Source: an uncultured Clostridium sp. (GTDB lineage Bacteria; Bacillota; Clostridia; TANB77; CAG-508). Taken from it: DNA of 64,000 bases. Numbering within the stretch: the first letter of the stretch is position 1; the number at the start of each line of letters is the position of its first letter. Positions 1-64,000 of this stretch are shown one piece after another. The stretch spans positions 460,114 through 524,113 of the forward strand of contig CANSPP010000001.1 in NCBI GenBank assembly GCA_947648905.1. Direction: 5' to 3'. The translations under genes were made by a program, and so were the position numbers. The notes beneath the pieces are model-generated. The model was not told the origin of the DNA. It saw only the letters and a program-made list of their open reading frames with translations, and did no database searches.

Positions 1-11
1 ATTATATTAAT

Positions 12-1739
12 ATGAAAGATGAAAAAACAAACAAAAAGAAAATTTTAATAGTAACAGCATTTCCAACACATGGAGCAGGAAGTGGAGCATTAATTACAAC
101 ACAAGCAAAATCTTATGTAGAAAATGGAGATGAAGTTGTAATTATAACAGGAAACAATAGAACAGACTTTGACAAATTAGAAGGAGTAAAATATCACATA
201 GTACCATTTACATCAGAGAGCGAAAATCCTGAAAAAATAGAAGGACAATGTCCATTTAATTATTTAATGTTTACAACACATACAGAAAGTACAGCAAATT
301 TTTGGAATGTAGGACTTGCAGAAATTGAAAAATATAACAAAATGTTTGAAGATGCAATAAAAGAAGAAGTAGAAAATTTCAAACCAGACATAATACACGC
401 ACAACACAATTGGTTAACAAGTAGTATATGTAACAATTTTGGAAAACCAGTAGCGCTAACAATACATGGAACAGATTTAATGGGATACAAAAAAGCTGGT
501 GAAAAACTTGAAGAAATAGGAGAACAACTATCTCAAATAAAAGATAATTTAGACAAAAAAGAATTAAATAATATAAAAAATATTGAAGAGATATATGCAA
601 AATCAGCAACAAAATCAGAAATAATGAGAGAATTAAAAAATTCAATTCAAACTAAAAAAATTGATATCTCAAAAGAAGAATTAGGAAAATTAATAGATAT
701 ATATGACAAAAAGAAACTATATGAATTATACAAGCAAGAAGCTGAAAAATCTGCAAAACAATCAGAAAGAATAATAGTAATTTCTGATGCACAAGAGAAA
801 GACTTTAATGATTTATTCCCAGGAAATGAAAAAAGAGTAAGACTTTTAGAAAATGGATATGATGCAAAAGTATTTTATCAAAAACAAGGAGTAAACAAAG
901 AAGAAATATTATCAAAATTAATAGGTGAAGAAAACAGTAAATGTGATAATTTAGCATTATTTGTTGGAAAATTTGCAGACTTTAAAGGAATAGACGCATT
1001 ATTAGATGCAACAAGAATTTATGAAAAACAAGCAGAACAAAAAGGCAAAAGCATTGAAACAATTATAGTAGGTTCTGGAGTATTAGATGAAACATTAAGA
1101 GCTCAAGCAGAAACATTAGGATTAAAACATACTCACTTTGTTGGAAGAAAAAATCATAGTGAAATTTGCGATTTACAAAATATAGCAGATGTTTCATTAA
1201 TACCATCAAGAAATGAGCCTTTTGGATTAGTAGTAATAGAAGGAACATCATGTGGACATCCTGTAATTGCAACTAATTCAGGAGGAATACCTGGAATATT
1301 AAATGTGAACAAAGAAGACTTGTCAGATAGTGAAAAAACATATACAACAAAATTAGGAGTTCTAGTTCCACCACTTCCAGAAAGACCAAGTCAATTAGAC
1401 GATGGAGGAAAAAAAGAATTAGATGTAATGACTACACAATATTCAATTATAGAAGATGAGCAAGAAAAAGCAAATTTTGTAAAGGAAATGGCAGTAGCAT
1501 TAAATTTAGAAGAAGATGGTGTATCAAAGTATTTAAGCCAATATATGAACACAGTAAATGGAATTAGTAAATCTGTAATGGATATCTGTGAAAAGAATTT
1601 GGAATTTAATAATGACGAGATTGCACAATATACAGAAAAGACATATTCTCAAGAAGTTATAAGAGATAAAATAATGGGAATATTTGAAGAAGCAGAAGTT
1701 GAACATAAAGATAAAAGAGAAAGTGATTTGTCTTTGTAA
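12..1739 (+). CDS. Glycosyltransferase family 4 (GT-B fold), long form with a K/E-rich insertion
   Basis: N-terminal FPTHGAGSG motif; C-terminal EPFGLVVIEG...NSGGIPGIL Glycos_transf_1 signature; ATG preceded by an A-rich leader; terminator hairpin follows at 1761-1788. Confidence 0.7.
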   Translation: MKDEKTNKKKILIVTAFPTHGAGSGALITTQAKSYVENGDEVVIITGNNRTDFDKLEGVKYHIVPFTSESENPEKIEGQCPFNYLMFTTHTESTANFWNVGLAEIEKYNKMFEDAIKEEVENFKPDIIHAQHNWLTSSICNNFGKPVALTIHGTDLMGYKKAGEKLEEIGEQLSQIKDNLDKKELNNIKNIEEIYAKSATKSEIMRELKNSIQTKKIDISKEELGKLIDIYDKKKLYELYKQEAEKSAKQSERIIVISDAQEKDFNDLFPGNEKRVRLLENGYDAKVFYQKQGVNKEEILSKLIGEENSKCDNLALFVGKFADFKGIDALLDATRIYEKQAEQKGKSIETIIVGSGVLDETLRAQAETLGLKHTHFVGRKNHSEICDLQNIADVSLIPSRNEPFGLVVIEGTSCGHPVIATNSGGIPGILNVNKEDLSDSEKTYTTKLGVLVPPLPERPSQLDDGGKKELDVMTTQYSIIEDEQEKANFVKEMAVALNLEEDGVSKYLSQYMNTVNGISKSVMDICEKNLEFNNDEIAQYTEKTYSQEVIRDKIMGIFEEAEVEHKDKRESDLSL

Positions 1740-1760
1740 AATTAAAATGTAAATAAAAAA

Positions 1761-1788
1761 GCATCAATGAAATTTGATGCTTTTTTTG
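1761..1788 (+). terminator. Rho-independent terminator (gcatcaatga aat ttgatgc + T7)
   Basis: Perfect 8 bp stem, 4-nt loop, T-run; seen in sequence. Confidence 0.6.
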
Positions 1789-1862
<74 letters not shown>

Positions 1863-1939
1863 AGTAATTTATTTACTATTACATTTTAACATACTTTTAA
1901 TTAAATGTGTAGAAATTTGATTAAAATTTTATAAAAATT

Positions 1940-1968
1940 TGATTTTTTATGTAAATTATGGTATACTT
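1940..1968 (+). promoter_or_regulatory. Sigma-A-type promoter: TTGATT, 17 bp spacer, extended -10 TGgTATACT
   Basis: Seen in sequence; followed by an ~85 nt leader with two nested inverted repeats (ctatgtct...agacatag and ttcggaga...tctccgaa). Confidence 0.5.
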
Positions 1969-2053
1969 TTATTATATAGTTTATCTATGTCTTTGAAAAT
2001 CATATCTATTTTCGGAGACATAGTTCTCCGAAACAAATGTAAGGAGGAAAAGT

Positions 2054-2227
2054 ATGATTATCAACATCCCTACTGCTTTAGTATTACTTTTTTGTTCTGG
2101 ATGTATTTTAAATTTTGCCTGCTCTAATACAAAGATAGATAACATAGTAGCTACTAATCTTAGTATTATTGGTTGCCTTATTGGAGGTGTTGCAGGAATA
2201 TCTTTAGTACTAGCTTTTATTATTTAA
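2054..2227 (+). CDS. Small hydrophobic Cys-containing peptide (57 aa) MIINIPTALVLLFCSGCILNFACSNTKIDNIVATNLSIIGCLIGGVAGISLVLAFII
   Basis: AAGGAGG RBS 6 nt upstream of the ATG; promoter at 1940; clean terminator hairpin 2241-2267; not in the supplied ORF table (frame differs from ORF 1939..2127). Confidence 0.4.
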   Translation: MIINIPTALVLLFCSGCILNFACSNTKIDNIVATNLSIIGCLIGGVAGISLVLAFII

Positions 2228-2240
2228 TCATACGAAAAAA

Positions 2241-2267
2241 GGAAGCTTTATAATAGCTTCCTTTTTT
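2241..2267 (+). terminator. Rho-independent terminator (ggaagcttta taat agcttcc + T7)
   Basis: Seen in sequence. Confidence 0.6.
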
Positions 2268-2623
2268 TGGTGGAGATGAGGAGAGTCGAACTCCTGTCCA
2301 TAATACTTTCCAAATAGACTTCTACAAGTTTAGTTTATCTTTTAAATTTTTCACAAATTCTCCGACAAACAGGATAATTTATGATATAGCTTTTTAAAAT
2401 ACCCACTACTTCAAAAGCAAAAGTAGTTTTGTTTCCTGGTTGGTTATGACACTTTATTCTTATCGACCAGGGCAATAAGATAAAGCGTAGCCGCATCTTA
2501 GGCAGCTAATGCTAATTCGTTATTATCAGCGTTTATTTTATTTTCCCGTTTTTTAAGTGGCCAACGAGAATCCACTACTTGCTATCTATTTTTCTGGTAG
2601 TATGTCGAAACCATTACATCCCC
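2268..2623 (-). ncRNA. ssrA: tmRNA (ssrA)
   Basis: Minus-strand 5' end GGGGATGTAATGGTTTCGAC is the canonical tmRNA start. The 3' end ...GGACAGGAGTTCGACTCTCCTCATCTCCACCA is a tRNA-like T-arm with acceptor and CCA. The acceptor pairs GGGGATG with CATCTCC through the G3.U70 alanine identity pair. An internal tag reading frame ...GCT GAT AAT AAC GAA TTA GCA TTA GCT GCC TAA encodes (A)DNNELALAA*. Confidence 0.9.
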
Positions 2624-2775
2624 AAGTACCTATTTATTATACTATATTTAGTATTAATTTTCAATAACTTTTATACTATTAAAATATAAAAATATGACAC
2701 TTTAAACAGTGCCATATTTCCCCTTTTTATTCACATCAATGTTATGAATTAGCGAGGGACGCTATTCTAGGAGTT

Positions 2776-3423
2776 CTACCCGATTTGATGTGTTTCTACA
2801 AACTCGTTATGACGAATGCAGTATACACCAGTTTCAGAGACGATGAGAAAATCACCAATATTTAAAATGGTAATCTCTGCTTCACCGTTTTCATTTGTCT
2901 CCATCCACTCGTCAACGCAGTACGTAAGACCATTAGCATAAAGCTCCGGAGTTACTTCTATACATCTGCGTTCCTCTTTTGGAGAAGTGATAAGAAGTAA
3001 GTCTTTTTTCAGATTGCACATCATATCTGCAAAAAGATGCTTTTCTTTTTCATTATCAATAGTGTTGAGAATATTAGACAGATTAATAAGAGCATCTGCA
3101 GAATTAACTCCTACAAAACGATGGCCTTTACTTGCTAATACTTTACTCTGTTTCCAAGTGTAAGAATCAGGTTTTCCACCTGTCATAAGGACTTTACCAT
3201 TGATAATCCGCATTACAACCTGAAAGGTTGCCTCGTCATAGATATGTCCCTCAGGTTGTTCTTTGGTAATAACATCCTGACGGAAAATCATTCCTAAGAG
3301 ACCAAGGTCATTCCATTTAGGGAAGATTATGTTCTCCATCTGCAGTTTTGTACAAGGTTTCATAAGAGAAGTAGCACGAGTTAGAATATCCCGGGTAGTT
3401 ATTTCTTTGTTTGCCATTACCAT
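2776..3423 (-). CDS. Hypothetical protein (215 aa), no recognisable family
   Basis: Long ORF with Firmicutes-type codon usage; GGAGG-type RBS (aaggaggaaagcaactATG on the minus strand). Confidence 0.5.
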   Translation of the reverse strand: MVMANKEITTRDILTRATSLMKPCTKLQMENIIFPKWNDLGLLGMIFRQDVITKEQPEGHIYDEATFQVVMRIINGKVLMTGGKPDSYTWKQSKVLASKGHRFVGVNSADALINLSNILNTIDNEKEKHLFADMMCNLKKDLLLITSPKEERRCIEVTPELYANGLTYCVDEWMETNENGEAEITILNIGDFLIVSETGVYCIRHNEFVETHQIG

Positions 3424-3569
3424 AGTTGCTTTCCTCCTTTATAAAATGCAAACTATAATTATTATAACATAGATTACATAAAAGAACAAATTGATATTTT
3501 TATAAAAGATTATTTTGTATAAGAATAAATTATAAAAATTTGGAAACAATAATTCCAAGAGGTGATATT

Positions 3570-3743
3570 ATGACAAGTAAAGAACTTTTATATGTTGAAG
3601 ATGCATTAGGACATGAAAATTTTATGAAAAAATGTGCATGTGAGACATCAAAAAAATTACAAGACCAAACTCTTGCAACATTTGTTAAAGAGTTAGAGCA
3701 AAAACACACAGAATTAGCAAACAAATTTCTAAATTTATTATAA
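3570..3743 (+). CDS. Small protein (57 aa) paired with a Coat_F-like gene
   Basis: AGAGGTG RBS then ATG; the upstream extension in the ORF table starts at TTG inside the RBS region. Confidence 0.4.
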   Translation: MTSKELLYVEDALGHENFMKKCACETSKKLQDQTLATFVKELEQKHTELANKFLNLL

Positions 3744-3753
3744 GGAGAGAGTT

Positions 3754-3996
3754 ATGGAAGATAAAGATTTAATGGAAAATGAATTATTAGTAATTAAAGG
3801 AGTATGTGACTTATATCTTCATGGGACAATAGAATCATCAACAGCAGAAGTGCATACAGCATTTAAAGAAGCCTTAAATGAAACATTAAATATTCAAAAC
3901 AAAATATACAATTTAATGGCTGAAAAGGGATGGTATAAAACAGACGTAGCTGAACAAACAAAAATTGATAGCGCAAAACAAAAATTTTCAAAATAA
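3754..3996 (+). CDS. Coat_F domain (spore-coat protein F-like) protein
   Basis: Pattern ...ALNETLNIQNKIYNLMAEKGWYKTD resembles the Coat_F/YhcQ family; AAGGAGAG RBS. Confidence 0.45.
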   Translation: MEDKDLMENELLVIKGVCDLYLHGTIESSTAEVHTAFKEALNETLNIQNKIYNLMAEKGWYKTDVAEQTKIDSAKQKFSK

Positions 3997-4194
3997 AAAT
4001 ATCCAATAGCTTAAACATTTAGGCTATTGGACATTTTTTATTTTTTGATTTTTAACTTATCAGGAAGAATAAATTCTTTACCATTCAAATAATTCAAAAT
4101 ATCACTATCATTTTTAAAATTAAATCTTAAAATATAACTTTGAAGCATTTGATACTTTTTACCAAAAGTCTTATTAACAGTATTTTTGCCATAC

Positions 4195-4911
4195 TTACCG
4201 GTCACCAATGATAGGAAAACCTAAATAAGCCAAATGAGCACGAATTTGATGAGTCTTCCCGGTTTCAATCTGAACATCTAAAAGAGAAGTGTTATTTTCA
4301 TATTTTTGCAAAACAGAATAAGTAGTTATAATTTTTTGATATCCCTTTTTAGGACAATTACTAATATAAACCTGCGATTTTTTATTATCCTTAAATAAAA
4401 AAGCCTCACATCTTTTTTGTTGAATTTTTGGAACACCATAAACCCAAGCCAAATAATGTTTTTCAATCTCGTGATTTTCAAACTTTTTCAAAAGAATATT
4501 TAAAGCCTGTTCATTTTTTGCAAACAGCACCAAACCAGTAGTATTTCTATCAATTCTATGGCAAGGCATAGGCTTAAAACCAGAATGATATTCTTCATGT
4601 ACATATGTGGTAAGGCTGTTATCGCCAGTAACTTCAATATTATAAGGTTTGTTTATAATTAAAATATTATCATCTTCGAAAAACACATCTAAATTAAAAC
4701 TAGGTTTTAAAAGCTCATCAGAAATATAAACCAAAACCTCATCGTCTTCAAAAATTGTTACATTTTCAGTAACTCTTTTATTATTAACTTTGATATCCTT
4801 TTTTCGTAGAGTCTTGTAAAATAAGCTAGAAGACACAGTTGGCATATTTTCAAATATAAATTTATTTAATTTTTTTCCATTTGATTTTTTATTAACAATT
4901 AACTTTTTCAT
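4195..4911 (-). CDS. RluA-family 23S rRNA/tRNA pseudouridine synthase
   Basis: HRIDRNTTGLVLFAKN and GKTHQIRAHLAYLGFPIIGD catalytic motifs. The ORF-table N-terminal extension (MSNWGRFFFG...) is translation of the REP element, so the true start is probably MKKLIVNKK. Confidence 0.8.
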   Translation of the reverse strand: MKKLIVNKKSNGKKLNKFIFENMPTVSSSLFYKTLRKKDIKVNNKRVTENVTIFEDDEVLVYISDELLKPSFNLDVFFEDDNILIINKPYNIEVTGDNSLTTYVHEEYHSGFKPMPCHRIDRNTTGLVLFAKNEQALNILLKKFENHEIEKHYLAWVYGVPKIQQKRCEAFLFKDNKKSQVYISNCPKKGYQKIITTYSVLQKYENNTSLLDVQIETGKTHQIRAHLAYLGFPIIGDR

Positions 4912-4947
4912 AAAATAATTATACCTTGAAACAGGCGAAAAAGCAAG

Positions 4948-5010
4948 TGTCCAATTGGGGACGTTTCTTTCTTGGATATGTCCAAAAAAGAAACGTCCCC
5001 AATTGGACAT
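4948..5010. repeat. REP-like palindromic element: inverted pair of the unit GAAACGTCCCCAATTGGACA
   Basis: TGTCCAATTGGGGACGTTTCTTTCTTGGA tat gTCCAAAAAAGAAACGTCCCCAATTGGACA; arms nearly perfectly complementary (~28 bp). Confidence 0.8.
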
Positions 5011-5073
5011 AAATTGAAGATGAATTTAATATAATAGATATGTGAACTTTGTGTGAAAAAATATAAAAACTAT

Positions 5074-5129
5074 TGACATTTAAAAATAAAAGGTATAAAT
5101 TATTAGCAGTCGCACAAAGAGAGTGCTAA
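5074..5129 (+). promoter_or_regulatory. groESL promoter (TTGACA, 17 bp, TATAAAT) followed by a CIRCE operator TTAGCAGTC-N9-GAGTGCTAA (5103-5129)
   Basis: Matches the CIRCE consensus TTAGCACTC-N9-GAGTGCTAA (HrcA site). Confidence 0.85.
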
Positions 5130-5140
5130 TAAAATTTTAA

Positions 5141-5434
<294 letters not shown>

Positions 5435-5491
5435 AATGTTGGGTGTTTTTAAGGGTTGTCCCAAAAAACATCAGAAAGAAAGGAAGGATAA

Positions 5492-7135
<1,644 letters not shown>

Positions 7136-7207
7136 AATATAACTTTATAGACACCGAAAAAAACCAAAAGAAAAGTAGCTATTACATTGAAATGGCTACT
7201 TTTCTTT

Positions 7208-7284
7208 TGGTGCCAACAGGCAGAATTGAACTGCCGACCTACGGGTTACGAATCCGTTGCTCTACCAACTGAGCTATATTGGCA
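7208..7284 (-). tRNA. tRNA-Thr (anticodon CGU)
   Basis: Reverse complement is GCCAATATAGCTCAGTTGGTAGAGCAACGGATTCGTAACCCGTAGGTCGGCAGTTCAATTCTGCCTGTTGGCACCA. Anticodon loop TTCGTAA; close to E. coli thrW. Confidence 0.8.
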
Positions 7285-7391
7285 AATACTATTGAATTAT
7301 ATCATAAGCAAAAAAGAATATCAAGAGAAAGATACTAAATATTAAGAGGTAAACGCATATTGAATTTACATAAAAAAAGTGTCGAAAATTG

Positions 7392-7426
7392 ACTATTTAT
7401 GTAAAAGTATGCTATAATATCGAAGA
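7392..7426 (+). promoter_or_regulatory. Promoter TTGACT, 17 bp, TGcTATAAT, followed by an ~110 nt structured leader
   Basis: Seen in sequence. Confidence 0.45.
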
Positions 7427-7540
7427 CAAAGGGAAACCTTTTGTAAATTACTTTTTTCACTGACTAGTGAGAAAATAAACTTCTTGCGAGTTAGTTTAAC
7501 ATAGATAGGCAAAACTTAAGGAAATAGGAGGACATCAGAT

Positions 7541-7912
7541 ATGTTGATTAACTTTTTTGTGTGGTTTATTGAATATGGATTTAGTTTTTTACTAGCAAAT
7601 ATTTTTGATGGACTAGAACAGGAAAGAATGTTTTATTGTATTTATTTCCTAGTTCCTATTATTCTATTGACTATACGTGTTGTTGCACTAATAATTCAAA
7701 TTGAACTGATATCTAATTTGCTTGGCGAAGAAGCGGATCATGGTGTAAATGGAATCGTTACCTGTGTTATAGCATTAAACATACTTAAAAATGTGATTGT
7801 TCTAATTGTAGTAACTTGGGTAATAACAAAAATATTTTATATAGATTTTTTTGTTGCATTTCAAATTATAACATTTGGACAATGTTTATGCTCCACAGAA
7901 CAAGAAGATTAA
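7541..7912 (+). CDS. Small integral membrane protein (123 aa), hypothetical
   Basis: GGAGG RBS; 3-4 hydrophobic segments; terminator aaaccgcaaaagcggttttt at 7921-7945. Confidence 0.5.
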   Translation: MLINFFVWFIEYGFSFLLANIFDGLEQERMFYCIYFLVPIILLTIRVVALIIQIELISNLLGEEADHGVNGIVTCVIALNILKNVIVLIVVTWVITKIFYIDFFVAFQIITFGQCLCSTEQED

Positions 7913-8005
7913 AAAATAGAAACCGCAAAAGCGGTTTTTATTTTTTTGAACCCACGATATTAATACAACAAACAGAAAACGTGAAATAAAATCGTAAAAT
8001 ATCTT

Positions 8006-8048
8006 GACTTAATTCATAACTATTTATAAAATAGTTATGAATTAAGTC
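8006..8048. promoter_or_regulatory. 17 bp perfect inverted repeat (GACTTAATTCATAACTA n9 TAGTTATGAATTAAGTC) overlapping the -35/-10 (TTGACT ... TAAAAT); putative repressor operator
   Basis: Seen in sequence; an imperfect copy lies upstream of the paralogue at 10890-10934. Confidence 0.6.
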
Positions 8049-8218
8049 TATTTTTGTACATAGTAAAATTAAGAACAAAGAATACTATTTGCGAAAGTGG
8101 AAATAATTTAAATAAAGAAAATAATATATTACTTATTTACATAATGTAAAAATATGTAATAAAATAAAAAACAGTAAAGCAAAAGAAAAAGCAAAACAAA
8201 AGAGAGGAGAAATTTTTT

Positions 8219-9391
8219 ATGCAAATAAAAAATAGAAAAACAAATAACAAAGGTATTACATTAATAGCTTTAGTAATTACAATTATAGTATTATTAATCT
8301 TAGCAGGAGTAGCAATAGCGACGTTAACAGGAGATAATGGAGTACTAACAAAAGCAGCAAAAGCGAAACAAGAAACACAAAAAGCGACAGAAGACGAGCT
8401 AAGAAGACTAACAATGTTAAAAGCAATATCAAACATTGAAAATACAACGTATACAGAGACTAATGGAGATAAAGCAACTATTCCAGCTGGATTTGCGGTG
8501 TCACAAGTAGAAGGAGAAAATACAGTACAAAACGGATTAGTTATAATAGATGCTAATGGCAATGAGTTTGTATGGATACCAGTACCAACTGCTATATCAG
8601 ACACAGAAGCAAATGGAACAACAAATAAGGCAATGGCAATAAATTTGGGAACAGAAGAAAATCCACAATATAGAGGATTGTTATATGACTTTACTGATAC
8701 AGACTCAACTGTAAGAAGTGGATGTACAACAACTACAAGTAGTTATAGAGAACCAGCATATTTAACAGATAGCTCAACTGGAGATGTATCTAGTTATAAT
8801 ACAGTAGGAATAACAGAAGCAAGCTTACAAAATGATTACAATGATATGATAAAAAGTGTATATTTAAATAATGGATTTTATGTAGCAAGATATGAGATGA
8901 GTTTAGATGCAAATAAAAATGCACAATCAAAGAAAAATGTAACATCAACAGATGCTTCACAGGCTGATACAAATATGTGGTATGGATTATATAATAAGGC
9001 TAAAAATTATGCATTAAAAACAGATACTACAAAAAATGTAGTAAGTAGTATGATATGGGGAAGCCAATATGATGCAATGATGAATTGGATGCATAAAGAT
9101 AGTAATGTAAATGTTAATTCAAAAACACCTGTAGCAGGGACAAGTAAAAATACAACAAGAATAACAGGTGGACCAAATGAAGGAGAAACTGAAAGTAAAG
9201 ATATATTAAAAAATGTATATGATTTATTAGGTAATAGTAGGGAATGGACATTAGAGGCCTACAATTCCAGCTATCGACTTAGTCGTGGTGGCAGTTACGG
9301 CGACAGCGGTTCCCCAGCTAGTCGCGTCGGCAGCAATCCAGACGACACCAACGACAGCGGTGGTGGCAGGCTCGCACTTTATATAAAGTAG
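8219..9391 (+). CDS. Type-IV-pilin-like N-terminus + FGE-sulfatase/C-type-lectin-fold domain protein; putative DGR target, copy 1
   Basis: N-terminus MQIKNRKTNNKGITLIALVITIIVLLILAGVAIATLTG is a prepilin-like leader and hydrophobic helix. C-terminal domain has GNEFVWIPVP, GFYVARYEMS, MIWGSQYDAMMNWM, NVYDLLGNSREWTLE...RGGSY...R...GGRLALY, i.e. FGE-sulfatase (PF03781-like) motifs. The last ~125 bp (9261-9376) are GC-rich and A-poor. Confidence 0.75.
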   Translation: MQIKNRKTNNKGITLIALVITIIVLLILAGVAIATLTGDNGVLTKAAKAKQETQKATEDELRRLTMLKAISNIENTTYTETNGDKATIPAGFAVSQVEGENTVQNGLVIIDANGNEFVWIPVPTAISDTEANGTTNKAMAINLGTEENPQYRGLLYDFTDTDSTVRSGCTTTTSSYREPAYLTDSSTGDVSSYNTVGITEASLQNDYNDMIKSVYLNNGFYVARYEMSLDANKNAQSKKNVTSTDASQADTNMWYGLYNKAKNYALKTDTTKNVVSSMIWGSQYDAMMNWMHKDSNVNVNSKTPVAGTSKNTTRITGGPNEGETESKDILKNVYDLLGNSREWTLEAYNSSYRLSRGGSYGDSGSPASRVGSNPDDTNDSGGGRLALYIK

Positions 9392-9848
9392 GACTGAATG
9401 CTGTGAAAACTAAAATTAAAACTAATTCGAGAGCAGTTTTAAATAGAGTAATTGAATATAAGAACTCGGCGAATGTAAGTTGAAGCTTCCTTTTGGAAGC
9501 TTTTTTTGTGCGTCTTAGCACAAAAAACTTCTGGAGAAGAATTTAAGCCAATAGGAACAGAAAGCTATCTATAGGCAGAAGTACAAATGGTAAAGACCTT
9601 TAATTGATATTCTATTTTAAATTGGCAATAAAATAGAGAAACTTACATTTTTTATCTGAGTGAATTGCATCAGTAAACAATTTTTTTTGCAAATAACCTC
9701 CCTACCCGCTCCATTTTATATCAACTTACGAACTAATAAGTTTGTAGGTTATTTTTATATATAAATTTTAACATTAAAAACAATAAAGGACTTGACAATG
9801 GAGAACAAATGTTTTAAAATATATAAAGTAAGAAAAGGATGTGAAATC

Positions 9849-10748
9849 ATGGAAGAAAATAAATTACTAATTCAAAATGAATTATCAAATGAAGATATAA
9901 AAAAATTAATATATACAATAAGAGGAAAGCAAGTTATGCTAGATAGTGATGTAGCTATGTTATATCATTATGAAACAAAGAAAATAAATCAGACTGTGAA
10001 AAGAAATATACAAAGATTTCCAGAAAAGTTCTGTTTCAAATTAACAGAAGAAGAATTGGAAACTATGTGGTCACAAATTGTGACCACTTCGAAGTTAGAA
10101 GATAATAAATATAGGAGTAAAAAATATTTACCATATGTATTTACAGAACAAGGAATAGCTATGCTGTCTGGTTTGTTAAAAAATGACATAGCTGTTCAAG
10201 TGAGTATACATATTATGGATGCTTTTGTTGAAATGAGAAAATTTTTAATGTTAAATGGACAAGTATTTGAAAGATTAACAAGTATGGAATATAAATTATT
10301 AGAACATGATAAAAAATTTGATGAAGTTTTTAATCAACTACAATTAAAAGAAAACATTAAACAGAGAGTATTTTTTGATGGTCAAATATATGATGCATAT
10401 AGCATCATTATTGATATTATAAAAAAGGCAAATAGCAAAATTTTAATTATAGACAATTATATTGATGATAGCGTTTTGAAAATGCTAGCTAAAAAGAAAA
10501 ATAATGTAGAAATAGTTATTCTAACATCAGATAAAAGTAATATTGATAATTTAGATATAAAAAAATTCAATAAAGAATATCCTATTCTTAAAGTTTCTAA
10601 AACAAACAAATTCCATGACAGATTTATTGTAATAGACAATAAAGAAATGTATCATTTGGGAGCTTCTATAAAAGACTTGGGTAAAAAATGTTTTGCAATT
10701 AATAGAATTGAAGATACAGAAATAATAGAAAAAATTATAAATTTGTAA
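9849..10748 (+). CDS. ORF6N-domain protein (phage antirepressor-like N-terminus) with a C-terminal HDRF...YHLGASIKDLGKK domain
   Basis: IYTIRGKQVMLDSDVAMLYHYETKKINQTVKRNIQRFPEKFCFKLT...YLPYVFTEQGIAMLSGLL matches the ORF6N domain. The ORF-table start at 9792 is the promoter -35 (TTGACA, 17 bp, TAAAAT); true start is ATG 9849 behind the RBS aaaaggatgtg. Confidence 0.7.
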   Translation: MEENKLLIQNELSNEDIKKLIYTIRGKQVMLDSDVAMLYHYETKKINQTVKRNIQRFPEKFCFKLTEEELETMWSQIVTTSKLEDNKYRSKKYLPYVFTEQGIAMLSGLLKNDIAVQVSIHIMDAFVEMRKFLMLNGQVFERLTSMEYKLLEHDKKFDEVFNQLQLKENIKQRVFFDGQIYDAYSIIIDIIKKANSKILIIDNYIDDSVLKMLAKKKNNVEIVILTSDKSNIDNLDIKKFNKEYPILKVSKTNKFHDRFIVIDNKEMYHLGASIKDLGKKCFAINRIEDTEIIEKIINL

Positions 10749-10889
10749 ATGTTTGAGGTCACAAATTGTGACTTCAAAGGTATTATAAAATATTACATCT
10801 AAATGTAGTGTTACAATAGATGTGAAACAAGAGAAAGAAATCCGTACGACATTAATATAATAAACAGAAATAAAATCGTAAAACATATT

Positions 10890-10934
10890 GACTTAATTCG
10901 TAATTATTTATAAAATATTTATGAATTAAGTCTA
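10890..10934. promoter_or_regulatory. Paralogous promoter/operator palindrome (imperfect copy of 8006-8048)
   Basis: gacttaattcgtaattatttataaaatatttatgaattaagtc. Confidence 0.5.
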
Positions 10935-11097
10935 TTTTTGTACATAGTAAAATAAAGAACAAAGAATACTATTTGCAAAAGTGGAAATAATTTAAATAAA
11001 TAAAATAATATATTACTTATTTACATAAAATAAAAATATGTAATAAAATAAAAAACAGTAAAACAAAAGAAAAAACAAAAGAGAGGAGAAATTTTTT

Positions 11098-12270
11098 ATG
11101 CAAATAAAAAATAGAAAAACAAATAACAAAGGTATTACATTAATAGCTTTAGTAATTACAATTATAGTATTATTAATCTTAGCAGGAGTAGCAATAGCGA
11201 CGTTAACAGGAGATAATGGAGTACTAACAAAAGCAGCAAAAGCGAAACAAGAAACACAAAAAGCGACAGAAGACGAGCTAAGAAGACTAACAATGTTAAA
11301 AGCAATATCAAACATTGAAAATACAACGTATACAGAGACTAATGGAGATAAAGCAACTATTCCAGCTGGATTTGCGGTGTCACAAGTAGAAGGAGAAAAT
11401 ACAGTACAAAACGGATTAGTTATAATAGATGCTAATGGAAATGAGTTTGTATGGATACCGGTTCCAACAGCTATAGCAGAGAGTGAAGAGCAAGGAACAA
11501 TAAATAAGGCAATGGCAGTAAATTTAGGAACAGAAGAAAATCCACAATATAGGGGATTATTATATAATTTTACTGATACAGATTCAACTGTAAAAAGTGG
11601 ATGTACAACAACTACAAGTGAATTTAGAGAACCAGATATAGTAAGCAATTATGATAATGATGAACAAACATATTTAAATGATATAGGATTAACACAATCA
11701 AGTTTTCAAGCAGAGATGCAACAAGCATATAATGATATGATAAAAAGCGTAGATTTAAATCATGGATTTTATGTAGCAAGATATGAGATGAGTTTAGATG
11801 CAAATAAAAATGCACAATCGAAGAAAAATGTAACATCAACAGATGCTGCACAGACTGATACAAATAGGTGGTATGGATTATATGATAAGGCTAAAAATTA
11901 TGGATTAAAAATAGATACTACAAAAAATGTAGTAAGTAGTATGATATGGGGAAGTCAATATGATGCAATGATGAATTGGATGCATAAAGATAGTAATGTA
12001 AATGTTAATTCAACAACTCCAGTAACTGATGCAGTTAGAAATCAAGATACACAAAGAAGAACAGGATTTGTAGAAACGGATAAAATAAAAAATGTATATG
12101 ATTTATTAGGAAATAGTTACGAATGGACATTAGAGGCCTACCATTACAGCTCTCGAGTTTATCGTGGTGGCTATTACGGTAACAGCAGTTCACCAGCTAT
12201 TCGCTACAGCGACTATCCGTACTACACCTACAGCTACAATTCTTCACGTCTCACACTTTATATAAAGTAG
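11098..12270 (+). CDS. Pilin-like N-terminus + FGE-sulfatase/CLec-fold protein; putative DGR target, copy 2 (paralogue of 8219-9391)
   Basis: First ~120 codons identical to copy 1, middle diverged, same FGE motifs. C-terminal 12141-12255 is GC-rich and A-poor and differs from copy 1 mostly at A-containing positions. Confidence 0.75.
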   Translation: MQIKNRKTNNKGITLIALVITIIVLLILAGVAIATLTGDNGVLTKAAKAKQETQKATEDELRRLTMLKAISNIENTTYTETNGDKATIPAGFAVSQVEGENTVQNGLVIIDANGNEFVWIPVPTAIAESEEQGTINKAMAVNLGTEENPQYRGLLYNFTDTDSTVKSGCTTTTSEFREPDIVSNYDNDEQTYLNDIGLTQSSFQAEMQQAYNDMIKSVDLNHGFYVARYEMSLDANKNAQSKKNVTSTDAAQTDTNRWYGLYDKAKNYGLKIDTTKNVVSSMIWGSQYDAMMNWMHKDSNVNVNSTTPVTDAVRNQDTQRRTGFVETDKIKNVYDLLGNSYEWTLEAYHYSSRVYRGGYYGNSSSPAIRYSDYPYYTYSYNSSRLTLYIK

Positions 12271-12652
12271 GACTGAATGCTGTGAAAACTAAAATTAAAA
12301 CTAGTTCAAGAGTAGTTTTAAATAGTAATTGAATATAAGAACTCGGCGAATGTAATATGCCAAAGCACTTCCTGAAGGAAGTGCTTTTTTTGTGCATCTT
12401 AGCGTACAAGAAATCTTCTAAAAATAAAGAAAAAAGATGCAATATTGTTAAAGGGATATGTCCTGTTTCGCATCATTGACACTACAACAAAGATATTGGT
12501 ACTAAATTTTGAAAAATTATTGACAACAATGTAAAAATATGATAAAATTGGTAACTGTAATCCGCTTAGTCAAGGTACAAAAACATTAACAATAGGTTAA
12601 TTACCTTTATTTAAGGATTAGCGAGTATACAAATAAGGGAGGTGCATTTTAA

Positions 12653-13021
12653 ATGTACGCAATAATCGAAAGCTGTGGAAAACAATACAAAGTAGCAGAA
12701 GGAGACGTAGTATTTTTCGAAAAACTAGAAACTGAAGAAGGAAAAAAAGTAACATTTGACAAAGTAATCTTAGTTTCAGAAGAAGGAAAAGTACAAGTAG
12801 GAAATCCATATGTTAAAGGTGTAAAGGTTGAAGGAAAAGTAGTTTCTCATGGTAAAGCTAAAAAAATCATAGTATTCAAAATGAAAGCTAAAAAGAACTA
12901 CAGAAGAAAACAAGGACACAGACAACCATACACAAAAGTAGAAATCACAGGAATTAAAACAGCTGCAAAGAAAACAGCAGCAAAAGCAAAAGCTGAAGCT
13001 ACAGAAAAAGTGGAAGCATAA
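12653..13021 (+). CDS. rplU: 50S ribosomal protein L21
   Basis: [20 protein letters not shown]... Confidence 0.95.
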
Positions 13022-13085
13022 TTTAAAACATAGATTTTAAAAGAGAAAACATAAATAAAAACGAAACCGAAAGGAGTTGAGAAGC

Positions 13086-13346
13086 ATGGCTCATAAGAAA
13101 GGGCAAGGTAGCAGTCACAACGGTAGAGACAGTGAGTCTAAGAGACTTGGTGTCAAAAGAGCTGATGGTCAATTTGTTTTAGCAGGAAACATCCTAGTAA
13201 GACAAAGAGGAACAAAAGTACATCCAGGAACTAATGTTGGAAAAGGTAGCGATGATACATTATACGCATTAGTAGATGGAACAGTTAAATTTGAAAGAAA
13301 AGGTAGAGACAAAAAACAAGTAAGTGTTTACCCAGTAGCAGAATAA
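13086..13346 (+). CDS. rpmA: 50S ribosomal protein L27 (no N-terminal pro-peptide; no prp gene between rplU and rpmA)
   Basis: [25 protein letters not shown]...; AAGGAG RBS 10 nt upstream of ATG 13086. The ORF-table start 13077 is TTG within the RBS spacing. Confidence 0.9.
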
Positions 13347-13480
13347 AACAATAAAAAATCAATCTAGAAGGATTGATTTTTTTTGTGCAAAAAAGCAAGA
13401 AAATTCGTAAAAAACTTGTAGATATAAGCACTATATGATATAATCCAGAAGAAAAACAAAACCAAAAAAGAGGAAAAATA

Positions 13481-14461
13481 ATGGAAGACAAAATAGACAT
13501 TATACTTGCAACATATAACACAAAAATAGAATACCTAAAAAAGCAGATAGATAGCATATTAGCACAAACATATCAAAATATAGAATTAATTATAAGTGAT
13601 GACAATTCAAGTGAAAAAGAAGTGAGAGAAACCTTAAAAAAATATGAAGAAAAAGACGCTAGAGTAAAACTATATATACAAGAAAAAAATATAGGGTATA
13701 TAAAAAACTTCGAATTTTTGCTAGAAAAAGCAGAAGCAGAATATATAATGTTTTGTGACCATGACGATATATGGTATGAAAACAAAGTAGAAGAAAGCAT
13801 CAAAAAAATAAAAAGTGAAAATGTGGATTTAGTATATTGCAATTCAACACAAATAAATGAAAAAGATGAAGTTATAAAAAAAGATTATTTTAAATATAAA
13901 AATGTACCATTAATAAAAGGAAAGAACAAACTTGCAATATCACGTTGTATAGGAATAGGCTGTTCACAGATAATTACTAAACAAGTCAGAGATAAAATGT
14001 TGCCATTTACAGAAGAAGTAATGGCTCATGATTGGCTAGCAGCATTTATAGCAAATGAAAATAAAGGAATAAGCTATATAGAACAGCCATTGTTTGGATA
14101 TAGATTACACAATACCAATGTATTTGGCGGAAGAAACTTGGCACAAAACTTAGCAAGATGGAAAGAAGAAAACGGAAAAAATTATAAGTCATATTTGAAA
14201 TATAGAAAAGAAAAGGTAATAGACAAAGCTTATTTAGATGGGGCGAAAATGTGCAAACAATACGCTACAAGTGACGCGGATAAGGTTTTTTTAGATAAAC
14301 TGATAAATTATTATGAAAATTTGGAAAAGAGCAAATATATAAATTTACATATATGTAAGTATTTTAAATTTTTAGCAGGAAAAAATCTTTTGAAAAAGAC
14401 CATTAAAGAAATAGTAATTTTCCATTTTCCGATAATAGGTTTTTTGGAATTTATAAAGTAA
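13481..14461 (+). CDS. Glycosyltransferase family 2
   Basis: IILATYNTKIEYLKKQIDSILAQTYQNIELIISDDNSS...CDHDDIW (GT2 DxD region); promoter TTGTAG, 17 bp, TGATATAAT upstream. Confidence 0.8.
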   Translation: MEDKIDIILATYNTKIEYLKKQIDSILAQTYQNIELIISDDNSSEKEVRETLKKYEEKDARVKLYIQEKNIGYIKNFEFLLEKAEAEYIMFCDHDDIWYENKVEESIKKIKSENVDLVYCNSTQINEKDEVIKKDYFKYKNVPLIKGKNKLAISRCIGIGCSQIITKQVRDKMLPFTEEVMAHDWLAAFIANENKGISYIEQPLFGYRLHNTNVFGGRNLAQNLARWKEENGKNYKSYLKYRKEKVIDKAYLDGAKMCKQYATSDADKVFLDKLINYYENLEKSKYINLHICKYFKFLAGKNLLKKTIKEIVIFHFPIIGFLEFIK

Positions 14462-14534
14462 AGGAAGCTATTTAATTGACAAAAGAGGCAATTAAATATA
14501 GAATAAATAAGAATAAAAAAGAGTGTGAAAAATA

Positions 14535-15431
14535 ATGAAGCAAAACAATAAAAATAATGTAAAAAATGTGATTATAGTACTATTGGTGATGTTGCTAATA
14601 ATAACCGCTTTAATAACATTAGGAAAGACAAGTAAGCTAACACAATTGCAAAACAATTCAAGCAGACAAATGATGGGATATATAATAAAAACAGACAATA
14701 ACAAAATAATAGTAATAGATGGTGGACTAAAAGAAGACGCGCCAAACTTGTTAAGCAAAATAGAACAAGAAGGTGGACAAGTAGAAGCTTGGTTTCTAAC
14801 ACATCCACATATGGACCATATTGAAGCATTTCAAGAAATAGTAAAAACATCAGATATCAAAATAAATAATATCTATACGACACTAAATGAACTAAGTTGG
14901 TATGAAGAATACGAAAAAGATAGAATACCAGAAATAAAAGAATTCTTTGAAACATTAGAAACAGATAAAATAAAAAATAACATACACGAAGTAAGCTTAA
15001 ATGAAGAAATAAAAATAGACAATATAAAATGTGAAATATTAGGAATAAAAAATCCAGAAATAACAAACAATCCAATTAATAACTCAAGTATGGTTATAAA
15101 AATGAAAGTGCATAACAAAAGCATAATATTTTTAGCAGATACTGGTGTAGAAAGTGGACAAAAGTTATTAAAAAACCAAAAAGAAAAACTAAAAGCAGAT
15201 ATTCTCCAAATGGCACACCATGGACAAGGAGGAGCAGAAAAAGAGGTATATGAACAAATAAATCCTAAAATTTGTTTATGGCCAACAACGGATTGGTTAT
15301 GGGACAATGATCCAGGAACTGGATATAACACAGGAATATGGACAACAATAGAAACAAGAAATTGGATGGAAGAATTAAAAGTAACTAGAAATTATATTGA
15401 AAAAGATGGGGATATAACAATTAATATTTAA
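14535..15431 (+). CDS. Membrane-anchored MBL-fold metallo-hydrolase
   Basis: N-terminal TM helix; FLTHPHMDHIEAF (HxHxDH motif); MAHHGQGG. Confidence 0.7.
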   Translation: MKQNNKNNVKNVIIVLLVMLLIITALITLGKTSKLTQLQNNSSRQMMGYIIKTDNNKIIVIDGGLKEDAPNLLSKIEQEGGQVEAWFLTHPHMDHIEAFQEIVKTSDIKINNIYTTLNELSWYEEYEKDRIPEIKEFFETLETDKIKNNIHEVSLNEEIKIDNIKCEILGIKNPEITNNPINNSSMVIKMKVHNKSIIFLADTGVESGQKLLKNQKEKLKADILQMAHHGQGGAEKEVYEQINPKICLWPTTDWLWDNDPGTGYNTGIWTTIETRNWMEELKVTRNYIEKDGDITINI

Positions 15432-15470
15432 ACGTAAAGGAGTGAAAGTGGAATAAAACCACGATAAAAT

Positions 15471-16262
15471 ATGGAATTTATAAAAACATTATATAAAAAC
15501 AAAAAATTAGCATTTTCATTAGGAAAAAATGATTTTAAAAATAGATTTGCAAGCACAAGCTTAGGAAGCATTTGGGGCTTCTTACAACCATTTGTATTTA
15601 TGATTACATATGTAATAGTATTTCAATACATATTAAAAACGGGAAGTGCAGGAAATGACCCATATGTAGTATGGTTCTTGCCAGGAATGGCTATGTGGCA
15701 AACAATAAATGATACAGTAGTAAATGCAAGTGCATCAATTAGAACATATAGCTATCTAGTAAAAAAAGTAGTATTCCCAGTAGATATAATACCAGTTATA
15801 TCTATTATAGCAAGTAGTTTTGTTGCATTATTTTTATTTGTTGTAGCAATTGCAGTAGGAATGATATTTAAATATGTACCAAACTTTTTACAAGTAATTT
15901 ATATAATTATAGCGGCATATGCATTTTTAATTGCATTTACAAGATTTACATCAGCAGTAACAACATTAGTACCAGACTTTTCACAATTGCTAGGAATATT
16001 AATGCAATTATTTTTCTGGTTTACACCAGTTGTTTGGAACTTATCAATGTTAGAAAATCACCCTACAATACTTACAATTATGAAATGTATGCCATTTAAT
16101 TATTTGGTATCAGGATTTAGAGATGCATTTATTTCAAGCAATATAGTAACAGAAAACAACTTTATATATACAATTGTATTCTGGGTAATAACAGTAGTAA
16201 TGTTTATATGGGGAAATTATATATTTAAAAAGAACAAAAAAGACTTTGCAGACGTGTTATAA
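15471..16262 (+). CDS. ABC-2 type polysaccharide/teichoic-acid export permease (Wzm/TagG-like)
   Basis: TagG/KpsM-like N-terminus ...SLGSIWGFLQPFVFMITYVIVF; 6 TM segments. Confidence 0.8.
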   Translation: MEFIKTLYKNKKLAFSLGKNDFKNRFASTSLGSIWGFLQPFVFMITYVIVFQYILKTGSAGNDPYVVWFLPGMAMWQTINDTVVNASASIRTYSYLVKKVVFPVDIIPVISIIASSFVALFLFVVAIAVGMIFKYVPNFLQVIYIIIAAYAFLIAFTRFTSAVTTLVPDFSQLLGILMQLFFWFTPVVWNLSMLENHPTILTIMKCMPFNYLVSGFRDAFISSNIVTENNFIYTIVFWVITVVMFIWGNYIFKKNKKDFADVL

Positions 16263-16277
16263 GGAGGTAACAGCAAA

Positions 16278-17603
16278 TTGGAAAAACAAGATGAATATGT
16301 AATAGAAATAGAAAATCTAGGAAAAGAATATAAAATGTTTGACAGAAAAATGGATAGACTAGTAGAAACAATGATACCAGCAATTAATAGACACCATACA
16401 TTTAAAGCGATGGAGAACTTTAATCTAAAACTAAAAAAAGGTGAAATTTTAGGAGTACTTGGAAAAAATGGAGCTGGAAAATCCACTTTGTTAAAAATGG
16501 TAACAGGAGTTGTAACACCAACAAGTGGAACAATAAAAATAAATGGAAAAATAAGCTCATTATTGGAACTAGGAACAGCATTTAATATGGATTTAACAGG
16601 AGTTGAAAATATATATCAACATGGGCAGGTAATGGGGCTAACAAAAGAACAAATAGAAGAAAGAAAACAAGAGATTATAGATTTTGCAGATATTGGAGAC
16701 CACTTATATCAACCTGTAAAAACATATTCTTCAGGAATGTTTGCAAGACTAGCATTTGCGTGTGCAATAAATGTAGACCCAGATATTTTAATTGTAGATG
16801 AAGTGCTATCAGTTGGAGATATGGCATTCCAATTAAAATGTTTCAAAAAATTCCAACAATTTAAAGAAAAAGGAAAAACAATTCTTTTTGTAACACACAA
16901 TATATCAGATGTACTTAGAAATTGTACAAAAACAATTATTATTGATTCTGGAAAAAAGATATTTGAAGGCAATGTGAAAGATGGTGTTGAAAAATACAAA
17001 AAAATAATTGTTGGATTAGGAATAGAAAAAAATAAACAGGAAGCATTAACAGATGAACAACTTCTCGAAGAAAATGTAAACAATATATCTAGTCAAGAAG
17101 ATAAAGATAAAAATACAGAAAAACTATGGAAAGAAAATTTTACACAAAATTCTAATATGGTTGATTATGGAAATGGAAAAGCAGAAGTAATAGACTATGG
17201 AATGTTTGATGAAAATGGAAATTATGCTTTTGCAATAGAAAATGACAAAGAAATCACTTTAAAATCAAAAGTAATATTTAAAGAAGATGTTAAAGACCCA
17301 ATATTTACAATGACTCTTAAAGATTTTAAAGGATTAGAAATTTGCGGAACAAATACATTAATAGAAAAAGTAATAACAGGAAACTTCAAAAAAGGTGATA
17401 TAGCAATAGCGGAATTCACCCAAATACTTAATGTAGCTCCTGGAAAATATACATTATCTTTTAGTTGTACGCATTTTGATAATAAGGGTGAGCTAGAAGT
17501 ATTAAATAGAAAATATGATGCACTTTTAGTTGAAGTATTATCTATGAAAAATACAGTAGGATTAATGAATTTAGAATCTAAAATTACAATAACAAAAAAA
17601 TAA
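16278..17603 (+). CDS. ABC exporter ATP-binding protein (Wzt/TagH-like) with a C-terminal beta-sandwich carbohydrate-binding domain
   Basis: Walker A GKNGAGKST, signature LSVGDMAFQ, Walker B ILIVDEVL, plus a ~150 aa C-terminal extension; TTG start after AGGAGG. Confidence 0.8.
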   Translation: MEKQDEYVIEIENLGKEYKMFDRKMDRLVETMIPAINRHHTFKAMENFNLKLKKGEILGVLGKNGAGKSTLLKMVTGVVTPTSGTIKINGKISSLLELGTAFNMDLTGVENIYQHGQVMGLTKEQIEERKQEIIDFADIGDHLYQPVKTYSSGMFARLAFACAINVDPDILIVDEVLSVGDMAFQLKCFKKFQQFKEKGKTILFVTHNISDVLRNCTKTIIIDSGKKIFEGNVKDGVEKYKKIIVGLGIEKNKQEALTDEQLLEENVNNISSQEDKDKNTEKLWKENFTQNSNMVDYGNGKAEVIDYGMFDENGNYAFAIENDKEITLKSKVIFKEDVKDPIFTMTLKDFKGLEICGTNTLIEKVITGNFKKGDIAIAEFTQILNVAPGKYTLSFSCTHFDNKGELEVLNRKYDALLVEVLSMKNTVGLMNLESKITITKK

Positions 17604-17622
17604 CCAAAAAGGGGGGAGTTTT

Positions 17623-19200
17623 TTGGATAAAATACAGGAAGAAATTGAACAAAATATGGATTTTCTTAAAGAAAATTTAATTAACTGGTATCCATTTGAA
17701 CAAAATTCAAATATGCTAGAAATATCTAAAAATTGTAATCAAATAACTAAGTATTTAAATAAGATTTCAAACAAAGTAGTTACAATTCAAGATATAAACC
17801 AAGTAGAAATATCAAAAGAAGAAAAATTTGATTATATAATAATTCATAATTTAGAACAAATAGAAGAAACATTAGAAGAAATATTAAATTTTGTAAAAGA
17901 TTACAAAAAAGAAAATGGAACTATACTTATTGCAATTAGGAACAAATTGAGTTTACAAAGTTTAAATTGTACTAATATAAAAGCTGAAGAAGAGAGAAAT
18001 TTATATACAAAAAAAGAAATAGAAAAAATTTTAAACAAAGATGAAACAAAATGTTATAAATTTTATTATATATTACCAAATGAAATAATTCCTAATGCTA
18101 TTTTTACAGATAAATATTTGCCAAATTCTGAAAGTATTTTAAGAGACCTAACAATATATCCAGAAAACACTTTTGTAAAACAGGATGAAAGAGAAATATA
18201 TAGAAAAATACTAAAAGAAAATGAAGAACTATTTAAGACTTTTAGTAATGCATTTTTAATAGAAATATCTTCTAAGGCGAAAGAAAATGATATTAAATAT
18301 GTATCATTTGGAAATTCAAGAAAATCAAAATATAGACTAAAAACTATTATGAAAGAAGATGTAGTTATAAAAGAAGGGACAACAGAAGAATCACAAGAAC
18401 ATATTCAGGAGATAAGAAACAACATTGATATCTTAAAAAAATGTAATATTAACATTTTAGATAAATACGAAAACCAACATATTTTTAGTACTATAGTAAA
18501 GAATCAGAAATCATTTGATGAGCAATTAATAGAAATAGCAAAGAGAAAAGGAATGGAAGCAGTTGCAGAACAAATTGAAAGATTTAAAAATGAATTAGTA
18601 CAAAAAATGGAGATAAGTAATTCTACTGACAATACAGTATTTGACAAGTATGGCATAAATTGTGGAGAAGAAGAAAAGCAAAAACTGCATTTTGTTAAAG
18701 ATGGTGTTTTTGATTTGATTTTTCAAAACTGTTTTCTAATAGAAAATGAGTTCTATTTTTATGACCAAGAGTGGAAAGAAGAAAATATTCCATTAGAATT
18801 TATTTTATATAGAGCAATATATTACTTAGGAAATTCTAATAAAAATATTGATGTGGATTTTCTATATAGAGCTTTTGGAATAAATGAATTTATTTCAACT
18901 TTTGAAGAACTAGAAAATATACTACAAAAAAATATAAAAGATGAAGATGTTTGGAATCTTCATGTACAAAGTCAGAAAACAACAAAGAGTATTTATGAAA
19001 CAATGATACATTATAGAAATTTGCAAGCACAATTACAAAATAGAATTAATGAAATTGAAGCAGAAAAACAAAAAACAATAAATGAAAAAGATGGAGAAAT
19101 ACAAGCTTTAAAACAGCAAATATATTATATAGAACATTCAAAAAGTTGGAAAGTAACAAAACCATTAAGAAAGATTATGTTAAAACTCAACAAAAAATAA
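17623..19200 (+). CDS. Hypothetical: degenerate methyltransferase-like N-domain + long C-terminal coiled coil (WbdD-like putative chain terminator)
   Basis: C-terminus NRINEIEAEKQKTINEKDGEIQALKQQIYYIEHSKSWKVTKPLRKI is heptad-rich; sits immediately after wzm-wzt. Confidence 0.35.
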   Translation: MDKIQEEIEQNMDFLKENLINWYPFEQNSNMLEISKNCNQITKYLNKISNKVVTIQDINQVEISKEEKFDYIIIHNLEQIEETLEEILNFVKDYKKENGTILIAIRNKLSLQSLNCTNIKAEEERNLYTKKEIEKILNKDETKCYKFYYILPNEIIPNAIFTDKYLPNSESILRDLTIYPENTFVKQDEREIYRKILKENEELFKTFSNAFLIEISSKAKENDIKYVSFGNSRKSKYRLKTIMKEDVVIKEGTTEESQEHIQEIRNNIDILKKCNINILDKYENQHIFSTIVKNQKSFDEQLIEIAKRKGMEAVAEQIERFKNELVQKMEISNSTDNTVFDKYGINCGEEEKQKLHFVKDGVFDLIFQNCFLIENEFYFYDQEWKEENIPLEFILYRAIYYLGNSNKNIDVDFLYRAFGINEFISTFEELENILQKNIKDEDVWNLHVQSQKTTKSIYETMIHYRNLQAQLQNRINEIEAEKQKTINEKDGEIQALKQQIYYIEHSKSWKVTKPLRKIMLKLNKK

Positions 19201-19231
19201 ATACTATATGAAGAAGAAAGGATTGTAAAAA

Positions 19232-21136
19232 ATGTCAAGCAATAAAAGAATTAGAGATAAATTGTTTCCAGAAGGCGGAAGATTAAGAAGTTGGCTAAGA
19301 ACATTAAATAGATTTATTCACAGTATATTTAGCAAAACTTATATTAAAGAACAAATTAAAAGTATAAAAGAGAACGGCTGGAAAGCAACATTTCGTGAAA
19401 TGAAAAGATATATGGTTATGGGTACACTTGCAGAGCCAGAAAATATTTATGAAAAATGGATAGAGCTAAATGAGCCCAATAAGGAAGAATTAGATAAGCA
19501 AAGAGAAACAAAATTTGAAGTAACACCTAAAATTAGTATTATAATTCCAATGTATAATACACCAGCAAAATTTTTTGAAGAATTAGTAGACTCATTAATT
19601 AATCAAACATATTCAAATTGGGAATTATGTTTGGCTGATGGAAGCGAAGCACAAAATGAAGAATTAAAGTCTATTATAGAAAAAGATAGTAGAATTAAGT
19701 ATAACTTTTTAGGGGAAAATAAAGGAATTGCAGAAAATACAAATGCAGCTCTAAAAATGGCAACAGGAGATTATATTGGATTATTAGACCATGATGATAT
19801 TTTACCAGAATTTTCGTTGTATGAAGTAGTAAGAACAATAAATAATCATCCAGAAGCAGACTTTATCTATTCAGATGAAGATAAGTTTGAAGAAGTAGGC
19901 GGAAAAAGATATGACCCATATTTTAAATCAGATTTTGCACCAGATACATTAAGAGCAAATAATTATATTTGTCATTTTAGTATATTTAGAAAAGACTTAA
20001 TGGACAAGTTAGAAGGATTTAGAAGTGAATTTGATGGGGCTCAAGATTATGACATAATATTAAGAATGAGTGAAAATGCAAAAAATATTGTGCATATTCC
20101 AAAAATTCTATATCATTGGCGAGTACATGAACTATCTACTGCTAAAGCTGGAGCTCATGCTAAGCCATATGCATATGAAGCAGGAAAAAAAGCAGTACAA
20201 GCACATTTAGATAGAATGGGATTAAAAGGAACAGTAGAACAAGGAAAAACAATAGGAACTTATAAAGTAAATTATGAAATTATTGGAGAACCAAAAATTT
20301 CAATAATAATACCAAATAAAGATTATGTATCAACTTTAAAAGTATGTTTGAAATCTATTACAAAATTAACTACATATAAAAATTACGAAATTATAGTAGT
20401 AGAAAATAACAGCACAGAGAAAGAAACATTTAAATATTACAAGACAATAGATGGAAAAGACAATATAAAAGTTGTATATTATCCAGAAAAAGAATTTAAT
20501 TATTCATCAATAATAAATTATGGTGTTAAAAATTCAACAGGAGACTATATAATACAACTAAATAATGATACAGAATTAGTTACACCAGATTGGATACAAG
20601 AAATGTTAGGATTTGCACAAAGAGAAGATGTGGGGGCAGTTGGAGTAAAAATGTATTATCCAGATAAAACAATACAACATGCAGGAATTATTATTGGAAT
20701 TGGTGGAGTAGCAGGTCATGTATTCAAAAATATTCCATATAAAATGCATGGATATTTTTCAAAAGATTGTATGATACAAAACTTAAGTGCTGTTACAGCA
20801 GCATGTATTATGACACCAAGAAAAATTTATGATGATGTTGGATTTATGGATGAAAAATTTAAAGTAGCATTTAATGATGTTGACTTCTGTTTAAGAATTC
20901 GTGAACAAGGAAAACTTATTGTTTATAATCCATATGTAGAATTTATACATTACGAATCTAAAAGTAGAGGATATGAAGATACAGTAGAAAAACAACAAAG
21001 ATTCAAAGGAGAAATTGACCGTTTCTATGAAAAATGGCAAGGATTCTTAGATAAAGGAGATCCATATTATAATATCAATTTAAGATTAGATAATGACCAA
21101 TGTGCAATTAAAGAAGAAAAAGTAAACTATAAATAA
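19232..21136 (+). CDS. Dual-domain family-2 glycosyltransferase (two GT2 modules)
   Basis: ISIIIPMYNTPAKFFEELVDSLINQTY...LDHDD and ISIIIPNKDYVSTLKVCLKSI...NNDTE. Confidence 0.8.
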   Translation: MSSNKRIRDKLFPEGGRLRSWLRTLNRFIHSIFSKTYIKEQIKSIKENGWKATFREMKRYMVMGTLAEPENIYEKWIELNEPNKEELDKQRETKFEVTPKISIIIPMYNTPAKFFEELVDSLINQTYSNWELCLADGSEAQNEELKSIIEKDSRIKYNFLGENKGIAENTNAALKMATGDYIGLLDHDDILPEFSLYEVVRTINNHPEADFIYSDEDKFEEVGGKRYDPYFKSDFAPDTLRANNYICHFSIFRKDLMDKLEGFRSEFDGAQDYDIILRMSENAKNIVHIPKILYHWRVHELSTAKAGAHAKPYAYEAGKKAVQAHLDRMGLKGTVEQGKTIGTYKVNYEIIGEPKISIIIPNKDYVSTLKVCLKSITKLTTYKNYEIIVVENNSTEKETFKYYKTIDGKDNIKVVYYPEKEFNYSSIINYGVKNSTGDYIIQLNNDTELVTPDWIQEMLGFAQREDVGAVGVKMYYPDKTIQHAGIIIGIGGVAGHVFKNIPYKMHGYFSKDCMIQNLSAVTAACIMTPRKIYDDVGFMDEKFKVAFNDVDFCLRIREQGKLIVYNPYVEFIHYESKSRGYEDTVEKQQRFKGEIDRFYEKWQGFLDKGDPYYNINLRLDNDQCAIKEEKVNYK

Positions 21137-21161
21137 AATTACTTAAAAGGAGAAAATTACT

Positions 21162-22523
21162 TTGGAAAGGGTAAAAGAAAATAAATTTATTATAATTTTA
21201 TTAGTATTTTTGGCTATATGTATATTCTTAATAGAAAATTCGTATTTGCCAGCTCCAGATGAATATAATTATAGCCATATTGCATGGACAGACCATAAAA
21301 TATCAGGAATAAATGACTTAATAACATCACAAATAAGCTTATATCAAAATTGGACAGGAAGAATACCAGTACACACTACAATACAAACAATATTATGGTT
21401 AGGAACATGGATATACAATATAATAAATCCTATCATATTTATAATATTTATTATATTATTAGGAAGTATTATAAAAAAAGAAATAAACTATTTTAAGATA
21501 AGTCTTACTTTATTTCTAATTTTATTTACTATAAAAGCAGGTGGAGAAAAATTTATATGGTTATCTGGAAGTATAAATTATTTATGGACAACTACAATAA
21601 TGTTAGGAGTTATGTATTATTTTTATAAAATTTTAATGAAAGATAAAAAGCTTAGTAATAAAGAAATACCAATATTTTTAATACTTTCATTTTTGGCTGG
21701 ATGGTCACAAGAAAATGTTGCATTTGTTTTAGGAACTTTTATAATTATGATATGTTTAATAAATATAAAAAAATTTTTGAAATACCCTAAAAGAGATAAA
21801 GCAATAATAATATCTAGCATAATTATATTTGGAATAGGAGCTTTAGCATTAATATTTGCACCAGGAAATTTTTTAAGAGCAAGTACAATGCAAAGTGATA
21901 TAAAAGCTTCAATACATCATATATTGAGTAACTTAAAAAATATGGGAAGATTGGGTATAATCTATGTTATATCATTAATAATAATTTGGATATTAAGAAA
22001 TAAACAAGAACAGCAAGATAGAAAAGATATGTTAAAGTTGCATGTAATATTAATAGTAACATTTATTGTTGCATTAATTCCAATGATATTAATAAATGAA
22101 TTCCCACCAAGGTCGACATTACCATATGAAGCAATACTTTTAATAGGAATATTAGCAAATAGTAGTGTAATAATAGAGAATTTAAATTTAAAGAAATCAC
22201 TAATAATTATAGAGATTATTCTTACAATTGGAATTTGTTACAGACTTTCAAATAATATTTTTACTGCACAAAAATATATGGTTCCATATAAAGAAAAAAT
22301 AACATCAGAAATTAATCAGGCAAAAGAAGAAGGAAAGAAAGATTTAGTATTATCCGCATTTGAAGAATCAAATAAAGTGCAATTACTAGGCCCAAGAAGC
22401 TGGTTAATTGATTTTTCGCCAACAGAAGATAAAGATAATATCATAAATCAATATATGGCAAGATTTTATGGATTTGATAGTATTATAATAAATAAAGCAG
22501 AAGAAAGTGACCAAAATAAATGA
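21162..22523 (+). CDS. Polytopic membrane protein (putative GT-C-type glycosyltransferase or polymerase)
   Basis: >10 TM segments; TTG start after AAGGAG. Confidence 0.4.
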   Translation: MERVKENKFIIILLVFLAICIFLIENSYLPAPDEYNYSHIAWTDHKISGINDLITSQISLYQNWTGRIPVHTTIQTILWLGTWIYNIINPIIFIIFIILLGSIIKKEINYFKISLTLFLILFTIKAGGEKFIWLSGSINYLWTTTIMLGVMYYFYKILMKDKKLSNKEIPIFLILSFLAGWSQENVAFVLGTFIIMICLINIKKFLKYPKRDKAIIISSIIIFGIGALALIFAPGNFLRASTMQSDIKASIHHILSNLKNMGRLGIIYVISLIIIWILRNKQEQQDRKDMLKLHVILIVTFIVALIPMILINEFPPRSTLPYEAILLIGILANSSVIIENLNLKKSLIIIEIILTIGICYRLSNNIFTAQKYMVPYKEKITSEINQAKEEGKKDLVLSAFEESNKVQLLGPRSWLIDFSPTEDKDNIINQYMARFYGFDSIIINKAEESDQNK

Positions 22524-24085
22524 AAATAAAAGAAAGAATACCAAAACTTGGAATAAGTACTGTACTAATACTTGTAATAGTAATACTAATAACATTTGCA
22601 ATTGGAGCAATAGTATGTACAGGAATATTTGAAAACGAATATATAAATTCATTAGAAAATGTAATATACAAATTTGACAATATTATTGTAAATATGGTAT
22701 TACTAGTAATATCAATACTTATTATATATATAATAAGTAAGATATCGAAAAAGGTAAAACCTAAATATTTTTTAATAGGTGCAATTGCAATATATTTAGT
22801 AATATCAGTAGTTTGGATTTTATTTTCAAAAACACCATTAAGAGCAGACCAGAAGATGGTAGAAAATGTTGCAAGAAACTTTATACAAGGAGATTTTGTA
22901 GATTTTAATAAAGGTATGTATATGGATTATCATCCATTGCAAATCTCTATTGTAGTGTTTATAGAATTAATATATAGAATAGCAGGAAATTTTGCGAATC
23001 CTATAATAATAAAAATGTTAAATGTTATATTTCAAATTATAGCATTTATCTACATATATAAAATAACAGGGTTATTGTTTAAAAGTGAGACAGCGCAAAA
23101 GATAGTAACAATATTACTTTTGGGATGCTTGATATTTACATTTTGGACAACATTTGTATATGGAAATATAATAGGACTAATGTTAGGAGTAATTGCAATT
23201 TATTATACTTTAAAATACTTAGAAGATAAAAAGTTAAAGTATTTGATATATACAGCTATTACAATAACATTATCTGTAATAATAAAAAGTAACTACCAAA
23301 TTTATATGATAGGAATAATTATTACATTATTACTAGATTTATTTAAAAAAGTAGATGTAAAAATAATTGTAACAATAATGGCAATTTTAAGTATATTTGT
23401 ACTTTCTAACAAAATAATAGTAAAGTCAATGGAATTCAGATTAGGACATGAAATAAGTGATGGAATACCAATGATATCTTATATTGATATGGGGTTAGCT
23501 AAGCCAGTTGATAGAGCATCAGGATGGTATAATGCAAAAGTAGACGTAGAAAAAATATACAGAGAAAATGATTATGACAATAAAAAGGCGAGTATATCAA
23601 GTAAAGAAAGTTTAAAAAATAGACTTAAGGAAATGGCAAGTGAACCAAAAGAAACATTAATATTTTTTGCAGATAAAATAGCCTCTACTTGGATAGAGCC
23701 AACATATCAAACAATTTGGATTAATGAACCAGCAGAAATGGTTAAAGAAAGTCCAGAATATTATATGAATAATAAAATATTAATAAGTATATATCAAGGA
23801 AAACTAAACAAAATGATTATTAAATATTTAGATATTTTTCAAATAATAATATATAGTTTTTCAGCAATTTATATAATAACAAATTTAAAGAAAATGACAA
23901 ATAGAGAAGCCTGTATGTTAATAATATTTTTTGGTGGAGTGTTATTTCATATTATGTGGGAGACAAAATCAATGTATGCAATTCCATACTATATTTTGCT
24001 ATTCCCATATTGTGCGGTAGGTTTAGAAAAAATATTTACAAAAGTAGAAAAATATAAGAATAAATGGAAAACAGAAGGAGAATAA
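22520..24085 (+). CDS. Polytopic membrane protein, ArnT/PMT-like GT-C glycosyltransferase (putative)
   Basis: N-terminal TM bundle with a ...RADQKMVENVARNF... loop, ~12 TM, C-terminal soluble domain. Confidence 0.4.
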   Translation: MKIKERIPKLGISTVLILVIVILITFAIGAIVCTGIFENEYINSLENVIYKFDNIIVNMVLLVISILIIYIISKISKKVKPKYFLIGAIAIYLVISVVWILFSKTPLRADQKMVENVARNFIQGDFVDFNKGMYMDYHPLQISIVVFIELIYRIAGNFANPIIIKMLNVIFQIIAFIYIYKITGLLFKSETAQKIVTILLLGCLIFTFWTTFVYGNIIGLMLGVIAIYYTLKYLEDKKLKYLIYTAITITLSVIIKSNYQIYMIGIIITLLLDLFKKVDVKIIVTIMAILSIFVLSNKIIVKSMEFRLGHEISDGIPMISYIDMGLAKPVDRASGWYNAKVDVEKIYRENDYDNKKASISSKESLKNRLKEMASEPKETLIFFADKIASTWIEPTYQTIWINEPAEMVKESPEYYMNNKILISIYQGKLNKMIIKYLDIFQIIIYSFSAIYIITNLKKMTNREACMLIIFFGGVLFHIMWETKSMYAIPYYILLFPYCAVGLEKIFTKVEKYKNKWKTEGE

Positions 24086-24087
24086 AA

Positions 24088-25029
24088 ATGGAAAAAATAT
24101 CAGTTATTGTTTCTTGTTACAATGAAGAAGAAAGCTTACCACTATTTTATGAAGAAATGGAAAGAGTAAGAAAAAAAGATTTTGAAGATGAGATGGAATT
24201 TGAATATATTTTTGTAAATGATGGTTCAAAAGATAAAACATTAGAAGAAATGAAAAAGTTAGCAAGAGAAGATAGCAAAGTTAGATTTATATCTTTTTCT
24301 AGAAATTTTGGAAAAGAAGCAGCAATGCTAGCAGGTTTAGAAGCGGCAGAAGGTGATTATATAACATTAATGGACGCAGATTTGCAAGACCCACCATCAC
24401 TTTTACGACAAATGTATGATGCAATAAAAAATGAAGGGTATGACCAAGTAGGAACAAGACGTGTAACTAGAAAAGGAGAGCCGCCTATTCGTAGTTTTTT
24501 TGCAAGAATGTTTTATAAATTAATTAATAAAATGTCAAATGTTGAGATGGTAGATGGGGCAAGAGATTATAGATTAATGACAAGACAAGTAGTAGACAGT
24601 ATAATATCAATGCAAGAGTATAATCGTTTTTCAAAAGGGTTATTTAGTTTTGTAGGATATAAAACTAAATGGTTAGAATATGAAAATGTAGAAAGAGTAG
24701 CAGGAGAAACAAAATGGTCCTTCTGGAAATTATTTAAATATGCAATAGAAGGAATAACAGCATTTTCAACTACACCATTAATAATGTCTTCTGTTATAGG
24801 ATTACTATTTTGTTTTATTTCATTTTTATTAATAGTATTAATTATTGTAAAGACATTAGTTTTTGGAGACCCAACAAGTGGTTGGCCATCAATGATATGT
24901 ATAATATTCTTTGTTAGTGGAATACAATTATTCTCACTAGGAATTATTGGACAATACATAGCAAAAGCATATTTAGAAGTTAAAAAAAGACCAATTTATA
25001 TTATAAAAGAAACAGAAAAAGATTTATAA
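24088..25029 (+). CDS. GT2 polyprenyl-phosphate glycosyltransferase (GtrB/CsbB/ArnC family)
   Basis: ISVIVSCYNEEESLP...FVNDGSKDKTLEEMKKLA...GDYITLMDADLQDPP; two C-terminal TM helices; AGGAGA RBS before ATG 24088. Confidence 0.85.
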   Translation: MEKISVIVSCYNEEESLPLFYEEMERVRKKDFEDEMEFEYIFVNDGSKDKTLEEMKKLAREDSKVRFISFSRNFGKEAAMLAGLEAAEGDYITLMDADLQDPPSLLRQMYDAIKNEGYDQVGTRRVTRKGEPPIRSFFARMFYKLINKMSNVEMVDGARDYRLMTRQVVDSIISMQEYNRFSKGLFSFVGYKTKWLEYENVERVAGETKWSFWKLFKYAIEGITAFSTTPLIMSSVIGLLFCFISFLLIVLIIVKTLVFGDPTSGWPSMICIIFFVSGIQLFSLGIIGQYIAKAYLEVKKRPIYIIKETEKDL

Positions 25030-25040
25030 AGGAGAGAAAA

Positions 25041-26159
25041 ATGATAGATTTTAATGTACCACCATATATTGGTAAAGAAAAAGAATATATTGAAAAGGCA
25101 ATAAAAAATAAAAAAATATGTGGAGATGGAGAATTTACAAAAAAATGTCATCAATGGATAGAAGAAAAAACAGGAGAGAAAGCATTACTTACAACATCTT
25201 GTTCTAGTGCGTTAGATATGTCAGCAATACTTGCAGATATAAAGCCAGGAGATGAAGTAATACTACCATCATACACATTTGTATCAACAGCAGATGCATT
25301 TGTGTTAAGAGGGGCAACAGTTGTATTTGTAGATATTAGACCAGATACAATGAATATAGACGAAAAACTAATAGAAGATGCAATAACTGAAAAAACAAAA
25401 GCAATAGTACCAGTACATTATGCAGGGGTAGCTTGTGAAATGGACACAATAATGGATATTGCGAAAAGACATAACTTAATAGTAGTAGAAGACGCAGCAC
25501 AAGGAGTTATGAGCGAATATAAAGGAAGACCATTAGGAACAATAGGAGACTATGGTTGCTACAGCTTCCACGAAACTAAAAATTACAGTATGGGAGAAGG
25601 TGGAGCATTACTTGTAAAAGACAATGACAACTTCGAAAGAGCTGAAATTATAAGAGAAAAAGGAACAGACCGTAGCAGATTTTTTAGAGGACAAGTAGAT
25701 AAATATACTTGGGTAGCGGCTGGCTCATCATTCTTACCAAGTGATATAAATGCAGCATATTTATATGCACAATTAGAAGTAGCAGATGAAATAAATAATA
25801 GTAGATTACGCAATTGGAACTTATACTATGAAAATTTAAAAGATGTAGAACAAATAGAATTACCATATGTACCAAAAGAATGTAAACACAATGCGCATAT
25901 GTTTTATATAAAAACAAAAGATATGGGAGAAAGAACAAACTTAATTAGATTTTTAAAAGAAAATGAAATAGCATCAGTATTCCATTATATACCATTACAT
26001 AGCGCACCAGCAGGAAAGAAATATGGAAGATTCCACGGTGAAGATAAATATACAACAAAGGAAAGTGAAAGATTATTAAGACTTCCAATGTATTATGGTT
26101 TGAAAGAAGAAGAAGTATTAACAGTTTGCAAAACAATTAAGGAATTTTACAAGCAATAA
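25041..26159 (+). CDS. wecE: dTDP-4-amino-4,6-dideoxy-sugar transaminase (DegT/DnrJ/EryC1/StrS family; WecE-like)
   Basis: Near-collinear with E. coli WecE: FNVPPY.GKE..Y...A......CGDG.FT..C..W......KALLT.SC..AL.M.A.L.DI.PGDEVI.PSYTFVSTA.AFVLRGA..VFVD.RPDTMNIDE. Confidence 0.85.
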   Translation: MIDFNVPPYIGKEKEYIEKAIKNKKICGDGEFTKKCHQWIEEKTGEKALLTTSCSSALDMSAILADIKPGDEVILPSYTFVSTADAFVLRGATVVFVDIRPDTMNIDEKLIEDAITEKTKAIVPVHYAGVACEMDTIMDIAKRHNLIVVEDAAQGVMSEYKGRPLGTIGDYGCYSFHETKNYSMGEGGALLVKDNDNFERAEIIREKGTDRSRFFRGQVDKYTWVAAGSSFLPSDINAAYLYAQLEVADEINNSRLRNWNLYYENLKDVEQIELPYVPKECKHNAHMFYIKTKDMGERTNLIRFLKENEIASVFHYIPLHSAPAGKKYGRFHGEDKYTTKESERLLRLPMYYGLKEEEVLTVCKTIKEFYKQ

Positions 26160-26173
26160 TAGGAGAAAAAACT

Positions 26174-27829
26174 ATGAAACATATGAAAAAAGATAGTCAA
26201 CATTCTAAAAGAACAATAATAATTAATATTTCTATTGTTTTAGTACTTTTAATAATATTTTTTGTAAGTTTAGTAAGTAAACATGAAATAATATATACAA
26301 TGAATGATGATATTGCGCTAAAGGCAATAGTATCAGGTAGATATACAGGAGAACCATCATTTTATATGATATTTTCTGGATTTCCATACTCTATATTATT
26401 AGTATTATTGTATAAAATTACAAATGCGGTTGATTGGTATGGATTAGTATTAGTAGTATCAATGATGTTCTTTTTAGGATACACAATATATAACATAATA
26501 AAAAACAAAGAAGACATATTAAAAAAAGTAATATATACTATTTTGATATTTACAGTTGTAGTAATAGTATTTAATACTTTTCTAGTAGAACTTACATTTA
26601 CTAGTGTATCTGCTTTTATTGCAACCTGTTGTTTAATACTATATTTGTTACCAGATGCTAAAATGAAAAATATAATAATGACAATAGGAATAGCATTATC
26701 ATTTGGGATAAGAATGAAATCATGTTTAATGGTATTAGTATTTTTTGTACCAGCACTATTTTATAAAAATTACAAAGATAAAGAAAAACTAAAAAAAGAC
26801 ATTATTTTAGGATTAAAAGTTGGATTGGTTTTAATAATTTGCTTTATAGTAGAAAAAAGTTTTTACAATAATTCAGAATGGAAAGAATATTTAGAATATA
26901 ATGAGTCACGTTCATTATATTATGATTATTATTATGGAGCATTTGTAAATTATCCGATAGAAAACAGCATAGAGATGTACGAAAAAGCAGGTTTAGACGA
27001 AGCAGAAATGAATTTATTGCATACATATGGAGGAATAGCATTTTATGATGATATTCAGCCCAAAATGGGAAAATTGATAGAGCTATGCAAACAAGACATA
27101 AAAATAAATTCAGATATTAAACAAACAATTAAAGAAATGATAAAAAACACAGACAACATTTATTACATTATAACATTAATTTTAATTGCAATTACAATAA
27201 TAGTATCGTCTAACAAAAAAGAAAAAATTATAACGATATTACCGTTTATCTTATTGCAAATAGCATTATTAGCTTATTTAGCAATAGGTGGAAGAATACC
27301 AGAAAGGGTATTAATACCGTTATATACTTGTTACATAGTAACAAATATATATATTATTTTACAAGAGAAAAATTTGAAAAATAGTTTAAATAAAATTTTG
27401 AATTATGGTAAATGGTTAGTCTTAATACCCATAATATTTGCATTTTTTATATCTATAAATATAACAATGGAAAGTGTAAGTACTCCTTTTGGTACAAATG
27501 CAGATATGATGGAGACATATTTTAAAGAGCACTCTGAAAATTTTTATATTTATGATAATAATGAGTTAGAAAGATTTAAACCATTTAAAGAATATAGTGT
27601 AAATAATTATATTAATATGAGTGGATGGACAGTTTATTCACCATTACATAAACAAGTTATAAAAAACCAAGGTGCAAGCTCTTTTAAAGAGTTGTTGTTT
27701 AGAGACAATGTGTATATGGTATTATATTCTCAAAGTTCAATAGATTCATATCAAGCTCTTGAACCAGATGCAAAAATAGAACAAGTAGATACAATAGGAG
27801 TTTTTAATGTATATAAATTTACAAAATAA
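26174..27829 (+). CDS. Polytopic membrane protein (hypothetical; possible glycan polymerase or GT-C)
   Basis: ~12 TM segments. Confidence 0.4.
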   Translation: MKHMKKDSQHSKRTIIINISIVLVLLIIFFVSLVSKHEIIYTMNDDIALKAIVSGRYTGEPSFYMIFSGFPYSILLVLLYKITNAVDWYGLVLVVSMMFFLGYTIYNIIKNKEDILKKVIYTILIFTVVVIVFNTFLVELTFTSVSAFIATCCLILYLLPDAKMKNIIMTIGIALSFGIRMKSCLMVLVFFVPALFYKNYKDKEKLKKDIILGLKVGLVLIICFIVEKSFYNNSEWKEYLEYNESRSLYYDYYYGAFVNYPIENSIEMYEKAGLDEAEMNLLHTYGGIAFYDDIQPKMGKLIELCKQDIKINSDIKQTIKEMIKNTDNIYYIITLILIAITIIVSSNKKEKIITILPFILLQIALLAYLAIGGRIPERVLIPLYTCYIVTNIYIILQEKNLKNSLNKILNYGKWLVLIPIIFAFFISINITMESVSTPFGTNADMMETYFKEHSENFYIYDNNELERFKPFKEYSVNNYINMSGWTVYSPLHKQVIKNQGASSFKELLFRDNVYMVLYSQSSIDSYQALEPDAKIEQVDTIGVFNVYKFTK

Positions 27830-27856
27830 CGACTTGAATTTTATATAGGAGGAAAT

Positions 27857-28972
27857 ATGAAAGAAAAACTAGTAATAATAGGAGCAAATGATTTTCAAAA
27901 TCAACTAATATTAAAAGCTAAAGAATTAGGATATGAAACACACGTATTTGCTTGGCAAGATGGTTCAATAGGAGAAAAAACAGCAGATCATTTTTATCCA
28001 ATTAGTATAGTAGAAAAAGAGCAAATTTTAGAAAAATGTAAAGAAATAAAACCTGTTGGAATATGCTCAATAGCATCAGATTTAGCAACAATAACAGTAA
28101 ACTATGTAGCAGAAAACTTAGGACTTGCTTGTAATCCAACAGCTAATACGCTACATTGCACAAACAAATATGAAATGCGTAGGAAAATGAAAGAAAACAA
28201 TGTAAAAACACCAGGATTTGCAAAACTAAGCAATGACCCAGAAACTTGGAAAGTAGAAGACTTAAAATTTCCTATAATAGTAAAACCAACAGATAGGTCA
28301 GGAAGTAGGGGAATAACAAAAGTATTCAATAAAAATGAATTAGAAAAAGCAGTACATTATGCAACAAAAGACTCTTTTGAGAAAATGGCAATTGCAGAAG
28401 AATATATAGAAGGAGAAGAATATAGTTGTGAATGTATTTCATACAAAGGAAAACATTACTTCTTAGCGTTTACAAAGAAATACACAACAGGTTCTCCAAA
28501 CTTTATAGAAACAGGGCACTGTGAACCATCAGACATAAAAAAAGAAAAACAAGAAGAAATAAAAGAAAATATATTTAAAGCACTAACAGCATTAAATATA
28601 CAAAATGGAGCAAGTCATACAGAATTTAAAGTAGATGAAAAAGGAAACTTTGGAATTATAGAAATAGGGGCAAGAATGGGAGGAGATTGTATAGGCTCAG
28701 ACCTAGTACAAATATCAACAGGATATGACTTTGTAAAAATGGTAATAGATGTAGCAGTAGGAAAAGAACCAGATTTTACAAAAACTACAGTTCCAACAAA
28801 AGCAGTTATTAAATTTATATTTACAAAACAAGACCTAGAAGAAATGGAAAAATTCCAAAAAGATAATCCAGAACAAATCTACAGAATAAGTGAAATGGAA
28901 TTAGAAAATTTAGGTAAAACTACTGACAGTTCAAGCAGAATAGGGTATTATATATATACACCTGAAAAATAA
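27857..28972 (+). CDS. ATP-grasp domain protein (putative amino-acid ligase)
   Basis: FPIIVKPTDRSGSRGITKV (ATP-grasp phosphate-binding loop), EEYIEGEEYSCE..., catalytic EIGARMGGD. Confidence 0.7.
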   Translation: MKEKLVIIGANDFQNQLILKAKELGYETHVFAWQDGSIGEKTADHFYPISIVEKEQILEKCKEIKPVGICSIASDLATITVNYVAENLGLACNPTANTLHCTNKYEMRRKMKENNVKTPGFAKLSNDPETWKVEDLKFPIIVKPTDRSGSRGITKVFNKNELEKAVHYATKDSFEKMAIAEEYIEGEEYSCECISYKGKHYFLAFTKKYTTGSPNFIETGHCEPSDIKKEKQEEIKENIFKALTALNIQNGASHTEFKVDEKGNFGIIEIGARMGGDCIGSDLVQISTGYDFVKMVIDVAVGKEPDFTKTTVPTKAVIKFIFTKQDLEEMEKFQKDNPEQIYRISEMELENLGKTTDSSSRIGYYIYTPEK

Positions 28973-28996
28973 TTCTATAAAAGGAGAAAAGAAAGT

Positions 28997-29989
28997 ATGG
29001 AAAAAAAGAAAATAATAGTTTTAGGTTCAGCAGGAAATTTAGGAATGTATTTTATAGACTATCTAAATGAAAAATTAGATATGGAAAAATATGAAGTAAT
29101 AGCAACAGGAACAAAAGATGAATATCCATTTGAATTTTACAAAGGTAAATATGTTAAAGTGGATATAACAAAACCAGAAGATTTTGATAAATTACCAAAA
29201 GAAAATGTACAAGCAGTAGTTGACTTTGCAGGAATTTTACCAGCATATTTATCAAAAGATGACCCAAATAAATATATAGATGTTAATATAAAAGGTACAT
29301 TAAATGTATTAGAATATTGCAAACAAGTAAAAGCAGACAGAATTATATACACACAAACTTGGGCAGATTTAAATGGTTATTTAAAAGAAAAGAAACCATT
29401 AAAACCAGATTTACTAAGAAAACCAATACATACAGGAGACCATGCAATATATACAGTAACAAAATGTGCAGCAGTAGACTTAATAGAATGTTATCATCAA
29501 ATGTATGGACTAAAAAACTTTATTTTTAGATTACCAAATATATACTTATATTCCCCAGAAATGTACTATTATGTGGATGGAGAGAAAAAATATATATCAT
29601 ATAGATATATAATTCAAAGAGCAATGAAAGGTGAAACACTAGAAATGTGGGGAAATCCTGATTTAGGAAAAGACATAATATATGTAAAAGACCTATGTCA
29701 AATGATTTTTAAATCTCTTTTCGTAAACAGAGAAACTGGAACATACAATGCAGGAACAGGAATAAAAACAACAATGAGAGAACAAATAGAAGGGATAGTA
29801 AAAGTATTTTCTCCAAAAGAAAATCCATCAAAAATTATTGAATGTCCAGAAAAAAAGGATTGTGATGATTTTGTTATGGATATAACAAATGCAAAAGAAG
29901 AACTAGGATATGAGCCAGAATACGATTATATTGCATACCTAGAAGATTATAAAAAAGAAATGAAATTAAATAGATTTACAAAGAAATAA
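28997..29989 (+). CDS. NAD-dependent sugar epimerase/dehydratase (SDR family)
   Basis: KIIVLGSAGNLG Rossmann motif; YTVTK (YxxxK). Confidence 0.75.
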   Translation: MEKKKIIVLGSAGNLGMYFIDYLNEKLDMEKYEVIATGTKDEYPFEFYKGKYVKVDITKPEDFDKLPKENVQAVVDFAGILPAYLSKDDPNKYIDVNIKGTLNVLEYCKQVKADRIIYTQTWADLNGYLKEKKPLKPDLLRKPIHTGDHAIYTVTKCAAVDLIECYHQMYGLKNFIFRLPNIYLYSPEMYYYVDGEKKYISYRYIIQRAMKGETLEMWGNPDLGKDIIYVKDLCQMIFKSLFVNRETGTYNAGTGIKTTMREQIEGIVKVFSPKENPSKIIECPEKKDCDDFVMDITNAKEELGYEPEYDYIAYLEDYKKEMKLNRFTKK

Positions 29990-30002
29990 AAGGTGGATAA
30001 AA

Positions 30003-30974
30003 ATGAACGAAGAAAATAAGAAAATAAGCTTTATAATACCATGCTATGGTAGTGAAAAAACAGTAGGGATAGTAATAAAAGAAATTGACGAAATAGTTAG
30101 TAAAAATCCGAAATATGACTACGAAGTAGTAGCTGTAAATGATAAATCTCCAGACAACGTTTGGGAGGTATTAAAAGGAATAGCAAAAGAAAACAAAAAA
30201 GTTAAAATAATAAACTTAGCAAAAAATATGAACAGACCAGGAGCTTTAATGGCAGGAATGTCAAAAGCAACAGGTGATTATGTAATATTAATGGATGATG
30301 ATGGACAATGCCCAATGGAAAGTTTATGGGAATTAATAAAACCATTAGAAGAAGGACATGACGTGTCAATTGCAAAATATCCTAGTTACAAACAAAGTAT
30401 ATTTAAAAGTTTTGGAACAATAGTAAACAGAAAGATGACAGAAGTTATAATGGAAAAGCCAAAAGGGCTAAACTTTACAAACTTTACGGCAATAAAAAAA
30501 TACATTGTAGATGAAATATTAAAATATGAAAATCCATATCCATATATGACAGGACTTTTATTAAGAACAACAAGTGACATTGTAAATGTACAAATGGAAG
30601 AAAGAGAAAGAATAACAGGAAGTACAAACTTTACATTTAAGAAAATGCTAAACTTGTGGATAAATGGATTTACAGCATTTTCTGTAAAACCACTAAGAAT
30701 ATCAACAGTAATAGGGTTTATAACAGCAGCAATAGGATTTTTATATGGATTATATATAATAATACATAAATTATTTATTCATACAAATATTGCACAAGGA
30801 TATAGTTCTATGATGGCAGTATTACTATTCATTGGTGGAATTATAATGCTTATGCTAGGAATGATAGGAGAATACCTAGGAAGAATTTATATATGTATCA
30901 ACAATTCACCACAATATGTAATAAAAGAAATGTTTAATATAAAAGAAGGAGAAAAAGATGAAGAAGATAAATAA
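30003..30974 (+). CDS. GT2 polyprenyl-phosphate amino-sugar transferase (ArnC-like)
   Basis: ISFIIPCYGSEKTV...VNDKSPDN...GDYVILMDDDGQCP; C-terminal TM pair. Confidence 0.8.
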   Translation: MNEENKKISFIIPCYGSEKTVGIVIKEIDEIVSKNPKYDYEVVAVNDKSPDNVWEVLKGIAKENKKVKIINLAKNMNRPGALMAGMSKATGDYVILMDDDGQCPMESLWELIKPLEEGHDVSIAKYPSYKQSIFKSFGTIVNRKMTEVIMEKPKGLNFTNFTAIKKYIVDEILKYENPYPYMTGLLLRTTSDIVNVQMEERERITGSTNFTFKKMLNLWINGFTAFSVKPLRISTVIGFITAAIGFLYGLYIIIHKLFIHTNIAQGYSSMMAVLLFIGGIIMLMLGMIGEYLGRIYICINNSPQYVIKEMFNIKEGEKDEEDK

Positions 30975-31299
30975 ATATGTATATTTGCATTTATTGTTAT
31001 TTTTCTTTTCATTCTGTGGAGTGTTTTCAAAACTAGCATCTGCAAATGAATTTTTATCATTGAAATTCTGTATTTTTTACGGAATTTCAATTATGATTTT
31101 AGGAATATATGCACTTCTTTGGCAACAAATATTAAAGAAATTCTCTTTAACAACTGCATTTTTTAACAAAGCGGTTACAATTATATGGGGAATGTTATGG
31201 GGAGTATTGTTTTTCAAAGAAGCAATAACAATAAATATGATAATAGGAACAGTAATTGTATTAATAGGTGTAGGATTGGTGGTGAAAGATTATGAATAA
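30958..31299 (+). CDS. Small 4-TM EamA/SMR-like membrane protein (ArnE/ArnF-like flippase subunit)
   Basis: 113 aa, 4 TM; overlaps the stop of the preceding gene. Confidence 0.55.
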   Translation: MKKINKYVYLHLLLFFFSFCGVFSKLASANEFLSLKFCIFYGISIMILGIYALLWQQILKKFSLTTAFFNKAVTIIWGMLWGVLFFKEAITINMIIGTVIVLIGVGLVVKDYE

Positions 31300-31636
31300 A
31301 GTATTAATATATTCAGGAATATACATTTTAGGAGTAATCATTTCAGCACTTGCACAAATATTATTAAAAAAATCAGCAGATGTGGAAAGAGAAAGTAAAC
31401 TAAAAGAATATTTAAATTTTAAAACAATATTTGCATATGGTATATTCTTTGGAGCAACATTATGCTCAGTATTTGCATATAAATATGTACCATTATCTAT
31501 GGGACCAATTTTAGGAACAACAGAATACATATTTGTTGCAATACTTAGTTATTTCTTGCTAAAAGAGAAAATAAGCAAGAAGAAATTATTAGGGTTAATA
31601 ACAATAATCGTAGGAGTATTAATTTTTTCATTGTAA
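31292..31636 (+). CDS. Small 4-TM EamA/SMR-like membrane protein (ArnE/ArnF-like flippase subunit)
   Basis: 114 aa, 4 TM; start overlaps the upstream stop. Confidence 0.55.
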   Translation: MNKVLIYSGIYILGVIISALAQILLKKSADVERESKLKEYLNFKTIFAYGIFFGATLCSVFAYKYVPLSMGPILGTTEYIFVAILSYFLLKEKISKKKLLGLITIIVGVLIFSL

Positions 31637-31658
31637 TATATAAAGGAGTCGAACAAAA

Positions 31659-41926: not shown

Positions 41927-42328
41927 AAAATAAACCATTCTGCTTTGCCGAGTGAAATGGTTTATTAACTACAAATTTGGCAACCACTCTGTGGTTTTTC
42001 ATTTTCTATTTTTATTATACATAGTTTTCTATAAAAAGTCAATAATCTATATACTTTTTATTCTGCTAGGTTAATATTAAAAATGATAAAAGAGACAAAA
42101 AAATATTTTCAGTTCTCTTATCATTTAAATATTTATTTTGCTATATTAAATCCACTTAAATAATAATTTCCAGTAGTGCTATCCAAAACATTTGGTTCTG
42201 CGTAATATTATTACATTTATATTACAAATAAGATAAATATTGCCAATTTCGACTTGTAATGATATACTAAAGTTGTAAAATAAGACGAATTATGTAACAA
42301 AAGAAATAAATATAGGAGGCAAAAGACA

Positions 42329-44026
42329 ATGAAAAAAATATTTTTTAAAAATACAATTCTAACAGCATTAATATCAATAATAATATTTAATCTAACAGTC
42401 TTTTTAATACCAAATAGAGTACAAGCATCAACATATAACCAAATAACAATAAATGCAAATAGCAACAATAATAACGGAATAGATGCATTTCCAGAAAGCT
42501 ATCAAATAATGTTAAAAAAATTGGTAGAAGACACAGGACACTCAAATTGGAAATTTAAACCGTTTTACACAGATATCAGTTGGGATGAACTAACAAGTTC
42601 AGATAATGAAAACAAGTGCCTAAGAAATACAATACACCAAAGTAATGGCTCATGGCTTTGCCCTTGTGGGCAACAAGGGGATAGAGGATATTATTGTGCA
42701 TCAAGAAGAATAGTAAATTACTATTTAGACCCAAGAAACTTTTTAACAGAAACAACAATATTCCAATTTTTAGACTTATCAAATCAAACAGTAATACCAA
42801 TAGAACAAATACAAAAAGCAGTAGAAGGAACATATTTAGCAGGGAGTGTTAATGGAGTATCATATGCACAAATGATATATGATGCAGCACAAGAGTCAGG
42901 AGAAAATGCATTAAGCATAACAGTAAAAATATTTCAAGAATTAGGTAAGGGAAATACCTTGCCAGGAATGATAAATGGAAAAGATGCTACATATCCAAAT
43001 ACATATAACTTCTTCAATTATGGAGCATCAGACGGAGAAGGAAATACACAAAGGGGACTAGCATATGCTTCTAGAGCAGGGTGGAACACACCAAGAACAG
43101 CATTAATAGAAGGAGCAAAATTAATAGCTAATTCATATGTGAAGGTAGGACAAAATACAAAGTATACATTTAAATTTGACATAGTAGCAGACAATTCAAC
43201 AGGGCTATATTGGCATCAATATATGACAAACATACAAGACCCAACAAACCAAGCTAAAATGTTATTTGATGAATACTTAAACAATGGATGGCTAAATAAT
43301 GAATTAACATTTGTAATTCCAGTTTATAAAGATATGCCAGCATATGTAAAATTGCCAAGCAGTTTAACAACAAATGATGGAACATTATATTTTATAAGTT
43401 CTAGATATTCAGATGTGGCAATAAGAACAGGATATAGTTCAGGAGCTACAACTATTGAGTATTTAAAAAGAAATACACCAGTTTTAATGCTAAATTATAA
43501 TGAGAATAATACAGGTTGGTCAAAGGTTAGAGTAAATGGTAGAGAAGGTTATGTTATTAATGATTATTTAACACCTGTTAATACAAAGGTTGATACATAT
43601 AAGGTACCAAATCAACCAGGAGATACACAACTACCTACAGTAATAGGTGGAACAAATTTTGAATTACAAGGCTCATATATTATTGCTGAACCAGGGACTA
43701 AGTTAAGTGATATCAAAGCAAAATATAATGTTATATCAGCTACAAAGGATGGTGTAGCAATATCAGATCAGGAAAGTCTAGCGACAACAGCTTGTATAAA
43801 CATTGATAACACAGTATATGTTGTTGCTAAACTAGGAGATGTTAATGGAGATGGTTATATTACTCCAATAGATTATGTAAAAGTTGTAAATAAAATTATG
43901 GGAGTAACAGTCTTTAATGAAGTAAGTATAAAAGCAGCAGATATAAATAGAAATGGAGAAATTAGTCCAGAAGACTATGTGAAAATTGTAAATCAAATTA
44001 TGGGAAATTCAAAAATAGAACTATAA
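42329..44026 (+). CDS. Secreted GH73-type glucosaminidase + SH3b domain + C-terminal type-I dockerin
   Basis: Signal peptide; dockerin repeats GDVNGDGYITPIDYVKVVNKIMG and AADINRNGEISPEDYVKIVNQIMG. Confidence 0.6.
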   Translation: MKKIFFKNTILTALISIIIFNLTVFLIPNRVQASTYNQITINANSNNNNGIDAFPESYQIMLKKLVEDTGHSNWKFKPFYTDISWDELTSSDNENKCLRNTIHQSNGSWLCPCGQQGDRGYYCASRRIVNYYLDPRNFLTETTIFQFLDLSNQTVIPIEQIQKAVEGTYLAGSVNGVSYAQMIYDAAQESGENALSITVKIFQELGKGNTLPGMINGKDATYPNTYNFFNYGASDGEGNTQRGLAYASRAGWNTPRTALIEGAKLIANSYVKVGQNTKYTFKFDIVADNSTGLYWHQYMTNIQDPTNQAKMLFDEYLNNGWLNNELTFVIPVYKDMPAYVKLPSSLTTNDGTLYFISSRYSDVAIRTGYSSGATTIEYLKRNTPVLMLNYNENNTGWSKVRVNGREGYVINDYLTPVNTKVDTYKVPNQPGDTQLPTVIGGTNFELQGSYIIAEPGTKLSDIKAKYNVISATKDGVAISDQESLATTACINIDNTVYVVAKLGDVNGDGYITPIDYVKVVNKIMGVTVFNEVSIKAADINRNGEISPEDYVKIVNQIMGNSKIEL

Positions 44027-44054
44027 CTATTTATAGATGCTTAGGAGGCAAAAA

Positions 44055-45542
44055 ATGAATAAAAAGGTATTTTATAAAATATTAATAACTATATTAATGG
44101 TAATCGGATTTTTAATAGTAATGCAATTAGAAACAAATGCAGCTAGTTTAAGTATAAGTACTTCAAAATCTAGTGTATCTCCAGGGGAGAAATTTTCTGT
44201 AACTGTTTCAGTAAGTGGAGGAGCAGGATATGTAAATTTAAGTGCAAGTAATGGAACATTAAGTGATACAACTATGGAATTAATGTTAAAGTCATCAGCT
44301 ACTGTAACTTGTACAGCAGGAAGTTCTGGAACAGTATCAATAAGTGCATCAGGAACAATTGCTGATTATACAACTGAGAGAGAAGAAACTAAAAATGCTT
44401 CAGCAAGTGTTTCAATTGCTAGTAGCTCAAGTGGTGGAAGTTCTACATCTGGAGGGAATACTGGAACGTCAACAAGTGGAGGAAATACAAGCAATACAGC
44501 ATCAAACAATGCAAAACTATCAAACTTAGGAATAACACCAAATGATTTCTCTGGATTTAAATCAGGAACAACAACATATAATGCAACAGTACCAAATAAT
44601 GTAACATCAGTACAAGTATATGCAAAAGTACAAGCATCAGGTGCGAAATACTCAGTAAGTGGACCATACAATAACCTACAAGTAGGAACAAACAAAATAA
44701 CAGTAACAGTAACAGCGCCAGATGGGAAAACAACAAATACATATACGATATATGTAGCAAGACAAGCATCTAAAGACGAAGAAGTAACACCAAATGTAAT
44801 AGATGAAAATAACGCAAATACTGATAATAGTGAACAACCAGGAACAGAAGAACCAGAAGAAAATCAAGAGCAAGAAGCACTAGGACTATTATCAATATCA
44901 ATAGACGAAGGGTATGAAATATACTTAGAACCAGAATTTAAAACAGATGTATACGAATACACAATAAACTTAGAAGAAGATTTAAGCGAAATTCCACTTA
45001 CAGCTATTGCAAATAGAGAAAATGCAATCATAGAAATAACAGGAAATGAAGATTTGCAAGATGGCGAAAACATAATTACAATTACAGTAACAGATGAAGA
45101 AACAGGCGAAAAAGTAGAATATAAAATAACTGTAAAAAAAGGAATGGTAGCCCAAGAAGAGACTGAGCAAGAAGGAGATAAAAATCTTGAAGAAAGAAAA
45201 TGGTTAATAATAGCAGTAGCAACAGGAGCAGTCGCAGTAGTAATAATAATTATAGTTTCTTGCGTAATAATAAGAAGAAGAAAAAAATTCGAAAGTGAAT
45301 TTGGCGTAGATTATGACGAGGAAGACTATGATGAAAATTATGAGCAATATTATAATCAAGTAAATGAAAAAGAAAGTACCTACGAAAGCGATTCAATAGA
45401 AGAAAAAGATTTTGATAATAAATATGAAAATCCAGTTGACGAAAAACCAAAATTAGATGACGTATTTGGAAAATCATATGTAGAAGAATATGAAGAAGAA
45501 AAGCCAAAAAACAGAAGACGTGGTAAAGGAAAACATTTTTAA
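44055..45542 (+). CDS. Type-I membrane surface protein with cadherin-like beta-sandwich domains and an acidic cytoplasmic tail
   Basis: Signal peptide; NAKLSNLGITPNDFSGFKSGTTTYNATVPNNVTSVQVYAKV... (cadherin-like, PF12733-type); C-terminal TM WLIIAVATGAVAVVIIIIVSCVII; AGGAGG RBS before ATG 44055. Confidence 0.6.
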   Translation: MNKKVFYKILITILMVIGFLIVMQLETNAASLSISTSKSSVSPGEKFSVTVSVSGGAGYVNLSASNGTLSDTTMELMLKSSATVTCTAGSSGTVSISASGTIADYTTEREETKNASASVSIASSSSGGSSTSGGNTGTSTSGGNTSNTASNNAKLSNLGITPNDFSGFKSGTTTYNATVPNNVTSVQVYAKVQASGAKYSVSGPYNNLQVGTNKITVTVTAPDGKTTNTYTIYVARQASKDEEVTPNVIDENNANTDNSEQPGTEEPEENQEQEALGLLSISIDEGYEIYLEPEFKTDVYEYTINLEEDLSEIPLTAIANRENAIIEITGNEDLQDGENIITITVTDEETGEKVEYKITVKKGMVAQEETEQEGDKNLEERKWLIIAVATGAVAVVIIIIVSCVIIRRRKKFESEFGVDYDEEDYDENYEQYYNQVNEKESTYESDSIEEKDFDNKYENPVDEKPKLDDVFGKSYVEEYEEEKPKNRRRGKGKHF

Positions 45543-45636
45543 AAAATCTATTGACAATAACTAATAAATATAGTAAAGTTAAGAGGTAACAAATAGTGAC
45601 AAAATCCGACACTTTAAGTAAAGAGAGGAAAAAAGC

Positions 45637-47514
45637 ATGAAAAACAATGTAAAAGTAGAATTTATGCCTAAAGAACGGAAGATTGCACTAGGGAAAGAAC
45701 TCGAAATAAGAGTAGAAATTCCAAAAGAAGTAGGAAAAGTAGAAAGCTGTAAAGTACTATTTAACAAGTTTGGAGAAAATCCATCAATAATACAAGAATT
45801 ACAAAAAACAAAAGAAGAAGAAATTTACGAGACATATTGTACAAAAGTACAATTTAATAAGCTCGGAGAATACTTCTTCTTTTTTCTTGTAAAGATTGAC
45901 GGAAAAGAAAAGGCTATCAAAATTAGTAGGGAAACAAACGAACCATTTATCACAGAAGGAGAAGCGCCATATTGGCGAGTTCTTATTCACAACAACTTTA
46001 CCGTACCAAAATGGGCAAAAGGAAAAATTGTCTATCAAATTTTTGTAGACAGATTTAACAATAGTCCAAAGTATGCTGTAGAGCAACAGCCGGAACGGAA
46101 ATATCGTGTATGGGGACATCAAGTTAACTGGGAAAGAGATGAAAATGGAAATTTCCACAACAATGACTTTTTTGGCGGAAACCTGAAAGGAATTGAAGAA
46201 AAACTAGACTATTTAGAAAGTTTAGGAGTAGAAATTCTTTATTTATCACCAATTAACTTAAGCACCGTAAGATATGATAGGTATGCAGCAACAGACCATA
46301 TGGAAATAGACCCAATTGTAGGAACGTTCGAGGATTTGGACAGACTACATAAAAAAGCATTAAGCAAGGGAATGTATCTTATTTTGGATGTTGCATTTAA
46401 CCATTGTTGTAGTGATAACCCTATTTATTTAGATGCGCTGAACAATCCAAATTCTGTTTATAGAGACTGGTTTAGCAGAGATGAAAATGGTAACATAAGA
46501 TTTTGGTATGGCTTTAGTGATATGCCAGAATTCAACTTGTGGAACCAAGATTATCAAAACTATGTGTATGGAGAAAACGGCGTAATTGCTAAATATTCTA
46601 AATATGTAGACGGATTTAGATTAGACTTAGCAGAAGCGTTACCACCATTTTTCTTAGAAGGAATTCGAACCAGAGCTAACAAAGAAAAAGCAAGATTTAT
46701 TGTAGGAGAATATTGGGATGATGTAGAACTGGAAGTATTAGGAACAGGACTAGATGTACCAACATGTTATCCAATGACAAATGCAGCTTTGAAATTCTTA
46801 GCTTATGGAGAAAGCGGATACTTAGAAGCAAAAATGAAAGAATTGGTAGAAAACTATCCTCAAGAAACACTCGATAGTTTACTATTTTCACTATGCACAC
46901 ATGATATTATAAGAGCTATGACCATATTTGCTAAAAAGCAATATATGAGAACAGGCATTATGGATATCTGGAAAATTGATGAACAACCATCTCCTTGGCA
47001 TAAAGGATATAACTACTTCGACACTGACGGATTTAGACGTTTTGAATATGAAAACGAAAATCTAAGTTATGAAGAATATCAATATGCTAAGAACTTGCTA
47101 AAGGTAGGAACAATGCTTCAATACTTTTTCTTAGGAAACCCTTGTGTATACTATGGAACAGAATCGGGACTTTATGGTTGGAAAGACCCATTTAACAGAA
47201 AATGTTATAACTGGGGAAAAGAAGACCAAGACCTACTTAAGTTCTACCAAGAAATTGGAAACTTTAGAAAGAAATTTCTATCAACAAATTGCAATCCTGA
47301 AGTATTGTATAAGGATTCTGACCTGTTTATCTTCAAAAGAGAAAACAAAGAAAACTCTTTGTATGTTGCGCTCAATAGAAGTGGCAATAGAAGAACAATA
47401 ACAGTGCCAGATGAATTTAAAAACGAAGAAACATTTACACTAAACGGAACGACAGACTATTTGTTACCATATGGAGGAATTGCAATATTGAAGAAAAATG
47501 CGGAAAGAGACTAG
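45637..47514 (+). CDS. Glycoside hydrolase family 13 (alpha-amylase superfamily)
   Basis: VYQIFVDRFNN, GFRLDLAEALP, EYWDD, LCTHD conserved GH13 regions. Confidence 0.85.
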   Translation: MKNNVKVEFMPKERKIALGKELEIRVEIPKEVGKVESCKVLFNKFGENPSIIQELQKTKEEEIYETYCTKVQFNKLGEYFFFFLVKIDGKEKAIKISRETNEPFITEGEAPYWRVLIHNNFTVPKWAKGKIVYQIFVDRFNNSPKYAVEQQPERKYRVWGHQVNWERDENGNFHNNDFFGGNLKGIEEKLDYLESLGVEILYLSPINLSTVRYDRYAATDHMEIDPIVGTFEDLDRLHKKALSKGMYLILDVAFNHCCSDNPIYLDALNNPNSVYRDWFSRDENGNIRFWYGFSDMPEFNLWNQDYQNYVYGENGVIAKYSKYVDGFRLDLAEALPPFFLEGIRTRANKEKARFIVGEYWDDVELEVLGTGLDVPTCYPMTNAALKFLAYGESGYLEAKMKELVENYPQETLDSLLFSLCTHDIIRAMTIFAKKQYMRTGIMDIWKIDEQPSPWHKGYNYFDTDGFRRFEYENENLSYEEYQYAKNLLKVGTMLQYFFLGNPCVYYGTESGLYGWKDPFNRKCYNWGKEDQDLLKFYQEIGNFRKKFLSTNCNPEVLYKDSDLFIFKRENKENSLYVALNRSGNRRTITVPDEFKNEETFTLNGTTDYLLPYGGIAILKKNAERD

Positions 47515-47591
47515 TTTATAGTCTCTTTTTTGTTGCCAAATATCATAAAATATAGTATAATATGCAAAGAAAGAAAAGGAGAGCAAAGCCA

Positions 47592-48602
47592 ATGGATAAA
47601 AAAAGAATAATAACAGGAGATAGACCAACAGGAAGACTTCACATAGGTCATTATTTTGGTTCATTAAAAAAGAGATTAGAAATGCAAGAAAATGAAGAAT
47701 ATGATCCATACATACTAATAGCAGATGTTCAAGCATTAACAGACAACTTTAATAACCCAGAAAAAGTAAGAAAAAACATTAGAGAAGTAGCAATAGACTA
47801 TTTATCAGTTGGAATAGACCCCAATAAAACAACAATATATGTACAATCAATGATACCAGAAGTAGCAGAATTAACAGTATTTTATTCAAACTTAGTAACA
47901 ATAGCAAGACTACAAAGAAATCCAACAGTAAAAACAGAAATAGCACAAAAGAAAGAGCTATTTGGAGAAAGTGTAACATATGGATTTTTAGGATATCCAG
48001 TAAGCCAAGCAGCAGATATAACTGCATTTGAAGGAGAATTAGTACCAGTAGGAGAAGATCAATTACCTTTAATAGAACAATGTCATGAAATAGTAAGAAA
48101 ATTCAATAGCATATATGGAGAAGTGTTAGTAGAACCAAAGGCAGTATTATCAGAAGGAAAAAGAATAAAAGGACTAGATGGAAATGCAAAAATGGGAAAA
48201 TCATTAGGAAATGCAATATATTTATCAGATAGTGAAGAAGAAATAACAAAAAAAGTAATGGGAGCCGTAACAGATCCAAACAGAATAAAAAAAGACGATT
48301 TAGGAAACCCTGATATATGTATGGTTGCATATTATCACAAGTTATTTGGCACAGACGAAGAAGTAAAAACAGTATGTGAAGAATGTAGAGCAGGAAAAAG
48401 AGGATGTGTAGCTTGTAAAAAGCAACTTGCAAAAAATATAATAGAAGAATTAAGACCAATAAGAGAAAAAAGAGCATATTACGAAGCGCATCCAGAAGAA
48501 GTAGATAAAATACTTATAGAAGGAACAGCAAAAGCTCAAAAAATAGCGAAAGAAACAATGAAAAAAGTAAAAAAGGCAATGAAGCTAGACTATTTTGAAT
48601 AA
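47592..48602 (+). CDS. trpS: Tryptophan--tRNA ligase
   Basis: TGDRPTGRLHIGHYFG (HIGH), KMGKSLGN (KMSKS); promoter TTGCCA, 17 bp, TATAAT; short leader, no T-box. Confidence 0.95.
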   Translation: MDKKRIITGDRPTGRLHIGHYFGSLKKRLEMQENEEYDPYILIADVQALTDNFNNPEKVRKNIREVAIDYLSVGIDPNKTTIYVQSMIPEVAELTVFYSNLVTIARLQRNPTVKTEIAQKKELFGESVTYGFLGYPVSQAADITAFEGELVPVGEDQLPLIEQCHEIVRKFNSIYGEVLVEPKAVLSEGKRIKGLDGNAKMGKSLGNAIYLSDSEEEITKKVMGAVTDPNRIKKDDLGNPDICMVAYYHKLFGTDEEVKTVCEECRAGKRGCVACKKQLAKNIIEELRPIREKRAYYEAHPEEVDKILIEGTAKAQKIAKETMKKVKKAMKLDYFE

Positions 48603-48648
48603 TGATGTTTTTAGGACAGAGCAAAAAAACATCATTGAAAATAAATAA

Positions 48649-49956
<1,308 letters not shown>

Positions 49957-49962
49957 TGCCAA

Positions 49963-50037
49963 TTGTCCAATTGGGGACGTTTCTCTTTTGGACATTGACA
50001 TAAAAATGTCCAAGAAGGAAACGTCCCTAATTGGACA
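49963..50037. repeat. REP-like element (inverted pair of units)
   Basis: TGTCCAATTGGGGACGTTTC ... TGTCCAAGAAGGAAACGTCCCTAATTGGACA. Confidence 0.8.
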
Positions 50038-50062
50038 AAATTGAACTAAAAGGAGTAATAAT

Positions 50063-50563
50063 ATGAGTGGAGAAAAAAGAAAAGATTATCTAGGATGGGA
50101 CGAATATTTTATGGCAATAGCTAAATTGTCAGCAATGAGAAGTAAAGACCCATCAACACAAGTTGGAGCATGTATAGTAAGCAGTGACAACAGAATTTTA
50201 TCAATTGGATACAATGGAGCACCAAACGGATTTGATGATGAAAATTTCCCTTGGGGTAGAGAAGGCGAAAATTTGGATACAAAATATCCATATGTTTGTC
50301 ACGCAGAAATGAATGCAATTTTAAATTATAGAGGAAGTAAAAAAGATTTAGAAGATGCTAAAATTTATGTGGATTTATTTCCTTGTAATGAATGTGCAAA
50401 AATTATTATTCAGTCTGGAATCAAGGAAGTTATCTATTTGTCAGATAAATATGCAACTTCTGAAAACAACATAGCTTCTAGAAAATTGCTTGATGAGTGT
50501 GGAGTTAAGTATAGTAAAATTGATGTAGAAAACAGTAAAAAAATAATGATTGAAATAGGATAA
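50063..50563 (+). CDS. dCMP deaminase (ComEB/cytidine-deaminase family)
   Basis: HAEMNAI ... PCNECAKII zinc motifs. Confidence 0.85.
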
Positions 50564-50626
50564 AAAATATATATAAAAGGCTACTGACTTTTGTCAGTAG
50601 CTTTTTATATATATGATTATAAATAC

Positions 50627-51412
50627 CTAATTTTCTTGATTAAGTTCCTTCTCTTCCAACTGTCTTTGAGCCTGAGGCTTTTTCAAATACAAAGGAAGAA
50701 CATCTTTTAATTCTTCACCAGAATTAAACTTTGAAAAACCAGCCAATCCCAAAGCTTCAGAATTTAAAACATTAAAATCAGAAGAAGGAAAAATAGAATT
50801 TTCAAAACTTTGCTCAATAGTACTTCTATAAACTTCAGAACCATCACCACAAAAAGCAACAGGAGCACAATTTAAAGTATCTTGGCAATAACTATTTAAA
50901 ATAGCTAAAGCATTTTCAACACTTTCAGCTTGAGGCTCAATTAAAGTTATCAACCCATCATTTCTTTTCTCATATAATGCAAAATAGCAATTATCGTTTT
51001 TGCAATCAACTATGCTGCATACATATTTAATCTCATTTTGAAATATTTCAACTTTATTCTCAAATGTTTGCCTGATGCATTTTTGCTCTGTCCCAAAAAA
51101 CATCATCCCAAAAGCTAAAGTTTCTAAAGAACTAACACCAACACAAGGAATACTTAAGCTATCAGAAAATGCCTTTGCAGTAGCAACGCCAATTCTAATT
51201 CCAGTAAATGAGCCTGGTCCAATATCACAAACAATCAGATTGATGTCAGATGGTTTTGATTCAGATTTTTTCAAGGCTTCGTCTATCATTGGCATTAAAT
51301 TTTCTGAATGTGTTCTTCCAGTATTCGTGTCTAGTTTGCATATTAAATTTGTATTTTCTAAAATTGCAACGCCACATACATTACTGGATGTGTCTATACT
51401 TAAAATTTTCAT
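50627..51412 (-). CDS. tsaB: tRNA t6A37 threonylcarbamoyl transferase complex protein TsaB
   Basis: MKILSIDTSSNVCGVAILEN... Confidence 0.85.
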   Translation of the reverse strand: MKILSIDTSSNVCGVAILENTNLICKLDTNTGRTHSENLMPMIDEALKKSESKPSDINLIVCDIGPGSFTGIRIGVATAKAFSDSLSIPCVGVSSLETLAFGMMFFGTEQKCIRQTFENKVEIFQNEIKYVCSIVDCKNDNCYFALYEKRNDGLITLIEPQAESVENALAILNSYCQDTLNCAPVAFCGDGSEVYRSTIEQSFENSIFPSSDFNVLNSEALGLAGFSKFNSGEELKDVLPLYLKKPQAQRQLEEKELNQEN

Positions 51413-51849
51413 ATTAAAATCTCCTTTGAGCTAATTTCTAAAATTCTCATATTTTCATTTTCATCATCTTTATCAAAAACAATATGAATATAATCTTTTG
51501 GAAGAGCATCTTCGATTAATTCGCCCCATTCGATTAAGCAAATACCGTTTTCAAAATATTCCTCTCCACCAATTTCATAAAATTCAGAAGAGTCTTCTAA
51601 GCGATAAACATCAAAATGGTATATATTTATATCATCTTTATTATATTCATTTACAATTGTGAAAGTAGGACTAGATATTTCATTTTCTAAACCATAATAA
51701 GATAAAAAACCTTCCACAAATTTTGTTTTACCAGAGCCAAGTTCACCAGTTAAAACAACTACATCTTTTGGCTTTAATTTTGAAGCTAATTTTTTTGCAA
51801 AGTTTTTTGTATCATCTTCATTTTTTGCTATAAATTTATAGTGTTCCAT
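51409..51849 (-). CDS. tsaE: tRNA t6A37 ATPase TsaE
   Basis: VVLTGELGSGKTKFVEG. Confidence 0.85.
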   Translation of the reverse strand: MEHYKFIAKNEDDTKNFAKKLASKLKPKDVVVLTGELGSGKTKFVEGFLSYYGLENEISSPTFTIVNEYNKDDINIYHFDVYRLEDSSEFYEIGGEEYFENGICLIEWGELIEDALPKDYIHIVFDKDDENENMRILEISSKEILI

Positions 51850-52005
51850 AAAATCCTCCTGGATAAATTAATCAACTACAAGTATTATAATATAAAAAAA
51901 TAAAAAATTCAATGAAAAGGGTTGATAAATTTGAATACTTGTAATATAATCGTAATACATTTGTAATAAAAGAGAAACAAAAACAGTTAGAAAGGAAGAA
52001 AAAGC

Positions 52006-53010
52006 ATGTTTAAAATGGGGCAAGATATCGGTATTGATTTAGGAACAGCAACAGTAATAGCTTATGTAAAAGGAAAAGGAATAGTATTAAGAGAACCATC
52101 AGTTGTTGCAGTAAACAACGTTACAGGAGATGTTTTAGCAGTTGGACAAGAAGCAAGAAAAATGCTAGGAAGAACACCAGGAAACATAGTAGCAACAAGA
52201 CCACTAAGAGATGGAGTAATATCAGACTACACAGTAACCGAAAAAATGTTAAAATACTTCATAAATAAAATATGTGGAAAATTCATCTTTGCACCAAGAA
52301 TAATGATATGCATACCATCACAAGTAACAGAAGTAGAGAAAAAAGCAGTAATAGACGCAGCATCACAAGCTGGAGCAAGAAAAGTATATTTAATAGAAGA
52401 ACCAATAGCAGCAGCAATAGGAGCTGGAATAGACATATCAAAACCATGTGGAAATATGGTAGTAGATATAGGCGGAGGAACAACAGACATAGCAGTAATA
52501 TCATTAGGAGGGTCAGTTGTAAGCACATCACTAAAAGTAGCTGGAGATAGATTTGACGAATACATCGTAAAATATATCAAGAAAAAACATAATATGGTAA
52601 TAGGAGAAAGAACAGCAGAAGACTTAAAAGTAAATATAGGATGTGTATTCCCAAAAATACAAGACACAGAAATGCAAATAAGAGGAAGAGACTTATCAAC
52701 AGGGTTACCAAAAACAATAACAGTATATTCAAGCGAAATGCTAGAAGCACTAATAGAACCAGCAATGATGATAGTAGACGCAGTACACAGTGTGTTAGAA
52801 AGAACACCACCAGAACTAGCAGCAGACATAAGTGATAAAGGAATATATATGACAGGTGGAGGATGTTTAGTAGATGGGCTAGACAAACTATTACAAGAAA
52901 AAACAGGAATAAATGTAATGATAGCCCAAGACACAGTATCATGTGTAGCGTTAGGAACAGGAAAAGCATTAGACAACTTAGATGCACTAGAAGGAAAAAC
53001 AAGGAGATAA
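52006..53010 (+). CDS. mreB: Rod-shape-determining actin homologue MreB/Mbl
   Basis: DIGIDLGTATVIAYVKGKGIVLREPSVVAV... Confidence 0.9.
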   Translation: MFKMGQDIGIDLGTATVIAYVKGKGIVLREPSVVAVNNVTGDVLAVGQEARKMLGRTPGNIVATRPLRDGVISDYTVTEKMLKYFINKICGKFIFAPRIMICIPSQVTEVEKKAVIDAASQAGARKVYLIEEPIAAAIGAGIDISKPCGNMVVDIGGGTTDIAVISLGGSVVSTSLKVAGDRFDEYIVKYIKKKHNMVIGERTAEDLKVNIGCVFPKIQDTEMQIRGRDLSTGLPKTITVYSSEMLEALIEPAMMIVDAVHSVLERTPPELAADISDKGIYMTGGGCLVDGLDKLLQEKTGINVMIAQDTVSCVALGTGKALDNLDALEGKTRR

Positions 53011-53011
53011 A

Positions 53012-54313
53012 ATGAAAAAAGTAGCATTTATCACACTAGGATGCAAAGTAAACCAATACGAAACAAACGCAATGACACAAAAGTTTATAGAAAGTGGATA
53101 TGAAGTTGTAAACCAACACGAAAAAGCAGACATATACATAATAAACACATGCACAGTAACAAATATGTCAGATAGAAAATCAAGACAAATGCTTCGTAGA
53201 GTAAAAGATATAAACAATCAAGCCATTGTAGTAGCCTGTGGTTGCTATGCACAAGTAGCAAAAAATGAACTAGAAAAAATAGAAGAAATAGATATAATAC
53301 TAGGAAATAACGAGAAAAAAGAAATAGTAAAATACGTAGAAGAATTTGCAGAAAAACCTGCAAATTCTTTGAGTTGTTCAGATGTTATGTATAAAAAAGA
53401 ATTTGTAGACTTTGGAAACGTAACATACACAGAAAAAACAAGAGCAGTAATAAAAGTACAAGACGGATGTGACAGATTTTGTTCATACTGCATCATTCCA
53501 TATGCACGTGGAAGAGTAAGAAGTAGAAAACCAGAAAGTATAATATCAGAAATAGAAAAAATAGCAAAAGATGGAATAAAAGAAGTAGTAATAACAGGAA
53601 TACACGTAGCATCATATGGAAAAGACTTTAAAGAACAAGAATACAGACTAATCGATTTATTAGAAGAAATAAACAAAATAGAAGGAATAGAAAGAATTCG
53701 TCTAGGTTCAATAGAGCCACTACTAATAAATGAAGAATTTATGAAAAGACTAACAAAACTAGAAAAAATATGTCATCACTTCCATTTATCACTACAAAGC
53801 GGATGTGATGAAACTTTAAAAAGAATGAACAGAAGATATACAACAGAACAATTTAGAGAAATAGTAAAAATATTAAGAAAAAATTATGAAGATGTAATAC
53901 TAACAACAGACATAATAGTAGGATTTCCAGGCGAAACAGAAAAAGAATTTGAAGAAACATATCAATTTTTAAAAGAAATAAAATTCTATAAAATGCATAT
54001 ATTCAAATATTCACCAAGAAAAGGCACAAAAGCAGCAATGATGAAAGAACAAATTGATGGAAATAAAAAAGAAGAAAGAAGCCAAAGACTTATAGAATTA
54101 TCAAATAAAAATGAAAAGCAATACAATGAAACATATGTAGGAAAAACAGTTCAAGTCCTTTTTGAAGAAGAAAAGGATGGAATATATAAAGGTCATACAA
54201 AAAATTATATACAGGCATATTTGAGTGAACAAAACAACAAAGAAAATCTTGAAAATAAAATAGTTGAGGTTAAGTGCTATAAGGCAGAACAAGACCACAT
54301 AATAGTAAAATAA
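53012..54313 (+). CDS. Radical-SAM methylthiotransferase (MtaB/MiaB family) with TRAM domain
   Basis: KVAFITLGCKVNQYETNAM...; CDRFCSYCIIPYARG radical-SAM cysteine motif. Confidence 0.85.
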   Translation: MKKVAFITLGCKVNQYETNAMTQKFIESGYEVVNQHEKADIYIINTCTVTNMSDRKSRQMLRRVKDINNQAIVVACGCYAQVAKNELEKIEEIDIILGNNEKKEIVKYVEEFAEKPANSLSCSDVMYKKEFVDFGNVTYTEKTRAVIKVQDGCDRFCSYCIIPYARGRVRSRKPESIISEIEKIAKDGIKEVVITGIHVASYGKDFKEQEYRLIDLLEEINKIEGIERIRLGSIEPLLINEEFMKRLTKLEKICHHFHLSLQSGCDETLKRMNRRYTTEQFREIVKILRKNYEDVILTTDIIVGFPGETEKEFEETYQFLKEIKFYKMHIFKYSPRKGTKAAMMKEQIDGNKKEERSQRLIELSNKNEKQYNETYVGKTVQVLFEEEKDGIYKGHTKNYIQAYLSEQNNKENLENKIVEVKCYKAEQDHIIVK

Positions 54314-54464
54314 AAATGAAGAAGAAATGGTTAAAAGTAACAAAACTGTAATAATTATGTAATAAACATTTAATATAAGAAAACAGAAAAACTACTTGAT
54401 AAAAATAAAAAAGTATAGTATAAATAAAACAGAAGATGTAAAAAACACAAAGGAGGAAAATAAA

Positions 54465-54815
54465 ATGGCAGAAATAGGTGCAGAAAACAAAGTAGCAGGA
54501 GTATTCGGAGGAGTTGAAATAAACGGTGGAAACGCTGGAGAAAATGCAAATGGAGCAATTGGTGGATTCGAAGGAGCAGGAATGGAAGCAGGAACAATCA
54601 GAAACACAGCGCTACCAGCAAAAACAGGATTATGGACAAAATTTAAAGCATTCTGGCTACAAGAAATTGACTGGAATAAAGAAATAAAAGTAGAACTAAC
54701 ACCATATCAACAAAAAGTAGAAGACGAAATAAACGAATTTTTACACCAAGAAATTACATGGGAAAAAGTACACGACTTTTTATTCCAAGAAGTAACATTT
54801 GGAAAAAGAAAATAA
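54465..54815 (+). CDS. Hypothetical protein (116 aa), Gly-rich N-terminus, Trp-rich C-terminus
   Basis: AAAGGAGG RBS before ATG 54465; promoter TTGATA...TATAAAT upstream. Confidence 0.45.
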   Translation: MAEIGAENKVAGVFGGVEINGGNAGENANGAIGGFEGAGMEAGTIRNTALPAKTGLWTKFKAFWLQEIDWNKEIKVELTPYQQKVEDEINEFLHQEITWEKVHDFLFQEVTFGKRK

Positions 54816-54862
54816 TGTCCAATTGGGGACGTTTCTTTCCTGGACATTTTGTCCAGTTGAAT
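54816..54862. repeat. REP-like element (reverse-orientation unit) upstream of the RAYT gene
   Basis: TGTCCAATTGGGGACGTTTC tttcCTGGACAttttGTCCAG. Confidence 0.8.
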
Positions 54863-54988
54863 ATTTACATATCGTAATGTGAAAATTTAATGAATTTATA
54901 AAAAGGTATAGCAAGATTAAAAAAATTATGCTATACTTTTTAACGTATATAGGGGCTAAAATTAAACAAGAAGAAAGGAATGATAGTA

Positions 54989-55780
54989 ATGCCCCGTATG
55001 GCGCGTGAATTAAGTAAAACAAAAGTGTATCACATAATATTTCGTGGAAACGATAAACAGGATATATTCTATGATACACAAGATTACAAAAAATATTTAA
55101 AAGAAATGAAAAACACAAAAGAAAAATATCAATATGAAATATTAGCATATTGTCTGATGTCAAATCATGTACATTTAATAGTTTTTGACAAAAATGATAA
55201 TCTTTCGAAATCGATGCAAAGTTTAGCTATAGCATATTCAAGTTATTTTGCGAAAAAGTATGAAAAAGTGGGACATTTATTTCAAAATCGATTTTTAAGC
55301 AAAAATGTTGAGACACGAGAATATCTATTGCAATTATGTCGATACATTCATCAAAATCCAGTAAAAGCAAAAATTACAAAAGTAAATGAATACAAGTGGA
55401 GTAGTTATAACGAATATGTGAAATTGAATTTGAAAGAAAGAATGATAAATATAAACACAATATTGCCAATGTTTGGAGTTAATAGACAAGAAGCAATAAG
55501 GAATTTCGAAGCGTTCCATAGAAAAGAAGATGAACTTAATGATATAAATAAAGAGATTGAGTTTGAAATAAAAGAACGATTAACAGATGAAGAAGTGAAA
55601 ACGATAATAGAAGATATATTAAAAATAGATAATGTACTTGAAATCAAAAATTATGGTGTACAAAAAAGAAATGAAACAATAAGCAAGTTGGAAAATATTA
55701 AAGGAATAACAAAAGTACAAATAGCAAGGATAACTGGAATAAACAGAAAAATAATACAAAGAGTAATGAATAGTAAATAA
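54989..55780 (+). CDS. REP-associated tyrosine transposase (RAYT; IS200/IS605-like HUH Y1 transposase) with a C-terminal HTH
   Basis: HuH motif CLMSNHVHLIV; ...GHLFQNRFLSK...YLLQLCRYIHQNPVKAKI (catalytic Y region); bracketed by inverted REP units. Confidence 0.75.
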   Translation: MPRMARELSKTKVYHIIFRGNDKQDIFYDTQDYKKYLKEMKNTKEKYQYEILAYCLMSNHVHLIVFDKNDNLSKSMQSLAIAYSSYFAKKYEKVGHLFQNRFLSKNVETREYLLQLCRYIHQNPVKAKITKVNEYKWSSYNEYVKLNLKERMININTILPMFGVNRQEAIRNFEAFHRKEDELNDINKEIEFEIKERLTDEEVKTIIEDILKIDNVLEIKNYGVQKRNETISKLENIKGITKVQIARITGINRKIIQRVMNSK

Positions 55781-55816
55781 TGAATGTCCAAGAAAGAAAC
55801 GTCCCCAATTGGACAT
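55781..55816. repeat. REP-like element (forward unit) downstream of the RAYT gene
   Basis: TGTCCAAGAAAGAAACGTCCCCAATTGGACA. Confidence 0.8.
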
Positions 55817-55834
55817 TGGGAAAAGGAGGAAAGT

Positions 55835-57199
55835 ATGGCGAAAAATAAAACAATATTTGTATGTAGCGAATGTGGAAACGAATCAGCAAAATGGCTAGGA
55901 AAATGTCCTGCTTGTAATAGTTGGAATAGTTTTTACGAGCAAACAATAGTAGAAACAAAAGGAAAAGAAAAAGCAAGGAATGCAGGCGAGATGGCCACAC
56001 CTCAAAAACTTAGTTCATATGTAGCAAAAGAGACTTTAAGAACTCATACAGGTTTTGGAGAATTGGACAGAGTTTTAGGTGGTGGATTAGTAAAGGGCTC
56101 GCTAGTTTTGCTAGGTGGAGAGCCAGGTATAGGAAAGTCTACACTAATACTACAAATTTGTGATAAAATCAAAGGAGAAGGACAAGTTCTATATGTTTCA
56201 GGAGAAGAATCGGCAGAGCAAATAAAACTAAGAGCAGATAGATTAGGAATAAATAATGAAAATATTATGTTTTTAGGTGAAACAAATATAGATATAGTAA
56301 ATCAAGCAATTATAAATATGAACCCTAAATTGGTAATAATTGATTCTATTCAAACTATGTATTCAGACGATATAACAGCGGCAGCAGGAAGTGTTAGCCA
56401 AGTACGCGAAATTACAGGTCAAGTTATGAGAGTTTGCAAATCCAGAGCAATAACAACAATCATAATTGGACATGTTACAAAAGAAGGAAACATAGCAGGA
56501 CCAAGAGTTTTAGAGCATATGGTAGACACAGTTTTATATTTAGAGGGAGAAAGATATTTTTCATACAGAATTTTAAGAGGAGTAAAAAACAGATTTGGTT
56601 CTACAAATGAAATTGGAATGTTCGAAATGAGAGAAGAAGGAATGTGCGAAATTTCAGAACCATCAGACATACTAATTTCGGAAAGAGAAGACAATCCGGC
56701 AGGTTCTTGTATAGTCTCTAGTATGGAAGGAACAAGACCGATTTTAGTTGAACTTCAAGCATTGACATCACAAACAGTATTTGGATATCCAAAAAGGACA
56801 GCAAATGGAATAGACTACAATAGATTAGCACTGTTAATAGCTGTGTTAGAGAAAAAAGCAGGCTTAATGCTAGGTTCACAAGACGTATACTTAAACGTAG
56901 TTGGTGGACTAAAAATTAACGAGCCATCGATAGACTTAGGAATAATGCTGGTAACAGCATCAAGTTTTAAAAATGTAGCAATTCCAAAAGATATGATTAT
57001 AATAGGGGAAGTAGGTTTAACAGGAGAGGTAAGAAGAATAAATTTGATAGAAAAAAGGTTGAAGGAAGCAGAAAAATTAGGATTTAAAAGTTGTATAATT
57101 CCAGAAAGTAACAAAAAAGACTTGAAAGAAAAATACAAATTAGATATAATAGGCGTCAGAAACATTAATGAAGCGATGAAAAAAGTCGGGTTAAAGTAA
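55835..57199 (+). CDS. radA: DNA repair protein RadA (Sms)
   Basis: N-terminal zinc ribbon CSECGNESAKWLGKCPACNSW; Walker A GGEPGIGKST; Lon-like C-terminus. The ORF-table N-extension is REP translation. Confidence 0.95.
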   Translation: MAKNKTIFVCSECGNESAKWLGKCPACNSWNSFYEQTIVETKGKEKARNAGEMATPQKLSSYVAKETLRTHTGFGELDRVLGGGLVKGSLVLLGGEPGIGKSTLILQICDKIKGEGQVLYVSGEESAEQIKLRADRLGINNENIMFLGETNIDIVNQAIINMNPKLVIIDSIQTMYSDDITAAAGSVSQVREITGQVMRVCKSRAITTIIIGHVTKEGNIAGPRVLEHMVDTVLYLEGERYFSYRILRGVKNRFGSTNEIGMFEMREEGMCEISEPSDILISEREDNPAGSCIVSSMEGTRPILVELQALTSQTVFGYPKRTANGIDYNRLALLIAVLEKKAGLMLGSQDVYLNVVGGLKINEPSIDLGIMLVTASSFKNVAIPKDMIIIGEVGLTGEVRRINLIEKRLKEAEKLGFKSCIIPESNKKDLKEKYKLDIIGVRNINEAMKKVGLK

Positions 57200-57201
57200 A
57201 G

Positions 57202-57270
57202 GGACAAAAGGAAACGTCCCCAATTGGACATTTTGTCCAAGAGAGAAACGTCCCCAATTGGACACAATTG
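57202..57270. repeat. REP-like element (two direct units)
   Basis: GGGACAAAAGGAAACGTCCCCAATTGGACA ttttGTCCAAGAGAGAAACGTCCCCAATTGGACAcaATTGGACA. Confidence 0.8.
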
Positions 57271-57293
57271 GACAAAGGAAAGGAGAATTAGAG

Positions 57294-58373
57294 TTGAGAA
57301 CAGGCAAAGAAGACAACATAACAGAGATTTTAAAACTAATTGCGCCGGGAACCCCAATAAGAAACGGACTAGAAAACATTTTAAGAGCAAGAACAGGAGC
57401 TTTATTATTAATAACTGATAAAAACGAAGTATTAAAAGAAGTTGTAGACGGTGGATTTACAATAAATGAAGAGTATTCTTCATCTAAATTATATGAGCTG
57501 GCAAAAATGGATGGAGCGATAGTGCTAAGTGGAGACTTAAAGAAGATATTATATGCAAATGCACAGTTAATACCATCACATGAAATTTCAACATTAGAAA
57601 CTGGAACAAGGCATAGAACAGCAGAAAGAACAGCTAAACAAACTGGAGAACTAGTAATAAGTATTTCACAAAGAAGAAGTATAATCACAGTTTTTAAAGG
57701 AAATGATAGATATATATTAGAAGATACAGATGCAGTTTTAAGTAAGGCGAACCAAGCGATACAAACACTTGAAAAATATAAAAAAGTATTTGATAATAAA
57801 CTAAACATCTTGAATGAATATGAATTTAATGATATAGTAACATTACAAAATGTAATAGTTGCAATTCAAAGAGCAGAAATGGTTATGAGAATTGTAGAAG
57901 AAATACAAAGACAGATATATGAATTAGGAGACGACGGAAGACTTGTAAAAATGCAACTAGAAGAATTAATAGGTGGATTAGAAAAAGAAGAAGAACTAAT
58001 CATAAAAGATTATATTGTGCCAGGCAAGAAAAGAATAACGCCTAAAAAAGTAATAGAAAAATTGAATGATTTAGAATATGAAGAATTGGCAAGAGAAACA
58101 CTAATAGCAAAACTATTAGGATATGAAACTTTTGATAACTATGACGAAGTTGGAGTATACACTAAAGGCTATAGGATTTTAAGCAAAATACCAAGAATGC
58201 CAAATAATATAGTAGAAAATTTAATTGATTCATTCAAATCATTCCAACACATATTAGCAGCTGATATAGAAAGCTTGGACGATGTAGATGGAATAGGTGA
58301 AGTAAGAGCAAGAACAATAAAACAGTCATTAAAAAGAATGCAAGAGCAATTTATTTTTGATAATTTAATTTAA
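57294..58373 (+). CDS. disA: DNA integrity scanning protein DisA (diadenylate cyclase)
   Basis: ...ILKLIAPGTPIRNGLENILRARTGALLLIT...ELAKMDGAIVLS...TGTRHRTAERTAKQTG matches B. subtilis DisA. Start placed at TTG 57294 after AGGAGA; the ATG at 57258 lies inside the REP element. Confidence 0.85.
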   Translation: MRTGKEDNITEILKLIAPGTPIRNGLENILRARTGALLLITDKNEVLKEVVDGGFTINEEYSSSKLYELAKMDGAIVLSGDLKKILYANAQLIPSHEISTLETGTRHRTAERTAKQTGELVISISQRRSIITVFKGNDRYILEDTDAVLSKANQAIQTLEKYKKVFDNKLNILNEYEFNDIVTLQNVIVAIQRAEMVMRIVEEIQRQIYELGDDGRLVKMQLEELIGGLEKEEELIIKDYIVPGKKRITPKKVIEKLNDLEYEELARETLIAKLLGYETFDNYDEVGVYTKGYRILSKIPRMPNNIVENLIDSFKSFQHILAADIESLDDVDGIGEVRARTIKQSLKRMQEQFIFDNLI

Positions 58374-58407
58374 AATTATAAATAAAAATTTAACAAACGA
58401 AAGGAAA

Positions 58408-59208
58408 ATGAAAATGAAAACAAAAAATATTATATGGATAATTGCATTAATTTTAGTAATAATATTACTAGCAACAGTAGGATATGGATACTACAAAAAA
58501 ATAACTATGAAAGTAGAGAACCCAATAGCTACAATGGAAGTAGAAAACTTTGGAACTATAAAAATAGAATTGTATCCAGATTTAGCTCCAGAAACAGTAG
58601 CGAACTTCATAACACTTGCAAACAGAGGATTTTATGATGGATTAACATTCCACAGAATAGTAAAAGACTTTATGATACAAGGTGGAGATAAACAAGGAAC
58701 AGGAAGTGGTTCAGCAACTTTAGCAGATTTAAGAGATGGTGGAGAAGATACAGAATACTCAATAAAAGGTGAATTTATATCAAATGGAGTAAATAACAAA
58801 TTAAAATTTGAAGAAGGAGTTATAGGTATGGCAAGAAATGACTATACTTCATATTCTCCAAATTTAGCGGAAGAATCTTATAACTCTGGAAGCTCACAAT
58901 TCTTTATAATGACAAAAGAAACATCATCATTAAATGGATACTATACATCATTTGGTAAAGTAATAGAAGGAATGGATGTAGTACATAAAATAGAAGAAGT
59001 TGAAGTAAAATCAAATACAGAAGATGCAGAAAGCTCAGAAAGTTCAGAGGTTAGCACACCAGTAACCCCAGTAACAATCACATCACTTAAAGTAGAAACA
59101 AATGGTGTAAACTATGGAGAACCAAATACTTTAGAACCATTTAATTATATGAATTGGTTATATAAACAATATGGAATAGATCCAAGCAATTTATCAACAG
59201 CACAATAA
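58408..59208 (+). CDS. Membrane-anchored cyclophilin-type peptidyl-prolyl cis-trans isomerase
   Basis: N-terminal TM; GTIKIELYPDLAPETVANFITLANRGFYDGLTFHRIVKDFMIQGGD. Confidence 0.9.
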   Translation: MKMKTKNIIWIIALILVIILLATVGYGYYKKITMKVENPIATMEVENFGTIKIELYPDLAPETVANFITLANRGFYDGLTFHRIVKDFMIQGGDKQGTGSGSATLADLRDGGEDTEYSIKGEFISNGVNNKLKFEEGVIGMARNDYTSYSPNLAEESYNSGSSQFFIMTKETSSLNGYYTSFGKVIEGMDVVHKIEEVEVKSNTEDAESSESSEVSTPVTPVTITSLKVETNGVNYGEPNTLEPFNYMNWLYKQYGIDPSNLSTAQ

Positions 59209-59356
59209 AAATTATAAGAGCTTAAGAATATGTGTTAAGCTCTGTTCAATTAATTATATAATTTTAATAGAAAATTTTGAAAAACAGTTGACAAATGGGG
59301 TAGAAATTGGTTATAATATTAAATGTGCTCGAGGTTTAAAGGTGCACGTGAACAAT

Positions 59357-59434
59357 GGTGGATGTAGCGTAGTTGGTTAACGCGCCAGTTTGTGGCACTG
59401 GAGACCGTGGGTTCGAGTCCCATCTTCCACCCCA
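59357..59434 (+). tRNA. tRNA-His (GUG) with G-1
   Basis: G-1 then GTGGATG acceptor; anticodon arm CCAGT TTGTGGC ACTGG; T-loop TTCGAGT; CCCCA end. Confidence 0.8.
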
Positions 59435-59447
59435 TTTAATTTTATAT

Positions 59448-59522
59448 TGGGCTGTAGCCAAGCGGTAAGGCACCAGACTTTGACTCTGGCATGCGCTAGT
59501 TCGAATCTAGCCAGCCCAGCCA
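59448..59522 (+). tRNA. tRNA-Gln (UUG)
   Basis: TGGGCTGTAGCCAAGCGGTAAGGCACCAGACTTTGACTCTGG...; anticodon loop CTTTGAC; terminator hairpin follows at 59525-59552. Confidence 0.85.
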
Positions 59523-59664
59523 CTAAGACGAGATTTCAACATCTCGTTTTTTTATTTTTAAATTATAAAAAATCATTAAGCGGAAATAATAAAAGAGAAA
59601 CACCAAAAAAGTTCTATTTAATTACCCTAAAAAATATAAATGAATTATAGAAAGGGTGAAAAAA

Positions 59665-60051
59665 ATGGAAAGTTACAAAACAGGTTTTGAAGAAACAATA
59701 AAAAACATATTCAAAGGAATTGCAATAGCAATGATAACAACAGTAATTTTACTGTTAATATTCTCAATAGTACTAGCATATACAAACACAAGTGAAAACA
59801 CAATAACACCAGTAATAATAGTAGTTACAGGACTAAGTATATTGCTAGGAAGTTCAATTGGAAATATCAAAATAAAAAAGAATGGAATTATAAACGGCGC
59901 TTTAATAGGTGGAATTTACATACTAATACTTTATATAATTTCAAGTATATTAAACTGGAGATTTGGATTAAATATACAAAGTATAATTATGATAGCAGTA
60001 GGTATGGTTTTTGGGATAATAGGAGGAATCATTGGGGTAAACAAGAAATAA
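59665..60051 (+). CDS. Small membrane protein (hypothetical, 3-4 TM)
   Basis: RBS AAAGGGTG; hydrophobic helices. Confidence 0.5.
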   Translation: MESYKTGFEETIKNIFKGIAIAMITTVILLLIFSIVLAYTNTSENTITPVIIVVTGLSILLGSSIGNIKIKKNGIINGALIGGIYILILYIISSILNWRFGLNIQSIIMIAVGMVFGIIGGIIGVNKK

Positions 60052-60057
60052 ATATCC

Positions 60058-60130
60058 AAAAGAAGGAAAAAAGGAAACGTCCCCGAATGTCCCAAAGAGG
60101 GACAAAAAAGAAACGTCCCAAAATGTCCCA
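60058..60130. repeat. Degenerate REP-like element (two GAAACGTCCC units)
   Basis: GGAAACGTCCCCGAATGTCCCAAAGAGGGACAAAAAAGAAACGTCCCAAAATGTCCCAATAT. Confidence 0.7.
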
Positions 60131-60219
60131 ATATATTTTAAAATAATTTCCAAAAACAGTTGATATTTTTGGAAATTTAATATAAAATTTTATAGGACAA
60201 GTTAGATAAGGAGGACAAT

Positions 60220-60879
60220 ATGATAAAATTAGAAGATGTTAGAAAAAATCCAGAGGTTGAAGCCTTAATTCAAGGGGCTCAACAACAGTTAGATGGACTA
60301 GGTTATACAGAACATAGCCATAGGCATATTTCAATAGTTTCAAAAAGAGCAGGAGATATATTAGAGAAATTAGGATATCCAGAGAGAACAGTGGAATTAG
60401 CAAGGATTGCAGGTTATTTGCATGATATTGGGAATTGCGTAAATAGGGTTGACCACGCACACAATGGTGCAATAATTGCATATAACATTTTAAAAGAAAT
60501 GGGAATGCCAGTAGAGGAAAGAACTCAAATAATGATGGCAATAGGAAATCACGATGAAAAAACAGGTACAGCGGTAAGTGATATATCAGCAGCAATAATT
60601 TTAGCAGATAAATCAGATGTGCATAGAGACAGAGTAAGAAATCAAAATATTTCAACATTTGATATACATGATAAAGTAAATTATGCAGTAACAAAGGCTG
60701 AACTAAAATTGGACTGTGAAAACAGAAAAATAACATTAAATTTAACAATTGATAATCAAATATGTCCTGTACTAGATTATTTTCAAATATTTATTGATAG
60801 AACAATTATGAGTAAATATGCAGCAAAGTATTTACGAATATGGTTTGAGCTAATAATCAATGGAACAAAATTATTATAA
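60220..60879 (+). CDS. HD-domain phosphohydrolase
   Basis: HSHRHIS...GYLHDIGN...HAHNGA (HD motif). Confidence 0.75.
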   Translation: MIKLEDVRKNPEVEALIQGAQQQLDGLGYTEHSHRHISIVSKRAGDILEKLGYPERTVELARIAGYLHDIGNCVNRVDHAHNGAIIAYNILKEMGMPVEERTQIMMAIGNHDEKTGTAVSDISAAIILADKSDVHRDRVRNQNISTFDIHDKVNYAVTKAELKLDCENRKITLNLTIDNQICPVLDYFQIFIDRTIMSKYAAKYLRIWFELIINGTKLL

Positions 60880-60892
60880 TGGAGGAAATAAA

Positions 60893-62329
60893 ATGAAAAA
60901 AGTAAAAATATTAACAATAACACTAGTAATTATATTAATTACAGCAATAGCCTTTGGCGGAATTTATATGAAAAAACAAAATAGAATGGAAAATGTAGTA
61001 AAAGAATATGAATATGCTATGGACTTAAAAGGTACAAGAAATGTAAGATTAAAATTAGACGAGGGAACAACAACTGTAATAAAAGATGCAGAGGGAAAAG
61101 AAGTTAAAGACACAGAAAATCTAACAGATGACCAAATAGCAGAAAACGGATATATAAAAGAGGAAATACCAAATAATAGCGAGGAAGTAAAAAACGAAGA
61201 AAATTATAAGCAAACAAAGAAAATATTAGAAAAAAGATTTGAAAAAATGGGATTAAATAGCTATACAATAAAACTTGACAAAAATACAGGAGATATTGTA
61301 GTTGAATTACCAGAAAACGATGCAACAGATACAATAGTAGGACAAATAGCAACAGTAGGAAAATTTGAAATACAAGACAGTGAAACAGGCGAAGTCTTAA
61401 TGGATAACAGTGATATAAAATTAGCAAATGTTATGTATGGTTCAGATAACACAACAACTACACAAGCAGGAACAAGAGTATATTTGAATGTTGAATTTAC
61501 AAAAGACGGAGCAAAAAAATTAGAAGATATAAGCAATAAATATGTAAAAGTAGAAGAAAATAATTCAGATGAAAATGCAGAAGCAACAGAAGAGACAAAT
61601 ACAGAAACAACAACTGAAGAAAATACAGAAAAAAAGGTAACATTAAAAATAGATGATACAGAAATAATGTCAACAAGTTTTGAAGAACCAATGAGAACAG
61701 GAAAAATGCAATTATCAATGGGGGGAAGCTCAACAGACCAAAAAACATTACAAGGATATGCAAGTCAAGCATCAAGTATGGCAATAGTATTAGATACAGG
61801 TAAATTACCTATTAAATATCAAATAACAGAAAATCAATATGTATTATCAGATATAACAAGTGAACAACTAGATGTTGTTATATATGCATTATTAGCAATA
61901 GTAGTAGTTGCATTAATAGCACTAATTGTAAGATATAAAAAATATGGTGCACTTGCAACAATATCATATATTGGATTAATATCACTATTTTTAATATTAA
62001 TAAGATATGCAAATGTTGTATTATCAATAGAAGGAATATTTGCAATAGCAATTACATTAGTACTAAACTATATTTTTGTAAATAAATTATTATCAAAATT
62101 AAAGAATGAAAAAATAAATAAAGGAATTGTAAATAAAAGTTTAACAGAAACTTACAAAGAATTCTTTATAAGAATAATACCAGTTTGCATATTAGCAATA
62201 GTATTTTGCTTCATAAATTGGAGCCCTATTAGTAGCTTCGGAATGGTAATGTTCTGGGGAATTGCATTAATTGCTATTTATAATTTCATAGTAACAAATA
62301 TTTTATTAAAAATAGAAGCTGACAAATAG
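60893..62329 (+). CDS. Membrane protein: N-terminal TM anchor, large extracytoplasmic domain, C-terminal 5-TM bundle (SecD- or YhgE/Pip-like topology; family uncertain)
   Basis: Topology only; canonical SecD motifs not recognised; GGAGG RBS before ATG 60893. Confidence 0.4.
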   Translation: MKKVKILTITLVIILITAIAFGGIYMKKQNRMENVVKEYEYAMDLKGTRNVRLKLDEGTTTVIKDAEGKEVKDTENLTDDQIAENGYIKEEIPNNSEEVKNEENYKQTKKILEKRFEKMGLNSYTIKLDKNTGDIVVELPENDATDTIVGQIATVGKFEIQDSETGEVLMDNSDIKLANVMYGSDNTTTTQAGTRVYLNVEFTKDGAKKLEDISNKYVKVEENNSDENAEATEETNTETTTEENTEKKVTLKIDDTEIMSTSFEEPMRTGKMQLSMGGSSTDQKTLQGYASQASSMAIVLDTGKLPIKYQITENQYVLSDITSEQLDVVIYALLAIVVVALIALIVRYKKYGALATISYIGLISLFLILIRYANVVLSIEGIFAIAITLVLNYIFVNKLLSKLKNEKINKGIVNKSLTETYKEFFIRIIPVCILAIVFCFINWSPISSFGMVMFWGIALIAIYNFIVTNILLKIEADK

Positions 62330-62342
62330 GAGGTAATAAAGA

Positions 62343-62993
62343 ATGAAAGATTTAACAAAAAAACAAAAAATAGTAATGTCAATTGTAGCAATTATAATAA
62401 TAGCTGGAATAGCAGTTGCATTAGTTATGGGATTTAATTTTGACTTAAGATTTCAATCAACAAAAAAATTAGAACTATATTTAGAAAAAGAATATGAAAT
62501 ATCAGATATAAAAAACATAACAAATGAAGTTATGCCAAATGAAGCAGTATTACTACAAAAAGTAGAAGTTTACGAAGACTCTGTTAGCATAATTGCCAAA
62601 GAAATAACAGAGGAACAAAAACAAAGTATAATAGAAAAAGTAAATGAAAAATATCAATTAGAATTAAACGCAGACGAAACAGAGATAGCAACAATACCAA
62701 ATACAAGAGGAAGAGATTTAATAAAACCATATGTAGTACCATTTATAATTGCAACAGTAGTAATATTAGCATATATGGCAATAAGATACAGAAAATTAAA
62801 CTGGGTAAAAATAATTTTAAAAACTATAGCAGTTTTAATTATAGCAGAAGCAACATTAATGAGTTTAATTGCAATTACAAGAATTCCAATAGGTAGATTA
62901 ACAATTCCAATGATAGTTACAGTTTATATATTAACATTTGTAGCTTTAACTGCTAAATTAGAAAAACAATTAGAAGCAAGTAAAGAAGAATAA
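62343..62993 (+). CDS. Membrane protein with the same topology in miniature (TM, ~100 aa ectodomain, 3 C-terminal TM; SecF-like?), family uncertain
   Basis: Topology only; translationally coupled to the upstream gene. Confidence 0.35.
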   Translation: MKDLTKKQKIVMSIVAIIIIAGIAVALVMGFNFDLRFQSTKKLELYLEKEYEISDIKNITNEVMPNEAVLLQKVEVYEDSVSIIAKEITEEQKQSIIEKVNEKYQLELNADETEIATIPNTRGRDLIKPYVVPFIIATVVILAYMAIRYRKLNWVKIILKTIAVLIIAEATLMSLIAITRIPIGRLTIPMIVTVYILTFVALTAKLEKQLEASKEE

Positions 62994-63030
62994 AAATAGT
63001 GCAGGCAAAATTGAAAGGATGATAAATAAA

Positions 63031-64000: not shown

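Follow-up and report, generated by a model that had tools for sequence, protein, structure and literature searches.

Two paralogous genes in the 64-kb stretch of DNA analysed here (the window) very probably specify surface proteins that are anchored in the membrane and carry a lectin-like tip rewritten at some time by a diversity-generating retroelement (DGR), and thereby add a new example to a known system. Gene 1 (8219..9391, + strand; 100% match to P0001) and gene 2 (11098..12270, + strand; identical to P0002) each encode a variable protein of 390 amino acids. Their C-terminal variable regions, VR1 and VR2, were in all likelihood themselves written by a DGR, which we infer from comparison with related loci; whether diversification still goes on in the source genome appears to be roughly an even chance, or a little less.

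The duplication had been proposed in a first-pass annotation and was confirmed by the open reading frames and by pairwise alignment. That annotation had also described an identical leader and identical first ~120 codons, of which only the latter held. The two proteins are identical over about 125 residues, the DNA between 8248 and 8547 is 100% identical in both copies, and the first coding difference, at 8560, is synonymous. By contrast, the leaders are ~95% identical, with a single 5-nt indel in the alignment of 8048-8218 with the gene 2 copy. The promoter and leader of gene 1 (8004..8218, + strand), of which the second copy lies at 10888-11097, comprises promoter-like sites and inverted repeats, including a −35/−10-like pair at 8004-8032 that forms a putative promoter and a perfect 20-bp palindrome at 8006-8048. 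Further downstream, the gene bodies are mosaic, with 49 to 95% identity per 100-nt alignment block. The identity of the 5' 450 nt next to strongly diverged middle segments points to recombination or conversion between the copies, and several family copies are present per genome; one might thus think of cassette-type antigenic variation, in which pilE/pilS-like gene conversion between paralogues makes the variable C-termini. We consider this extremely unlikely, as conversion would copy blocks rather than scatter changes over positions 1 and 2 of alternate codons, and in relatives the new sequence comes not from a silent copy of the gene but from a non-coding, Asn-rich repeat next to a reverse transcriptase (RT). 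The gene bodies may well undergo conversion in addition to the action of the DGR.

VR1 (9255..9381, + strand), which aligns over its full length with the template repeats of relatives, and VR2 (12134..12260, + strand) are each 127 nt long and make up the last ~42 codons of the genes. Their existence had been recognized before, with limits of 9261-9376 and 12141-12255 that are corrected here by homology to the relatives' template repeats; the template-homologous stretch does not include one further variable codon, located upstream at 9239. As already noted in the first-pass annotation, both regions are GC-rich and A-poor (VR1, 22% A and 60% G+C; VR2, 25% A and 47% G+C), compared with 45% A and ~30% G+C in the remainder of each gene and 44% A and 29% G+C in the window. 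The last 55 codons of the two genes differ at 41 nucleotides, distributed over codon positions 1, 2 and 3 as 21, 13 and 7, and the earlier statement that the copies differ mainly where one of them carries an A holds for 29 of these sites. The codons previously listed as unchanged (CGT GGT GGC, CCA GCT, CGC, ACC and CTC) are indeed the same in both copies and belong to the scaffold.

Where VR1 and VR2 differ, they do so preferentially at the template-A positions of eight relatives' templates (Fisher p 1e-3 to 5e-6). This agrees with the earlier idea of adenine-specific mutagenesis from an AAC-rich template. Because 11-14 of the 36-37 scored differences fall on non-A positions of the relatives' templates, VR1 and VR2, judged by their sequences, are not simply two products of one template of the kind seen in relatives. 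When compared with the closest template found, that of L084, 20 of 27 mismatches in VR2 and 26 of 40 in VR1 arise from template A. VR2 agrees with the L084 template throughout its last ~25 nt except for the terminal C/T, while the VR1 tail GGT GGT GGC AGG CTC GCA matches no template seen. Four non-A mismatches to the L084 template are common to both regions, which suggests a cognate template slightly different from that of L084.

Both genes belong to a family with at least 7,929 homologues or protein clusters in uncultured gut Clostridia. Its members share the C-terminal scaffold EWTLEA..R..RGG.Y...SPA.R....P..T....SRLTLYIK, with hypervariable positions in between. Across homologues, variation is limited to codons templated by Asn (AAC/AAT): in 46 distinct C-terminal tails, positions that are Asn in the template have an amino-acid entropy of 2.97 bits, as compared with 0.79 bits at the others, and the two classes are completely separated (U=437, p=1.8e-8). 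G, S, Y, N and D abound in the tails, a composition that would also fit a conserved low-complexity G/S/Y-rich tail unchanged in orthologues. Such a tail has next to no probability, given that nearly every homologue differs at defined positions while the scaffold residues are fixed, and that the structural model places the segment, at high confidence, within a lectin fold.

An FGE-sulfatase-type C-type-lectin domain had been assigned to both proteins in the first reading of the sequence. The profile match does not carry this assignment, as FGE-sulfatase (Pfam PF03781) scores of 13.2 and 13.7 bits stay below the cut-off of 23.3; structural evidence was needed for that reason. The AlphaFold model of the gene 1 protein (pLDDT 89.8) predicts a fold that matches solved DGR variable proteins, with the variable region at the C-terminal end of the predicted C-type-lectin fold, where the model is of high confidence. 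The domain would occupy approximately 8471..9388 (+ strand; about residues 85-390) of gene 1, and the relationship to FGE-sulfatase is supported at the level of the predicted fold only.

The retroelement itself is found in relatives. A DGR-type RT (GNYTSQ...Y.RY[LM]DD) lies 0.7-4 kb downstream of the homologous gene in nine of 80 genome loci. In these cassettes the family gene is directly upstream of a MutS-like gene, followed by bAvd, the RT and, just 3' of the RT, an Asn-codon-rich template repeat of 125-130 nt. Pfam recognizes MutS_I (27.1 bits), bAvd (PF22296; 75.8 bits) and RVT_1 in the cassette proteins. Among PDB sequences, the RT is matched best, and over its full length, by the 328-aa chain of 8ub7 (E 1e-38), listed there as 'Reverse transcriptase', which we take to be the Bordetella bRT complex. 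Templates differ from their adjacent variable regions by 17-25 mismatches, all but 1-3 of which stem from template A, the recurring exception being a terminal C>T. Two strains of a close relative (L087 and L091) differ at 14 positions in 11,640 nt, all of them template adenines of the variable region; mismatches to the template come to 24 A>N in one and 20 A>N in the other, with one C>T in each. Similarly, the pair P0017/P0018 shows one difference in the body and 17 in the variable region, and P0088/P0092 six and 13.

These data bear on ordinary paralogue divergence, that is, diversifying selection on a surface loop combined with unusual codon usage and no retroelement. The mosaic, diverged gene bodies and those VR1/VR2 differences that fall on third codon positions or non-A template sites would suit such a model. 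It leaves unexplained, however, why the A-depleted, GC-rich composition is confined to 127 nt, why entropy separates completely by template-Asn codon, why members of this gene family have Asn-rich templates beside DGR RTs, and why all differences between two strains over 11.6 kb are at template-A sites, 14 in number. We regard divergence of this kind as very unlikely and as largely refuted already.

As stated in the first-pass annotation, no RT, Avd or template repeat is present in the 64 kb: scanning for a YxDD RT ORF, tblastn with the relatives' RTs (nine), Avd and MutS-like proteins, and blastn for a template repeat or a third copy of the variable stretch were all negative in the window. 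None of the best 120 RT clusters was found on a contig of 533,841 bp, the longest one recorded with the window's proteins. Because RT, Avd, MSL (the MutS-like gene) and template are absent from the window, genes 1 and 2 are either non-adjacent (trans) targets or orphans. The same alternative of remote targets or remnants had been raised before, and it draws its support mainly from the relatives. Where 5 kb or more of sequence is available downstream, as is the case for 60 loci, 51 (about 85%) have no RT nearby, and up to six targets occur per MAG. Moreover, 14 of the 18 mismatches between the remote variable region in L077 and the template in L071, both from the same MAG, come from A, a pair that is indicative of trans targeting in a relative.

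Alternatively, VR1 and VR2 may be relics of past diversification, after which loss or inactivation of the cassette would have left the genes to evolve in the ordinary way; we rate this at slightly under an even chance. Apart from the lack of machinery in the window, VR2 is unchanged in a second assembly whose protein carries one substitution elsewhere (R6G), and there is no template seen to which the two variable regions do not show several non-A mismatches. In the closest relative, L003, the RT is internally deleted and the variable region has drifted from its own template. Damage affects many cassettes of relatives, elsewhere in the form of a 2-nt insertion in YLDD (L087), of recombinase genes that split the RT (L067) or of a truncated RT (L019). 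At one chromosomal site the cassette is absent in L090 and present in L087 and L091, and 16 family pairs have identical variable regions in diverged gene bodies, a 'static' signature. Against decay, however, both reading frames are open, the 3' ends of the variable regions and the ~95-nt flank behind them are intact and the same as at cassette-linked targets, and the A-poor composition is fully kept in a genome with 44% A. In addition, the constancy of VR2 rests on two assemblies, and the view is one of 64 kb, with ~470 kb of the contig and any other contigs outside it.

At the 3' boundary, VR1 ends in the IMH-like CTCGCACTTTA and VR2 in CTCACACTTTA; the shared form ...CTC(G/A)CACTTTA equals the variable-region ends of cassette-linked relatives, whereas the templates end in ...CACTCTA. 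This single C/T difference recurs in all of a set of seven template/variable-region pairs and in the L091 pair. The CACT[T/C]TA end, in which template and target differ by this discriminating base, is therefore predicted to be the IMH that marks the 3' boundary. Behind VR1 follows a conserved flank (TATAAAGTAGGACTGAATGCTGTGAAAACTAAAATT...GGCGAATG; 9382..9478, + strand) that also follows the family members in L003, L084, L087, L090, L009 and L083, with 89-95% identity, and whose first ~30 nt are kept family-wide. The flank behind VR2 (12261..12355, + strand) is 94% identical to it; the conserved flank noted previously, given there as ~65 bp and identical, is real and measures ~95 nt. The ~95-nt flank showed no covariation and no supported secondary structure; it may be part of a target-recognition element. 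The GC-rich hairpins further downstream (9482..9503 behind gene 1 and 12362..12387 behind gene 2, both + strand) had been interpreted as the hairpin of an IMH-plus-hairpin arrangement. They are followed by T-runs, were scored as intrinsic terminator-like in a terminator scan and vary in sequence between the copies and among relatives, and we regard them as ordinary terminators.

Taking these data together, we propose that a conserved hydrophobic N-terminal anchor is followed in each protein by a helical stalk and the FGE-sulfatase-type C-type-lectin domain, and that this domain is rewritten in four steps. A chromosomal cassette, seen in relatives and presumed here, would comprise MSL, bAvd, a DGR-clade RT and then an AAC/AAT-rich template. 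The template RNA would be reverse-transcribed with misincorporation opposite adenines, and the cDNA would replace the variable region, directed by the identical 3' end ...CACT[T/C]TA and probably also by the conserved flank just past the stop codon. As a result, the ligand-binding face would be randomized at about 19 residues that Asn codons of the template specify, while the scaffold residues R..RGG.Y...SPA.R....P..T....SRLTLYIK would be left as they are. Genes 1 and 2 would be served in trans by a cassette elsewhere, or would have been orphaned by its loss or decay.

The nature of the N-terminus is of interest with respect to anchoring. In gene 1, the KG/ITLIALVITIIVLLILAGVAIATL segment (8249..8326, + strand; gene 2, 11128-11205 by motif position) is nearly invariant family-wide, and the 120 listed homologues have the same or a closely similar motif. 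NNKG/ITLIALVITIIVLLILAG has the shape of a class III signal peptide, with a basic leader, Gly-1 and a hydrophobic stretch, and the segment could serve as a class III signal peptide of the prepilin-like kind or, alternatively, as a signal anchor. The type-IV-pilin-like N-terminus assigned earlier thus holds in shape and is suggestive only. Pfam N_methyl reaches 17.5 bits and stays below its cut-off of 21.2, NCBIfam gave no match below E 0.01, and the family profile matched pilin N-termini in the PDB weakly (E 0.04-0.24); one homologue is named 'pseudopilin PulG' by its JGI source. Residue +5 (A17) is Ala rather than Glu and nearly invariant in a 40-sequence alignment. Some tip or minor pilins also lack Glu5. 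No pilus machinery is encoded by the ORFs checked between 42 and 56 kb of the window, which represent housekeeping or surface-protein genes, and neither a GPTGSGK(S/T)T ATPase nor a Glu5 pilin was found in 1.4 Mb comprising the window and the relatives' loci. A 715-aa ORF of L066 contains one relaxed-motif match, GSTGSGKST.

Several known systems share features with the one described here. Like the Treponema denticola DGR with TvpA (PDB 2y3c) and seven further remote targets, it involves several paralogous targets. The Treponema cassette has HRDC (architecture C), as opposed to MSL plus Avd in the relatives' cassettes, and TvpA is ~16% identical to the window proteins. TvpA is a lipoprotein, whereas the window proteins have a prepilin-like hydrophobic N-terminus. 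The T. denticola element is a cellular, non-phage DGR; its paralogous targets are scattered around the genome and served in trans in the account of Wu et al. (2018; PMC5758913). Thermus aquaticus TaqVP (PDB 5vf4) is 15% identical and differs in host phylum and N-terminal region.

As regards cassette architecture, the relatives resemble MSL-containing DGRs in pairing a small MutS-domain-I-like gene with avd and RT. The MSL genes described by Wu et al. (2018; PMC5758913) are 112-283 aa in size and always accompanied by avd (architecture D, which includes the Legionella pneumophila DGR). In the relatives the target comes first, MSL, avd and RT follow in this order, and the template lies 3' of the RT. 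L039 and L091, two of these relatives, carry an MSL-RT fusion without avd, which does not agree with that description, and their variable regions still show A-to-N changes. Adenine-specific mutagenic retrohoming and a bAvd family accessory protein, both as seen in the relatives, are shared with Bordetella phage BPP-1 (Mtd, bAvd, bRT). Unlike the window genes, however, the BPP-1 system is phage-borne with a single adjacent target, and it has a GC-rich IMH with a GC hairpin behind it, whereas here the homology ends in an AT-rich ...CACTTTA and the only GC hairpins are terminators ~100 nt downstream.

In concept, a pilin-type N-terminus carrying a ligand-binding module is reminiscent of PilB and PilC of Streptococcus sanguinis, in which, as outlined in PMC8179133 and PMC9934059, such a module, a lectin in PilC, is grafted onto a pilin N-terminus; modular pilins are described there as widespread in monoderm bacteria. 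The S. sanguinis proteins have the IPR012902 motif and no DGR, in contrast to the Ala at +5, the below-threshold motif and the lack of nearby filament machinery seen here. Finally, DGRs of Bacteroides gut commensals are described as diversifying type V pilus tip adhesins (bioRxiv 10.1101/2024.11.15.621889). Whereas phylum, pilus type (type V) and cassette differ, these elements have in common with those considered here that a cellular DGR of a gut commensal acts on adhesive surface proteins.

Gene 1 (8219-9391) and gene 2 (11098-12270), the two paralogous surface-protein genes on the + strand, are ORFs of 390 amino acids each. Pairwise DNA alignment revealed about 95% identity over the upstream 170 nt, not a single difference over the 340 nt from the coding start, a mosaic body in which identity per 100-nt alignment block ranges from 49 to 95%, and 94% identity over the ~95 nt past the variable stretch. 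The last 55 codons differ at 41 positions, distributed 21/13/7 over codon positions 1/2/3, and an A is present in one copy at 29 of them. The variable stretch is compositionally foreign, with 22-25% A and 47-60% G+C compared with 45% A and ~30% G+C in the remainder of the genes and the window. The first-pass annotation had described the duplicated genes correctly with regard to their identical starts and GC-rich, A-poor tails; the scaffold codons that it listed are the same in both copies, and the pattern is far from chance.

The window represents ordinary chromosome, encoding GroEL, ribosomal proteins L21/L27, Obg, a class I W/Y-type tRNA synthetase, MreB and DisA. As had been stated from the sequence, reverse transcriptase (RT), Avd and template are absent from these 64 kb: no ORF of the window contains the YxDD motif of RTs, the relatives' RT, Avd and MutS-like proteins had no tblastn match there, and the variable stretch has no third copy within the window. 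Downstream of gene 2 lies a long cell-wall glycopolymer cluster (13481-41581; Wzt-type ABC transporter, GT2, PMT_2, YfhO, GH25 muramidase), followed by dockerin/SH3 and cadherin-like surface proteins (42329-45542) and an IS200-type Y1 transposase (54980-55780). GT2 and PMT_2 genes adjoin a family gene in the relatives' loci L090 and L091, too. Between genes 1 and 2, an ORF6N-domain protein (9792-10748; PF10543, 114.8 bits), whose C-terminal part bears a weak resemblance to the VPA1262 N-terminal domain (46 bits, under the cut-off of 80), looks like a mobile-element regulator at the duplication junction. A 20-bp perfect palindrome, GACTTAATTCATAACTATTT/AAATAGTTATGAATTAAGTC, is located ~170 nt upstream of gene 1 (8006-8048) and overlaps a -35-like TTGACT; its counterpart upstream of gene 2 (10887-10935) is 87% complementary, with changes that are not compensatory. 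The palindrome might serve as an operator or as a terminator in both directions.

The machinery of a diversity-generating retroelement (DGR) is found in relatives. A degenerate scan of species-representative genomes yielded 80 loci of the family, nearly all from metagenome-assembled genomes (MAGs) of uncultured gut Clostridia (human, mouse, rabbit, ruminant) or from Clostridium sp. CAG:440, with up to six copies per MAG. At nine of the 80 the family gene is followed, after 0.7-4 kb, by an RT gene. The DGR signature GNYTSQ...Y.RY(L/M)DD is present in eight of these RTs, the RT gene of L003 being devoid of that part, and the relatives' RT matches PDB 8ub7 over the full length (E 1e-38). Directly 3' of the RT gene, a template repeat of 125-127 nt copies the C-terminal coding stretch of the target, with AAC or AAT at the variable codons. 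Template and adjacent gene differ by 17-25 mismatches, all but one to three of which are an A in the repeat and any base in the gene; one recurrent exception, near the 3' end, is C in the repeat versus T in the gene (CACTCTA versus CACTTTA). Two small genes between target and RT encode a MutS domain I protein (MutS-domain-I-like, MSL; 27.1 bits) and bAvd (75.8 bits).

Searches for RT homologues returned 2,123 matches in total. The RT also matches RTs in 140 phage records, at under 40% identity; crAss-like, Faecalibacterium and Bordetella phages are among them, and several of these phages are known to carry DGRs. The target protein had no match in phage records (tblastn), and scanning viral contigs for the conserved template borders likewise gave none; hence, there is no sign of a phage-borne family. 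Among the 120 best clusters (P0121-P0240) the RTs of the cassette are 79-98% identical, while the targets (P0001-P0120) share 40-77%, and the contigs with the RT are mostly very short (2-6 kb). This suggests either that the cassette moves horizontally or that assemblies break at the repeats.

The variable regions of gene 1 (VR1, 9255-9381) and gene 2 (VR2, 12134-12260), 127 nt each, need no gaps when aligned to the 127-nt templates of several relatives, L003 and L084 among them. When compared with the L039 template, 26 of 37 differences between VR1 and VR2 fall on A sites (p=5.5e-6), and enrichment at template adenines was obtained with all eight templates (p <= 1.2e-3), which substantiates the adenine bias proposed earlier. 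The closest template found is that of L084/L085, whose RT shares 95% identity with the RT of the nearest MAG. It differs from VR2 by 27 mismatches (20 from A) and from VR1 by 40 (26 from A). VR1 and VR2 have four non-A mismatches in common, which suggests that their cognate template is slightly different. In the species-representative genomes, a set that excludes the window's own variable regions, no match was obtained to a degenerate DNA pattern modelled on the template and variable regions to be expected. Templates L093 and L094, retrieved from a metagenome scan with the window's non-A signature, were rejected as cognate on account of many non-A mismatches, and the template adjoining the P0011 gene in L087 is of a second type that matches another target subfamily.

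The proteins of genes 1 and 2 (P0001 and P0002) are unannotated members of a large, little-described family of at least 7,929 clusters. Almost invariant in all members listed is the N-terminus (K/N)G-ITLIALVITIIVLLILAGV..TLTGDNG, and the C-terminal scaffold EWTLEA..R..RGG.Y...SPA.R....P..T....SRLTLYIK is shared by all of them except a few with frameshifted or truncated ends. Residues between the scaffold positions are different in nearly every listed member; a tail unchanged in orthologues, which would have spoken against a DGR, was thus not found. In 46 distinct family tails with the spacing of the window genes, entropy amounted to 2.97 bits at the 19 Asn-templated positions versus 0.79 at the 23 others (p=1.8e-8), each of the latter lying below the Asn-templated positions. 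C-termini frameshifted or truncated inside the variable region occur in P0029, P0030, P0055, P0071, P0087 and P0089 (for example ...RVRRRWRFRRQ); these members may be pseudogenes or reflect assembly collapse of heterogeneous variable-region reads. Many clusters among P0068-P0117 (465-635 aa, bodies 2-12% apart) have the identical variable region EAISTAYRISRGGYYSGSYAPSSRTDNYPASTFSSYGSRLTLYIK and are a case of a static variable region carried by bodies that diverge or are modular. A second template/variable-region type, ...C.GRGG.Y..SN.YT..R......T....FRP.LYL, was detected in L087 (13503-13640), L083 (12909-13046 and 8790-8924) and L006 (10636-13298), where one type-1 and two type-2 genes are arranged in tandem. 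Type-2 targets have the same pilin-like N-terminus as type 1. The cassette of L087 appears to have been swapped because its type-2 template adjoins a type-1 target.

The FGE-sulfatase/C-type-lectin domain assigned to both genes in the first-pass annotation scored below threshold in sequence-profile searches; its fold was recovered from a predicted structure. An AlphaFold model from 40 family sequences is confident (pLDDT 89.8, pTM 0.86), and its six best structural matches are TaqVP (5vf4, score 15.5), PvdO (5hha, 12.4), pFGE (1y4j, 12.3), TvpA (2y3c, 12.2), CarF (5aoh, 12.2) and Mtd (1yu0, 12.1), half of which (TaqVP, TvpA and Mtd) are DGR variable proteins. Foldseek was in agreement.

The ~95 nt that follow the variable region (9382-9478 and 12261-12355 in the window) are 89-95% identical in L003, L084, L087, L090, L009 and L083, the second target subtype included, and the first ~30 nt are conserved family-wide. 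The 3' flank noted previously is thus conserved, and the hairpins behind it have to be reinterpreted. Instead of belonging to an IMH-plus-hairpin arrangement, the GC-rich hairpins at 9482-9503 and 12362-12387 score as intrinsic terminators, each with a T-run behind it, and lack sequence conservation. The idea that a structured hairpin accounts for flank conservation was rejected, since the flank had no significant fold as DNA (z = -1.2) and RNAalifold detected no covariation in 10 flanks. We infer that the flank is a candidate recognition element.

DGR activity in a close relative is proven by the loci L087 and L091. They encode the 460-aa family members P0011 and P0242, whose first 46 residues are as in the window proteins and which differ from each other solely in the C-terminal stretch. 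The loci are colinear over 11,640 nt with exactly 14 differences, all at 11289-11352, and the L091 template (13043-13172) differs from the two variable regions by 24 and 20 A-to-N changes plus one C/T each. The pairs P0017/P0018 and P0088/P0092 show the same signature; conversely, 16 family pairs combine identical variable regions with diverged bodies. From these three changed and 16 unchanged pairs it follows that some lineages are active and some static. In MAG CALXHF, the family gene of L077 resides on a separate contig from the cassette of L071, and 14 of its 18 mismatches to the L071 template are from A; non-adjacent and remote DGR targets have been documented (Wu et al. 2018, PMC5758913). 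Of the 60 loci in which the downstream sequence extends for at least 5 kb, only nine have an RT in their flank, and the stand-alone arrangement in the window is thus the family norm.

Whether genes 1 and 2 are still being diversified or VR1 and VR2 are relics is a question on which we see roughly even odds. VR2 is the same in a second assembly in which residue 6 differs, 11-14 of the VR1/VR2 differences fall on sites that are not A in the relatives' templates, and the VR1 tail fits none of the templates found, all of which speak against current activity. By contrast, both reading frames, both 3' ends of the variable regions and both flanks are intact, which speaks for their competence as targets. 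The relatives speak for the relic reading insofar as their cassettes are often damaged or swapped, and one chromosomal site has the cassette in some genomes and is without it in another. That site lies between the target gene and GT2/PMT_2/RimP/NusA genes; it is occupied by MSL, Avd, RT, template and an SSB-like gene in L087 and L091, and the cassette is wholly absent in L090. Damage takes several forms: a 202-aa RT without catalytic core in L003 (11361-11969), a 2-nt insertion within the YLDD motif in L087 (13110-13140), an RT truncated at its C-terminus, and no template detected, in L019 (11251-12120), and a shortened DGR RT directly followed by a group II intron RT/maturase in L083 (11217-12461). 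In L067 (9327-13802) the RT gene is split by a ~3.4-kb insertion with three consecutive tyrosine-recombinase genes, which resembles a 'recombinase in trio' element.

The type IV pilin-like N-terminus ascribed to both proteins is suggestive in shape only. Residue +5 is Ala rather than Glu, the N_methyl score (17.5) is below the cut-off (21.2), NCBIfam gave no match, and the family profile matched PDB pilin N-termini only at E 0.04-0.24. Pilus machinery or further, canonical pilin genes were found neither in the window nor in the relatives' flanks (1.4 Mb). A simple signal anchor at the N-terminus would agree with what Roux et al. 2021 (PMC8144416) report for most cellular DGR targets. In the literature searched, DGR targets with an N-terminus of the pilin type receive only a passing mention ('GspG-type pilin' among rare domains bearing variable regions), and nothing specific was found on DGRs combined with pseudopilins or prepilins. 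In our judgement it is rather improbable that the family comprises true modular type IV filament subunits whose nearly invariant prepilin-like N-terminus dispenses with Glu5, as in a tip subunit. A pilus or pseudopilus of uncultured AT-rich gut Clostridia would then bear a repertoire of lectin heads randomised by a DGR. A single small cassette of the MSL type, far better conserved than its targets (RTs 80-96% identical, targets 40-70%) and gained, exchanged and lost again and again, would act in trans to rewrite up to six or more paralogues, whose variable regions belong to two types or more, and the ~95-nt post-stop flank would act as a portable 'address label' making any paralogue targetable.

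Being very large, multi-copy and surface-exposed, the family is a plausible adhesin or receptor repertoire of uncultured small-genome gut Clostridia. Metagenome surveys that require a variable region beside the RT miss non-adjacent targets, as is explicit in Roux et al. 2021 (PMC8144416); with ~85% of family members standing alone, the reach of DGRs in gut Firmicutes is thus probably underestimated. When AT-rich genomes are annotated, a C-terminal tail that is GC-rich and A-poor, on a gene for a lectin fold, is by itself a usable signature of a DGR target.

There is nothing new in the mechanism as such: DGRs, variable proteins of the lectin fold, accessory MSL genes and remote targets have all been described already. 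In two unrelated genomes MutS domain I is fused to the RT and an avd gene is lacking (L039, 967-2181; L091, 11631-13016, the latter belonging to the strain pair that differs in the variable region alone), and the variable regions beside these fusions still show 22-24 A-to-N changes. They differ in this respect from the MSL-containing DGRs of Wu et al. 2018 (PMC5758913), which also contain avd. The unfused cassette of the relatives, consisting of MutS domain I, bAvd and RT genes, corresponds to architecture D, the one with MSL, in the scheme of Wu et al. 2018.

Follow-up and report, generated by a model that had tools for sequence, protein, structure and literature searches.

The locus lies in a 64,000-nt stretch of an uncultured Clostridium sp. 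(contig CANSPP010000001.1), referred to below as the window, and consists of a transposase gene placed directly upstream of radA and disA and bracketed by two inverted copies of a repeat unit. The arms at 54814-54848 and 55783-55817 are 35 nt long, 97% complementary and enclose the ORF 54989-55780, in agreement with the inverted pair that a sequence-only reading of this DNA had placed around the gene. The transposase element is made up of the following features.

54816..54846, minus strand: left terminal unit of the transposase element; the TAA stop of the ORF 54396-54815 is immediately followed by the outer end (TGTCCAATTGG...) of this unit.
54841..54856, plus strand: subterminal small hairpin, TGGACA-TTT-TGTCCA.
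54900..54941, plus strand: inverted repeat AAAAGTATAGCA-N14/15-TGCTATACTTTT, located 5' of the transposase gene and present in 9/9 orthologous loci, with a spacer that is not conserved.
54989..55780, plus strand: gene for a 263-aa Y1/HUH transposase, assigned to the RAYT/TIRYT type, with the HUH histidines H60/H62, Y119 in YIHQNP, a WSS motif and a C-terminal part of ~115 aa predicted to be helical.
55785..55815, plus strand: right terminal unit; the 20 nt from its outer end to the radA start codon contain only the RBS.

The small hairpin at 54841-54856 is the degenerate counterpart of an inner module, GTCCCAtctGGGACACATC, of the terminal inverted repeats (TIRs) in orthologous loci. This module reads GGGACAC(A) in L061, L111 and L122, and the full TIR of L061 spans ~57 nt. 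A conserved CATAAAAAT in the inner TIR extension was considered as an outward -10 promoter and rejected, as no consistent -35 was seen by eye in the variable centres. The right arm of the inverted repeat at 54900-54941 is an extended -10-like sequence, TGcTATACT, and this repeat is probably a promoter/operator. The genes radA-disA are usually found downstream of ctsR-clpC; a CtsR operator was rejected here, the heptad arrangement GGTCAAA-N3-GGTCAAA being absent. In some lineages a repeat cassette overlaps the radA start codon.

That the gene encodes a Y1/HUH transposase with an HVH and a tyrosine motif, as had been proposed, is borne out by the Pfam domain Y1_Tnp (PF01797), which matches residues 13-123 with 56.4 bits (cut-off 23; E 4e-15) and is matched by all 27 orthologues. 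Across these orthologues (56-100% identity), H60-V-H62, Y119, N123 and P124 (Y---NP; RYIHQNP) are invariant, and W137-S138-S139 is likewise invariant in 27 sequences. The Pfam '3H domain', seen in 19 of the 27 orthologues, falls inside the Y1 core below its cut-off and was taken as fold noise.

The sequence-only reading had called the protein RAYT-type and had set beforehand that a grouping with ordinary IS200 transposases would speak against this. The NCBIfam model REP_Tyr_transpos (NF047646) gave 71.7 bits, below its equivalog cut-off of 80, and the IS200 model, whose cut-off is 55, gave 21 bits. While a single-sequence search of the PDB returned 0 matches, so that a profile was needed, the profile search returned TnpA-REP (4ER8) as the sole sequence match. 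By fold, too, the AF2 model (pLDDT 88) is matched best by 4ER8 (E 1e-6, TM 0.73), followed by the structures of IS608, ISDra2 and IS200 at ~1e-4, in keeping with the ferredoxin-like fold of the Y1/HUH superfamily. These comparisons uphold the RAYT-type assignment. The C-terminal HTH suggested in the same reading fared less clearly. The C-terminal ~115 residues are indeed modelled as helical, with the last two helices at 242-249 and 253-261, whereas the Pfam matches in this region (HTH_23, Sigma70_r4_2 and CENP-B_N) are all sub-threshold, and a model of the domain (pLDDT 75) had no significant fold match, its top hits, DnaA domain IV and KorA, having E values of 0.9 or above. A C-terminal HTH is plausible, as the predicted helices suggest.

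The slot formed by small ORF-RAYT-radA-disA is common to all nine lineages checked, at 51-100% identity. The window, L061, L084 and L111-L124 share the gene order small ORF-RAYT-radA-disA-PPIase, as do all contigs read for P0005 and for P0058; in the latter, 44 in number, no second genomic context for the transposase gene occurred. Judged from the nine lineages and all contigs read, the transposase gene appears to be single or of low copy number, and vertically inherited at a stable locus. It is flanked by units in the -/+ arrangement in 9/9 lineages. The flanking repeat varies together with the transposase lineage: the L124 lineage carries a different repeat, GGGGAC(A/T)GTCCCC, which recurs in another spacer of the locus.

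The full repeat unit is 31 nt long, TGTCCAAGAAAGAAACGTCCCCAATTGGACA, and contains the 20-mer GAAACGTCCCCAATTGGACA. With up to 3 mismatches, this 20-mer has 8 matches in the window (at 4948/4990, 49964/50018, 54816, 55796 and 57211/57245), where 0.01 would be expected by chance; 0 of 100 shuffled windows reached 8 matches. The matches fall at the places given in the earlier reading, except that its sixth locus, 60058-60130, turned out to be a divergent variant, GAAACGTCCCC-GAATGTCCC..., rather than a copy of the common unit. The window copies are all intergenic, as had been stated. Outside the transposase element the loci are as follows.

4948..5009, no strand assigned: inverted doublet, REPIN-like, with a 29-bp stem, in the divergent rluA-groES spacer; absent from the near-identical strain L135.
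49964..50037, no strand assigned: inverted doublet between obg and the dCMP-deaminase gene, preceded by a partial terminal duplication, CCAATTG.
57201..57274, plus strand: two direct units (57201-57230 and 57234-57264) and a 10-nt terminal duplication, in the radA-disA spacer.
60058..60131, plus strand: divergent variant in which the same boxes recur (GAAACGTCCC(C), TGTCCC, GGGACA), after a membrane-protein ORF.

The copies had also been described as hairpin-forming. This holds strongly for the inverted doublets, which fold with -31 kcal/mol as DNA and -53 to -82 as RNA (z -11 to -17) and give RNA duplexes of 29-46 bp, whereas a lone unit folds weakly (-3.9 kcal/mol and z -2.6 as DNA; z -0.4 to -1.3 as RNA). 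The stem of the unit is terminal, has 4-7 bp and encloses a 17-nt loop; the unit carries no GTAG tag. The 7-bp form of the stem shows compensatory variants in five lineages, and only 4-5 bp are left in most dispersed copies. An Rfam search at gathering thresholds found the tmRNA and tRNAs only, with no match at the units.

Of the six loci in the window, five fall within a span of 10 kb, and the elements have TIR-like ends, as one would expect if the repeats had arisen by local duplication or were MITEs moved by a DDE transposase unrelated to the Y1 protein. The distribution of the exact 20-mer points elsewhere. At least 110 stretches carry it, drawn from at least 38 species-level MAGs of uncultured Clostridia, and the best-sampled MAG has at least 25 units on 8 contigs; this supports the earlier view of a dispersed rather than local family. 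The link between the repeat and the Y1 gene is also consistent. Target-site duplications (TSDs), which belong to DDE-type MITEs, are not found beyond chance, their length distribution being equal to that of shuffled partners, and in ~900 kb of loci no gene for a DDE transposase with such TIRs and TSDs was seen. Viral contigs gave 0 matches to the 20-mer, and a phage origin was rejected. We regard local duplication or a DDE-driven MITE family as extremely improbable.

Paired units always have their outer ends facing outwards, with 57 pairs in the -/+ and 0 in the +/- arrangement. From copy to copy, the paired elements have unrelated centres, which are also unlike the transposase element, while the ends of the 1-kb transposase element are identical in kind to those of the short elements. 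Simple copy-paste of a master element does not predict such unrelated centres. Could the gene nevertheless be an ordinary autonomous IS200/IS605 insertion sequence, and the short pairs its deletion derivatives, similar to PATEs or MITEs? The Y1_Tnp domain, the equal ends of long and short elements, the absence of TSDs and the breaking of assemblies at element ends (homologues are often found on ~1-kb contigs with repeats at the contig ends) would all fit, and IS200/IS605 elements with their palindrome-associated miniature derivatives share the Y1/HUH fold and chemistry and the single-strand hairpin logic. However, the gene appears to be neither multi-copy nor mobile, but occupies one syntenic site in nine lineages down to 51% identity, with no second context among the 44 contigs covered for P0005 and P0058; the transposase element ends in long inverted repeats and not in subterminal hairpins that differ between left and right; the short elements have nothing in common with it in their centres; and the IS200 model scores far below its cut-off. 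An ordinary insertion sequence is therefore very unlikely.

Strictly intergenic units make up 156 of 193, though 83.5% of the bases are in ORFs of at least 100 aa. The pairs lie in 29 co-directional, 17 convergent and 4 divergent contexts. Where an outer end faces a stop codon, it is often immediately adjacent: 37 of 114 such ends are 0 nt from the stop, and 64 of the 108 with a non-negative distance are within 3 nt. TAA, TGA and TAG are used at the abutting ends roughly in proportion to their general usage, and in 97-99% of ends TGTCC is preceded by A, T or G. A coding micro-ORF starting at the stop/ATG overlap (TAA/TG) is unsupported, as neither the downstream frame nor the stop is conserved. 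Co-directional elements are shifted to the stop-codon side of the spacer in 23 of 27 cases (p = 3e-4), and the spacers of ~10 of the 17 convergent gene pairs are taken up entirely by the element.

Such placement raises the question of whether the units are host cis-elements, that is, transcript-end, terminator or attenuator hairpins, RNase III sites or protein-binding sites, with the transposase in one spacer by chance or serving only as a maintenance factor. The stop-codon anchoring and the filled convergent spacers favour this, as do the RNA duplexes formed by the doublets and a terminator scan that flags the outer part of the unit, read inwards, as a stem (AATGTCC/GGACGTT) followed by a T-rich tail. 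At orthologous sites, moreover, the arms are ~96% identical, compared with 89% for coding flanks and 53% for centres, an apparent conservation of the arms that is inflated because the loci were picked by the exact 20-mer. On the other hand, the repeats accompany the transposase in 9/9 lineages, with the repeat type switched in L124; the single-unit hairpin is weak and lacks a strong U-tract; and units are also found upstream of start codons (63 unit ends) and in a divergent promoter region. Placement after stops is familiar from REPs too (Di Nocera et al. 2013, PMC3733652). As a full account of the units we consider a host role unlikely, but it is not exclusive of the transposase-based explanation preferred below and is compatible with it.

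The occupancy of repeat sites varies between near-identical strains. The 4948-5009 site is empty in strain L135; between L115 and L117 one allele is replaced by another; and the trpS-obg spacer, empty in the window, is filled in L049, L052 and L059. The comparison of L135 with the window was considered as a clean empty site defining the exact ends and target, and was rejected, since the junctions are not at clean element boundaries. The difference comprises the doublet, ~17 nt and a patch of substitutions, and because it exceeds the doublet, the exact boundaries of the element are not fixed by it.

Taken with the single syntenic gene, these observations make it probable that the locus is a TIRYT-type RAYT system, or 'TIRtron', in which a fixed Y1/HUH gene is accompanied by a dispersed family of 31-nt units. 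TIRtrons, with their TIR-associated tyrosine transposases (TIRYT) and repeated TIR families, were described by Di Nocera et al. 2013 (PMC3733652). They too have a RAYT-like Y1 gene flanked by long terminal inverted repeats (here 35 nt at 97% in the window and ~57 nt in L061), and their TIRs belong to a moderately abundant dispersed family occurring as singles, dimers and clusters. A GGGG-A-C-type motif in the TIR is a partial likeness: the GGGGWSAS of TIRtrons is matched at 6/8 positions by GGGGACGT of the window and at 8/8 by GGGGACAG of L124. The present system differs in its host clade of uncultured low-GC gut Clostridia, in the one core kept across many species, in the fixed slot of the gene upstream of radA-disA, and in having paired elements with unrelated centres and many units that abut stops with no gap.

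The protein likewise resembles TnpA-REP subclass 2.1 (Quentin et al. 2018, PMC6006769), which equals RAYT group 1 (Bertels et al. 2017, PMC5581495). Y---NP is the tyrosine signature of class 2 Y1 proteins, and a serine motif after the catalytic tyrosine helix has been described (PMC6006769); the WSS here follows the catalytic tyrosine in the same way. The long protein with a C-terminal helical extension (reported in that group as HTH/DnaA-C-like), the low copy number and the reported occurrence of the group in Clostridia are further likenesses. By these shared features the gene probably belongs to the TIRYT / subclass 2.1 / group 1 branch. In contrast to subclass 2.1, for which Quentin et al. 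(PMC6006769) found no REP-like sequences near the genes, and to group 1, for which Bertels et al. (PMC5581495) found only ~12 copies of flanking 16-mers, the gene studied here has a clear cognate repeat family.

It had been proposed that the locus is a BIME/REP + RAYT arrangement. The dispersed repeats and the inverted copies flanking a single RAYT-type gene agree with this, but the units are not GTAG-tagged REPs or BIMEs: the classical form, an imperfect palindrome of 20-40 nt that is short-looped and tagged with GTAG or CGTC at its 5' end, is not seen. The REP/REPIN-RAYT systems of Enterobacteria and Pseudomonas, including the E. coli TnpA-REP (4ER8), provide the best sequence and fold match, and have in common with the present system a single-copy, vertically inherited gene with flanking inverted repeats, doublets forming long hairpins, and intergenic repeats that lie mostly after genes and lack TSDs. 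They differ in their GTAG tag and tight 20-40-nt palindrome and in lacking the C-terminal domain of the present protein, which scores below the NCBIfam equivalog cut-off. Compared with REPINs, within-genome populations of paired inverted units that form a single long hairpin, the inverted doublets with long hairpins are clear and a MAG can hold at least 25 units, while the centres differ between copies. We would like to point out what speaks against the TIRYT reading, namely the 71.7 bits below the NCBIfam RAYT cut-off of 80, the absence of a GTAG tag and of a short tight hairpin, a lone unit that barely beats shuffles, a 7-bp stem that the majority of dispersed copies have in a shortened form of 4-5 bp, the unrelated centres of the pairs, and strain gain/loss junctions that are not clean element boundaries.

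How a TIRYT-type enzyme could act on these repeats is suggested by analogy with its relatives. The Y1/HUH gene, apparently single and vertically inherited, is fixed upstream of radA-disA between long inverted unit copies, and the dispersed units are mostly outer-end-out inverted pairs around a short variable centre, which would be REPIN/MITE-like non-autonomous elements. On single-stranded DNA, the enzyme would bind the unit or arm in its folded state, recognising the invariant GGGGACGTTTC core displayed between the TGTCxxA / TxxGACA boxes. The HUH/Tyr centre would then cut and rejoin, and could in this way maintain, copy or remove repeats without target duplications. Selection may keep the repeats at harmless or useful places, just after stop codons and between convergent genes, where the long hairpins could provide the host with transcript-end, RNase III or terminator-like structures.

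A further reading takes the system as a clade-wide domesticated module and more than a selfish repeat that is tolerated, with a TIRYT gene fixed in the radA-disA DNA-repair operon (and perhaps co-transcribed) that maintains hairpin cassettes with arms near-invariant across dozens of species, 0-3 nt from stops and filling convergent spacers, as portable transcript-end, insulator or RNase III elements. We consider this conceivable, if rather doubtful.

The locus is thus not a new kind of system, but a Firmicute example of an already described, little-studied arrangement of a TIRYT/RAYT gene with a repeat family. RAYT subclass 2.1 / TIRYT is the second largest Y1 class and is one without a demonstrated DNA partner. 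Since a subclass 2.1-like gene and its cognate repeat family are available here from many related genomes, together with the repeat switch in L124, a direct biochemical test is feasible. The stop-codon anchoring provides a way to ask if repeats persist through usefulness to the host. The repeats also break metagenome assemblies of these gut Clostridia, and cause false N-terminal extensions in naive ORF calls; those noticed in the sequence-only reading (MSNWGRF / MSKKETSPIGHW) are present.

A search of the window with the 20-mer GAAACGTCCCCAATTGGACA gave eight matches at ≤3 mismatches, against 0.01 expected by chance, and this number was never equalled in shuffled sequence of the 64-kb window. 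The matches coincide with the copies of a palindromic repeat proposed by the sequence-only reading. Repeat finding showed that the complete unit is 31 nt long, TGTCCAAGAAAGAAACGTCCCCAATTGGACA, and that two 35-nt arms, 97% complementary, enclose the transposase ORF, as the same reading had proposed. Every window copy is indeed intergenic. The sixth locus that had been counted as a copy is built from the shared short boxes, but is a divergent relative.

Repeat features of the window
4948-5009: inverted doublet, rluA/groES spacer
49964-50037: inverted doublet, obg/dCMP deaminase spacer
54814-54848 and 55783-55817: inverted arms around the transposase ORF (54989-55780, + strand), small ORF/transposase/radA
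57201-57264: two direct copies, radA/disA spacer
60058-60130: divergent relative with the same short boxes, 3' of a membrane protein gene
49957-49974 and 57254-57274: partial terminal duplications, found also at L121 and L123 (loci reached through the protein) and in the scan loci L018 compared with L095 and L031 compared with L056

Five of the six repeat loci (49964-60131) are no more than about 5 kb away from the transposase gene, and extra units are found near it in orthologous loci too (L111 carries three within 8.8 kb); local enzyme action and mere operon density are both candidate explanations of this clustering. The terminal duplications are recurrent and affect the outermost 9-11 nt of the unit in tandem (e.g. 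CCAATTGTCCAATTGG, AATTGGACACAATTGGACA). They may be the footprint of a cutting/joining reaction or of slippage.

The repeat family is not confined to the window. In a scan of one genome per species, the exact 20-mer was found in at least 110 stretches of at least 38 assemblies, and local duplication therefore fails as an explanation. Among the matches listed, all carriers are gut MAGs (human, chicken and other samples) under the labels uncultured Clostridia, Eubacteriales, Clostridium or Bacillota; in the best-sampled assembly, 25 units are spread over 10 stretches and 8 contigs, and the window's own species is absent, the closest nucleotide identity being about 88%. No carrier was found in a search of viral contigs.

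The product of ORF 54989-55780 matches the Pfam family Y1_Tnp with 56 bits. On NCBIfam models it scored 71.7 bits as a REP-associated tyrosine transposase versus 21 bits as IS200, which places it on the RAYT side, as had been suggested, though 71.7 bits is below the equivalog cut-off of 80 of the former model. With a profile of 27 orthologues, the sole sequence match in the PDB was E. coli TnpA-REP bound to a REP hairpin (PDB: 4ER8), in an alignment spanning the HUH motif, the (W/F)Q.RF block, the Y...NP helix and the next W.S motif. The same structure is the top match of the AlphaFold model (pLDDT 88; E 1e-6, TM 0.73), followed by IS608, ISDra2 and IS200 transposases at ~1e-4. The residues H60, H62, Y119 and W137-S138-S139 are invariant among the 27 orthologues (56-100% identity). 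The C-terminal ~115 residues are helical, and the last two helices are short and look HTH-like. This region has only below-threshold Pfam matches (HTH_23, Sigma70_r4_2, CENP-B_N), and a separate model of the C-terminal domain gave no significant fold match, the best non-significant ones being DnaA domain IV and KorA. The predicted model weakly suggests that the two short terminal helices may form an HTH.

The locus of the gene is fixed. Searches by tblastn and exact-protein look-ups showed that an orthologous transposase gene, 51-75% identical, occupies the same slot in every lineage, in the order MreB - MtaB (or MutS2) - small 108-139-aa ORF - transposase - radA - disA - PPIase; this synteny holds in the window, in L061, L084 and L111-L124, and in every contig that was read for two of the proteins. 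In nine of nine loci a '-' unit is located upstream and a '+' unit downstream of the gene, and the full terminal inverted repeat (TIR), which can be as long as about 57 nt, joins the unit through TTTT to a further small hairpin, GTCCCAtctGGGACACATC. In the protein-ascertained, unbiased loci, GGGGACGTTTC is kept in eight of nine lineages. In the lineage of L124, a different repeat, GGCATGGGGAC(A/T)GTCCCCAT, flanks the transposase, and another spacer of that locus repeats this sequence and not the GGGGACGTTTC type, so that repeat type and gene lineage co-vary. Many of the homologues in Logan assemblies lie on contigs about as long as the element (~1 kb), which is the expected outcome if both element ends are multi-copy; contigs with the groES or deaminase gene likewise start within the adjoining elements.

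RAYT-like genes between long TIRs were described by Di Nocera et al. (PMC3733652), who introduced the names 'TIRtrons' for the elements and 'TIRYT' for the proteins; GGGGWSAS occurs in many of these TIRs, and some belong to moderately abundant dispersed families, whose members occur singly, as dimers or in clusters. Quentin et al. (PMC6006769) class TIRYT as subclass 2.1, with a C-terminal HTH/DnaA-C-like domain, a serine motif and a Y---NP signature; they found no REP-like sequences near subclass 2.1 genes, and they assign Bertels' RAYT group 1 to this subclass. Group 1 is present in Clostridia, with flanking 16-mers in only about 12 copies (Bertels et al., PMC5581495). The window system fits this TIRYT / subclass 2.1 / group 1 branch, whereas it lacks the defining features of the classical GTAG REP/BIME and of the IS200 insertion sequence; an IS element is an unlikely explanation of the repeats and the transposase. 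Of the proposed REP + RAYT arrangement, the dispersed repeats with a RAYT-side transposase stand, but they fit the TIRYT branch. We consider it probable that the window holds a TIRYT with its cognate repeats, and hence an unusually clear example of an already described system, one hardly described before in this phylum. By homology with TnpA-REP and IS608-type enzymes, the transposase would bind the folded single-stranded arms, and would cut and rejoin them, so maintaining the repeat family.

Element anatomy was computed over the 110 pattern-scan loci and the window. Unit pairs ≤600 nt apart have their outer ends facing out without exception (57 -/+ versus 0 +/-). Element lengths span 59-417 nt and cluster around 150 and 291-297 nt; the transposase is carried by three elements of ~1.0 kb. 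The inverted arms of many species stretch to about 45 nt, TGTCCAATTGGGGACGTTTCTGTTTGGGACATTTTTATGTAAAG, while the centres are AT-rich, often palindromic and unrelated from copy to copy. No target-site duplications beyond chance were found around the elements of this set, and DDE-MITEs are likewise unlikely to explain the repeats.

The elements avoid genes: 156 of 193 units are strictly intergenic, versus 83.5% of bases within ORFs ≥100 aa, and the others are mostly at ORF edges or antisense artefacts. Paired elements are found between co-directional (29), convergent (17) and divergent (4) genes. Among 186 outer ends from L001-L110 and the window, 177 could be classed, 114 facing a stop codon and 63 a start codon. 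Of the stop-facing ends, 37 touch the stop codon with zero bases between (e.g. window 54813-54816), at TAA (27), TGA (5) or TAG (5), roughly as in general usage; 64 of 108 outer ends with a non-negative distance are ≤3 nt from it. Of 27 elements in co-directional spacers, 23 are shifted toward the stop codon (p = 3e-4), and in about ten convergent gene pairs the element is the entire spacer. The touching junctions read TAA|TG, TGA|TG or TAG|TG. In 97-99% of outer ends TGTCC follows an A, T or G, giving a potential start codon, and G is nearly missing from the two bases immediately outside. The outer end may touch the stop codon so often because very short operon spacers are under selection, because a deletion bias in a streamlined genome leaves nothing but functional arms, or because it has a function at transcript ends. 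Read inward, the outer part of the unit is flagged by a simple terminator scan (stem AATGTCC/GGACGTT, then a T-rich tail), and it accounts for 8 of 11 flagged sites in a 13-kb region. That the repeats primarily serve the host seems improbable to us, and such a role is compatible with a TIRYT and its cognate repeats.

The elements turn over between strains. The doublet at 4948-5009 is missing in an otherwise almost identical strain of the window's species, whose right flank aligns at 100% identity; ~17 adjacent bases are also gone, beside a substitution patch. In a second species, 99.2%-identical strains have two different disA-PPIase spacers, one with a related doublet. Between species, the window has an empty spacer between trpS and obg, where L049 has one unit and L059 and L052 have a unit together with a Fic-domain gene. 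At orthologous occupied sites across species, identity is about 96% for the arms (a value biased upward because the loci were retrieved by exact 20-mer), 89% for the coding flanks and 53% for the centres, and lengths change greatly.

All copies had been taken to be hairpin-forming. This holds for the doublets, which form very stable hairpins as DNA (down to -31 kcal/mol, z about -11) and as RNA (-53 to -82 kcal/mol, z -12 to -17), whereas the lone unit has only marginal structure. Its terminal boxes, TGTCxxA and TxxGACA, can form a stem whose 17-nt loop holds the invariant core, and compensated pairs are found (TGTCCAA/TTGGACA, TGTCTCA/TGAGACA, TGTCCCA/TGGGACA, TGTCGCA/TGCGACA, TGTCCT/AGGACA). 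The majority of dispersed copies combine TGTCCAA with TGGGACA or TGAGACA, leaving only 4-5 pairs. The doublet hairpin is certain; a single-unit hairpin is possible but unproven.

Several minor observations concern the same loci. The doublet GGGTCCATTGGGACC-A-GGTCCCAATAGACCC, related but distinct, takes the place of the disA-PPIase spacer in certain strains of one species (L117/L119 ~7355-7400, as compared with L115), and hints at several repeat sub-families. The Fic/DOC-like gene (HPFREGNGR motif) of a related species directly adjoins the unit in the trpS-obg spacer (L059 3361-4115 versus window 48603-48681). A 12-nt inverted repeat 5' of the transposase gene (window 54900-54941), AAAAGTATAGCA-N14/15-TGCTATACTTTT, keeps its arms but not its spacer in nine lineages (window, L061, L084, L111, L115, L121-L124); the right arm resembles an extended -10, and the repeat is possibly an operator for autoregulation. 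The small ORF (108-139 aa; window 54396-54815 and orthologues) is invariably 5' of the transposase gene, has no Pfam match and ends in a conserved ..FQEVTFGKRK*. In L121 (~3850-3860), L122, L123 and L124 the right unit shares its last base with the radA ATG (...TGGACATGGCAAAAAG), and no Shine-Dalgarno sequence intervenes. L121 and L122 also have, upstream, an SD+ATG micro-ORF (MC..ETSP.GHGKK*) that traverses the unit and ends 10 nt into radA, which suggests translational coupling.

Elsewhere in the window, a ~1.5 kb tandem duplication (7983-9446 and 10867-12325, offset about 2.88 kb) has copies 81-97% identical, and its promoter/RBS region resembles a third site near 17979. At 34794-37119 and 43829-44005, coding sequence is repeated in tandem (340/680 nt), probably as part of a repetitive surface protein, and two dockerin-like calcium-binding repeats (GDVNGDGYITPIDY...) also occur.
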